Shown here: piece by piece, positions 1 through 64,000 of the stretch
How positions within the stretch are numbered: the first letter of the stretch is position 1
Layout: every line of letters begins with the position of its first letter
DNA from: Squalus acanthias
Lineage: Eukaryota
DNA length: 64,000 bases
NCBI GenBank assembly: GCA_030390025.1
Contig: CM059432.1
Location: forward strand, 99,326,001-99,390,000
Direction: 5' to 3'
Translations under genes and position numbers: made by a program
The notes under the pieces: model-generated
Told to the model about the DNA's origin: nothing
Database searches by the model: none
What the model saw: the letters and a program-made list of their open reading frames with translations, nothing else

Positions 1-1
1 C

Positions 2-1442
2 TGTGAGTGGTTCGACCCACTCGCCCTTACGGTTCTAACACTGGACTTAGGTGCGAGAGCAATAATGCAGAGAAAACTCAGGTAGACCCGGTTGAATAGT
101 ACGAAATGGAAAATCTTTATTGCATATTATTCAAGATTATGAAATACATGTCATAAGCACAGATTAATGACAGTACAAACTTACATACATTTATGCAACT
201 AGGTTTAGGGAAACGAGGAGCGCATGACACATTGTAAAAGGGGACACACATTATAATTATCCTTAAAACATAAACCCTCCCCTATCAATACCTGTCCTAA
301 TCTAGATCTGTAGGATCGAGACTCATGCTCACCACTCGTGATAACTCAGAGAATTCCGAGACGCTGCTCGGATGTTTTCACCACAGCACCTGACTATTCA
401 CGTGTTGATCAGGGGTCCCTGTGCCCCACTTGTTTACTCGCTTTGCTCCGGCTAGCAGGCTGGACCGTCTGCTGTCATGAAGATCTGTGTTGACCTCGGA
501 ACTCTGATAAAACTCAAAGAAGAGTCTTCCTGTGCTCGACACCAGTTAGCCGGTAAAATTCAAAGAAGAGTCTTTCTGGACCGACACCAGTTGTCGGTAG
601 AACTCGAAGAAAAGTCTTTCAGGGCCAGTTGTGGAGTAGCCGGTAGAATTCGAAGAAGTGGTTAATCGATTTTCGGGCGCGGTCGGGGTTTACTGACCGC
701 GGCGGCACGTGTAGTCGTCTTCTTCTCTTCTCATCTCATCTCATCTCATCTCCTTTCGGGCCTTCGGTTCCAACACCGTTTACCGACTTCTCGGGATGGT
801 GCGCCCACTTACAGGCCTTCGCAGACCAGCTCTCCACAGATCTTCACGGCAAGCCACGAGGTTGACTCCCGGAAAATCAACGGATCAGAGAAGCGAGTCA
901 AAGGAATAAGAGAAAGATGGACGTTTGGACACTACAGTTATAGTACTGTAATTCCTTATCTCCCGCCCAATCTTAATGTTCATCTTTTGTCATGTTTTGG
1001 CGCTCAAACTTCTTGTATGGGGTGGTACTTGTTGTTAATGGGTTTCGGTGATACTTGTAACTGTCTGAGTACCCGTTAATATTTCTCCCCTTGTGGAACC
1101 GGCTAGGAGTCTCCCTGGAGGGGTTTTGGGGGCCTCCGAATTCTTGCTGTGAGTACCCGCGAATGGCTCTCTCATCGTAGAGCCGTGGGGAATTTGCGTA
1201 TCAATGTCTTTGGATGGGCCCCTTGATTGCCCAGTACAATAGCTCTCATTTGTGCATGGAAAAACCCGATTCCAGCACTTATATTCCTTGCCTGGGTGTT
1301 AAAATGCAAAACGATCTCGTCTTGTCTTATCTCAATATGCTGAGTCCTGTCCGATCTTGCTGAAATGTGTATTGAAACGCCATCTTGTCTGCCTACTGAA
1401 AGTCTAGAACCTTCTGCCACGAGGCGTGGCGGCCATTTTACA
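2..1442 (-). mobile_element. Possible LTR/ERV-like segment (solo-LTR-like); boundaries uncertain
   Basis: CpG-rich block unlike the AT-rich flank. Begins TG at 2, with a candidate CA end at 1441-1442. Minus-strand AATAAA at 116-121 and internal tandem repeats. No gag/pol ORF; TSD not testable at the window edge. Confidence 0.35.
511..660. repeat. Imperfect ~45-bp tandem repeat, about 3.3 units
   Basis: Units AA(C/T)TC(A/G)AAGAA(G/A)AGTCTT...CGGTA start near 511, 556, 601 and 647. Confidence 0.8.
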
Positions 1443-1609
1443 GGCTGCTTGTGTCCGTTTTGAAACCTGACAGCATTTTGCTGAAATAAAGCCGTTTTAC
1501 GAAACTGTATATCTCTTTCTCATTATTTTTAAATCACGATAATTTGTGAATTCTACACTCCTGCCTTCTCCATTAAAATTCAGCCGTATGTTTTTATTCA
1601 TTTTATTTA

Positions 1610-2080
1610 GTGTCAGCCATGGCTTAGTTGGTAGCACACTCGCCTCTGAGTCAGAATGTTGTGGGTTCAAGTCCCACTCCAGAGACTTGAGCACAAAAAT
1701 CTAGGCTGACACTCCAGTGCAATGCTGAGGGAGTGCTGCAGTGTCGGAGCTGCCGTCTTTTGGATGAGACGTTAAACCGAGGCCCCGTCTGCGCTGTTAG
1801 GTGGACATAAAAGATCCTATGGCACTATTTCGAAGAAAAGCGGGGGAGTTTTCCCTGGTGTCCTGGTGAACATTTATCCCTCAATCAACATGACTAAAAA
1901 ACGGATATCTGGTCATTATGACATTGCTGTTTGTGAGAACTTGCTGTGTGCAAATAGGCTGCCGCGATTGCTACATTACAATAGTGACTACACTTCAAAA
2001 GTACTTCATTGGCTGTAAAGCACTTTGGGACGTCCGGTGTTCATGAAAGGCGCTATATAAATGCAAGTCTTTCTTTCTTT
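1610..2080 (+). mobile_element. tRNA-derived DeuSINE (SacSINE1-like), full length
   Basis: A box TGGCTTAGTTGG 1620-1631 and B box GGTTCAAGTCC 1664-1674. Deu-domain-like GGATGAGACGTTAAACCGAGGCCCCGTCTG...AAAAGATCC. L2-type tail TGTAAAGCACTTTGGGAC...AGGCGCTATATAAATGCAAG followed by (TCTT)n. Confidence 0.85.
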
Positions 2081-2395
2081 ACTTGCAATTGCAACATTCC
2101 CAGACTTTTTACCAGTGTTTTGTGGATTATGTTCCTTTTTTTATTATGAAAACTGAAACCCAGCTGCAAATAACCACTGGTCTAAGAATTGTACTAAAGT
2201 AATGGACAGAGGAATGTCATACGAATGTGGTAGATGTTTGTCCATTAATAACGGCTACAGTAATTTCTAGACTATGGTGTCCACAGTGCACCAGCAGGTG
2301 CAGTGCAATGACAGAGGTTCATTATTGGCTGCATAGTATTGTAAAATTATACTACAATATTCTTAGCATATTTATGCTATTCATTTGCACTATAA

Positions 2396-2603
2396 GGGGA
2401 GAATTTCCTGAGGCATTGGATCACCAGGGCACTGCAAATACCGGAAGCTTGGGTGGGTCCAGTACAGTGCAGACCTGTACAACATTTTAAATGGAGCTAA
2501 ATCAGATGGGTTCCTTTTCAGGCATGCACCTGCCCAATTTCCAATATTCGTTGCATCTGGTCAATCCAGTGCACCTGGGCACACATCAAGGAAAGTCTCC
2601 CCC
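2396..2603. mobile_element. Short degenerate palindromic MITE (Harbinger-like TIR)
   Basis: GGGGAGAATTTCCT ... AGGAAAGTCTCCCC termini with internal inverted similarity. Confidence 0.55.
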
Positions 2604-3596
2604 ATAGTCTCCTAATTTCCTATGATTTACCATTGCATGGTGTGATCTCTAGAAGTAAATTCTCTCCCCCCGCCCCCCCACTCCCCCCGCAAGTTTCATC
2701 AATTTCTTACCTCTCCTAAAAACTCTGATTCATGGTATGGTCATAAAGGCAGTGCCAACACTATTATACCTCACTCAAGTGGGCATTCCTCTTTAATGAA
2801 CTTTGACACTGAGGCTCAAAAATTGCAGTCAGTGGCATAGCTATGGAGTACGCCACCAACCTACGAAAATAATACGAACTTACCTTGTGCGAGGCCCAGA
2901 ATGGAGACTTGCACTTCGGTGCTGCAGATTTCTGCGCAGCGTCTGACATCGGGGAGGCCAGGAGCGCAAAGTACAGCCTATGCGTAAGGGAAGACACGCT
3001 CACAAAAGCTGTCAAAACTAAGCCACACCCACAGAAACTTCTCTCAGTCTCTTCCATTGAAATTACATTTTAAAAACTTTAAAAAATGTCTAAAACTTTT
3101 AAAAACCTCGAAAAATTTCTAAAAACTTAAAAAAAAACTTTTAATTAAACAGGTACTTGGACTTATTTCATATATCTGCATTTTGTTTTATTTTTTTCAC
3201 AATTTATTAGTCCCTATGTATACAACTTCCTGTTTAGATACTCAGTAAAGGTCTAACACTCCTACAAGTAATGTTGTTGAACTTCAGAAAGAGATTCCAA
3301 GCCATATATTCAATGTTAATTTTCAGGATTAAAACATATTATTCAGACCTCATTTAGACTGCTAATAGATAAATCTATTTTCCTTGTTATAGATGCATTA
3401 TATTGTTTGTTATGTTGTTCATTTTTTGAGTTGAAAGGACAGAATTGGTTACTGAAATCTGATAGATGTTCACTTTATTTAACTTTCTTATTCAGCTTCC
3501 CAAGTAATTAAAATTAATACTTTCTATCTGTCTATCTTTCTGGCCTTCTGTGTTTCTAAAGGATATTTTTTTCATGAGCAATCAATTTAATTTTCA

Positions 3597-4312
3597 GGGG
3601 GAGAAATTCAGTATCACCCCGTTTGGGGACACTAGCTTTTGAAAGCTGGGAAACTTAGCGCCAGGCGCCAATGATTCCCAGCTTTTGCAAAATTTGGTGT
3701 TTGCGCTCCAGGAAGGAAGTGAACGCTAAATCAAGCGCTCCACTTCCTTCCTGGAACGCTAAAGGACACAGGCGGGGTGGTAGTGGTGCAGCGCTGCCGC
3801 GATCTGAGGCTCCTTCCCTCCCTTAAAGGAAAGGACCATCGCTGCAGGCTCTGCATTGGGACCAGTTAGCTGGTCCCCGTCGACAGCCACGATCCGGCCC
3901 GATCAGCCCCATGCGCTCCAGCAGAGTGCCGGGCTGATCGATTGTGGCCCAGGAGCAATCGAAAAAAATCACTAGGAGGGTGGTTAAAAATGTTTTCCTA
4001 CCCGTGCCAACATCCCCTTTTATTTGCGCCTCCAAAGCGCCTGGCCTCCCGAATAACGGCTCCTGCAGCTGTCGACGTTGTCACCCGGCGATGCTGCAGG
4101 GGGCAGAACCGAAGTTCGGGTCTGGGGCGCTAATGGGACGATGCGCAGGACAATGCGCCCGGAGATCGTGGTGCAAAGTGTTAACGCCGCCACAAACCTC
4201 TCAGCCAATTTAGCGGGAGTCGTTCATTTCGCCGTGCCCGGTCGGCAAGTCGTTAGCGCCCCGTTATCGCCCCCGGAGATGATAACGGGCTAAGGTATTG
4301 AATTTCTCCCCC
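3597..4312. mobile_element. PIF/Harbinger MITE
   Basis: TIRs GGGGGAGAAATTCAGTATC / GGTATTGAATTTCTCCCCC; 3-bp TSD TCA on both sides; related to 57899-58576. Confidence 0.9.
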
Positions 4313-4346
4313 TCAGAATTTAACTGAAAGTAAAATAGAGTATGCT

Positions 4347-4687
4347 AAATAACAACAGAAAATGCTGGAAAAACTCAGCAGGCCAGGCAGCATCCGTGGA
4401 GAGAGAAACAGAGTTAACGTTTCAGGTCGAAGAGCTTTCGTCAAAACTGGAAAAAAGCAGGAAATGGAACAGATTTTAAAGCAAGATTAGGGCCCATTTC
4501 CCAGCCCCTAATCTTGCTTTATAATCTGTTCCATTTCCTGCTTTTTTCCAGTTCTGACGAAAGGTCTCCGGCCTGAAACGTTAACTCTGTTTCTCTTTCC
4601 ATGGATGCTGCCTGACCTGCTGAGTTTTTCCAGCGTTTTCTGTTGTTATTTCGGATTTCCAGCATCCGCAATATTTTGCTATTGTAT
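4347..4687. mobile_element. Penelope-like element terminal repeats in inverted (hairpin) configuration
   Basis: ~145-bp inverted arms (4347-4493 and 4504-4651). The same terminal sequence lies next to a GIY-YIG remnant at 27478-27965. Flanked by a 16-bp direct repeat TAGAGTATGCTAAATA (4336-4351, 4688-4703). Confidence 0.8.
4550..4586 (+). ncRNA. Minimal type I hammerhead ribozyme motif (Penelope-associated)
   Basis: AGTT-CTGACGA-A-AGGTC-TCC-GGCCT-GAAAC-GTT-AACT: both catalytic boxes, stem I AGTT/AACT, stem II AGGTC/GGCCT, stem III reduced to the palindrome ACGT, NUH triplet GUU. Confidence 0.65.
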
Positions 4688-5536
4688 TAGAGTATGCTAA
4701 ATAGTGTGTTCACATGAAACTTGCAAAAATAACTAAAAAAACTTTAACTGCTGTTAGATTGTACGATTTGGATGTGTGCTCTCCGTTTAATGATATAAAA
4801 TTAACGTACAGGAAAGACAATATTCCCCTCGCTACACACTGTTGAAATGAAACTAAAAGTTATCCTTGAAATCTTGAATTGATTTCTGCTTAAAAGTCTG
4901 TGCAAAGTCAAGCATTCTGAGGGCACGCATTGCACTGTGAGAAGTGTGTTTTGACTTTAGGAGATGTTTTTATCCAGGCTACTTGAACATGGGTGCTCCC
5001 TGAGATAACTATGTTCTTAGTAATACAATGCTACAAATATTTACTTGTGTGCTTGTGTACATCTCTCTCACATACACATATAAAAAGCACCAATTATATT
5101 GAATGTCAAGCTAGAAAAATTGAAACCTTTTTATTCTAGTTTGACCTGCTTCCTGGTTTTGAAGATTGGGTATCAGTACAGTACCGTGTCTCACTATATA
5201 TACTTTAAATTGAAAGGCACGGCCATTTCAACCTTAATTGATTGACAAAAAAAGTTTCCTCCACCAAAATACATACATAGATCTTCTTTTAAGATGTGGA
5301 ACAGGCTCCTGCGCCTGCTTTCACTAACTGTAACATTTTTGGACATAATTGCCGGGCAGTTGGTGGGCAAATAGCCCAACTCTGCGCCAGCAATTGGGAT
5401 TTCCAAGGCGGTGCGGATCATCTGTCAAGCCATACCTTGACAGATTGCAAGTTTGGGATCTCAGAGTACGCTGTCATACCCAGCGCAAAATCCGGGCCTG
5501 AGTGTTTACAGACTATTTACAGCCAAGTCTCAACCT

Positions 5537-6260
5537 GTCCTCTCATATTGACATACTGGCGGGGGGGGGTGGGGGGTGGGCGGTGAACAGTGTACGCGAG
5601 CCCCAAAGCAGGTGGCGAACCTGGAGAGTCTGGGAACATGCAGGCCTTGCCAATCTTAACAGCAGGGCCTCATTTAAATACATTTTCCCAGAGTCCCGCC
5701 CGAACCCGGCAACAGCCACTACCTGGCCGTAGCCGGGAACCCATGGGAACAGTCCCAGGCAGTCAGTAGGAGGAGGGGTCTGGATGCGATCGGGTGTGGT
5801 GGTGCAGAGGCGATCAGGGAATCAAAGGATGGGGTTCCACCACGATCGGGGGAAGGCCATGGCTGGGGGAGGCCCGAAGACTTCTTGCGAGGCATGGGGG
5901 GAGCACTCCTGCTCCTGCTGGCCCACCAGGAGGTCTGGCAAAGTAATTTTTTATAACTTACCTTGGCCTCTTCTGGCCAGTCGTTGCCTCCTGCCATGGT
6001 TCTGCTATTGGGCTCCAGGCAGTGCAGGACTCCCCCTGAGATTTTGTTAAGATTACGTTGCAGTGCCGATGACATCCTCGGGTCGTGATTTCTGAATTTA
6101 AAGTAGGCATTAGTGGGAGCCTTGGCTGACTTGAAGTCGGTGAAGATTACATGGCGCCAGACGGGAACAGAGTGACCTCCGGCTGGTAAGTCGACTCAGC
6201 TTAATTTTAACCCTTCCCACGCACCATTCTCGCTGGGCAAGGAGGGTTAAAATCCAGCCC
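5537..6260. mobile_element. Degenerate GC-rich Harbinger-like MITE
   Basis: Right end GGGTTAAAATCCAGCCC matches the GGGCTGGATTTT-type TIR seen at 14752 and 20384; left end decayed. Confidence 0.5.
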
Positions 6261-8987
6261 ACTGTCGAGGAGTGATTAGTAAATATCGACCAGTAGCAGT
6301 AATCCTGGCTGATTGTTAACCCCTGAGTAACGCAGTGATGCTGAGGCCAATTGTTGTGCTTTTACCTCCATAATGAAACATCAGCTAACACAGCACACAC
6401 CAAATATTGCATCTAGGCTGTTCGTGGCCTGTACTACACTGGCTGGAGCATTAATTGAGGAGCTCATTTATTTTTGTGAGAGTGTGAGACATCTGTGCAA
6501 TTTTAGCACAGACAGTCGTAGTATCAAGCACTCTCAGATCAGTAATAGCATAGGCCTGTTCTCAACAAGCTGTTCTACTGATGATGTTTCCTCAGCCATG
6601 ATGATTGGATTATCTATTCCTCTCATCACTTAATTCATTGGAAGAGTTCATTCAAAAAGTAGGAAGCAACACGAGTCTTGGCAATATCTTTAAGCTCAGG
6701 GTGTTTTTTAGCTCTTGATTTTCTGTCAAGTGGGCTCCCCAATGTCTCAGTGGGGAAATGTGCTGTACTCAGCCACGCAGGGCAGAAAAATTCAGCTTGA
6801 TCCCCAGTCTGTATTGAAGCTGTTGATTTTATCTGGAGTGCTGTAGGAGTGTTGGAAATAGCGTCAGCGTCTGTGGACCAAGATAGTGAAAAACCTATCC
6901 AGTAACTGCTGTTGGAAAAATGTTTTGGAGGAGTTGAATGAAAACAGACTGAGCTCCGTGTGATACCTCCAAATGAACAGATTGGACAATCCTTGCCTAA
7001 GCTCCAACATAAAGAATGGCCAATTGCGAATTGTACAGGAGGGCTATACCTTCATGCAAGTCAACGCCTTCAGGTGGAAAGGGGAAAAGTAAACAAATAT
7101 TAATTTAGGCTTTGTGTTAAAGTATATAAGGGAACCCAGTTTTAGATGCTGAATGCTAATGCATTTGACCTGAAAGAACAGAGTGTACAAACTACTCCTG
7201 ACAACATCAGGCTATAACAGCAGACAAACATTCAATGCCACCAACTCACATTCCTCATAACAGAATCTTTTAAGAGTCATTGCACTTCAATTATGCCTAG
7301 TACATCAGAGAATAACTGGCCGTGCAGACTAAATGGTTTATGAATAATAGCTGAATCTAATCAAACCTGCCTTTTTCATTCTTAGTTCTGTGATCCTTGA
7401 AATGAAATTTGAAATACAGCTGACAGCATATTTCTTTACAGTGTGATTCCCTGATGATGGACTGTGTCACTATCTTCACAATTTTTGTATTTACTTGTAT
7501 GAAGACTTTGAACACTTTGTGTATACTTCTGAGATTTCAGGACAAGCATTCTGAATAACGTTTATATCTTTCGGACACGATTATTTAAAACTTGATATGC
7601 AGAATAATACCGAGACTGGAATTACTACAGTTATCATGCCTAAATCAGTAAGATAGCACTGTTGTGTAACCTATAATGTACTACATTGTAAGAAAAACAG
7701 AGTACAGTTGCCATGCTACACAATCAGGATTAATGCAAACAATAAGCATTAAGAGTCAAACCGAATAGACCTGAAGCAGATAGGAAAGTGTAATTGAAAT
7801 GAAAGGTATATTAAGGGATCAATAGACTTCAATGTGTTATGAACCATATTGTAATTACTTTTCTCAGGAATTAAAGCAAAGAGTTCCAGTTACACCACAA
7901 TCACAATTTCCTGTTCCAGACATCGAGTTAGTTCCTCAAGAGGTAATCGTCTAATAAATATCAGTCTTGGTTCGATTTGTTGTTTCATTTTCAATGTACA
8001 CAATTTTGGTTAGCTGAAAAAAAATTGTTGACAAGGTATTCAATTCACATAACAATTAAGAATAAAATAAAATAATCAAAACAGGCAAATTATAGACAGA
8101 GGTATTGGATAAATCAAATTCTGTTTGTAATTTGCTGGGATTACTGGATCTCTGCTGGTGTTTTAGGGACCACATTCCATGGTTCCACTGGAAAACCAGC
8201 CCCTTGTTAAGAGACTGCTATCCTGTATAAGCAGGGCACTGGTTTATGGGGACTGAATAAATCAAACTTCACCTGATTATTGCCACAATCCTGTCTACCT
8301 TTCAGTGAAAACTGCAGTACTGAGGCTTTGATTAAAGGACAAACCTTATAACTCTCCCACATTTTGAGAGTGACAACTTGATTTCAGAACAATCATTTGC
8401 TTAATATACACACACTTGTCTCATTACATAGTTTATTAGTATATTTTATATCAACTGAAGGATTCTGTGACAACCCAAAGCTGCTGACTGCTTAAAGCAG
8501 CCATCGAACCCATGACAATTCCGGCTACACCTGGGGGAAAATATTCGGTTGGTTAGCGCCTCCCGTTAGTGCCTCCAGGGGCGCTAATGGGGCGGTAGGA
8601 ACTTTGCGCCCGAGCGTGGCGAGTTTAGCGCTGCTCGCGAAATTGACCAGACATTTTGCGACAGCGCTAAACAATACTGCCATGATCTCCTGCGCCCACA
8701 GAGTGTGACGTCCCGGTAGCGCCCCAGACGCCCCCTGCCTTTCCGCCTGCCGCTAGGAACGACAGGTAGAGGGGAACATTTTCCAGTCAGGACGGGACTG
8801 GGGGAGCACTACTTAAAGGCGGCCACTTCCTGCCTTTTCTTGTCGGCGAAATTTTTGTAACACGCAGGTTGAGAGGGAGAGAGATGGCTGGAGAGATTTG
8901 ACGCAGTGCGAAGGAGTTTTGGGTCCTGAGCACCACTTTGGAGGTTCATTTTTATTTCACCTTCCTTCCAGCGATTTAGAAGAGACT

Positions 8988-10156
8988 ATGGGGGCTGCAC
9001 TAACTCAGGCCGTCATTGTCCAGCTGCACAATCGGAGACAGCAGAGGCACAGAGAGAGAGTGGCAAACATGGCCAGAGGGAGGAGGGCAAACAGGCCTCC
9101 GCACAGGAGACCTACCCTCCGAGGGTATTCAGGGAGCAATTCTCATGCCTTCATTTGTCTGAGGAGCAGTGTTTCCGCAGGCTGCGCTTCAGCAAGGAGG
9201 TGGTCACTGAGCTCTGTCACCTGCTGCAACCAGATCTGCAGCCTCAACTCTGAACCAGGACGTCTCTGTCGGTGGCAGTGAAGGTGACAGTGGCTCTGAA
9301 TTTTTATGCCAGCGGCTCCTTTCAGGCTTCTACTGGGAACAGCGCCAATATCTCCCAGTTTGCTGTCCATTGTTGCATCCAGGAGGTGTCAAATGCCCTG
9401 TATAAAAGGAGACGCCAGTACATCTCTTTCCCCATGACCCAGGACAAACAGCGCGAACGCGCATGTGGCTTTGCTAGGATAGCGGGCTTCCCCATGGTGC
9501 AGGGCGCCATTGACTGCACGCATATGGCATTGCGGGTACCGCATGAAAATGCAGAGGTATTCCAAAACCGCAAGGGCTTCCACCCTTTAAATGTGCAGTT
9601 GGTCTGTGACCACAGACAGCTCATGCTCGCCATCAATGCCCGCTATCCTGGCAGCAGCCACGATGCTTTTATCCTGCACCAGACTGGTGTGGCAGACCTT
9701 TTCCAGGCACCGCATCACCCAAGTGGATGGCTCCTTGGGGACAAGGGTAATCCACTCTGCACCTGGCTGATGACACCGCTCCGTAACCCCAACACCCCTG
9801 CCGAGCTGCGGTATAATGAGAGCCATAGCGCCACCAGGAACCTAATTGAGCAGACGATCGGCGTGTTGAAGCAATGGTTCCACTGTCTGGACCACTCAGG
9901 AGGAGCCCTGCAGTACTCGCCTGAGTGAGTCTCCTTCTTCATTGTTGTATGCTGCATGCTTCCCAACCTCGCAATCCTGAGGATCCAGCCATTGCCATCA
10001 GGAATTGGTGCACCACCTGAGGAGGAGGAGGAAGAGGGAGAGAAGGAGGAGGAGGAGGATGAAGAGGAGGATCAGCAGCACCAACATGGGAGGGAGGCGC
10101 ACAATGTTGCCAGTGCAAGAGCCGACCGTGAATGGCTCATAAGAAACCGTTTCTAG
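8988..10156 (+). pseudogene. HARBI1-like DDE transposase (frameshifted, premature stop)
   Basis: Motifs GFPMVQGAIDCTH, NVQLVCD, YPGSSHDAFIL, WLLGDKG, YNESHSATRNLIEQTIGVLK and an acidic C-terminal tail, spread over ORFs 8898-9281, 9272-9928 and 9956-10156. Confidence 0.9.
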
Positions 10157-10468
10157 GCCCTTACTGAGAAGATGGCTTCTGGCATGAAGAAGCACATCAT
10201 GGAAAGCATCCCGCACCCCATATTGCCGGGCAAAGTTGCAATGAGTCAAATGAGCAAAAATGTAAATTTTGAATTAAAAAAATGATTTATTTTACAAACT
10301 CTGCGTGTGTCATTTATTCAGGACAAACAATTAGAAACCAACACAACAAATCATGAACTAACAAAACACGTTCTCACAGCATGGAGATAAACAGCAAAAC
10401 AGTAAACAAATATAATAACAAGAACCTCGACCTTTACCACAAACATTCCCCCCATTTATTTACACATC

Positions 10469-12283
10469 CTACTGTTGGCCCTTCGAGGGTGATCTCCATC
10501 CCCTGCGCACTGCCCCCCTTCCCAACCTACTACTCCTCTGTAATGTGGCCCCAGTGGCTGCAGCAAGGCTGGCGGAAGGCTGCTGAATGCTGGATCCAGA
10601 TACTGCAGATGCCCTTGAAGGACGCCCTCGACCAGCTCTGGGCCTGGAGGGCCCGGCTGCAGACTGCACCGACTCTGCATGGGCGGCAGCAGCCTGGGCT
10701 GGCTGGGTTGCAGTGGTGGGAGCAGGAATGGTGTCATCCTGAGAGAGGACAGCACCTCCCTGCTCGACCAACACACTGCCACTCCCACGGGGCAGTACCT
10801 CAGCATCCGGAGCAATCTGCTCGAGCACAGATTGCTGGCCTGCTGCAGTACTGTGAGATCCCCGAGGGACTGTGGGCGACCCAGCGAGGATGGCAGCAGT
10901 CAGTGCTTGCGTGACATCAATCTGAGACTGCATGAGAGCAGCACTAAGCCGTTGCGTTGCGTCAACCTGTGCTGCAATGGATCCTGCCACCTCACCCATT
11001 ACATGCAGCACGGGCTCTGCTTCACCACGGTCTCCCTGCAATTCAGCCATCCTCTGCAATGAGGCAAGGATGGGTTTAAGGGTTTGCGCACAGATGACAG
11101 CTGTGCTAGCAGCGGACTCCTCCACACTCCTAGCTAGTGCATCCATGCTTTCGGGCACCCTGCCATTGCACCCATGAGCTCAGTGTGCATGCTCAAGGCC
11201 TGGCTATTCATGGCCGCGATGGCAAGGTCTTCATCCGAGTCCTGTGCAGCAGAACTCGCTTGTCTACTCACCCTCCAGGGAACTGGCCCGCGAGCTTCCC
11301 TACCCCCATGGCGTTGCTGCAGCCCGCTAGGTCCAGGAGCTTCACATCAGATCCTAACCCCCTGCTCCCCTCCGGGGAACGCGTGGCCCCAGTGTCGGAA
11401 GTGTCACCCTCGGGAGATGCAGGCGGTGAGGCTCCGGCTTCCTCTTCCTCCTCGTCTGGGGTGTCGCTGCCACTGGTAGGTTGAGGGGCAGGCTGGTCAG
11501 CTGGTGGTTCACTATCTGAAAGCAGGGAGGTACAAGAGTGGCTTTAGCGTGAGGACAGGGGGGCAGGAAGGGAGTAAGGACTAGAGACAGTTAGTTGGAT
11601 TGAAAGTGTAAAAGTCTGGTGTATGAGAGAGGAGAGAAAGCTGATGAACACACCATTGCAGTCCCCAAGTGGGTCAACTTCTCCAGCGGCCACGGCACCT
11701 ATGACCTGGCTGGCAACGATCCTGTGCACTCTCGCCTCCAAATCAGTCAGGGGGTGTAGGTCAGCCAGTCCTCCTCCCGTGCATTGCTACTCCCGCCTGT
11801 TATGAGAGAGCTTGGCCTGCAAGAAAAAGGACAGCGTCTGAGTGAGTGTGCAGCCATGTGTTTGCCTGATGTGCCTCCCATAGTTGAATAGCCCTTAATG
11901 TGTGCAAGGTGTGGAATGTGCATGTGTCTTTTATGAGATGGCCATAGGTCTTGGATGAGTGCTGTGCATGTGGGATTTTAAACCCTCTGGCCACAGAGTG
12001 AAGTTGAGATGGAGGGATGTAGCTGTATTGAAAAGCATCCACTCACCCTGACGACCCGAGTGAGATCGTTGAGCTTCTTCCTACATTGAGTGTGACTCCT
12101 CGGCACCAGGCTCCTTGAGGAGACGTGCTGAGCCACCTCCCTCCACACTCTTCGGAACTCCCGGGGCAATGGCCTCCTGCCACTCTCTGGGTACAGCACT
12201 GCCCGTCGCTGCTCGACAGCGCCAACCAGAGCCACCAAGGCCTGGTCACTAAAGCGCTGAGCTCTCTCCCTGGGCCTATCCAT
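10469..12283 (-). pseudogene. Harbinger Myb/SANT-like DNA-binding protein gene, 3 exons (12283-12047, 11816-11654, 11515-10469)
   Basis: Exon 1 MDRPRERAQRFSDQALVALV...WREVAQHVSS...RSHTQCRKKLNDL. GT-AG introns lie at the same positions as in copy B. TAG stop in exon 2 and a frameshift in exon 3. Confidence 0.85.
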
Positions 12284-12845
12284 CACTCCTCTCAGCACAA
12301 TGGTGGTAGGTCTTTCCAGCACCAGAGTCAACGCTGCAATGAGAAGGGTGTGGCTGGCTAGCAATATGGATCCGCCCCTTTAAGAACTGGATGGCACCAG
12401 TCTGTCTGGGTTCCATTGGTAACTGACATCGACTGAGCTTCAGTAACGTTTGAGGTAGCGCCTCGCTCCCCGACATTCGTGCCTTAAGAGAGGTGTGTAG
12501 CGCCTGATTTAGCTCTCAAATCACCTCCAGGGGCGATAGAGGCGAATTTTGCAGTCGGAGGCAATAACTAGCGCCGGGCGCTAAACTTTGCACCCGGTCG
12601 ATATTAGCGCGTCTTCAGCATTTGTCTGAGTCTTCACCCTAAGATGGCCGACACACAACTGTTTTCAGGCTGCTATGCTTTACAACTCGCTGCTGGGACA
12701 TGTACAACAGTGTAAGTTGACTATTCTTTTCCGTGAGAAGTGCTTCACCTTTAAGAGCTCAAGGAAGATCAAGACTCATCACTTGGGTGGTCATGCACAT
12801 GAATCTGCTTACTGCCATTCCACTTTATAGTGTGTTAGAAACCAA

Positions 12846-14752
12846 GGCCGCGATTTTGCCGGCGTTCAGAGGGCAGGTTCGGGGGTGGGTCCGCTGTCAA
12901 AATTGAAATGATTGACGACAGGTTTGGAACCCGCTGCGAATCCGCCTCCATGTAAGTTTCCAAAGTGTCGGGTCTGCAATTTCAGAACATAAGAACATAA
13001 GAACATAAGAAATAGGAGCAGGAGTAGGCCAATCGGCCCCTCGAGCCTGCTCCGCCATTCAATAAGATCATGGCTGATCTGATCCTAACCGCCAATCTAC
13101 TATCTATCACATACCCGACACCAAGTGGCGGAGGAGGCATATAGGATTATTAACTGCTTATTAAGTGTTTGTTAAATACAATTTTGCCAGCCATTTTGTA
13201 TTTTCCCAGATTTTTAACGGGGTTCACGTCGTTCGGCGATCACGTCAGGTAAGTAGGTCGGGTTCTCTATGTCTCCCCATTGCTGTGAATAGGTGACAGC
13301 TGCAAAAGTGGTATGAAAGCTACCATTTCACAGCTGGTCACTTTCCAATGTCAGAAGCTTGAGCCTTCGGGACTTGGAAGACACTATTGAGCTGTATGGA
13401 GTTTGGAAGTGTTTGGAGTAAACTCTCTATCCACTGTCACCTCCTTGGAGCAAGCTCTCTCACCATTGACAGATTGCTTCTGTCATCTCAACTTCAGCTG
13501 TCATCTATTCCAGCAACATTGGTGCCCTTGAAAAAATTTCACCTTGGTCCTCTGAATCCCTCCACGATCAGCCCCAACACCAACATCACCAGGCACACCA
13601 ACATCACCAACAACAATACCAACCTTCTCCGCAATCACCTGATGCTGCACAGGACACAGGGCATCAGCACCCGACCACATTGCTGCCCAGGAGGCCAGCG
13701 ATGGCATCACCATGGCCAGATTTACTTCACGTGACGCTGTACACCCTGGCTGCCACATGATGCAGCAGGTTAACACCTCCCCATACCATCACAATAAAGC
13801 AATCCTACAATGACCAAGCCATTCCTTTCATACTCATCACCATTGCGGTGGATACCGTTATGTCTCACCAAACACTGCAACTCACTAAGACACTTCCAAA
13901 GGTGAGCACAGATATGTACAATAAGGCAAAGTGTGAAAATAAAGGTTTCAATGTTTGACAGCACATTAACAGAAAATTTACATGAACATTGCATAAAACG
14001 CCCAAGTGCCTACCCTTGTGTGTTGTTAGTTGGTATGATTGCAGTAGGATGAGGGTGAGTGTGAGGGGTGCCTAGTGAGATGGGGAAGTGATAATGTGGA
14101 TAGAGAGGGATGGGTGGAGGTGCAAGGTAAGTTGGTGTGAGTAAGGATGTGCAGGAGTAGGGTAGGGAAGGCAGAGTGATGGGGATGTGATGAGTGACAC
14201 AGCAGGATGAGGTTGAGTGTGGCTTTGCAGTAACGTTTCGTGATTACTGAGATCATTGAAACGTTTGTGCCACTGCAGCCTGGTCCTCCTGATGACATCC
14301 CTGCTTTTGCGCTCCTGTGCAATGTGCTACCAGGCTGCATTGATCTCCTGGGGAGGTCTCTTCCGCCCATTGGAAGGGAAAAGAACCTCCCTGCGTGCTG
14401 TGACACCCTCCATAAGCATATGGATGGAGTCATGGGAGAGCCTGGGTGCAGCCGTGCACCTTTGTGCAGTGCTTGTCAGTGTTTGCAGCACCTCAATGCT
14501 GCAGAACACTGACAGCACAACTGTCAAAATGAATGTGGACATGGTCCCTTCTCGAAACCGGCTGATGACGCGCCATCAAATGACGTCATCAGACCTGCTT
14601 CCCTTTCATTGGCCGGGAACCCCGCAGGGCGGGCTTAACAAGCCCTATTAATGGAAAATCCTTTTTCAGAGCGGCTGGAGTCGGGATCGGGACCGGATCC
14701 CGTCAACTACCTCTCCCGCCGCGAACTCGCCTTCGCTGGCAAAATCCAGCCC
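12846..14752. mobile_element. Non-autonomous, internally deleted Harbinger element
   Basis: TIRs GGCCGCGATTTTGCCGGCG / CGCTGGCAAAATCCAGCCC with TSD CAA. Myb exon-1 remnant on - (~14240-14460: APRLSHDS..EGVTARREVLFP...KRFNDL). Homologous to 48950-50616. Confidence 0.85.
12984..13100 (-). mobile_element. CR1 LINE 3' tail fragment nested in a Harbinger derivative
   Basis: (AGAACATA)3 octamer tail plus AGGAGCAGGAGTAGGCC..CGGCCCCTCGAGCCTG, the same 3' UTR as at 25527 and 52477. Confidence 0.85.
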
Positions 14753-15880
14753 CAAAAGATTGACCCAGTTGCTCGGCACAATAGACTTTAGATTTTTTTC
14801 ATAATTCTTAATTTAACACATATAAACCCACAGTGTTTCTACAAACATTTTCAGTCTTTTATGGAGATAATCCTTTTCTGTGATATCATTTGAATTGTAT
14901 TACTTTTTATGACAATCTATGAATTGATGGATCCACTCCTGATCGGTCCTGAGTGCACAGGGATGGCTGCTTAATCTTAAATTCATGGAATTGATCCTGA
15001 ATTGACATGGAAATTGCTGGAAAATGGAAATTTGTTTTTAAGCGTGGTTTATTAAAAATAAAATTTGCAGTGACAGTTTTTCAATACTGCATGAGGTACT
15101 GGAGATGAACCTGTGCCTCTCCTCTCGCAGAGGGTCAATGCCTGCAGGATAGAAAAGGAGGGGAGAAAATTGCATGGCAAAATGAATCGTAAACCCGTAA
15201 CAAAAGCAAAAGGTCTGCAGTCAATGCATTTTATTTGAATTAAATCTGTAACAATTTATCAAGCTTCTGCCAGTCAGAGCTCTGATACAAACAGCAATAA
15301 TGACACTTTACCCCTAAGGATGCACCACTGGAAATCTTATTTTAGTGCTGCATCAGATTATATTGTACACTTAAGCAGTATGCTGATTCTTGTAAATTTA
15401 AACCTTTGCTCCTTAATAATGTTTCTCCCCCATCCAATTTCCTTTTCTTTACCGCCCCCCCCACCCCTCCTGACTCACGTTGTCGTACAGTTCAACAGGT
15501 ATCTTATGCAAGTGGCCATTCTTAGGGGGAAAAATTCGGTATCGCCCATTTTGGGGCGCTAATATTGGCCGGGCGCAAAAATTATCACCCGACGCAAATT
15601 ATCGCCGGCGACCGGGAAATTCGTCTCCATCGCCCCTGGAGGTGATTGGAGCGCTAAATCAAGCATTACACACCTCTCTTAGGGCGCTAACATCGTGGAA
15701 CGAGGCGCTACCTCAGTGCACTACTCAAGCTCAGGCGATGTCAATTACCTCGTACTCAGACAGACTGGCGCCTTCCAGTTCTTAAAGGGGAGGGTCCATC
15801 TTGCTGCACAGCCTCACCCTGCTCATTGCAGCGTTTGACCTGGGCTTGCAAGGCGGTGTAAATCTGCAGCTAAGATTATC

Positions 15881-17000
15881 ATGGCTACTCAGAGGCCCAG
15901 GGAGAGAGCTCGCTGGTTTAGCGACCAGGCATTGGTGGCTCTGGTTGGCGCTGTGGAACGCCAACGGGCAGTGCTGCTCCCAGAGACTGGCAGGAGGCCA
16001 TTGCCCCGGGAGTTCACAAGGGTGTAGAGGGAGGTTGCCCATTACGTATCGTCCAGGAGCCTGGTCCAAAGGACTCATACGCAGTGCCGCAGGAAGTTCA
16101 ACGACCTCACTCTGGTGGTCAGGGTGAGTAGATGCTTGAAAAACCTCTAAAGCCCATCATCTCAACTTCACTCTGTGCAGACGGTGTAAATTCCCAAAAC
16201 CACAACATTCACCCAACAACCATGGCCATCTACTAATTGTCACATCCACATCCCACACCTTGCAGACATTAACGGCTATTCAACTACAGTAGGCATATCT
16301 GCCAAACACATGGCTGCACACTCACTCACACGCTGTCCTTTTTCTTGCAGGCCAAGCTTTCACATAAGAGGAGGGAGCAACAATGCACGGGAGGAGGACA
16401 GGCGGAGCTGCACCCCCTCACACAGCTGGAGGAGCGAGTTCACATATTCATCGCCAGTCATGTCGTGGGTGCTGTGGCCGTTGGAGAGGTCGACCTCTCT
16501 GAGGACAGCAATGGTATGTTCATCATTTCTCTCTCCTCTCTCATATCACTTCCCCCTCACAGCACCAGCCTTTCCTACTTTCCATCAAACAATACTGTCT
16601 CCATTCCTTGCTCCCTTCCTGTCCCCCTGCCCTCACGTTAAAGCCACTCTTGTACCTTCCTGCTTTCAGATAATGAGCTACCATCTGACCAGTCTGTCCC
16701 TCAGCCTCCCAGTGGCAGCGACACGGGAGAGGGGAGGAACACGAAGTCGACGCCTCACCGCCTGCGTCTCTGAAGGGCGAGACATCCGATACTGGGGCCA
16801 TGCGGTCACTGGAGGGGAACAGGGGATTTGGATCTCAAGTGGGTGAAGCTCCGGGACCCATCAGGTTGCAGCAATGCCATGGGGGAAGGGAAGCTCGGGG
16901 GCCATTTCCCCGGAGAGTGAGTGCGCGCACGAGTTCTGCTGCACAGGACTCGGATGAGGACCTTGATATTGCGGTGATGAATACTCAGGCGATGAGTATG
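15881..17000 (+). pseudogene. Harbinger Myb/SANT-like gene (exons 15881-16123, 16351-16513, 16670-~17000), 3' part deleted
   Basis: MATQRPRERARWFSDQALVALVGAVE...; donors GTGAGT and GTATGT, acceptors TTGCAG and TTTCAG. TAG in exon 1 and a frameshift in exon 3; the region homologous to 10469-11158 is absent. Confidence 0.85.
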
Positions 17001-17266
17001 AGTTGGATGTGTATGTTAATATATTGTTCACTGTTAAGACTTATCGCGATGTGGTAAGAACCAGTTTGGTATGTGAATGACTTGTTGTGTTTGTTTGTTA
17101 TTGGTTGTGCTTAATAAGACACAGTTGTTCAGAAAAATATTTTTTTTTATTGAAACGTTACAACTTTGCTCATTTTACACATTAGTGCTTTGCCTGGTAA
17201 TAGGGGCTGCGGGATGGCTGTAATGATGTGCTTCTTCATCCCAAAAGCCATCTTCTCTGTCGTTCA

Positions 17267-18437
17267 TCAGAAGCGGTGTCTTATGAGGCGTTCACGATCG
17301 GCCCGTGCAGAAGCAACATTGAGCGCCTCCCTCCCACGTTGTTGCTGCTCCTCCTCCTCTTCATCCTCCTCCACCACCTCCTGCTCCTCCTCTCCCTCGT
17401 CCTCCTCCTGAGGTGGTCCACCAGTCCCTGGTGGCAATGGCTGGATCCTCAGAATTGCGAGGTTGTGAAGCATGCAGCACACAACAATGAAAGCCGAAAC
17501 TCGATTGGGGGAAGTACTGCAAGGCTTCTCCAGAGTGGTCAAGACACCGGAACCATTGCTTCAGCACGCCGATCGTCTGTTCAATGAGGTTCCTAGTGGC
17601 GTTATGGCTCTCATTGTATGCGAGCTCAGCAGGAGTGTTGGGGTTACGGAGCGGTGTCATCAACCAGGTGCAGAGTGGATAACCCTTGTCCCCGAGGAGC
17701 CAGCCACGAGCTTGATGTGGTGGTTGGAACAGGTCTGGGACACCAGTCTGGCGAAAGATGAATGCATCGTGGCTGCTGCCAGGATAGCGGGCATTGACGG
17801 CGAGGATGCGTTGTATGTGGTTGCAAACCAACTGGATGTTGAGAGAGTGGAAGGCTTTGCGGTTGTGGAAAACCTCTACATTTTCATGAGGAGCCCGCAA
17901 TGACACGTGTGTGCAGTCAATGGCGCCCTGAACCATGGGGAAGCCCGCTATCCTAGTGAAGCCACATGCGCGTTTACGCTGTTTGTCTCGGGTCATGGGG
18001 AATGAGATGTACTCCCTTCTCCTTTTGTAGAGAGCATTTGTGACCTCCCGGATGCAACAATGGATGGCGAACTGGGAGATATTCGCAATATCCCCTGTTG
18101 AATCCGGGAAGGAGCTGCTGACGTAGAAATTGAGAGCCACCATCACCTTCACTGCCACCGACAGAGACGTCCTGATCCTGAGCTGAGACTCAAGCTCTGG
18201 CTGTCGGAGGTGGCAGAGCTCAGTGACCATCTCCTTGCTGAAGCGCAGCCTTCTAAAACACTGCTCCTCAGACAGATGGATATATGAGAATTGCTCCCGG
18301 AATACCCTGGAGGGTAAGGTCTCCTGTGCAGAGCCCTGTTGGCCCTCCTCCCTCTGGCCATGTTTTCCAATCTCTCTCTCCGCTGCCTCCGAACGGTGAA
18401 GCTGGAGGACGACGCCCCGTGCTAGTACAGCCCCCAT
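17267..18437 (-). pseudogene. HARBI1-like DDE transposase (frameshifted)
   Basis: ORFs 17361-18527 and 17267-17542 give GAIDCTH, YPGSSHDA, LLGDKGY, IEQTIGVLKQWFRCL and CCMLHNLA, plus an acidic tail. Confidence 0.92.
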
Positions 18438-20321
18438 TAAATCTTCTAAATGTGGTAGTAATAAAGCTGACAGAAATGGGAACCTGAAAAGTCTTGCTGA
18501 GGAACAAAACTCCTTGTAGGACAGCATTAAATGTCTCCAGATGTCTCTCTCACTCTCTCAACCTGTGTATGCAGAATATTTTGCCAACAGGAAAAAGCAG
18601 TAAGTGTACACCTTTAAATAGAGCTCCCCAGCTCCCAGCCGACTGCAAAACGTTCTCCTCTACCTGTCGTTCCTAGCGGCAGGTGCTGAGGCAGGGGCCG
18701 AGAATCAATTTCCGGTCCGGGGCGCTACCGGGGCGATGCGCGCTTCGATTATGTCACGATCTCTGGGTGCAGCAGATCATGGCAGTAATGTTTAGCACCA
18801 TCGTTAACCGCCAGGTCAATTTCGCGGGCGGCGCTAAAATCGCTGCGCTCAGGCGGTAAGTCGTTGGCGACCCCCGGAGGCGCTAACGGGAGGCACTAAC
18901 CAACCAAATTTTTCCCCCTTAATATCTAAACCTAGATAATGAGGAGGCTAGTGAAACATGGTCATCTCCTCCCATCCCAATTCTGAACACATCCTATGTT
19001 CTTACACATGCACTTTCCAATGTTAATAAAGAGCCGGGGCCCTGGCCAGTTTTTCTCTCCCTAGCCCAGGGGCATTCATGTCAATTGTAGCACATATAAA
19101 CCTGGAAATTACTGTTGTCATAAACCATTACACCATTGATAATTGGGGAAGAAGTGACAGAAAAATCAAGAGTAGGTTTTACAAATGAATGCTCCTGGAA
19201 CAGGGGGCCCAGATATTTATGAACAGAAAATCATGTGGAGCTCACTGACTGTGAACCAGTGAATTCTCAATATGTGATCCCAGGGCACAAAATCGTGCCA
19301 GGAGCATAAATCTACTTTCTATTCTTATTAATTGCCAGTTAATGAGGTAGTGAACCATATTGTTGACCTTGTATTTTGCGTGTGTGATACATTCTTTATA
19401 CTCATAGAGAGTAGGTGTTGGGAGCAGAGGAATCATCAGTTGCAGCGGGGAGTCCTGTGCTGTGTTCTGTTCTTTAAATCACTCCGGGGAACTCTGCAGC
19501 ATTATTTTGCTGATATCACTAGAGAATTCTCACTATCCTCTGTTGCTGACATCATTGGGAAGTCCTGCAGGATCAGCTGTTAGTGACAGAAAGTTGGACC
19601 GCAGGCAGTACTCAATGGACATTGCATTCGAGCTCCTCTAGCACTGGCCTTAGTGGAAGAAAATGAACAGGAGCAGGAATAGGCATGGACTGCCAGAGAA
19701 GTTAGATAGCACCAATATCATACTACCTGGACCTGCTGCTATGATACCCAGTTACAGCTAGTTGTGATAAAGGTGAGGAGCAGTGCCTTCTAAGGCTATA
19801 GCTTAGCAGGGACACAATGACTGAGCTGTGCTATCTGCCACAGGAAGACTCTAGCCATTGTTTGTCATCTGCACAGTACTGCTAGGATCAGTCAAGGTCA
19901 CCATGACTCTCAATTTCTATTCATTTGGCTACTTCTAGGTTTGCACTGGAAACATCTGCAATGTTTTTCAGTCTGCTACCCATGGATGTACCAAGGAAGT
20001 GACTGAAGTTTTATTTAGCAGGGCCAATGACTTAATTACTTTTGACTTTGACCAACAATAGGGCAATACAATACCATCCCACCACTGACTTTTCATGAGT
20101 ACAGGGGTTATTGAGTAACCCATGTAAGCATTCAGGCCTCTGTTCATAATTCAGTGGTCTTTGTGAACAGAAAGGGGTTCTACTATCTGAATGCTCAGCT
20201 GGTCTGTGGCCAGTGACCAGTTCTGCAGCACTCTGACAATGCATTTATTTTGAGACAATCATCTATGACACCATTAGTGTTAGAGGAAATTACAGTGCAA
20301 GGCTGTCTCCTAGGAACAGAA

Positions 20322-21640
20322 GCATAGTGGTTATTTTATTGGACTAGTAATCCAGAGGCCTGAACTAATAATCCAGAGACTCTGGGCTGGATTTTACCAG
20401 CCCTGAGGAGACAGGTTTGGAGGCGGGACAGCTGGGAAAATGGGAAAAATTGGGAGCGGGTCCCAACCCCACTCCCAACCCACCTCCGAACCATCTTCCC
20501 GGGAGGCGGGTCCCCGACTCGCACATGGACCCATCTCCTTGCGGCGGGAAGGGGATTAGAGCCAATCAACTGCCTGTTAACAGGTAGCTAACAGGCAGCT
20601 AAGAGGCTTTTCACCATTTTACGCCTGCCTGCTGATGCAGGCTTTCCGATGTCAGGGAACCCTGCCAGGGTCAGCGAGGGGAGCTGTGGGTTTGCTGCAG
20701 TGTAAGTGTGCAAATGACAGCTGCAGAGGTAGTGTGATGGGTGCAATGGTGCACAGGTAAGTATAACAGGTGAGAGAATGTAGTGAGAAATATTTTTATT
20801 ATGTTTATATGTTTCTGCAGGTGATAAGATTTGATGTTTATGGGAAGCCTCATCTGATCGGGAGAATTGACAGATGACTTCTGCAATCTCACATGCAGCT
20901 GCCATCTGTTTTCTCCTAAGGAGAGAGTCATTGGTGAGCCTGGGAGCAAGGGCTCACCTTTGGACAGTGATTGTCAGTGTTTGACAGCACCTCAATGCTG
21001 TCAAACACTGACAATTCATCTGTCAAAAAATTATGTTGCCGGTCACTTTAACAAAACCAGCAGATGAAGGTCATGCACTGACGTCATCTGACACCGGCTT
21101 TCCCTTAATTAGCCGGCAAGCCTGCAAGGTGGGCTTAACAAGGCCAATCAGGGGAAAATAGCGTCAAGTCATCAGACGTCACTGGGGGCGGGACTAGAAC
21201 CCGGAAACCAGCAGCACCGCCCCAACGCGCCTCCTCAGGTAAGATCCCGGCCTCTGAGTTCAAATCCCACCATGGCAGCTAGGGAATTTAAATTCAGTTA
21301 AATAAATCTGGAATTAAAAAGCTAGCATCAGTAATGGTGACCAGGAAACTACCGGATTGTTGTAAAAACCCATCTGGTTCACTAATGTCCTTTAGGGAAG
21401 GAAAGCTGCCATCCTTACCCAGTCTGGCCTATATATGACTCCAGACCCACAGCAATGTGGTTGACTCTTAACCAACCTCTGAAATGGCCTAGCAAGCCAC
21501 TCAGTTGTATCGAACCGCTATGACAAAGTCACCACAAGGACTACAGCGGTTCAAGGAGGCAGCTCACCACGGGAAATGAGGGCAATAAATGCCGGCCTTG
21601 CCAGCGATGCCCACATCCCGTGAACGAATAAATTAAAAAA
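20322..21640 (+). mobile_element. tRNA-headed SINE or bipartite non-autonomous derivative of the Zenon-like LINE, split by a MITE at 20384-21252
   Basis: A-box-like GCATAGTGG and B box GAGTTCAAATCC. The 5' ~330 bp match the 5' end of the LINEs at 28001-31030 and 45511-48807; the 3' tail GGACTACAGCGGTTCAAG...GGGCAATAAATGCCGGCCTTGCCAGCGATGCCCACATCCC matches the LINE 3' end. Confidence 0.85.
20384..21252. mobile_element. Harbinger non-autonomous element/MITE
   Basis: TIRs GGGCTGGATTTTACC / GGTAAGATCCCGGCC with TSD TCT; right part resembles 14480-14650. Confidence 0.85.
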
Positions 21641-22717
21641 GACCAAGGCAACCCTCTTCAGTGCTGACTAATGCCAATCATAGACAGAAGCAAAACAGAG
21701 ATACAATGAAATCCTTAAAGTCATTTGGATTATTATTAAACATATACCATTGTCAACTTGAAGCAGCCCTTCTGATGTCTGCACAGATCATTGGACAATT
21801 TATAGTGCACCCCATCACATCTGCATGCTCCATAATTTTGTATATAAAGAGGCCTAAGCATGGAGACTAAAGAGGAGAATGAAAAAATAGCTTGGAAGAC
21901 TGGTGCACCATCTAAGATACATTCCACTAAGTGCCTGAGCTGCCCCTTTAAAGAACCCTATTATCCTCACAATCCACAGAAACTGGCTCATCACATTCAT
22001 TAACACTGTTGTCAGCATTTCTTCTGCTTCGGTCATTGCTATAGTGGTGTCATGCTATAGTGATATACATAATTACAAAGACATTCACAGCAGAATGCAC
22101 AAGTATAAAAATTATAAAAGAAATTCTGTGATATATGATGGCAGTGTACTTTGCCCATTGCTTCTTGTGCTGTATTTTAGATGTGTGACACCTAACCTCG
22201 ACTATTTGTAAGTAGTTGCCTTGTGAAAAGAATAAGTATGTTTGTTCACTGCTGGATTTCGCTGACAGCCTGTTGGGTTTTGTTAGGTCTCATTGGGTTT
22301 GAATTGATAGGGCTTTCCATGTGTCTTAGCCATGTCCGAGACTGTAGTGGCTAACTAGTCTTGGATACTTTATGCTATAGCTCCCATGCCTGATGCGGTC
22401 GGCAGACACTTTTGGAAGGGAATGGCCATCTATCCTTTTATGTATGTGCCTTCTCTTCCTGAGTCCTTGTGAAAAGTTTTGAGCTCCTGATCCATCAAAC
22501 TGGCAGTCAGTAATGCATAAATCTACAGCATTCAATAATTAACTAGTTTTGCCTTCCCAATGCTATTTCGGGTAATTTTTGGCTCATAATTACAGTTCTC
22601 AGCTGATTTAGAGGATTTAATGCTGCTCTCTTATCATTGGCTAGCTTACTATATGGGAGAGGAGTCCAATAGTTTTACCCACAGACCAAAAGCAGCAATA
22701 TTATGGGTAAATATCAT

Positions 22718-23030
22718 TCGACAGAACCTCCCAACCCATGACCTCCACCGCCTAGAAGGACAAGGGCAGAAGGTGCATGGGAAGACCATCACCTCCAAGT
22801 TTCCCTCCAAGTCACACACCATCCTGACTTAGACATATATCGGTGTTCCTTCCTTGTCACTGGGTCAAAATCCTGGAACTCCCCCAACAGCACTGTGGGA
22901 GTACCTTCATCACATGGACTGCAGCGGCTCAAGAAGAAGGCTCACCATCACCTTCTCAAGGGCAGCTAGGGATGGGCAATATATGCTGGCCTTGCTAAGG
23001 ACACCCATATCTCAAGAATTAATTTAAATT
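22718..23030 (+). mobile_element. 3' fragment of the Zenon-like CR1 LINE
   Basis: Matches the reverse complement of 28001-28285 and 45511-45800 (CTAGAAGGACAAGGGCAG...CCTTCTCAAGGGCA...GGGATGGGCAAT). Confidence 0.85.
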
Positions 23031-24199
23031 ATTCAGCAGGAATAAAATCTCTTAGAAACTTTTAGCAATCAACTGTTTGCTCAAGATTGGTACACAAACA
23101 GCAATTTCCAGGCTGTAATGCTTCATCAGCTAAGATTAGTTACCAGAACAAGGATCGTACCTAGGATGTTCATAGTTTGTAGGACTCAGTACCACACCAG
23201 GTAGCACAATTAATCACTGAGGCATTGATCAGACTCTACTTTTAATTTTATATGCACCCTTTAATGTCTATAGTCCACCATTCACAAAACATCCAGTTGC
23301 ACAGCAAATATAGAAACATACCTTGAGCTTCAAAATGTTGTCACACTTTTTGGAGAAACTCTTTCACTTCAAAATCATCCAGGAGATATAAATAAGATCA
23401 ATTGCTAATTAACTCACTGTAGAGACAACCAAGTGAAGAAAGGAAAATCATTAAAACAAAACTCCCCTACAAAGATTAGGTGGTTGTCATGCAAATGATG
23501 AAATGATTTCTTGCTGTGTTGAAGAATAGAATATTCAAATTCATCTTAGCTGTGTGCAACAGCACAGACCCCATTTGCTAAGGTTACAACCCCTGAAACA
23601 GTGAAAATTAATTTGTCATTTGTTAAAATAATTGCCCTCTGAGCTACAAAGGAGATAATAAAAATCTGCTTACGGGCCACAATTCATACATTTATTTTGT
23701 GAAATAAAGCTAGGAGGAATTGAACAATGTTACAATCTCACTCAACACATTAATCTCGTATCTTGATGATTAAAACAACTACTTAACTACATAAATAGCC
23801 GTTGAAAGTATTAATTTATGGCACACAACATGGTTATTTTTCAACACATAACAAAAAGATCAACAGGGTCAGCTGATACCAGTCAGGGCTCTTCAAAGTA
23901 ACTAATGATTCAAAAGCGCAAGACATTCAAAAAATATGATTAAGAAGAAAATGTTGAACAAAATGTTTACTGTTTATAAATAAAATTAATTATGAAGTAA
24001 ATCAAAAATCCCAAACACATTAAAATCCACATGAGATTTTGCTTCCAAGTATAATGGAGGCTCTATGTTGATCTTAGGTCAAACACAGTTATCACATCAA
24101 CTGCGAACATCAATTGGGAAATGGAATTTTAAATAAATAAATATTTAAAGACCATTTTAAGAGATGTGGAAGGATGTAAATCCCTGTGAGACAAAAAAA

Positions 24200-25045
24200 C
24201 TAAAAGCAGAGTGCATTTATGAGGAGGCCAAAATAATCTAAAGGACAAGTAGAAATATTTTACAAAGATATATTGGAAAACAAAAGGTAATGAGGATTGG
24301 GAGTCATTACAAAAGTCAATCGAGGATGACTAAAATGAATATCAGAAAGGGTGAGAAGACAATAGAATAGATTATAATTTACAGCAGAGGGATGAAAAAA
24401 CATTTAAATTAATTAAGTAGCAGATGGGATGTTAAAGACCAGAAAGTTCATTTAAAGGATAAATTGGGTACAGGATAAGAAAATGTCCAACGTGTTAAAT
24501 GGTTTCTTTCCATCTTCACAATTGAAAATGATAGACAAATTACAGATTCAGTTGTTTTGATAGAAGAATCACTAATATATATAGATGTCAGTAACGTGTG
24601 TGTTATGAGGAAAGTCAAGGTATTAAAGACCAGAAGTTATAACTGCTGGTATTAACAAATGAGCATTTAATGCCTTTGTTCTGCACATTCCTTTTTTCTG
24701 CTATTTTAGCAAGGTCTTAACCTATATAAAACAAATAGCTTAATGATGGTGTTAAAATAGTCTGTTGCTGATATTACTAGACAAACATTTAACCTGTTTA
24801 TATAATGTTCAAAGTGTTGCACAAATAGGTTATGCATTTAATTCCTATTGAAGACTAAAGTCTGGGTGACATACACAAATCTTCAAGGAAATAAATAGTT
24901 CAGACTCTGGGAAATAGTTTTAGAAGTTCCATGAATAAAAAGGCTGTGACTAAGGGTTAAATTACAGCAAATGTTATCCCAATATTCAAAAAAAGGAGCA
25001 AAACATGAATCCTAGAATTATAGACAAGTTAGCTTAGCATCCAAA
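24200..25045 (+). mobile_element. Old, decayed CR1 ORF2 remnant
   Basis: ANVIPIFKK...NYRQVSLAS-like stretch at ~24965-25040 and an LNGFF-like stretch near 24495; the rest is poorly readable. Confidence 0.45.
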
Positions 25046-25526
25046 TGCAAAGGGGCATTGATATGATGAAGCAGAATAACAAGATAAAGCAAAGACCTAG
25101 CATAATATTAATATGCTTCAAACAAGCATGGAATTTAGGCTGCTGGCAAAATGAAATATAACCGCTTGAGGCTAATTACCTGTGTTCTCTATCCCTGTGC
25201 TTACAGTCCAAGTGAAATACTCTGCTTGCATCTACATCTACATCTATCCCTATCAACATTTTAAATACCTGAAATAAGTTCAGCTATGGTAGTAGAAATC
25301 ATGACAGAGCAAAGTATATGTGGTTTGTAAAAGGAACTGGTTTGATGGATTAAACAGCCTTTTATAGCTCTAAAGATCTTTCTGTTCTTACTTATGCCTT
25401 AACACTACCTTCAAGTACAGAAGGAATACTGGAGACATATAAAGTGAATATTGACGGGGAATTTCCCATTCCACCGCTGTAACATCGGCAAAAATCTGAT
25501 TTATACATGTAAGTTGGGTTTCCTTT

Positions 25527-27304
25527 ACATAGAAACATAGAAGATAGGAGCAGGAGTAGGCCATTCGGCCCCTCGAGCCTGTTCTGCCATTTAATGAGAT
25601 CATGGTTGATCATCCAAATTCAGTACCCTGTCCCTGCTTTCTCCCCATATCCCTTGATCCCTTTAGCCTTAAGAAATATATCTAACTCCTTCTTGAATAT
25701 ATTTAATGAATTGGCCTCAACTGCCTTCTGTGGTAGAAAATTCCACAGGTTCACCACTCTCTGGGTGAAGAAATTCCTCCTCATCTCAGTCCTAAATGGC
25801 TCACCCTTTATCCTTAGACTGTGACCCCTGGTTCTGGACTCCCCCGCCATCGGGAACATCCTTCCTGCATCTAGTCTGTCTAGTCCTGTTAGAATTTTAT
25901 AAGTTTCAATGAGATCCCCTCTCATTCTTCTAAACTCTAGCGAATATAAGCCTAATCGACCCAATCTCTCTTCATATGTCATTCCTGCCAACCCAGGTAT
26001 CAGTCTGGTGAATCTTCGTTGCACTCCCTCCATGGCAAGAACATCCTTCCTCAGATAAGGCGACCAAAACTGCACACAATACTCAAGGTGTGGTCTCACC
26101 AAGGCCCTGTACAACTGCAGCAAGACATCCTTGCTCCTGTACTCAAAGCCTCTCGCTATGAAGGCCAACATACCATTTGCCTTCTTAACCGCCTGCTGCA
26201 CCTGCATGCTTACCTTCAGCGACTGGTGCACAAGGACACCCAGGTCTTGTTGCACTTCCCCTTTTCCCAATCTATTGCCGTTCAGATAATAATCTGTCTT
26301 CCTGTTTATGCCACCAAAGTGGATAACCTCGCATTTATCCACATTATACTGCATCTGCCGTGCATCTGCCCAATCACCCAACCTGTCCAAATCATACTGG
26401 AGTTTCTCTGCATCCTCCTCACAGCACACACACCCACCCAGTTTTGTGTCGTCTGCAAACTTGGAGATATTACATCTAGTTCCCTCGTCTAGATCATTAA
26501 TATATATTGTGAATAGCTGGGGTCCTAGCACCGATCCCTGCGGTACCCCACTAGTCACTGCCTGCCACTCAGAAAAAGACTCGTTTATTCCAACTCTTTG
26601 CTTCCTGTCTGCCAACCAGTTCTCTATCCAAGTCAGTACCTTACCCCCAATCCCATGTGCTTTAACTTTGCACGCTAATCTCTTATGCAGGACCTTATCG
26701 AAAGCCTTCTGAAAGTCCAAATACACCACATCCACTGGTTCTCCCTTATCTATTCTACCAGTTACATCCTCAAAAAATTCCAGTAGATTAGTCAAGCATG
26801 ATTTACCTTTTGTAAATCCATGTTGACTTTGTCCGATCCTGTCACTGTTTTCCAAGTGCTCTGCAATTACATCTTTTATAATGGACTCTAGCATTTTCCC
26901 CACTACCGATGTCAGGCTTACCGATCTATAATTCCCCGTTTTCTCTCTACCACCTTTTTTAAATATTGTGGTTACATTAGCTACCCTCCAATCCATGGGA
27001 ACTGTTTGAGAGTCTATAGAATTTTGGAAGATGACCAGCAATGCATCTACTATTTCTAGGGCCACTTCCTTAAGTGCCCTAGGATGTAGATTATCAGGCC
27101 CTGGGGATTTATCGGCCTTCAATCCCATAAATTTCCCTAAAACCATTTCCCTACAAATACTGATTTCATTCAATTCCTCCCTCTCATTAGACCCTATGTT
27201 CCCCTGACATCTCTGGAAGGTTATTTGTGTCCTCCTTTGTGAAGACAGAACCAAAGTATGTATTTAATTGGTCAGCCATTTCTTTGTTCCCCATTATAAA
27301 TTCT
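25527..27304 (-). mobile_element. CR1 LINE, 5'-truncated, apparently young
   Basis: Octamer tail (ACATAGAA)2, the CR1 3' UTR and an uninterrupted RT ORF. Confidence 0.95.
25620..27254 (-). CDS. CR1 ORF2 reverse transcriptase C-terminal portion (open frame; endonuclease domain missing)
   Basis: 544-aa ORF with [39 protein letters not shown] and [11 protein letters not shown]. Confidence 0.85.
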   Translation of the reverse strand: MVLSSQRRTQITFQRCQGNIGSNEREELNEISICREMVLGKFMGLKADKSPGPDNLHPRALKEVALEIVDALLVIFQNSIDSQTVPMDWRVANVTTIFKKGGREKTGNYRSVSLTSVVGKMLESIIKDVIAEHLENSDRIGQSQHGFTKGKSCLTNLLEFFEDVTGRIDKGEPVDVVYLDFQKAFDKVLHKRLACKVKAHGIGGKVLTWIENWLADRKQRVGINESFSEWQAVTSGVPQGSVLGPQLFTIYINDLDEGTRCNISKFADDTKLGGCVCCEEDAEKLQYDLDRLGDWADARQMQYNVDKCEVIHFGGINRKTDYYLNGNRLGKGEVQQDLGVLVHQSLKVSMQVQQAVKKANGMLAFIARGFEYRSKDVLLQLYRALVRPHLEYCVQFWSPYLRKDVLAMEGVQRRFTRLIPGLAGMTYEERLGRLGLYSLEFRRMRGDLIETYKILTGLDRLDAGRMFPMAGESRTRGHSLRIKGEPFRTEMRRNFFTQRVVNLWNFLPQKAVEANSLNIFKKELDIFLKAKGIKGYGEKAGTGY

Positions 27305-27477
27305 TTGGAAGTTACATTGGTGGAGCAGGAGAAGCTTTGAGGAATTTTACCCCCATAGTTGGCAATTTATTTCTTTTTCTGAATGTGTTACATGCTGTTT
27401 TGTTACACAAAGGTAGGCATCTTTTAGCACGAGATCAATTCACACTGATCAGACCTAAGGCCAAGGAATTGAAATAT

Positions 27478-27965
27478 AAATAGAAAATGCTGGATATACT
27501 CAGCAGGTCAGGCAGCATCTGTGGTGAAACAGAGTTAATGTTTCAGGCCAGTGACCTTTCACCAGAGCTGGGAAATGTTACAGATTTTAAGCAAGTACAG
27601 ACGCAGGGAAAGAGAGTGAGGGGAAGAAAAAACAAAGGCGAAGGTCTATGATAGGTTGGAAGGCAGGAGTGATTACATGAACAGGAAAATCATTACCAGC
27701 ACCTGCTATCCGAATAAATTGGAGCAGTGGTTATGAACTGAAATTATTGAACTCGATGTTAAGTCCGGAAGACTGTAAAGTGCCTAATCAAAAGATGAGG
27801 TGTTGTTCCTCGAGCTTCCATCGAACATAATTGGAACAGTGTAGGAGGCCGAGGACAGAGAGGTCACAGTGGGATTAGGATGGAGAATTAAAATGACAAG
27901 CGACCAGAAGCTGAGGGTCTCGATTACGGACTGAACGGTGGTGTTCAGCAAAGAGATCAGCCAAA
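27478..27965 (-). mobile_element. Penelope-like element 3' fragment (GIY-YIG C-terminus plus terminal repeat)
   Basis: Minus-strand translation VACHFNSP..DLSVLGLLHC...KLEEQHLIF*LGTLQSSGLNIEFNNF, followed by the same terminal sequence as 4347-4490. Confidence 0.8.
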
Positions 27966-28000
27966 ACGAGCACCCGCAGTATTTTACCTTTACCAAGGGA

Positions 28001-31000
28001 TTTTTTTTAAATTCGTTCCTGAGATGTGGGCGTTACTGGTAAGGCTGGCATTTATTGCCCATCCCTAATTGCCCTTGAGAAGGTGGTGGTAAGCTGCCTT
28101 CTTGAACCGCTGCAGTCCGTGTGGTGAAGGTACTCCCATAGCACTGTTATGGAGGGATTGCCAGGATTTTGAACTAGCGATGATGAAAGAACGGCGATAT
28201 ATTTCCAAGTCAGGATGGTGTGTGACTTGGAGGGGAACTTGCAGGTGATGGTGTTTCCATGCACCTGCTGCCCTTGTCCTTCTAGACTTGTCACTCCTGA
28301 CTTGTGCCTTGTAGATGGTGGAAAGGCTTTGAGGAGTCAGGAGGTGAGACATTCACCGCAGAATACCCAGCCTCTGACCTGCTCTTGTGACCACATTATT
28401 TATGTGGCTGGTCCAGTTAAGTTTCTGGTCAATGGTGACCCCCAGGATATTGATTGGGGGGGATTCGACGATGGTAATGCCGTTGAATGTCAAGGGGCGG
28501 TGGTTAGACTCTCGCTTGTTGGCAATAGTCATTGCCTGGCACTTGTGTGGCGTGAATGTTACTTGCCAATTATCAGCCCAAGCCTGAATGTCAGCCAAGT
28601 CTTGCTGCTTGCGAGCATGGACTGCTTCATTATCTGAGGAGTCACGAGTGGAACTGAACACTGTACAATCATCAGCGGACATCCCAACTTCTGACCTTAT
28701 GATGGAGGGAAGGTCATTGATGAAGCAGCTGAAGATGGTTGGGCCTAGGACACTGCCCTGAGGAACTCCTGCAGCGATGTCCTGGGAATTAGATGATTGA
28801 CCTCCAAAACCACAACCATCTTCCTTTGTGCTAGGTATGACTTCAGCCAGTGAAGAGTTTTCCCCCTGATTCCCATTGACTTCAATTTTACTAGGGCTTC
28901 TTGATGCCACACTCGGTCAAATGCTGCCTTGATATCAAGGGCAGTCACTCTCACCTCACCTCTGGAATTCAGCTCCTTTGTCCATGTTTGGACCAAGGCT
29001 GTAATGAGGTCTGGAGCTGAGTGGTTCTGCCAGAACCCAAACTGGGCATCAGTGAGCAGGTTATTGGTGAGTAAGTGCCGCTTGATAGCACTGTCAACGA
29101 CACCTTCCATCACTTTGCTGATGATTGAGAGTCGACTGATGGGGTGGTAATTGGCCAGATTGGATTTGTCCTGCTTTTTGTGGACAGGACATACCTGGGC
29201 AGTTTTCCACATTGTCGGGTAGATGCCAGTATTGTAGCTGTACTGGAACAGCTTGGCCAGAGGCGTGGATAGTTCTGGAGCACAAGTCTTCAACACGATA
29301 GCCGGGATGTTGTCGGGGCCCATAGCCTTTGCTGTGTCCAGTGCGCTCAGCAGCTGCTTGGTATCACGTGGAGTGAATCGAATTGGCTGAATACTGGCTT
29401 CTGTGATGGTGGGGATCTCAGGAGGAGGCCAATATGGATCATCCACTCGGCACTTCTGGCTGAAGATGGTTGCAAACACTTCAGCCTTGTCTTTTGCACT
29501 CACATGCTGGGCTCCACCATCATTGAGAATGGGGATATTCATGGAGTCTCTTCCTCCCGTTAGTTGTTTAATGGTCCACCACCATTCACGACTGGATGTG
29601 ACAGGACTGCAGAGCTTTGATCTGATCCGTTGATTGTGGGATTGCTTAGCTTTGTCTATAGCATACTGCTTCCGCTGTTTAGCATGCATGTAGTCCTGTG
29701 TTGCATTTCCCCAGGCTTGGCACCTCATTTTTAGGTACGCCTGGTGCTGCTCCAGGCATGCTCTTCTGCACTCCTCATTGAACCAGGGTTGGTCCCCTGG
29801 CTTGATGTTAATTGTAGAGTGAGGGATATGCCAGGTCATGAGGTTGCAGATTGTGGTGGAATACAATTCTGCTGCTGCTGATGGCCCACAGCGCCTCATG
29901 GATGCCCAGTTTTGAGCTGCTAGATCTGTTCTGAATCTAACCCAATTAGCATGGTGGTAGTGCCACACAACACGATGGAGGGTGTCCTCAGTGTAAATAC
30001 AGGACTTCGTCTCCACAAGAACTGGGCTGTGGTCACTACTACAAATGCTGTCATGACAGATGCATCTGCGACAGGTAGATTGGTGAGGACGTGGTCAAGT
30101 AGGTTTTTCCCTCACGTTGGTTCTCTCACCACCTGCCGCAGGCCCAGTCTGGCAGCTATATCCTTCAGGACTCGGCTAGCTCGGTCAGTAGTGGTGCTAC
30201 CAAGCCACATTGAAGTCCCCCACCCAGAGTACATTCTGTGCCCTTGCTACCCTCAGTGCTTATTCCAAGTGGTGTTCAACTTGGAGGAGTACTGATTTAT
30301 CAGCTGAGGGAGGGCAGTAAGTGGTAATCAGTAGGAGTTTTCCTTGCCCATGCTTGACCTGACGCCATACGACTTCATGGGGTCCACAGTCAATGTTGAA
30401 GACTCCCAGGCCCATTCCCTCCTGACTGTATACCACTGTGCCACCATCTCTGGTGGTTCTGTCCTGCCGGTGGGACAGGACATAAGCAGGGATTGTAATG
30501 GAGGAGTCTGGGACATCGGCTGAAAGGTACAATTCTGTGAGTATGACTGTCAGTCTTGATTAGTCTGTGGGACAGCTCTCCCAATTTTGGCACAAGTTCC
30601 CAGATGTTAGTGAGGAGGACTTTGCAGGCCGTTGTCATATCTGAAGCCGGTGCCGAGGTCGATGCCAGGTGGTCTGTCCTGTTTTATTCTTATTATTGCT
30701 TTTCGTAGAGGTTTGTTACAACTCTGTGCCTTGCTAGGCTATTTCAGAGGGCAGTTAAGAGTCAACCACATTGCTGTGGGTCTGGAGTCATATATAGGAC
30801 AGCAGATTTCCTTCTCTAAAGGACATTAGTGAACCAGATGGGCTTTTACAACAATCCGGTAGTTTCATGGTCACCATTACTGATACTAGCTTTTTATTCC
30901 AGATTTGTTTAATTAAGTGATTTTAAATTCCCCAGCTGCTGTGGTGGGATTTAAACTCACGTCTCTGGATCATTAGTCCAGGCCTTTGGATTTACTAGTC

Positions 31001-31030
31001 CAGTAACATAACCACTATGCTACCATTCCC
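28001..31030 (-). mobile_element. Zenon-like CR1-group LINE, near full length, single EN-RT ORF (disrupted), tRNA-like 5' head
   Basis: EN motifs (NIWELVPKLGEL, DRTTRDGG) and RT motifs ([28 protein letters not shown]); A-rich tail; ~230-bp deletion near 28288 relative to copy 2. Confidence 0.9.
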
Positions 31031-32627
31031 TTTAATTGAGTTGGACATCCATTTAAGAATGCTGTAACAGCAATTTTATAATCAGATGCTTAGAGATATA
31101 ATTCTGGGGTGACTAGGTCAAAAATTATTTCCACTCGTTAATGGGAAGCATGTGACCTCCATTTGACTTTTCCACAAAAGCGTGGCTGACATCAGAACTC
31201 AGAAAGGTTGATAATGTGAAGAAAACTGCTGCGCTCCGAGCAACAGAGACCCATATTCTTGGGCATAAAGGCTCGATACCTACTCCTCCCCCGTTGCGAT
31301 CAGCAGAGGGAAATGCAGTTGGAAAGTATCTACTGGAGTTTGGAAACATCTACCACACTGGGAGCCTGTGCACTCCCTATGGGCAAAACTCATGCTGGCA
31401 TCATCCTTGTAAATCTTCCCTGTACCCTCTCCAGTGCCTCAATATCCTTTTTATAATATGACGACCAGAACAGTTTCAGTACTCCAAGTGTGGTCTAACC
31501 AAGGTTTGATACAAGTTGTAGCATAACTTCTCTACTTTTCAATTCTTTCCCTCTAGAAATAAACCCTAGTGCTTGGTTTGCTTTGTTTATTGCTTTATTA
31601 ACCTCTGTCGCTACTTTTAGTGATTTATGTATTTGTACTCCGTGATCTCTTTGCTCCCCAACCCAATTAGATTCTTATTTTTCAAGTAATATGTGGCCTC
31701 CTTATTTTTCTTTCCAAAATGTAATACCTCACAGTTATCTATGCTGAAATTCATTTGCCTATTTTATGTACATTCTGCAAGTTTATTAATGTCTTCTTGT
31801 AATTTGTTGCAGTCCTCCTCAGTATTGACAAACTCCCCCAATTTGGTGTCATCCACAAATTTAGAAATTGTGTTTTTGATTACAAAGTCTAAATCATTAT
31901 TATAAATTGTGAACAACAGTGGTCCAAGCACTGATCCTTGTGGAGCACCACTACCCACCTTCTGCCATTGTGAATAGCTACCCTTTACCCCTACTCTCTG
32001 GTTTCTGTCTTGCAGCCAGCTAGCTATCCATTCTGCTACTTGGCCCCTGACTCCGCATTCTCTGACTATACTCAATTGTATATTATGTGGTACCTGATCA
32101 AAGGCCTTTTGGAAATCTAGATATATTGAGGGAAAAATTCAATACCTTAGAACCTCCCATTTGCACCATCTGCTGGCATTAACGGGGCGCGAGAACATTA
32201 TCGCTGGGGCGGGGCCAATCCAATGCCACACGTCAAATCCCGCCAGCCCCCGCAGCGTCGCCGCTAACAGTTATCGCCAGGAGCCTCAACGCCAGGTTCA
32301 TGATGTCAGTGAGTGTGCAACACTCATTGACTGCTCAATCTGCAAAATTGATTGTCGCCACCTACCTTAGCACCTAGAGTAAACAGCGACAGGGAGAGCT
32401 GGCGTGAAACACCAGGAAGCCGGCTCCAGGGACGGTATTTAAAGGGATCGTCAGTAATGAGTCACAGCTATAGGTTAGTGGAGTTTCAGTGCTTTCTTGT
32501 CAGTTTCACATAGTCCAACAGTCTCATTCCATAATTTCAAGGTTATTTAGCATCAGGAGTGTTGTGGCACTAAAAAGTAGCTACATTTATTATTAAAGGA
32601 ATCAAACTGTTACATTTGGTTACATTT

Positions 32628-33700
32628 ATGGACGCTGTACTGGCAGTCAACCTTGCCCTCCAGGATCTATGGCAGAGGCAGCGATAAAGACTGGAAAATA
32701 TGCCCAGAGGGAGGAGGAGGGCCATCAGGGCACTCAGCAGGAGGCCTTACCCTCCGAGGGTATTTCGAGACCACTTCTCATACCTCCAATTAAGCGAGGA
32801 GCAGTATATTAGAAGGCTCCGCTTCACCAAGGAGGTGGTCATAGAACCCTGCCACCTCCTGCAACCAGACCTCCAGCCAGGATAGCAGGCTTCCTCATGG
32901 CACAGGGCGCCATTGACTGCACCCATGTGACTTTGCGGGCACCGCATAACAATCTTGAGGTCTTCCATAACCACAAAGGCTACCACTCACTTAATGTCCA
33001 GTTGGTGTGTGACCACAGACAGCGAATCCTCAATGTCAATGCCCGCTATCCTGTTAGCAGCCACAATGTCTTCATCCTGTGCCAGAATGGTGTGCCAACA
33101 ATCTTCCAGCCACCACGTAAAGCTCGCGGCTGGCTGGTCAGAGACAAGGGCTATCCGGTCTCCACCTGGCTCATGACTCCCCTCCGCAACCCCAACAAAT
33201 CTGCCCAGCACTCATATAATGAGAGCCATGCTGCCACCAGGAACATCATAGAGCAGACCATCGGTCCGCTGAAGCAATGGTTCCGCTGCCTCGACCACTC
33301 GGGAGGAGCCCTCCAGTACTCGGTTGAGCGGGTGTCACATTTCGTGATGGTCTGCTGCATGCTCCACAACTTGGCCATCATGAGGGCCCAGCCCTTGCCA
33401 CCAGGGATTGCAGCACCACCTCAAGAGGAGGAAGAGGGAGAGGAGAAGGAGGACGAGAAAGAAGAGGAAGATGAGGAGGACAAAGAGGAGGAGGAAGAAC
33501 AGGAGCGAGGGAGGAGTCAGCCACTCAATCGGCCTTCCGGAAGGGTGGTCCATGACCGCTTCATCAGACTACAGTTCGAATTAATTAAGCCCCATATCCC
33601 CGTTGCTCACCACATCCCCATCATTTCATGCCTGTCACAGGCCATATCACAGCGCAAAGCTGAAATGAGACACACCACAAAAGAATCTAAAATGAATTAA
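32628..33700 (+). pseudogene. HARBI1-like transposase with an internal deletion
   Basis: RRPYPPRVFR...LQPDLQP is joined at ~32877 directly to IAGF..QGAIDCTH; ORF 32897-33700 holds the remaining DDE-domain motifs. Confidence 0.88.
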
Positions 33701-33744
33701 TAAATTTATCAAAAATCAGTGAACACATATTTACAACAAAAATA

Positions 33745-35840
33745 TTAACTATTCACCCTTGTGCAAACCCTTACAGTGTCTTTGCCTACTCCAGTGTTCC
33801 TATGAAGTTTTGGCCCAGTGACTGCAGCAGGGTTGGTGGAAGGCTGCTTAGAGTCTGTGCGGGAGACTTCAGATGGCCTTGCTGGATGCCCTCGACCAGC
33901 TCTGGGCCTGGATGGCCTGGCTATAGACTGCACCACCTCAGTATCAGCGGCAACCGTCTGGGCTGGCTGGATGACAGGCAGCAACAAGGGCAATGGCGGA
34001 GTGTCAGTGCTGGGAGCAGGAATGCTGTCATCCTGCGAGAGGACAGAAGGTTCCTGCTCCACTGACCCACTGCCACTCCCCGGGGGAAGCACCTTAGCAT
34101 CCCTAGCAATCTGTTGGAGGACAGGTTGCTGGCCTGCTGCGACACCATGAAAGCCCCGGTCGACGGTGGTAGGCCCAGCCACGCTGGCAGCAGTCAGAGC
34201 TTGCATGGCATCAAGCTGAGACTGCATGAGAGCAGTCTGAGATGGGATGCCACCAAGCATCGACTGCATTACAGCACTAAGACATTGCATCGCTTCCGCC
34301 TGTGCTACAATGGAAGCTTCCAGATTGCCCATCACACGCAGCATCAGGTCTGGGTCACCAAGGTCTCTCTGGGAGTCGATCATCCTTTGCAGACTGGAAA
34401 TGATGGGCTCCATGGTGTGCACAGAGCTCTGTGCAATGTTGGAGGCAGACTCCTCCATGCTCCTTACCATTGCCAAGAGGCTCTCAAGCACACTTGTCAT
34501 TGCACCTGTCGTTTCCGTGTGCATGCCCATCACCCTTCTTCTAAACGCCTCCCCATCGAGGTCCTCATCTGAGTCCTGTGCAGCAGAACTCACACGCAAA
34601 CTCGCCCTCCGGGGAGCTGGCCCCCAAGCTACCCTTTTCCCCTGGCCTTGCTGCAGCCCGCTCATCCCCCTGTGCAGATCCCGTTACTATACTAGCCTCT
34701 AAAGAGCACGTAGTGCCAGTATCTGAGCTGGTGTCTGCGGGTGAGACATGTAGTGATGCGGTGTGTTCTTCCTCCTCTTCTCCCGTCTCGCTCTCTACGG
34801 TGCCCTCATGGACAGGCTGCTCAGGTGCTTGCAGATTATCTGAAAGCATAAAGGCACGAGAGTCGGGTTAAGGTGAGGGGAGGGGGGCAGGAAGGGAGAA
34901 ATGCATGCATACAGCATGATTAGCTGGAAAGTGTGAAACGCTTGTGGGGTGAGGGGGAAGTGGAATGTGAGAAGAAGGAGTTGGGATGAACATACTGTTG
35001 TTGTCCCCAAGGGGATCAACGTCACCGGTGACCACAGCGCCCACCACCTGGCCGGCCATTAATCTGCAGCACTCTATAGGGCTAGAAATTTGGTATCGCC
35101 CCGGATGGGGCGCTAAATTTTAAAAAGTTGGAGAATTAGCGCCAGGCGCTAATCCTTCTGACCTCCCGCTAAATTGATTGTTAACGCTCCAAGAAAGAAC
35201 TGGAGCGCTAAATCAAGCACTAATCACCTAACTTAGGGTGCTACACAGAGAGCGAGGCGCTACCCGCAGAGCGATAACCAATTTCAGGTGCACTCCAATC
35301 GGGACTCATCATTCACACTGGCTCCTTCCAGTTCTTAAAGGAGAGTTTCATTCATTCAGCACAACATCATTCTCAACATTACTGGCTCTGAAGGCGACCT
35401 ACAAGCAATTCACCAGCTACACCTCTTATCCTCATGGCTGATCCCAGTCCCAGGGAGAGAGCTCGCCACATCAGCGACCAGGCATTGGTCACAGCAGTCA
35501 AAAGAAGGAGGGCAGTGCTGTTCCTGGCCACTGGCAGGAGGCCATTGCCCCAGGTCTTCAGGGCAATGTGGAGCGAAGTGGCACAGGGCGTCTCTCACCC
35601 TGATCATCCAAGTGAGGTTGTTAAGTTTCTTCTTGCACTGTATGTGGCTCCTGAGGACCACAGTGCTGCCCGAGTCGTGCTGCGCTACCTCCCTCCACCT
35701 GGTGCGGAAGACCTGCGACGAGGGCCTCCTGCCACTTGCCGGGTAGAGCACCGCCCTTCATCTCTCTATAGCGAACACCAATGCCTCCAAAGCTTGATTG
35801 CAGAATCTGCAGGCTCTCTCCCTGGGCATGGATCTGCCAT
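33745..35840 (-). pseudogene. Harbinger Myb/SANT-like gene (exon 1 35840-35599, partial exon 2 35078-34996, exon 3 34839-33745)
   Basis: WREVAQH...HIQCKKKLNNLTWMIR followed by donor GTGAGA; ORF 33745-34665 is homologous to 10469-11158. Confidence 0.8.
35079..35594 (+). mobile_element. Myb-side end of a second Harbinger inserted in opposite orientation, truncated
   Basis: TIR GGGCTAGAAATTTGGTATCGCC followed by Myb exon 1 from ATG 35434 (MADPSPRERARHISDQALV...WSEVAQ). Confidence 0.8.
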
Positions 35841-36184
35841 GACTACAGCTGCTTCAGTCCTCCCGCTCCTTCTCCTTGACCTGCTGTTGCTTGCTGAAGC
35901 AACTGCACAGCCAGCAATGCTGAGAATGTGGTTCTGCAACATCAATGAACCCCCTTTAAGTACTGAATAAAGCCTGTGGCAATCATGACTTGCGATTCAA
36001 CTGCACCTGATATTGGTCCACCCTTTGAGTGTAACACCAATGAGCTTGGGCTTAAAGACATGAATTAGAACTCCAATCATTTATTTGAGCAGTGAGTATG
36101 CATTTTGCATGCAGTCTAAAGTATTAGTGCCTGGCACTAATTCTTCAACCTTTCTAATGATACAGCCCATTCCTGGCCTATAAT

Positions 36185-36687
36185 GCCATTCATAAGTCTC
36201 ACAGCATGGCTGAGAGACTTATGAATCTTACACCCCCCCAAAATAACAGCTAAACCTCAATTAAATTTAAAAAAAAACCCATCACATTAATAAAATAAGT
36301 ATAGTTAATTAAATTAACCATTTTAAATAAAAAATTAAATTTTTGAAAAAATTTAAAATCTTTTAAAAAGTTATAAAAATAAACTTACCTGTCTTTAAAG
36401 TCTATAAAAAAGATATACCTGTAAAAAAAAATTCAAAAAAATACTTAATTCACTACTTACCTTCTTAAAAGCGGGTCTTACTCCTACTTTTTACATTTCC
36501 AAAATCTTCAGTACTTACCTGCGCGTCCAAAGCATGAAGTGCACAGCGTGCGCGCAGCCTGTAGCGCGCACGCGATGCACTCCGGCCCCGCCCCCTTTTC
36601 GGAAGAGCAATTGCCGGTTTTCAGCGCATGCGCAGGGCATGCAGAAAACCGGCAATTGGAGTGGGAATACGCGAGAGTATGCAGTGA
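36185..36687. mobile_element. Truncated MITE, inverted copy of 58898-59640
   Basis: High reverse-complement identity with ~58930-59430. Confidence 0.85.
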
Positions 36688-36811
36688 TCTCTAGACCATT
36701 ACATCTCTTACATTGTCCTAGTCTACTCTCTCTGTTACCTCTTCAAAGTATTCAATGAGATTGGTCAAGCAAGACTTTCCCTTTTGAAATCCATGCTGAC
36801 TAGTCATCATT

Positions 36812-37309
36812 GGCATAGAAATTCCATTCCCTATGGGTGGGTACACGCTGTGTACTCACCCGTAGGGCCAACGGAAGTGGCGGTTTAATGCATGCACTGC
36901 ACATGCGCTGGAAACCGGCACTTCCGTTCTCTGCAGAAAGGGCTTGACTGGGCAAACACCTGCGCCGGATAGGCAGCCCTTACGTTAAAAACTTCCGTTT
37001 TTTAAAATAGTTAATTCATGTAATTTATAGTCATTTTAAAAATGTGATTTAAAAAAAAAAAATATTTGAAGTTTCACTCATGTTTTGGGGCTCATCTCTA
37101 TTCATAGATTTGACAGGTCTTCCTGTCAAATCTATGAATGGAGATTCCCTGCTTTGATTGGCTCCCCATGGCCCACGTGATCCCAGGGATGCTGCAAACT
37201 ACCTGCGCCCCTCAGATACACGTGCCCTGCACACCGGCAGATTGAAGAGGCACAGCAACGGAATTCTGCGCCTCCCGGGAGCCCTCCGGTCCAGGCGCAG
37301 ATTTTGGCC
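36812..37309. mobile_element. Harbinger-like MITE inserted in CR1
   Basis: Interrupts colinear CR1 sequence; TSD ATT; degenerate TIRs GGCATAGAAATT / GATTTTGGCC. Confidence 0.7.
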
Positions 37310-40094
37310 ATTATATTTTTGGTTTTTAGATGTTCTTCTATTTTCTCCTTTAGTAGGAATTTCATTATCTTTCCTATCACAGATGTTAAGCTGACTGGTC
37401 TATAGTTCCCTGGACATGTTCTATCTCCCTTCTTAAATATAGCTATAACGTTAACTATCTTACAGTCTCAGGCACTATAGCTTTTTCTAACAAATTATTA
37501 AATATGTGTAATAGTGCCTCTGCTTTCTCTTCCCTCAATTCTTTTAAAATGGGTGGATGCAATCCATCCTGACCAGTGGTTTTATTCTCTTTGAGTTTGA
37601 TTAAATGCAGTTAAATCATTTCTAATCTCATCTTCCGATGTCATGTCCACCTGATCCGTCTCCCTGGTAAATACCGAAGCAAAATAATTATTTAATATTT
37701 CTGCCATTTCACGAGAGCTACCTGTGATTTTATCCTTTCCATCCGTTAGTGGCCCTATTCCCATCCCGACTTACCTTTTTTTATTTATGTGCTTGCAGAA
37801 TATTTTACTATTTTGTTTTATGTTCCTTGATAATTTAATTTCATAGTTCCTCTTTGCCATCCTAATTGTTATTTTGACTTCTTTCCTAATCTCTTCATAT
37901 TCTCCCTCGTCATGCTGTCCATGTGCTTAGTGTATGCCTCTTTCCTTACCCTCAATTTTTCCCTTATGTCTTTATTCATCCATGGTGTTTCATTAGTGTT
38001 TAGTTTGTTCTTGTTTTTTAGCGGAATATATTTTTTCTGGACTCGGTTGAACACTGTTTTAAATGTTCTTCTACATCATTGTTTGCTAATATTGTTGTCC
38101 ATTTTATTTTCCCAAGTTCTATTCTCAGCCCCTCAAAATCAGCTTTTCTCCTATCTATTACCCTAGTCTTTGTCATGCTTATGTCCTTCTCAATTATTAC
38201 CTTAAACCATATTATATTATGGTCACTATTGCCTTGATGTTCCCCTACTTTTACTTCTCGTATCTGCTCTGGTTCATTCCCCATTACTAGATCCAGTAGT
38301 GAATTCTCCCTTGTTGGGCTTCTTACATGCTGGGTTAGAAAGGAGTCCTGTACACATTGTAGGAACTCCATTCCCTTATCCCTGTGCTGGCCAATTAATT
38401 TTGGGATATTTGACATTTCCCAAGATTATTATTCTATGTTTTTTACTCATTTCCCTAATTTGTTTGCATATTTCTTCTTCCACCTCTCTTGCACTAGGTG
38501 GTCTTTCGACTCCCTCTATTAGCGTGATTGATCTTTTATTATCTTGTATCTATATCCACATGGATTCTATTTCTATCTTACTGATAGCTGCATCACTTTT
38601 ATCTACTGCCATTATGTTATCCTTAATAGGTGCATCTACTCCACCTTCCCTTTTTCCCTCTCTATATTTTTAAATAGGTTATACCCTGCAATGTTTAATT
38701 CCAAGTCCCTATTTTTCTGTAGCCATGTCTCAGTGATCCCTACTATATCTAATTCCTCGCAATTTATTATTGCCTCCAGCTCCCCTGTTTTATTATGGGC
38801 ACTGTATTGGAATTGCTGTACAGACAGTTTAATTCATTTTTAATAGCAGTTCCTCTCACTTTATATCATATTTTTACACTCCTGTTCTATAACTATTTAT
38901 TCCCTGGCCATTTATGTCCTCCCTTAGCTTAGTCTGTCCTATACTCTCCTTTCCTGTTTTGTTTATATTTAGGCTTGTTTCATTTCTTCAAGATCTCTAC
39001 CTCCTCCTCCCCCACCCCAGTCTTACTAGTACTAAGTTTCAGAATGACCATGGTTATATTTAAATGAACTAACCTCACTGTGAAAAATTAATGGTGAATA
39101 TCTATATCACATAGCCCATAACCCACATCATTGGAGCTCCAGCAAAGTGCACCAACATGCAGCTCATAATAAAGTTCCCGGCACCTTATGATCCCAAACA
39201 TGCCCTTGTACTCTGCATCTTTTAAATCAATTAGCTGATTTCAGGCGGTGTTAATCATCAGTAGCCTGGGTATAGATGAAGGTTGTGATGGTTAAATGCT
39301 AAGTTGGAGCTGTGCTTAATTTTTCCTGTCCCTTTAAGGCTACTGCTTTTCTGCTCACATTGGGAAAGTTACCTAAATAAGCAGACGCTGAGGTCAATTA
39401 GAGGTCAGTTGCTGTTGAAGGACAGTTCTGTGTATCGACAGCTGCTTATAAATTACTAGCCCTTGCCTTTTGGAAGAAGCCAGATATGAAGGTCAGGAGA
39501 AACTAGTCGGGAATGAGTGACTTTATTACCCTTTTGTTTACTTTTTTTTAAATTGTTTAGTTGCTGACTTATGGATATGACATTTGTGCAAGTATGACAC
39601 ATGGGGTGGAATTTTAAGGGCAAGAACGGGTGGTTTGGGAGCGGGTGGGGATTAAAATGATTGATTTTTTGAGCAGGAGCGCAATGCGGCTCCAATGTGC
39701 CCACTTCCGGGTTTAATGGAGGCATGTTTGGATGTCAGCGAGAAACCTACATGCCGAAGTTGGGGATTTAATAATTCGATACGGGCGGGCACTTATTGGC
39801 ACAATTAACGTCCTTAGGCGATGCTAATGAGGTATGTTTAAATTGTGTTTAACTTGGCTCCAACTTTAACTTGCGCAGGACGGGTTTCCCGGGGCTCGGG
39901 AAACTGACCAGGGAAACGGAGGCAAGTTTGAGCAGCAGTTCAGGTGGGCATTTAAACTTGTCATTGTCCCATCTGAATAAAAGCTCGCTTATTGCAGCTG
40001 GTGTCTCAGCTCCCCCTGGCAATTTTTTGGCAGAGAGTGCTTGTCTGGCTACAGCTTTTTTCAACCTTGGAAGATTTGAAATTGACAAGATCAG

Positions 40095-41392
40095 GATGAG
40101 AGGCATCTTGGTTGTGTTTGACAGCACATCAGAAGAGGAAGACCATCACCATCCATGGCAGCGACGACATACTGTGGTGTGATCAGCACATGCACAGGAG
40201 AGATGTGCACAGGAGGAAGGTGCACAGGAGGGAGGTGCACAGGAGGGGCACTGAGGTCACAGAGGCACTACCAACATAAAAGATTTACAGACAGAAGCTA
40301 AGCTTCCTTGATCTCTCAGAAGAGCAGTGCTTCAGCAGGCTGAGGTTGTCACATCAGGTGGTGGCAGACATCTGCAGCCTTCTACAGGAAGACCTGCTCC
40401 CTGCTGGACCTGGTGGCTACGCATTACCAGTGGCTGTGAAAGTGACCACCGCCCTCAAGTTTTTCGCTTCCAGATCCTGCAAGGGCGCTGCCGGAGACAT
40501 ATCCAGGGTCTCCCAGTTGGCTGCACATAAATGCATAAGGTAGGTCACTGATGGATTGTGTGCCAGGGCCGACAATTATATAAGCTTCCCCTGTGATGAC
40601 AATAGCCAGAATGAGTGGGCAATTGGCTTCGCATCTCTGGCTGGATTCCCAGAAGAGGGATGACGATGAAAGGGGACATGGAAATGGGAACTCAAAGCAT
40701 TCCCACTTTTCACCCATTGCCCCCCCTTAGTCAGTACCCGACACGTAGCCTGCAATCAACTGCACACACGTGGCAATCCGAGCATCGCCACAGTTATCAG
40801 GAGTGTTTATAAACCACAAGGGATATTGGCCCAGCAATGCGCAGCTGATGTGCAACCACATGCAGGTTCATGCAGATCTGCGTCAGATTCCCTGGGAGCT
40901 GTCATGATGCCTTCATACTAAGGCAGTCCAACATTCCAGGCCTTTTTGTTCCATGAATCAGACTTAATGGTTGGCTCGTAGGATACAAGGGACATGCCCC
41001 TTCAAATGTAGCTCATGACACTGTGAGGAACCCCACCAATGAGGCGCAGAAGCATGACAACGAGAGCCACATGACCACTAATTGTGTTATCGAGCAAGCC
41101 ACCAGAATGTTGAAGGTGCCTAGATAGATCTGGAGGAGCCCTTCAGTACTCATCAGCAAGGGTGTCCAGAATGATAGTCGTGTGCTTCGTCCTGCACAAC
41201 AGCAGAGAGGATTGCAGGTGGAGGAGGATGAAGGGGCTCATTACTCATCTTCAGATGAGGAGAACATAGAGGAGGAGGAAGTACAGGAGGAGGAGGAGGA
41301 GGAATAAGATGCGGCACCCACTGCCAGACCAGATGCTTACATTGCTGCCCAGCATGTCAGGGATGCCCTAATATCTCGAAGGTTTACCTAGT
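40095..41392 (+). pseudogene. HARBI1-like transposase, decayed
   Basis: [54 protein letters not shown] and an acidic tail; multiple stops and frameshifts. Confidence 0.8.
40191..40248. repeat. 15-bp tandem repeat x4 within the transposase N-terminal region
   Basis: TGCACAGGAG units start at 40191, 40206, 40221 and 40236. Confidence 0.85.
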
Positions 41393-41612
41393 GTAACAAG
41401 TAAGAAATAAAACTCTTGGTCCGCTCCCACCACTACCACCACTCCACCCCTCCCTTAGCATTAAACAGTCCTTAAACCATCCACCGATTGTGCATCCATC
41501 CAATGGGTCCTGTAATGTAATGACATTCATCATGAAACAAGTGAAAGGGCGAGTTGACACTTGGGACGCAATAATGGGCTAGACATGGAAGTGGTGCTAA
41601 TCAATAAATCTT

Positions 41613-42341
41613 GGCCTGGAATTTGTGGTTGTAATGATGGTGAAACTATCAGCAGTAAAACTGACAGCAACTGGCCTCTGCACATGCGCAGTTAAACGTG
41701 GAAATTGAGAAGTTGCTGTCAGTGATACTCTGCTCCTCCACAGGGTATGCTGTTGTAGACGTCGCAGATGCAATCAACACAGAATCAGTGATTTGACATG
41801 AAGTTCAACTTTTTACACACTATTCTCACTGTAAAAACCATTGCAAAAGCCTTGTTGAATGAAGTGTAACTGAGTTTTAATGGCGTACTAAGTAATAATT
41901 ACTGCTGAACAACCTCACAGGCCCTGACAAACTAATTTTACTAGTGTGGGGTGTCATTCCCTCAGAATAACATTTAAAAAATTGGATGATTTTTAAAATA
42001 ATTATAATTAATTTTTATTTTATTTTTTAAAATAATATATTTTGTCTTCTACTTTATTCCCATGAGAATGTTCCAAGTTTTATTTTGTTTTCTGTAAAAA
42101 GATTAAAAAGTGAATTATAAATCATGCTTTTTACTTCCTGTGAGAATTTTTCAGTCTGATTGGCTGATCAGCCTGTTTGATGACTTCACTGTTGCTGGAT
42201 GCCACAGATCCCCGATAGCTGGCACCAGATTCAAAGTCACGTCATAAAAGGAGAAATCGATGCTCCAGAGCCCATTAAATCCTTTTTTTTTAGATCAGTG
42301 GCGAATGTCGTTCCTTCGCCACTGACCGCAAAATCCGGGCT
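41613..42341. mobile_element. MITE nested between the convergent genes of Harbinger copy D
   Basis: TIRs GGCCTGGAATTTGTGGTT / GACCGCAAAATCCGGGCT with an AT-rich core. Confidence 0.7.
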
Positions 42342-44619
42342 ATTAATTTTATGTGTCATTATAAAAAAAGGATACTTAAAAACATAACATTTTGTCAAAC
42401 ATTCATATGCATAGCCTTCAGCAGAAGTAGAAGTAGAGGCAGGCTGCTCAGATCCCTGCCCAAACTCTTGAGATGCTTTTGGCCTACGCCCTCTAGGTTT
42501 TGGAGATCCTGAGGGCCCCGTCAAAGACTGCTCCACCTGCACTTGTGGAGGGGCAGACTCAGCCATCGGGAGACGAGGCTACGTGTCGGGTTCTGACTAA
42601 GGGGGGGCAATGGGTGAAAAGTGGGAAAGCTTTGAGTTCCCATTTCCATGTCCCCTTTCATCGTCATCCCTCTTCTGGGCCAGTGCCACATTAGTCCTAC
42701 CACTCTGCTGCATACCAGCTTGGTGGAGGTTAGTGACGCATTGTAAGGTCACAGATAAGGTATCTTTCATCCTGTTCAAGGAGGCAGACAAGTTAGCATC
42801 AAAAGTCTGCATGGCCATGGTCACGGCCTGCATGGACTCACATGATAGTCGTGTTTGAACCTCCATGAAGGAGTACTCTCCCCATGGACAACATTCTCGT
42901 AATCCCCTGCGCCACCAATCCACTAGCGATCGAGTTGGACTCCTCCATCCTCTCCACTATCGTAGAGTGTGCGTGACATGTCTGTCAGTAGCTGGCTAAG
43001 TTGCTGATACACCGCTATTATTCTTATTCTCGACAATAGAACCCAGGGTTCAGCATCTGTGTCCAGCTCAGCAGAGCTTGGAGAGCATTTCATGCCCTGA
43101 TGCGGAATCTCCACAGCTGTCCCTGCCACTAGTGTCTGCTCGTGTTCACTTGTGAAGTGTGAATCACCAGGTGAAAACCCAACTAACTGGGGAAAAGTAT
43201 ATCCTTCCTGCTCCTGACTGCACCCAGCAGTAATTCCAGCGAGGCATCATTGCTCTGTGTCCACCATCCATCCTGAACACCTCCAATTTCCCTTTAAATA
43301 CAGCAGAGTTTGCGTCATGTGGGTGTGCATCACGCCCGCTGTGCAGCTTGGAGACGCAAAACTGGGATGTCAAAATTAATTGGTACAATTCAGTTTAGAT
43401 CGCAGATTCCAACCCGCTCAGTTGACTTCTGGGTTTCCCCACGCAATTCCACCCCCTCGCTCGAAAGCTGGCTTCAGATTAATATTGAGGCCTACTTTTC
43501 TTGTGTGACATAGTGTGATGTTATCATGCTTCGAATTGTGATGGATGTACATGAGACGCAAAATTTTTAAATGTATAGATTTTAGAGCCAACTCCTCATT
43601 AGATATCAGGGGAAGATTTTCTTAGTCCACACTGGTGGTTGGCCATTTTCAGATATGTGCTGGTAATGTGTGAGGCACCTTCTTATGGGTGTTGACACAC
43701 TTATGCTGTGACCCTTTCTAACTTCCATGCTTTTGAAACTATTGTAATAGCCTGCAAAAGGTACTATTTTAAACTTTGTGCTGCCATTTGTATTAAAGTT
43801 TATTTTTTTTTAAATTTCGCACACTTAAGTAACAGTATTTATCTACCTCCCTGCAACAGCAAAAGCTATGCTTCTTTTCCCACTCCTGTAAAAGCTGTGC
43901 CATCATTGCAGCAGTATTTATCTCCTCAGTAGATTGAAGAACTGCCATTTTCTAGTTTTAAAAGATGCTCCTCTAAATCTCCTATGATTCACAAGTTGTC
44001 CATTTCAGTTCATGAGATGTCCCTTTAGAAGTTGCTTGCTGTAAATGTTAGTTCATGAGTCACCTTTTAAAGTGTTAATGAAATCTCTGTTAAAAAAGAG
44101 TTGCTGCCGTTACTGTGAGTTAATGAGTTGGCCCTTCCAAATGTTTCCTGCCAGGGAGTGATCAGTGTTGTTGGGCTTAATAAAAGGTTAAAACGGTGAA
44201 TCTGGAAGGTGCAGGCAGCAATAGATCATCTCAGTTAGGCACAATTATTAAAGCTGCTGCGTCTTCTCCTGTTCCAGCAGAGCTCAAAAAATCTCCAGTG
44301 AAAGACATGCATTGTCTTCTCCAGTGACTGTCAGTTTGTCAACATTACCCATGTCTTTTGTGTCTATTTGCAACACCACAGGAGACTGATTGGTACATCA
44401 CGTACTTTTATGGGTATCTGATTAATACAGGAAAGCCCAAAGTATTGTTTTGAAAAAGCCACCTTCATTAACACATGGGTCTTGATATTAACAGGAGGGC
44501 AGGCCGGGTTAGAGCGGTGGGGGCAGAGCAGGGGGAGCACGGTTAAAATCGGGGCCCATTGTAAGCCTCCAAAGAGACACAGGCCGTGAAATTCAGAGGT
44601 CTAGCTCCGGCCTCAAAGC

Positions 44620-45440
44620 CACGTGTGCACTCCTCCTGCTATTCTGGCAATGCCACATGTTCAGAGGGAAGACAATGAAGTCCCTTCCCCGGAGTACAGA
44701 GCCTCTGTAACCTCCCGGAGGCAGCGACGGATGGCGAACTGGAAGATATTAGCTATGTCTCCTGCTGCAGACTGGAAGGATCTGTTGGTGAAAAGTTGAG
44801 GGCCACGGTGACTTTAAGGGCCACTGGGAGAGCTGTGGTCACCCTGCTCTGAGGCTGCAGGTCTGGTTGCAGGAGGTGGCAGAGTTCTGTGACCACCTCC
44901 TTGGTGAAGTGGAGTGTCCTTATTCCCTGCTCCTGGCTTAAGTGCAGGTAGGAGAAGTGCTCGAGGAAGACCCTAATTGGGTAAGGCTTCCTGCTGAGAG
45001 CCCTCCTGCCCCTCCTCCTCCACCCTCTGTGAGCATCTTGTCCTCTTCTTCACTGCCTCCGCCCCATCTCCCTGTCATACTCGAGCGTGAGGGGGACTGC
45101 AAGTAGAGCCCCCATGACTGGGAGCAAGTAGTGTGAGCAGAAACATTTAAATGAGAAGCAATTCCTTCTCCATTTACATCAACACTCCCTGTTACCTCAC
45201 AACTTTAAACAACTTTAGAAAGCTCCAAACAGTTGCACAAACTTACACAGAGCCAGTAGAAATCAAAAAGCAGTCAACTGCAAGTTGTTGATGATCCCTT
45301 TAAATAGCGCTGGTGGGGGATCCTTCCTGCTGCTGAACGCATGGTCAGCTGGTCTTGATTATGAGAGGGCGACATTGAAAATGGCAGATCGTGTGTCAAA
45401 TCAGCGTTGCACACTCATTGATGTCATGATCAACTAGATA
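44620..45440 (-). mobile_element. Harbinger fragment with transposase N-terminal half (ATG 45115)
   Basis: MGALLAVPL...RALSRKPYP..FTKEVVTELCHLLQPDLQP..ALPVALKVTVALNF; homologous to 62636-63650. Confidence 0.8.
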
Positions 45441-45510
45441 TCTGGAGTGAGTGCAGGCAATTGCATTTATATACTGCCTTTCACGACCTCATGACGTCCC
45501 AAATCGCTTC

Positions 45511-48500
45511 ATTTATTTTTTTATTCATTCTTTGGATGTGGGCGTCACTGGCAAGGCCAGCATTTATTGCCCATCTCTAATTGCCCTTGAGAAGGTGGTG
45601 GTGATCCGCCTTCTTGAACCACTGCAGTCCATGTGGTGAAGGTACTCCCATAGTGCTTTTAAGGAGGGAGTTCCAGGATGTAGACCCAGCGACGATGAAG
45701 GTACGGCGATTTATTCCCAAGTCAGGCTGGTGTGTGACTTGGAGGGGAACTTGCAGGTCATGGTGTTCCCATGTGCCTGCTGCCCTTGTCCTTCTAGGTG
45801 GTAGACATCATGGGTGGAGCTGCTGTTGAAGAAGCCTTGGCGAGTTGCTGCACTGTATTTGTAGATGGTACATACTGCAGCCATGGTGCGCCGGTGGTGG
45901 AGGGAGTGAATATTTAAGGTGATGGATGGGGTGCCAATCATGCGGGCTGCTTTGTCCTGGATGGTGTTGAGCTTCTTGAGTGTTGTTGGAGCTGCACTCA
46001 TCCAGGCAAGTGGAGAGTATTCCATCACACTCCTGACTTGTGCCTTGTAGATATTGGAAAGGCTTTGGGGAATGAGGAGGTGAGACACTCGCCGCAGAAT
46101 ACCCAGCCTCTGACCTGCTCTTGTAGCTACAGTCTTTATGTAGCTGGTCCAGTTAAGTATCTGGTCAATGGTGATGCCCAAGATGTTGATGGTGAGGGAT
46201 TTGGTGATGGTAAAACCGTTGAATGTCAAGGGGCAGTGGTTAGATTCTCTCTTGTTGGAGATAGTCATTTCCTGGCACTTGTGTGGCGCGAATGTTACCT
46301 GCCACTTATCAGCCCAAGCGTGAATGTCGAACAGTTGTTGCGACATGTGGGCATGGACTGCTTCATTATCTGAAGAGTTGCGAATGGAACTGAACACTGT
46401 GCAATCATCAGCAAACATCCCCACTTCTGACCTTATGATGGAGGGAAGGTCATTGATGAAGCAGCTGAAGATGGTTGGGCCTAGGACACTGCCCTGAGGA
46501 ACTCCTGCAGCGATGTCCTGGGAATTAGATGATTGACCTCCAAAACCACAACCATCTTCCTTTGTGCTAGGTATGACGTCAGCCAGTGAAGAGTTTTCCC
46601 CCTGATTCCCATTGACTTCAATTTTACTAGGGCTTCTTGATGCTACACTCGGTCAAATGCTGCCTTGATGTCAAGGGCAGTCACTCTCACCTAACCTCTG
46701 GAATTCAGCTCTTTTGTCCACGTTTGGACCAAGGCTGTAATGAGGTCTGGAGCCGAGTGGTCCTGGCGGAACCCAAACTGAACATCGGTGAGCAGGTTAT
46801 TGGTGAGTTAGTGCCGCTTGATAGCACTGTCGATGACACCTTCCATCACTTTGCTGCTGATTGAGAGTAGGCTGTTGGGGCGGTAATTGGCCGGATTGGA
46901 TTTGTCCTGTTTTTTGTGGACAAGACATACCTGGGCAGTTTTCCACATTGTTGGGTAGATGCCAGTGTTGCAGCTGTACTGGAACAGCTTGGCAAAGGCA
47001 TGCCTAGTTCTGGAGCACAAGTCTTCAGTACGACAGCCGGGATGTTGTCGGGGCCCATAGCCTTTGCTGTATCCAGTGGGCCCAGCCGTTTCTTGATATC
47101 ACGTGGAGTGAATCAAATTGGCTGAAGACTGGCTTCTGTGATGGTGGGGACCTCAGGAGGAGGGCAAGATGGATCATTCACTTGGCACTTCTGACTGAAG
47201 ATGGTTGCAAACGCTTCAGCCTTGTCTTTTGCATTTGTGTGCTGGGCTCTGGCATCATTGAAGAGGGGGATGTTCATGGAGCCTCTTCCTCCCGTTAGTT
47301 AACTTTCCACCACCATTCACGACTGGATGTGGCAGGATTACAGAGCTTTGATCTGATCCGTTGGTCGTGGGATCGCTTAGCTCAATATAGCATGCTGCTT
47401 CCACTGTTTAGCATGCATGTAGTCCTAAGTTGCAGCTTCCCCAGGTTGTCACCTCATTTTTAGGTACACCTGGTGCTGCTCCTGCCATGCCCTTCTACCC
47501 TCTTCATTGAATCAGGGTTAGTGCCCTGGCTTGTTGGTGATGGTAGATTGAGGGATATGCTGGGCCATGAGGTTACAGATTGTGGTGGAATACAGTTCTG
47601 CTGCTGCTGCTGCTGATGGCCCACAGCGCCTCATGGATGCCCAGTTTTGAGCTGCTAGATCTGTTCTGAATCTATCCCATTTAGCACGGTGGTAGTGCCA
47701 CACAACACGATGGGGGCGGGGGGTAGGGGGGTGGGGGTGTCCTCAGTGTGAAGATGGGACTTCATCTCCACAAGGATTATGTGGTGGTCACTGCTACCAA
47801 TACAGGCATAGATATCTGCAACTGGTAGATTGGTGACGACGAGGTCAAGTAATTTTTCCCTCGTGTTGGTTCTCTCACCACTTGCTGCAGTCCCAGTCTG
47901 CAGCTATGGCCTTCAGGACTCGGCCAGCTCGGTCAGTAGTGGTGCTACCGAGCCACTCTTGGTGATGGACATTGAAGTCTCCCACCCGCAGTACATTTTG
48001 TGCCCTTGCTACCCTCAGTGCTTCTTCCAAGTGGTGTTCAACATGGTGGAGTACTGATTCATCAGCTGAGGGACAGCGGTAGGTGGTAATCAGCAGAAGG
48101 TTTCCTTGCCTATGCTTGACCTGAAGCCATGAGACTTCATGGGGTCTGGAGTCAATGTTGAGGACTCCAGGGCCACTCCCTCCTGAGGTGTACCACTGTT
48201 CTGCTACCTTTGGTGGGTCTATCCTGCCGGTGGTATGGGACATACCCAGGGATGGTGATGGAGGATTCTGGGACATTGGCTGAAAGTTATGATTCTGTGA
48301 GTATGACTATGTCAGGCTGTTGCTTGACTAGTCTGTGGGACAGCTCTCCCTATTTTGGCACAAGTCCCCAGATATTAGCGAGGAGGACTTTACAGGGTCA
48401 ACTGGGCTTGATGTGCCTTTGTCGTGTCCGAAGCCAGTGCCTAGTTCAAATCCGGGCGGCCCGTCCAGTTTTATTCTTATTATTGTTTCTTATGGCATTT

Positions 48501-48807
48501 TGGTACGACTGAGTGCTTGCGAGGCCATTTCAGAGGGCAGTTAAGAGTCAATCACATTGCTGTGGGTCTGGAGTCATATCGGCCAGACCAGGTAAGGATG
48601 GCAGATTTCCTTCCCTAAAGGGCATTAGTGAACCAGATGGGTTTTTACAACAATCATCGTCACCATTACTAATACTAGCTTTTTAACTGAATTTAAATTC
48701 CCCAGCTGCCATGGTGGGATTTAAACTCACGTCTACCGGATCATTAATCATTAATCTAGGCCTCTGGATTACTATTCCAGTAACATAACCACTATGCTAC
48801 TGTGCCC
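45511..48807 (-). mobile_element. Zenon-like CR1-group LINE, copy 2, near full length with tRNA-like 5' head
   Basis: Colinear with 28001-31030; MFADDC, WQVTFAPHKCQ and VGDFNVHHQEWLGS; head at ~48700-48807. Adjoins a SacSINE tail remnant (45459-45510). Confidence 0.9.
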
Positions 48808-48949
48808 TCAGTGCTTCTTCCAAGTGGTCTTTTACATGGAGGAGTACTGATTCATCAGCTGATGGAGGGCACTAGGTGGTTGGAGGAATTTGAACTCATG
48901 TCTCTGGATCATTAGTCCAGGCCTCTGAATTACTAGTCCAGTAGCATCA

Positions 48950-50616
48950 GGGGAATTTTTCAGGGGGGTCAGCGGGCGCATTTGGTGGCGGGTCAGGTGG
49001 GAAATAAAAATTTTTGACAGCGGGTCGAGACCCTACTGTCAACCCACCAGCACGCGCCTTTCCCAAACGTCGGGCCTGTCAACGTTGAACAGACCCAACA
49101 CGCAGCGGTGGGGGAGGCAATTCAGGTCACTATGACTTTGTTAACAGCCCATTAAGACGTATTTTGAGCTCATCTTTACATTTTATGAGGTTGCCCACGG
49201 GGTCCACGTTGCTTGGGGATCACATCAGGTAAGCAGGTCGGGAGTTGTATCACCATGGCATCATCTCATTACTTGACAGCTGAAACTGTGCAATAAAAGC
49301 TCGCATCTCACAGCTGTTAACTTTCCAAGCTCAGAAGCTGTTGCTTACTGCATTTGGAAGACAGATTGAGCTGTATGCAGGTTGCAAGTGTTTGGAGTAA
49401 ACTCTCTATCCAGTGTCACCTCATTGGAACAACCTCTCTCACCATTGATGGATCGCTTCTGTCATCTCAACTTCACCTGCCATCTATTACATCAGCATCA
49501 GTGCCCTTGAAACTATCTCACATTGGTCCTCAGAATCCCACCACGATCAGCCCAAATACGAGCAGCACCAGGCACATCAGCAGCACCAACAACAACAGCC
49601 AGCTTCTCCGCAATCACCTGATGCTGCACAGGACACAGGGCATCAGCACCCGACAACATTGCTGCCCGGGACGCCAAGGATGGCCTCACCAGAGCCAGAT
49701 TTACTTCACTTGATGCTGTACACCCTGGCTGCCACATGATGCACCAGGTTGGCACCAACCCACAGCAACACCATAAAGCATCCCTACAATGCCCAAGCCA
49801 TTCCTTTCACACTCATCACCATTGTGGGGGGCAACGTTATGTCTCACCAGTCACTGCAACTCACTAAGCCAATTTCAAAGGTGCACACAGATCTGTCAAA
49901 GAACGCAAAGTGTTGAAAATAAAGGTTTCAATGTTTGACACCACATTAACAGAAACTTCACATGAACATTGACTAAAACACCCAAGTGGCTACCCTTGTG
50001 TGTTGTTAGTTGGTATGATTGGAGTAGGATAAGGGTGAGTGTGAGGGGTGGCTAGTGAGATGGGGAAGTGATAATGTAGATAGAGAGGGATGGGTGGAGG
50101 TGCAAGGTAAGTTGGTGTGAGTAAAGATGTGCAGGAGTAGGGTAGGGAAGGCAGAGTGATGGGGATGTGATGAGTGGCACATCAGGATGAGGTTGAGTGT
50201 GGCTTTGCAGTAACGTTTCGTGATCTACTGTGATCATTGAAAGGTTTGCGCCACTGCAGCCTGGTCCTCCTGACAACATCCCTCCTGTGCAATGTGCAAC
50301 CAGGCTGCATTGGTCTCCTGGGGAGGTCTCTTCCGTCCATTGGAAGGGAAGAGAACCGTCCCTGTGCGCTGTGACTCCCTCCATAAGCATATGTCAAAAT
50401 CAATTTGCGCATGGTCCCTTTAAGGAAATCGGCTGATGATGCGTCATCAAATGACGTCATCAGACCCACTTCCTCTAATTGGACTGGCAAACACACTTGG
50501 TGGGCTTAACAAGCTCAATCAGGGGAAAGTCATTTTGGACAACGGGCTGGAGCCAACAGTGGGGTCGGGACCCGCCCCCGACGTTGCCTGCCACAGACCC
50601 GCCGAAATTGTGGTCT
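48950..50616. mobile_element. Non-autonomous Harbinger derivative (second copy of 12846-14752)
   Basis: Long colinear similarity (e.g. 49360-50390 vs 13380-14420); TIRs decayed. Confidence 0.85.
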
Positions 50617-51281
50617 TAACTACTACACCCCCGTTCCTCTGGGAGGAGAGTTGTTGATGTGCTCCTAAAAATGATCTAAATATTAAGATGCATAAAAAAG
50701 CTTGCTATAGGAAAACATTCCTTGTTGATTTTACTGACTTTATTTGACTGGACATGGTTTTTAGTTGTATTGTTCGCTGGCTTGCACGAACACTCTATAA
50801 CTTTAACCTTGAACTCATTTTAAACTGGATGGCATCATCAGTTGAGTTTTTTTTCTGCAGAGTTTTAAAAACTTAAAAGTTAAAGGACTTTAAAGGTTAT
50901 CCATGTTATTCCAGACCTAGGTCTACACTGCTAAATTGAGAAACCATTCCTGAGTGCAGAAGAGTGATTTGCCTATATGGAAATACGGGGCTGAACTGAC
51001 GTAATACTTTCAGGGGGTTATTTTGGCCATTGAGTGAAAACAGACGTTAAATGGGTGCTGGGCTATTAAGAAACGCCTGTTCGAATGTCCGGATTTAGCG
51101 CACAATTTTCAGATTAATTGATGATTATTATGATTTAAATGTGCCTGCAGGCACTGAAACTGACAACTGCAGGTTTAGCACTCAAGTGCTGATTAGATGC
51201 AATTTTTCTGGAGCTGTATATGTAGCTTGCACCCACCAACTTCCACTGAAGGTGTGGAGTGTGATGGCTGGGAGTGGACGG

Positions 51282-54115
51282 ATGTCGCAAGGAGCAAGAT
51301 AGAGGGCTCCCAGGTTCTCCGATGCGGCACTGGAGGTCCTGGTGGAGGAGGTAGAGAGGAGGGGGGAATGTCCTCTACCCGCAAGGGGGTGGGGGAAGAA
51401 GGCCAGAGAGGCAGCTGATACGCGTGTGGGACGAGATCGCCTGGGAGGTCACAGCCAGGAGTCCTGGCCTGAAGACATGGCTCCAGAAATTTAATAACTT
51501 GACAAGAGTGGTCAAGGTAAGATCACATCTTGTAAAGACACTTCTCAATAACTGCACCACCACCGCCAGCAACGCAACCTCAATACACTTCATTCACCAT
51601 CTAACTATACACTAACATTCACACACTCCACACTATTGCATCCGTCACAGGCACATCTCAGAGCTCTTCAACCATGTGAAGCATCACACACAAATACAGC
51701 TGTCAATACACTCATTCACAATCACCAGGAAAAATTAGCATGTAACGGGTGGCAGCAGGACCTGACCGATGGAGGGGAAGCACAACTTCATGATATCACT
51801 GTCCTTGTGGAGGCAGTGCTGGCCATGATCGGGAAGGGAAAGGGAAATGCCGTGGATAGAGGCAGAGCAGGGGGGAATATTGTCTAGATGTATGTGGCTA
51901 CTGCAGCTTCCTTGAAGATGCACAACTATTCCTGATCCCTAATCATCCAAAGCTATCCTCACTTCCAAGCTCCATATGACCTCATCACACACATCCTCCT
52001 ATTGTGGCCACACGCACTGCACCATAACCCTTCCAGCTTTATCATTGCGGGCACCCAGGAGCAAGATCCACCTCACCCCGTGGAGCAGGTTGAGGAGCAA
52101 CAGCCACCTCACCCTCCAGAGCAAGAGGAGGAGGAGGAGGAGAGCGTGGATGAATGCACTACCTCAATGGCTAGCACTGTTGCAGGCACCAGCTCAGAGA
52201 CCGGCACCAGGCGCAACTTGGAGGCTAGGTTAAAAGAGGAATCCTCACAGTGGGACGCACCAGGCACCTAGCGGGCAGCAGCCACGCAGGGTGGAAGGGA
52301 CACCACCGGTGTCACTTTTACCAGGGAGCAAGGTCGCATACTAGTTCTGCTGCAGAGGAGGCAGATGAGGACCTCACAGGGCCAAGCTGCAGAAGAAGGC
52401 TGAGGGGTGCGACAAACCAAATGCTTGGTGCAATGGAGAGCCTGCCTGAAAATCTACGGGTTGTATCTAGGGGGATTACTTAAGAGCATAAGAACATAAG
52501 AAATAGGAGCAGGAGTAGGCCATTTGGCCCTTCGAGCCTGCTCCGCCATTCAATAAGATCATGGCTGATCTTCTACCTCATCTCCACTTTCCTGAACTAT
52601 CCGCATATCCCTTGATTCCCTTAATAACCAAAAATCTATCGATCTCTGTCTGAAATATACTCAACGACTGAGCCTCCACAGCTCTCTAAGGTAGAGAATT
52701 CCAAAGATTCACCACCCTCTGAGTGAAGAATTTTCTCCTCATCTCAGTTCTAAATGGTCGACCCCTTATTCTGAGACTGTGACCCCTGGTTCTAGACTCC
52801 CCAGCCAGAGGAAACATCCTCCCTGCATCTACCCTGTCAAGTCCTGTAACAATTGTGTATGTTTCAATGAGATCACCTCTCATTCTTCTAAACCTAAAGA
52901 ATATAGGCCTAGTCTACTCAATCTCTACTCATAGGACAATCCCCCCATCCCAGGAACGAGTTTGGTGAACCTTTGTTGCACTCCCTCTATGGCAAGTATA
53001 TCCTTCCTTAGGTAAGGAGACCAAAACTGTACACAATACTCCAGGTGTGGTCTCACCAGGGCCCTATATAATTGCAGTTACTCTTATACTCAAACCCTCT
53101 TGTAATAAAGGCCAACATAGCATTTGCTTTCCCAATTGCTTGCTGTACCTACAGGTTAACTTTTAGTGATTCGTGTACAAGGACACCCAGGTCCCTCTGA
53201 ACACCAACATTTCCCAATCTCTCACCATTTAAAAAATACTCTGCTTTTCTATTTATCCTACCAAAGTGGATAACTTCACATTTCTTCACCTTATATTCCA
53301 TTTGCCATGTTCTTGCTCACTCACTTAGCCTGTCTATATCCCCTTGAAGCCTCCTTGCATCCTCCTCACAACTTACATCCCCACCCAGCTTTGTATCATC
53401 AGCAAACTTGGATATATTACATTTGGTCCCCTCATCCAAATCATTGATGTAGATTGTGAATAGCTGAGGCCCAAGCACTGATCCTTGCGGTACCCCACTA
53501 GTTGCAGCCTGCCAACCCGAAAATGACCCGTTTATTCCTACTCTCTGTTTTCTGTCCATTAACCAATCCTCAATCCATGCTAGTATATTACCCCCAATCC
53601 CATGAGCCCTAACTTTGTTTAATAACCTATTGTGTGGCACCTTATTGAATGCCTTCTGAAAATCCAAATACACCACATCCACTGGTTCCCCCTTATCTAT
53701 TCTGCTAGTTACACCCTCAAAAAACTCTAACAGATTCATCAAACACGATTTTCCTTTCATAAATCCGTGTTGACTCTGCCCAATCCTATTATTATTTTCG
53801 AAGTGCCCTGTTACCACATCCTTAATAATAGATGCTAGCATTTTCCCTACTACTGATGTCAGGCTAACTGATCTGTTGTTCCTGTTTTCTCTCTCCCTCC
53901 TTTCTTAAATAGTGGGGTTACATTTGCCACCTTCCAATCCGTGGGAACCGTTCCAGAATCTATGGAATTTTGGAAACTGACAACCAATGCATCCACTATC
54001 TCTATAGCCTCTATCTCTACCTCTATCTCTATAGGGGGATGGAGGAGTCCGCCTCCACCTTGGTCTGTGGCTGAACGCAGAGCCTGGAATCCATCCTTTC
54101 CAGCATGGAGAGGCT
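51282..54115 (+). pseudogene. Harbinger Myb/SANT-like gene remnant (exons ~51282-51516, ~51729-51888, ~52048 onward) interrupted by CR1
   Basis: RAPRFSDAALEVLVEEVE...WDEIAWEV..KFNNLTRVVK followed by donor GTAAG. Exon 3 MESLPENL...RG resumes as MEESAST after the CR1. Confidence 0.75.
52477..54031 (-). mobile_element. CR1 LINE, 5'-truncated, with a 9-bp TSD
   Basis: Octamer tail and RT ORFs 53317-53841 and 52686-52883; TAGGGGGAT duplicated at 52468-52476 and 54032-54040. Confidence 0.92.
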
Positions 54116-54144
54116 AAAAAATGGCCACTGTTCTTTCACAGGCA

Positions 54145-54445
54145 GACATGGCAGGCAATTTGCTCACAGCAAGGTTCCAGAAACAGTAATGGCCAGATAA
54201 TCTGTTTTGGTGATGTTGATTGAGAGTTGAATGTTGGCTTTGTTCTTCTTTAAAAAGTACTATGTGATGTAGTCAGTGGACATGGTGCCCATCAAATTGC
54301 ACCTGCTGAAGGTCATTTGAACAGGCAGATGGGCCCTTGGTTTAACATATCATATGAAATCTATCACTGTGGAAATGCAACACTCTTTTAGTACTGCACT
54401 GAACTGTCAGTCTAGATTATGTGCTCAAATCCTGTACTGAGTTCG
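54145..54445 (-). mobile_element. Decayed SacSINE1-like SINE
   Basis: Reverse-complement similarity to 1680-1960 (CAGATAATCTG, GGTTTAAC, AGTACTGCACTGAACTGTCAGTCTAGATTATGTGCTCAA). Confidence 0.65.
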
Positions 54446-55747
54446 CTCAAGCCGGAGTTAAAATTGCAGTCGGGGTCCAATGGCATCATCAGACCCCGAT
54501 CTGCATATTTAAAGAAGGACTCTGATTGCTTTGGGCGGGTGGCTCTAGGGTGGGTAAAATAAAATGGACCATGTTAACTTTCCACCCAGTTTCAGCCAGG
54601 TGGATAGGGTTAAAATCGCCCCATTGTATTATAGTAATGCTAATCCTAATCCGTCACTGCCAAAATCATACATGAGATCTAATTAGCCCACCGTATCAAA
54701 AATATAGAAAGATTTTTTCCCTACAATTTTTAGATTCAGAAAGTTACAGCTGCCAGTCACAATTTATACTCATGCTGACAATATTATATTATTAATCATT
54801 CTAAGTATTTGCTGCTGGAAATAATCAATATCTGTCTGTGATGAACCAAATACAGCAACAATGTCTCAAAAGGACATCTGAGCCTTTAGACTGACAAGCT
54901 AGCTGTAACCTTCACTGATGGAGCACTGCCTGTGCTTGCCAGCTATTTTACAAATCTAATCAACTATTGATAAGAGAGCTTCACCAACAGCCGATCTATT
55001 ACAATTTTAATTAAAAGCAAGCACTAGCAGTGTTGACTCAGGAATTCATTTTTTAATGAAAAGTAGATTTTAACCTATTCACAAATAACAGAAATGGATC
55101 CAATTCACCTGTTTGAAGTAATATTAATAATAATTTTCAGGTTGAACGCAGTGGCCGTTAATAGTTATCCATTTCAAGTTGATAAACATAATATAGATGT
55201 TTTCAGAGTGAATAATATCATGAAAAATCTGTACATAAGTATGGTTATGCTATTATAATACTTGCAATTCTATTGGGAAGTAAATTAAAAATACTAGGAA
55301 TAATTTGCAATCATTCATGTGCAAATTAACATTGCTGAATCCACTGATAGAAATGACATTTATCGACTAAAGGGAATACATTAATATTTAACATTGCAGG
55401 GTTTTAATTGCAATAACCAAGATAACACCTGAAATCACTCGCACTGCCACATACCTGGCTTAAAATTCTACAGCATTACTAATATCAGTTTGGATTCATT
55501 AGGAAGGTAATTAATAGAGATTTTTTCATCCACAACATTATCTTGACAGTGGCTGTATTTTGGAAAGCTGTTTTAATTGTGTCATAAAATAACCTTCTAT
55601 AGGTTAAGGAGTTTTGAAATGTTGTTAATTACTAGATTATATATTGCTATAATTAACAACTAGGACACTATCAGCAGCAACAGTCACAGATGAAGTTCCA
55701 GTGAGCAGTTGTATATGCATTACAAACAAGGGCAGTGGCCAAGAACT

Positions 55748-56464
55748 GGGGGGAAAATTGGCTCGCACCCCCTTTGGGGCGATAACTTCGCCGGGTCGCT
55801 ACTTATAGCACCCTGAAAAGGTTAGCGCCCCCCGTGCCCAAAATTCAATCATAGCGCCCCAAGCAGGAGGTGGGGCGCTACTTGAAGTGCTCCCCCTCCC
55901 TCTTGCGGCGCTCCCATTGAATATCGGGGCACTACGTGCAGCAGCGCCACGCGCGCCGGCACATAGCGCCGTGGTACTACAGGCCTCCCTCTACTGATTA
56001 AATGGGAGGGGCCTAGTACAGCACGCACCAGGGCCCTGCTGGACCACCGGGGAGCGGGGTGCCGGCAAAAGAGCCCAGCACGCAAGAGGAGTGCCGGGTT
56101 GACGGATTGCTGCTAGCACCCCGCCCGAGGAGACCAGAGGGGGCAGGTGCTGGCAGGCAGCCCAAAAAAATGGCCACCCGTCACCTGCCCTTTAATTATC
56201 GCCGCCCCAGCTGCAAAAACGCCACCCTGACCCTGTCAGACATAGCGTCCAGCGGTAGGTTAGGGGGCGCGAGCGGGGCGCTGCGCACGGAGATGATGTC
56301 ATCGTCGGAGGCGCAGCGCCGTGGGGCGCTACCAGCTACCGGCGCCGCTAACCTGCTGCTGAATATCGCGGGAGGTGTTAGCGGCGCCGCGCCCGGGCGC
56401 TAGTTGCTTTGCGCCCCATTAGCGCCCCTCGGAGGGAGGCACAAAGCAAATGAATTTTTCCCCC
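55748..56464. mobile_element. Harbinger MITE, GC/CpG-rich
   Basis: TIRs GGGGGGAAAATT / AATTTTTCCCCC; repeated TTAGCGCCC subterminal motifs as in copies A and B; no clear TSD. Confidence 0.8.
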
Positions 56465-56912
56465 TAATAGTTTAGCTGAGATCAAGATCTAATAGTTTAG
56501 CAGAGGACACAGTGGCCTCACTCTTCCAAAGGTATAGGTTGAAGTCAATGAGATGGCTGACATAATCTCCTAGTATTTATAATATGATCAAAATATCTTC
56601 AGTATTTAATGATATTAATGTGATTGTTTTGACAACTAGTTAATATGTGATGTTTACAAATAAATGAGTTCCTCTCAGCCATCAATGAGGAAAATTTTGA
56701 TGCTGTTTATAATATTTGCATTAGCAAAGAGGCCAATGTGATTCTGTATTTTGCAGCATAAATACTGCATTTTATTCAATAGCATGTTACAGAATTGTGT
56801 GTCACTGGATGACTACTGCAGTCCTAATTTGAATATCTATTTGGAATGCTATTGAGTATCTGCTTACATCACAGAACATGGAGGGGTGCTGAATGAGACA
56901 CGAAAACATAAC

Positions 56913-57673
56913 AGGACAAATTTTGCTGTAGCAGGGCATCTAACAGCGTCTGCCGTAAATTAGACTTGCCCTTGCACGTTTCGGTGATTAATTTTTTTGC
57001 GTGGCAAGTTTCTGAAAGTGTGAGCTGATAACGGCGCAGCAAGGGAAACAGGGCTTTTGGGATTTGAGTGATCAGATTGAAGGATTGTGAAATTAACAGC
57101 GCAAGGACTGAGAAGGAAGTGTAAATTAGAGTGGGTGAATTCAATGTCAAATCAGGTACAGAAATGAGAAATAAAGAAGGAAGAAAATAAGGAAAAGAGA
57201 GATTGGATTAATAGAGAGAGAAAAAAGAGACAGAAGTAATTTTTTTTTTTAATCAGTTCTAAATTTAACATTTAAAAATCTCAACAACAACTAATACCCG
57301 AAAAAATGAGACTCCACATTTGTAATAGTTAATTTTCAGTGTCAGAGAGGTTAGTTGGCGTAATTAACACTTATCACATTATTAAATTGGTACTTAGACT
57401 GGAATGACAAGATTTAACTTTCTGTGGCGTGTTTAGTTCTACTGCGCAAATACGGCACCTTCACATCATTCAATGCCTTTCAATGGTGAGCCAGAAAGCG
57501 AGATGCCGTTTTCGCGAAGCTAACGGGGGAGCGGCACAACTCAAACAGCAACTTTTGGATTTTTGAGTTTAACCGCAGATCTCCCCCTCACCTGAAGTTG
57601 CTGTACCATTTGTGCATAAATAACAATGAGTGCCATTAGCCTCACCATTATTTTGAGAGGAAGATCTTGGCCA
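56913..57673. mobile_element. Degenerate MITE-like element
   Basis: GC-richer ends around an AT-rich core; right end AAGATCTTGGCC resembles the GGCC..GATTTT-type TIR. Confidence 0.4.
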
Positions 57674-57898
57674 ATATTTCAAATGGGGGAGATCCCTGTC
57701 AGAAGTGTGGTGGGGCAAAACGTCCACTCACCAATCACCAATCACACAAGTGACCAGCGAGTATAGACCTTCTGAAACTAAAATTAGACATGTATTTTAT
57801 TTTATTTATCTATTTGTTAGTAATATTAAGTAGGGTTGGGTAATTACATCTCATGTTGGTCTCTGGAATGCTGGTTCAGGATTAGTGCAATAGAGTAT

Positions 57899-58576
57899 GG
57901 AGAGAAATTCACTATTGCCCCATTTGCGCCAGGCGCTAACGATTTCAAACTTTTGAAAAATTCACCATTTGCGCTCCAAGAAGGAAGTGGAGTGCCAAGT
58001 GCTCCACTTCCTTCTTGGAGTGCAATCGGCAGCAGGCAGGTGCATTGCTGCCGCGTTCAAAGGCTCCTTCCCTCCCTTAGAGGAAAGGGCCATCACTGCA
58101 GGCTTTGCAATATAAAAGTACCTACCTGGACCACCAAGGCAGCCGCGATCCCGCATGATCAGCCCGGCACTCAAGCAGAGTGCCGGGCTGATTGATGGCG
58201 GGCAGGAACCCGCGGAAAAAACTGGAACAAGAAAGGTAAGTTTTTTTTTACTTACCTCAGCCACCTCGCCTTTAATCATCGCCCCCGAAGCGGCCGGCTG
58301 CCCGATGCACGCCTCCTGCAACTGTCAGTGTTACAACCGGCGCTGCTGCAGGGGGCGGAGGTCAATTTCGGGTCCGGAGCGCTACCGGGGCGATGCGCAT
58401 GGTGATGGCATCACAATCTCTGGCGAAATACATCCGTGCGCAATGCCGTAGCGCTGCTGCAAAACTCCCGCCGAATATGGCCGGAGTTGATGTCAGTGCC
58501 GTGCCCGGTTGCAAAGCCATTTGCGGCCCATTAGCGTCCCCTGGGGGTGCTAACAAAGTCACCCAATTTTGCTCCC
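57899..58576. mobile_element. Harbinger MITE (family of 3597-4312)
   Basis: GGAGAGAAATTC left end; shared internal blocks GCGCTCCA.GAAGGAAGTG and GGCTCCTTCCCTCCCTTA.AGGAAAGG. Confidence 0.8.
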
Positions 58577-58897
58577 ATTGTCCTTTTGAGGATATGACCA
58601 GCTAGCTTGTGGCTCTGTATATGCTTGGTGATGCTATATAATTGGTTATGCACCTGTCATCACTCGCATTATGGCCTGCATGCCAAACCCTGCGTTTGAC
58701 TGCATCTCATGGATTCAAGTCTTTTTCACTCTTTGCATTCTTTTTAAAGCAGAAGACCACCCATAGCAGCAGAAAGTTGGTGGGCCCCCAACCTCTGCCA
58801 ACTCACCTCAGATTTTGAAGCTCTGTGGGAGACAGACTATAGAGAGAGATGGAGATGGAAAGGTAGGAGAGCAGGTGCCTGCTGCAGCTTTATTATT

Positions 58898-59640
58898 GGG
58901 CCAAAAATTGATCCCGCTGCGCGAGAGTACGCACTGCGTACTCTCGCGTGTTCTCTCTCCAATTGCCGGTTTTCTGCATGCACTGCGCATGCGCTGAAAA
59001 CCGGCACTTGGTCTTTGGAAAAGGGGGCGGTTCCTCGGTGCACCGCGTGCGCGCTACAGGCTGCGCGCACGCTGTGCACTTAGTGCTTTGGACGCGCAGG
59101 TAAGGACGGAAGATTTTAGAAATGGAGAAAGGAGGAGTAAGACCCACTTTTAACAAGGTAAGTAGTGAATTAAGTATTATTTTGAATTTTTTTTAACAGG
59201 TATATCTTTTTTAGAGACTTTAAAGACAGGTAAGTTTATTTTTATAACTTTTTAAAAGATTTTAAATTTTTTCAAAAATGTAATTTTTTATTTAAAATGG
59301 TTAATTTATTTAACTATACTTATTTTATTAATGTGATGGGTTTTTTTTTAATTTAATTGAGGTTTAGCTGTTATTTTGGGGGGGTGTAAGATTCATAGCT
59401 TTCATAGCACGTATGTGAAACTTATGAATGGAAGATGGTGTGCTGCCATTGGCTCTAACTGAGTCACGTGATCCCACAGCTCGCACGAATTCACTACGCC
59501 GGTGGGATACGCAAGCACTGCCCAGCTGATGTCTGGAACATCAAGTTCGTGCGAGCTGGATCTGAAAAAGCCAACGCGGAGTGAGAGATCGCGCATGCTC
59601 CTTACCCTCGCGGGAACAGAGCGAGATCAATTTCTGGGCC
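58898..59640. mobile_element. Harbinger-like MITE, full length
   Basis: TIRs GGGCCAAAAATTGATCCCGCT / AGCGAGATCAATTTCTGGGCC with TSD ATT. Confidence 0.88.
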
Positions 59641-59744
59641 ATTAAGTTCTGCTTCTCTTCCTGTCATTCTATTAAACGCCACATTACCTGTCAACAAAAT
59701 AGATCATGAACCCTTATGTCGCTCCTTCCACTGAAATAAATGAC

Positions 59745-59988
59745 CAGATAATTATTTTAGGTTTTGGTTGCGGGATAAATGTTAGCCAGAACACCGAGAG
59801 AACTCCCCTGCTGTTCTTCAACTATTACCATAGGATCTTTTATGTCTACCCGAGAGGGCAGACAGGGCCGCAGTTTAACCTATCATCCAAACGACGGCAC
59901 CTGCGACAGTGCATCACTTCCTCAGTACTGCACTGAAGTGCCAGCCTAGATTGTGTGCTCAAGCCTCTGGAGTGGGACTTGAACCCAC

Positions 59989-60019
<31 letters not shown>

Positions 60020-60030
60020 ACATAGGCCAT
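59745..60030 (-). mobile_element. SacSINE1-like SINE, 3'-truncated
   Basis: Reverse complement of the head and Deu domain of 1610-1915 (GGGACTTGAACCC B box; GGATCTTTTATGTC). Confidence 0.85.
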
Positions 60031-61224
60031 TGAGGGGGCACCCAGATGTGAACTGGGGACCTTTTGATTCTTCTTAAAGAAGGAGTAGAGGAGAAAAAAG
60101 AACAATCAGACTGCTCTGCTTGCAGTCGCCAGTACTTTGTCACATGAGCCATCAATTACAAGTCAAGAGTAATGCATAAGTGATGGAGCTGGCTAAAACT
60201 GGCTAAAAAGAAGTAAGAAGAGAAGCTTTAAGGAATGTATTAGATAGTGGCAGGTTGGTGAATGGGAACTTTGTCCTCAGGGGATTTGTGGTGGTGATTG
60301 AGGATACTAGAAGGAACTTAAACTCTGGGGCAATTGAGGCTGTTTGACTTTGATATTACCTTTGCACAAGGACTGCAGCATGAACTTTTATGTTTGATCT
60401 ATAAAGATTAACTGACTTCTAGATTTCATCCTTGATTGAACATAAATGAGTTTGAGCTTGATTTGACCCATGAATGATATTGATGAATTATTGATCCTAG
60501 TATTTGGATTTAAACTTCAATTAAATTATAATTCACATTGATTTTTTAAATACTTTCCAAATGCATTTATTTTATTGTGATTTTTTTCTCACATTTGTTG
60601 TTTTATTGATGGATTAAGTTGAAGAGTGAATGACTTGATGAATTAACAAATTATATGTATTGCATTTTAAAATAAGAACGGGGGCCATATATTCAGAGTG
60701 TTATAATTTTACTATCCAGTTGAAACCAGGCATGATTTTGCAACCTTGACATTAACGGAAAATGAAATAGAATTTAGGCCACTCCACAATTTTTCAGCAG
60801 AGATTAACACAACAGTAATCATTAACCATTAATGAGCTAAAGCACTGATTTATTAAGGGGTGTCTCCACTTAGACTCGGAAGTCATAACCTGACCTTTTA
60901 TTAAAAATATGCAACTTTCATGTTATCTGTCATAGTTGGATTAGGTTTTAATAAAAACACTCAAATTTATTCCAGTCTGGGAAGTGCTGTAAATACACCA
61001 TTTCAAATACCTGCTATGGAACAGGAAGAACAAAAGTCAAAGGTACAAAGGAAAATCCAGTACAGGGAAAGTCTAACCCAACAACAGCTTAAATTTCTAT
61101 TGTGCTCTTCGTGTAGAGAGAGACATCTTATTGTGCATTCTAGGTCATTGAAAGAGAAAGTGGACAATAAAAAGCAGGATGTAAAAAAGAAATAACAGAA
61201 AGCATAGAAAGGGTCATGGGGTAG

Positions 61225-61960
61225 ATGAAAAATAGTATTTTTAGGAAGGTTTTGAAAGTAAGGAGAGAGCTATCAATGAGGAGGGAGTGAGGGAGGAAGT
61301 TCCAGAGGTTGGGGAAGAGTGGCAAACAGAGCAGCCACCAATGGTCGAGCAGACAGAGCAGAAAACAAGGAATTCTCTGCTGTTAGAGGAATAGAGGATG
61401 TATTGAGACATGTAAGGCTGGAGGAGGTCATTGAAGTAAAGCGGCACAAGACATGGAGGCATAGAAAAGTGAGAACAAGGATGTCAAAATCAATTTACTG
61501 GGAAACAGAGCGTCAGTGGAGCTTGACAAGGATGTGGACAATACGTGTGTGGGTCTTTGCATGGGTGAGGATGAAGGCCATAGCATTCTGAGTGAGTTGT
61601 CATCGGTGGAGAGTGAAGGATGGGAGGCCAGCTAGGATATATTGGGGAAGCCCATCCTCAAAATGATAAAAGTATGAATTAGTGTTTTGGCAGCAGCTGC
61701 GGAGAAACGGGGACAAAGGTGGTTAATGTTACGGAGGTGGGAGAAGGTGATATTGGTAATGCAATTGATGTGGGGGGAAGCATGCTCAGCTCTAGATTGA
61801 GCAGTACACCAATACTCCACTCCTCTGGACCTGGCCTGAGGTGGCAGCTGGTTAAGTTGATGAGGTAAAGGCTAACTGTACGTCAGTCCTGATAGGGGCT
61901 GAAGAATGTGGACTTAATTTTACAAGCATTTAACTGAGGAAATGTTGGCTCATTCAGAAC
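61225..61960 (-). mobile_element. L2 LINE ORF2 3' remnant
   Basis: Minus-strand peptides FSHLRNINHLCPRFSAAAAKTLIHTFIILR and LWNFLPHSL...SSLLTFKTFLK, typical of the L2 C-terminus. Confidence 0.7.
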
Positions 61961-62194
61961 TTTGGAGCATGCTCCCGATGAAAATATTGATTATTATTCA
62001 TTGTTTACATTAAAATGATACTTCCTGGTTAATTTCAAACACCTTTATATTTCACAATTGTTAATTTTTTTATGTCAAAAAGGCAAAACAAAGTGACATT
62101 TGGATGATCAACAAAGCAATCAGGCAATCACTATCCCAAAAGTTACCTCAAGTCACACTTTCACATCCAATTCCTCACTATTTTACAGGGACAA

Positions 62195-62521
62195 TGGGCT
62201 CAAAAATCCATAGACCCACTCCTCTAACATAAGTGCGGCAGAGCTGCCTCTGCTAACCTCTGCTACTGACCTAGCTGGACTATCTGGGCTCAGGGCCCAT
62301 CTGCATAGCTTTGGTGGGTGCTTGTGCCAGTATGGGCACATCTTGAGCACCCATCCAAGGAGGGAGAGGCAGGAAATACAGTGTGGAATGTCTGCTTGCA
62401 GGGGTTACTGGCAATTCTCCTCCACAATTGCAGGCCTCGTCTGAGTGTCCACCCCCAGCTGCAACTTTAGCCCTGGACTTACACCAGCAATATGCCAGTA
62501 GGCCCAGGGATTTTTAGACTC
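62195..62521. mobile_element. Degenerate MITE
   Basis: GGGCTCAAAAATCC ... GGATTTTTAGACTC inverted ends. Confidence 0.5.
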
Positions 62522-62635
62522 ACACTGTTCTCCTTCAACCCTCCCTCTCTGCTAAATTCAATGTTGCACTCTTCTCCCCTTCCAAACCAGTTCAGGCTGG
62601 TACTCATTTCCCAGGTCATACTGCCACTACCACCC

Positions 62636-63650
62636 CTACATGGAGAAGCCCGCTATCCTGGCAAAGCCACATGTGCACTCCTCTTGCTTCTCCCTTCTCA
62701 GAGAGAAGACAATGTAATCCCTTCTCCTGGTGAAGAGAGCCTCTGTGACCTCCCGGATGCAGCAATGGACGGCAAACTGGGAGATATTAGCTATGTCTCC
62801 TGCTGCAGGCTGGAAGGAACCGCGGCAATTAAATTGAGGGCCATGGTGACCTTGACTGGTACTGGGAGAGCCGTGTTCACCAGGCTCTCAGGCTGCAGGT
62901 CTGGTTGCAGGAGGTGGCAAAGTTCTGTGACCACCTCTTGGTGAAGCAGAGCCTCCTAATACACTGCTCCTCACCTAAGTGGACGTAAGAGAAGTTCTCT
63001 TGGAAGACTCTAGGTGGGTAAGGCCTCCTGTTGAGAGCCCTCCTGGTCCCTTTTCCGTCTGCGTGCATCTTGTCCTCTTCTTCGCTGCCTCCGCTCCCTC
63101 TCCCAAAGATACTTGAGCGTGAGGGGGACTGCAAGCAGAGCCTCCATGACTGTGAGCAAGTGGTGTGAGCAAAAGCCTTTAAATGAGAATGAAGGAGTTC
63201 TCCACTTGCGCCAACACTCCCTGTCACCTCAGGAACGTGAAACAAGTTTAGAAAGCTGCAAGGATCGCAGAAAGTTATACAGAGCCAATCAAACTGAGAA
63301 ACCATGTCAGCTGCAAGTTGTTGATGATGGTCCCTTTAAATAGCGCTGCTGGAGGCCCCTTCCTGCTACTGAACGCTTGGTCAGCTGGTCGTGATTAACA
63401 CAGGCCGGTAAGTGGAGCGGCGAACACAAAAATGGCAGATTGGGCAACAAGTGAGCATTGCACACTCACTGACCTCACGATCTGCCTAAGCTAAATAGCT
63501 GCAGCGAGCGCAGGCATCGGCAGCGCTGCCGACCTGCCCAAAAAGGCGGCCACCGCAGGACACACTGGAAGCGCGCGGAAGCGAGGCAGCCGCCATTTTT
63601 CCTTCAAAACGGGCCTTAAAGGCCTGCGCTAAACCCCCGAATTTCTAGGC
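62636..63650 (-). mobile_element. Harbinger fragment: TIR plus transposase N-terminal half (ATG 63147)
   Basis: RRALNRRPYPPRVFQENFSYVHLGEEQCIRRL...GFARIAGFS; terminal GAATTTCTAGGC. Confidence 0.8.
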
Positions 63651-63689
63651 TGGCGAGTCAGACAGAAGTGGAGGAATTGATGCCATGTC

Positions 63690-63975
63690 TTGAATTAATT
63701 ACCTTGAACTCTCAGAGCAGCAATAGATTGGGAAATTGAAGCTCACTAGGGAGGAAATCTCAGAGCTTTGTGAAATGCTGGCACCACATTTGGAATAACC
63801 CTGACTTCAACTGCTCTGCTTATGGCTTTTAAAGTGACAGCAGTCATTAATTATATGAGTACTACAATGTCTTAGCACCTGGAGGAATTACAGCTGGATT
63901 GGTCAAGGCAGTCTGTTTACCCCATCAAAGAAGTTACTGAGGCACTATTCTGAAAGCCTGACAGGTTCATTTATT
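63690..63975 (+). pseudogene. Very old Harbinger transposase remnant
   Basis: NYLELSEQQ..LKLTREEISELCEML, TALLMAFKVTAVINY and IKEVTEALF. Confidence 0.55.
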
Positions 63976-64000
63976 GTAAAGTGCAGAGAAACAATTGGTC

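Follow-up and report, generated by a model that had tools for sequence, protein, structure and literature searches.

The window, that is, the whole 64,000-nucleotide stretch of Squalus acanthias DNA analysed here, carries two near-full-length copies of one LINE, A and B, both on the reverse strand, and a SINE-like element that shares the two ends of the LINE (Table 1). We aligned A (31030-28001) with B (48806-45511) from end to end and counted 333 mismatches over 2,981 columns (11%); the flanks of the two copies bear no relation to each other. Both copies are built in the same order, with a head containing A and B boxes, a body of ~240 nt and a single endonuclease-reverse transcriptase (RT) frame. 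This frame begins, with KVLL, at offset 407 from the 5′ end in A and 415 in B, and gave Pfam matches to Exo_endo_phos_2 and RVT_1. The leader of ~400 nt holds short frames only in both copies, and no long ORF1 was found upstream of the endonuclease frame. The preliminary description had both copies starting at the same tRNA-like head and entering such a frame after ~400 bp without an ORF1, and the alignment, box and Pfam data bear it out on both points. The 3′ ends of A, B and the SINE are A-rich, and other copies in public contigs show longer A tracts there. We saw no convincing target-site duplication for A, B or the SINE.

Table 1. Features of the head-bearing LINE and its derivatives in the window
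Feature	Position	Strand	Details
LINE copy A, Zenon-type	28001..31030	-	near full length, decayed; ~265 bp missing at 28285/28292, near the 3′ end
tRNA-like head of A	30943..31030	-	A box 31022-31012, B-box-like 30956-30948; pattern scan, Rfam tRNA
Body common to LINE and SINE	30700..30942	-	not Deu; self-comparison, Deu sequences by eye
Endonuclease-RT frame of A	28065..30626	-	broken; ORF, Pfam and protein comparison
3′ tail of A	28001..28127	-	common to the SINE; A-rich tract at end
Near-identical A/B tract	28660..28959 (A), 46396-46695 (B)	-	one-base frameshift common to both; A/B alignment
LINE copy B	45511..48806	-	near full length, head same as A; A box 48799-48789, B-box-like 48726-48718
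Short frame in B	48328..48474	-	48 codons, out of frame over the endonuclease start; ATA at start; no Pfam match
Second head piece (68 nt) followed by endonuclease piece (76 nt)	48805..48947	-	internally deleted head-bearing copy directly upstream of B
SINE-like element	20313..21640	+	head 20313-20383 and from 21253, body to 21526, LINE tail 21529-21640
Nested inverted-repeat element	20384..21252	.	3-bp duplication; interrupts the SINE head, leaving the A box on one side and the B box on the other
5′-truncated 3′ fragment of the Zenon LINE	22717..23028	+	self-comparison

Using pattern scans, we located the A box, TAGCATAGTGG, at offset 7-8 in both A and B, and a B-box-like motif, GTTTAAATC, at offset 74-80, non-canonical in both copies; the SINE counterpart of the B box is GTTCAAATC. 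The Rfam tRNA model scored A at 21.4 bits (E 0.058) and B at 18.6 bits (E 0.4), neither of which reaches the gathering score of 29, and ARAGORN detected no tRNA gene in the heads of the window's copies. According to these results, the head is tRNA-like and is not a tRNA gene. Regarding the body, its folding energy was no better than that of shuffled sequences (z -0.83 and -1.43), structure tests on the body and on the tail gave zero compensatory pairs and weak z-scores, and Rfam returned no ribozyme or IRES family for it. Three decayed copies scanned for a 5′ HDV-like ribozyme, as carried by R2, RTE and Ingi LINEs, gave no ribozyme-family match with an E-value of 10 or less. The SINE body at 21360-21515 is predicted to fold, with an unremarkable folding energy, into a row of small hairpins, one of which carries a GCAA tetraloop. 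We rejected the Deu/SacSINE1 label for the body, which by eye has ~10 nt in common with the Deu of EbuSINE2 and SINE2-2_CM, the sequences compared in place of SacSINE1 itself. For the Meta (66 bp) and UCON3 central domains, motif searches in the supplements of PMC4824008 and PMC4758252 gave no match within a SINE body, and the body motif had no match in eight files of PMC11481361.

A and B differ at 11% of sites in the head and at 12% in the body; in the coding part, once a near-identical tract is excluded, the mismatch is 10-14%. Such equal divergence is as expected if the parts moved as one unit, and head and body are thus of the same age as the coding part. The excluded tract is 97% identical over 300 bp (8 differing sites), compared with 88% elsewhere (p 3.5e-9), and contains an identical run of 155 nt and a one-base RT frameshift present in both copies, at which other copies in public contigs differ. 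It is likely the product of gene conversion between copies lying 17.7 kb apart, or else an assembly artefact.

Other repeats are present in the window. These include three decayed DNA-transposon copies with DDE_Tnp_4 (Harbinger-like) transposase frames (8533-12610, 15556-18918 and 32672-35827), canonical CR1-type LINE fragments (25528-27263, 52487-54012 and 31393-32126), and repeat pairs at 13217-14422 / 49197-50393 (86% identity), 36186-36686 / 58932-59431 (92%) and 40648-40751 / 42576-42679 (98%).

The SINE-like element and internally deleted copies

The short element had been described as the first ~330 bp of the LINE joined directly to its last ~100 bp. This composition holds once an 869-bp insert is removed and fails for the contiguous stretch; besides, the element starts near 20313, not at 20322. 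Its head and body match the LINE with 10% mismatch and are followed by the last ~110 nt of the LINE, with 73-74% identity between this tail and those of A and B (128 columns). The element combines two traits of a tRNA-derived SINE (SINE2), a tRNA-related head with A and B boxes and a LINE-shared 3′ tail in a sequence repeated as a family, the second being documented by the tail identity and by body-to-tail joints in public contigs of all four runs, each with a different organism code. The 869-bp insert has imperfect terminal inverted repeats, parts of it match 14419-14659 and 50413-50528, and it is probably a Harbinger-type non-autonomous transposon. The head and endonuclease pieces directly upstream of B have the same orientation as B and are joined at a short shared motif.

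Among the joints listed from the public contigs, at least five different body-tail breakpoints were placed by the letters lying between the two sides. One joint reached a summed depth of ~7,000, and some may be single-copy deletions. The window adds two further deletion cases, the SINE's own junction and the copy at 48947-48805. With so many breakpoints, one old tail capture is less favoured than recurrent internal deletion of the LINE, the likely source of the SINE-like elements. Capture of a SINE head by the LINE and origin of the SINE by deletion had been put forward as alternatives; they need not exclude each other, and the most plausible sequence of events has both, in that the LINE would have gained its head by capture and SINE-like elements would then have been repeatedly deleted out of it.

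Family identity and distribution of the head

In an RT tree of 52 rows, copy A falls inside a 28-row clade (97/94) together with a protein of the lepidopteran Chilo suppressalis, and the window's canonical CR1 falls outside. The LINE shows the features by which a Zenon element (CR1 group) is recognised, namely a single ORF with APE endonuclease and RT and no ORF1, a poly-A tail, and an RT that groups apart from canonical CR1, in a tree that holds no named Zenon reference, so that the name rests on published consensi. Zenon elements without ORF1 and with a poly-A tail are reported from five elasmobranchs in the text and supplement portions available from Stuart et al. 2026 (PMC13343379), and, judging by sequence, our LINE is the elasmobranch Zenon family already described there. 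By eye, the 5′ ends in the window read almost as the starts of SquAca_Zenon-1 and -2. The closest protein pieces, 63-86% identical, came from gene models of Heptranchias, Pristiophorus and Heterodontus. Our searches returned no full-length shark protein of the family, and the best full-length relatives were 34-39% identical. In shark gene models, pieces of the LINE ORF occur in frame in anoctamin-7-like, LRRC32-like, storkhead-like, CWC25 and RGM proteins (P0017, P0022, P0027, P0103 and P0106), and may reflect annotation errors or exonisation. Six elasmobranch rows of the published supplement give 0-3 intact ORFs among 59-2,313 insertions. The LINE is an abundant, now decayed retrotransposon of sharks and rays.

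We then compared, by eye, the first 400 nt of the consensi in the PMC13343379 supplement. All seven elasmobranch consensi, from five species (four sharks and one ray), open with both boxes, A and B, together with the same body and LINE 5′ segment, and the head is found in none of the three others (two from hagfish, one from coelacanth). In these segments the A and B boxes are near-canonical across the elasmobranch species, with variable sequence separating the two boxes and a nearly invariant body. Since it is present in seven of seven, the head is almost certainly a feature of the family, constituting its 5′ end, and not the result of chance nesting. Given that the other Zenons lack it, the simplest reading is a single capture, which we infer to have taken place in the shark-ray ancestor. 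In a possibly-RNA run of another organism, contig rows with a common depth of 480.3 span the LINE start, the body and the head, and would belong to a single contig.

The LINE-start motif had zero matches in viral contigs and zero in metagenome contigs, and protein alignment against viral contigs gave no relative. ARAGORN found no tRNA in 49 of 80 related loci, a result that is uninformative since it also misses the shark heads, and Rfam found none in 16 of the 80, a weak test because a head like that of A lies near the cut-off at that search size. A-box patterns were absent from all nine full-ORF loci of the Zenon clade, with one lone B-box-like match, over the 134-400 nt visible upstream. The main text of PMC13343379 contains neither 'tRNA' nor 'polymerase III', and 'SINE' appears in it once, in a reference; the head, its partner SINE and the shortage of T-runs go unremarked there. 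In the literature searched, which lay outside Repbase, Dfam and subscription journals, we found no description of the head on this LINE. The architecture is real and family-wide on a recently described LINE family, whose head is unremarked in that literature.

T-runs, leader and transcription of the LINE

Pol III stops at four or more T in a row on the sense strand. Scanning for such runs, as the preliminary description had suggested, gave one in A and two in B (per ~3 kb). In order to contextualize these counts, we used 54 related ORFs, those of at least 600 aa among the 80 related loci, whose hosts differ from the shark. TTT observed/expected was 0.42 in A and 0.52 in B, the lowest value in the related ORFs being 0.54 (median 1.18). 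T-runs per kb were 0.3 and 0.6 in A and B and at least 1.19 in the related ORFs (median 6.9). As a same-host control, the CR1 fragments at 25528-27263 and 52487-54012 presented TTT observed/expected values of 1.12 and 1.22, with 2.6 and 3.9 T-runs per kb. One related ORF (L019:557-3079) is also T-run-poor (TTT observed/expected 0.54); it has no known head, and ARAGORN was negative on its 5′ end.

The T-run common to A and B lies inside the near-identical tract and is broken by an extra base in many other copies, and the second run of B is private to B, so the ancestor probably had no T-run in its 3.3 kb. By comparison, 13 A-runs are common to A and B. A count of zero, as deduced for the ancestor, would arise with P 0.06 or 0.006, according to the choice of null. 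The deficit gave p 0.024 in A and 0.10 in B against base shuffles, and was not significant against dinucleotide shuffles (A, 1 vs 2.8, p 0.22; B, 2 vs 2.9, p 0.42) or synonymous-codon shuffles (p 0.17-0.87). T content is 21%, and much of the T-run effect is due to low T; CpG observed/expected is 0.31-0.33, and CpG decay would add T, not remove it. By eye, in the first 400 nt, TTTT is present in none of the seven elasmobranch consensi and in all three from hagfish and coelacanth. The scarcity of T-runs fits Pol III transcription and, being borderline against shuffles, is suggestive and not decisive.

Regarding the translation start, an in-frame Met precedes the endonuclease motif by 11-56 codons in all nine non-shark full-ORF loci of the Zenon clade; copy B has none. 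The start of the short frame of B (ATA) lies 80 nt upstream of the endonuclease start and out of frame. At about this position, six of the seven elasmobranch consensi have an ATG (by eye, first 400 nt). The endonuclease start is visible in two of these six, the ATG being out of frame in the ray (74 nt) and in frame in the deleted SquAca_Zenon-2 (60 nt). Copy A also has ATA there, together with a copy-specific in-frame ATG beside a 19-nt deletion, and its 5′ leader holds nine upstream ATGs. No conserved slippery site between the short frame and the endonuclease frame was seen by eye in the first 400 nt of the consensi, and an in-frame start codon is not established for the LINE ORF.

Pol III RNAs are uncapped, which, like the non-canonical B box of A and B and the want of an established in-frame start, counts against Pol III transcription of the LINE. 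We propose that an A/B-box head, probably taken over from a SINE by the LINE of the shark-ray ancestor, would act as an internal Pol III promoter for the 3.3-kb RNA, and that Pol III would read through to the A-rich tail, with no TTTT to stop transcription. Translation of the uncapped LINE RNA would begin independently of a cap, or in some other unusual way, and its copying would proceed by the target-primed reverse transcription of other LINEs. Internal deletions that keep promoter and tail would repeatedly yield ready-made SINEs such as that at 20313-21640. We put at even odds that the captured tRNA-like head of this single-ORF Zenon LINE serves as the internal Pol III promoter for the whole RNA, and the chances are evenly balanced, too, that Pol III makes the RNA used for transposition. 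The complete scheme can be held only tentatively, its probability falling somewhat short of one half: an autonomous coding LINE with a 3.3-kb Pol III RNA, a captured tRNA promoter, purged T-run terminators, uncapped translation via the conserved 5′ body, and SINEs born by internal deletion across sharks and rays. The interpretation offered in the preliminary description is thus upheld in part, with Pol III initiation as its conditional component.

One could argue that the head is the family's real 5′ end and that the RNA is made by Pol II, the SINE piece being a Pol II promoter or a TFIIIC chromatin opener and the T shortage an ordinary LINE strand bias. LINEs are taken as Pol II transcribed (PMC5786205), a cap would solve the translation problem, and the T-run deficit fails two of the three shuffle tests. 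However, the element begins a few bases 5′ of the A box, which is the expected Pol III start, the CR1 in the window lacks the T-run deficit, and the nine upstream ATGs of the A leader are poorly suited to cap-dependent scanning. We regard Pol II transcription as the less likely explanation, although the strongest of the rivals.

The Pol III signals and the missing cap would also be reconciled if roles were split, with a Pol III RNA being copied and the protein coming from Pol II read-through of copies in host transcripts, that is, a giant SINE with the enzyme supplied in trans. Deleted, frameshifted head-bearing subfamilies have spread (SquAca_Zenon-2 and -3, in the published supplement), and element pieces are present in shark gene models. 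Against this speculative arrangement, LINE proteins usually act on the RNA that encodes them, and long survival in sharks and rays would need cis selection on the ORF; we consider it improbable. Still less credible is that the head-bearing form is a non-autonomous hitch-hiker subfamily of a true master with another 5′ end and a normal start codon. The in-frame Met of the non-shark loci, absent from B, and the near absence of intact ORFs in the elasmobranch rows would suit such a master, but the head is in all seven consensi of the five species, and no alternative 5′ end was seen among the loose contig ends listed. Finally, chance nesting of a SINE before a LINE followed by local duplication, to which the near-identical 300-bp tract of A and B and the abundance of both SINE and LINE might point, is refuted, since A and B have no flanking sequence in common and differ by 12% outside the tract, and since the head-LINE junction, which the preliminary description expected to differ between copies under chance nesting, is the same in A, B and the first 400 nt of all seven elasmobranch consensi, from five species.

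Significance and comparison with known systems

Textbooks separate LINEs, with coding RNAs made by Pol II, from SINEs, with non-coding RNAs made by Pol III. A SINE promoter and a LINE ORF in one element, kept across sharks and rays, blur this division. Two questions become testable. The first is whether translation and mobilisation of a natural multi-kilobase Pol III RNA are possible; the second, whether LINE 5′ UTRs outside RTE and Vingi can be the source of conserved SINE bodies or be formed by them. Internal deletion of a headed LINE would, in turn, give rise to new SINEs in one step. In genome annotation, the LINE head will be mistaken for a SINE and masked as such, and a single element will be recorded as two.

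Bov-B offers precedents for LINE ends derived from SINEs. Among cartilaginous fishes, SacSINE1 (Deu, L2-type tail) and HE1/HER1 (V-SINE) are tRNA-headed SINEs with a LINE-derived tail, as is the SINE in the window. The latter has in its body ~10 nt in common with the Deu of other SINEs and, unlike SacSINE1, a Zenon-derived tail. HE1, we assume, is also different from it.

The elasmobranch Zenon elements of CarCar, HypSab, RhiTyp, ScyCan and SquAca (PMC13343379, available portions) are the same family, with ~3.3 kb, no ORF1 and an A-rich tail. The bipartite RTE/Vingi SINEs Bov-tA, AfroSINE and CoeSINE4 (Kojima 2018, PMC5786205) share both ends with a LINE, like the SINE in the window, but in them the tRNA head was added after deletion and the LINE is headless, whereas in the shark Zenon the coding LINE itself bears the head. 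The same paper remarks in one sentence that RTE-1_DAn and relatives hold tRNA-like sequence, and lists only RTE, Ingi, Vingi and R2 as makers of both-end derivatives. According to the available part of PMC6740152, lepidopteran Zenon is a LINE of 3.1-3.7 kb that, like shark Zenon, repeatedly yields internally deleted derivatives with both 5′ and 3′ ends. Its SIDE Persaeus has no tRNA homology or Pol III promoter in that account, whereas the shark derivative is, in form, a tRNA-headed SINE.
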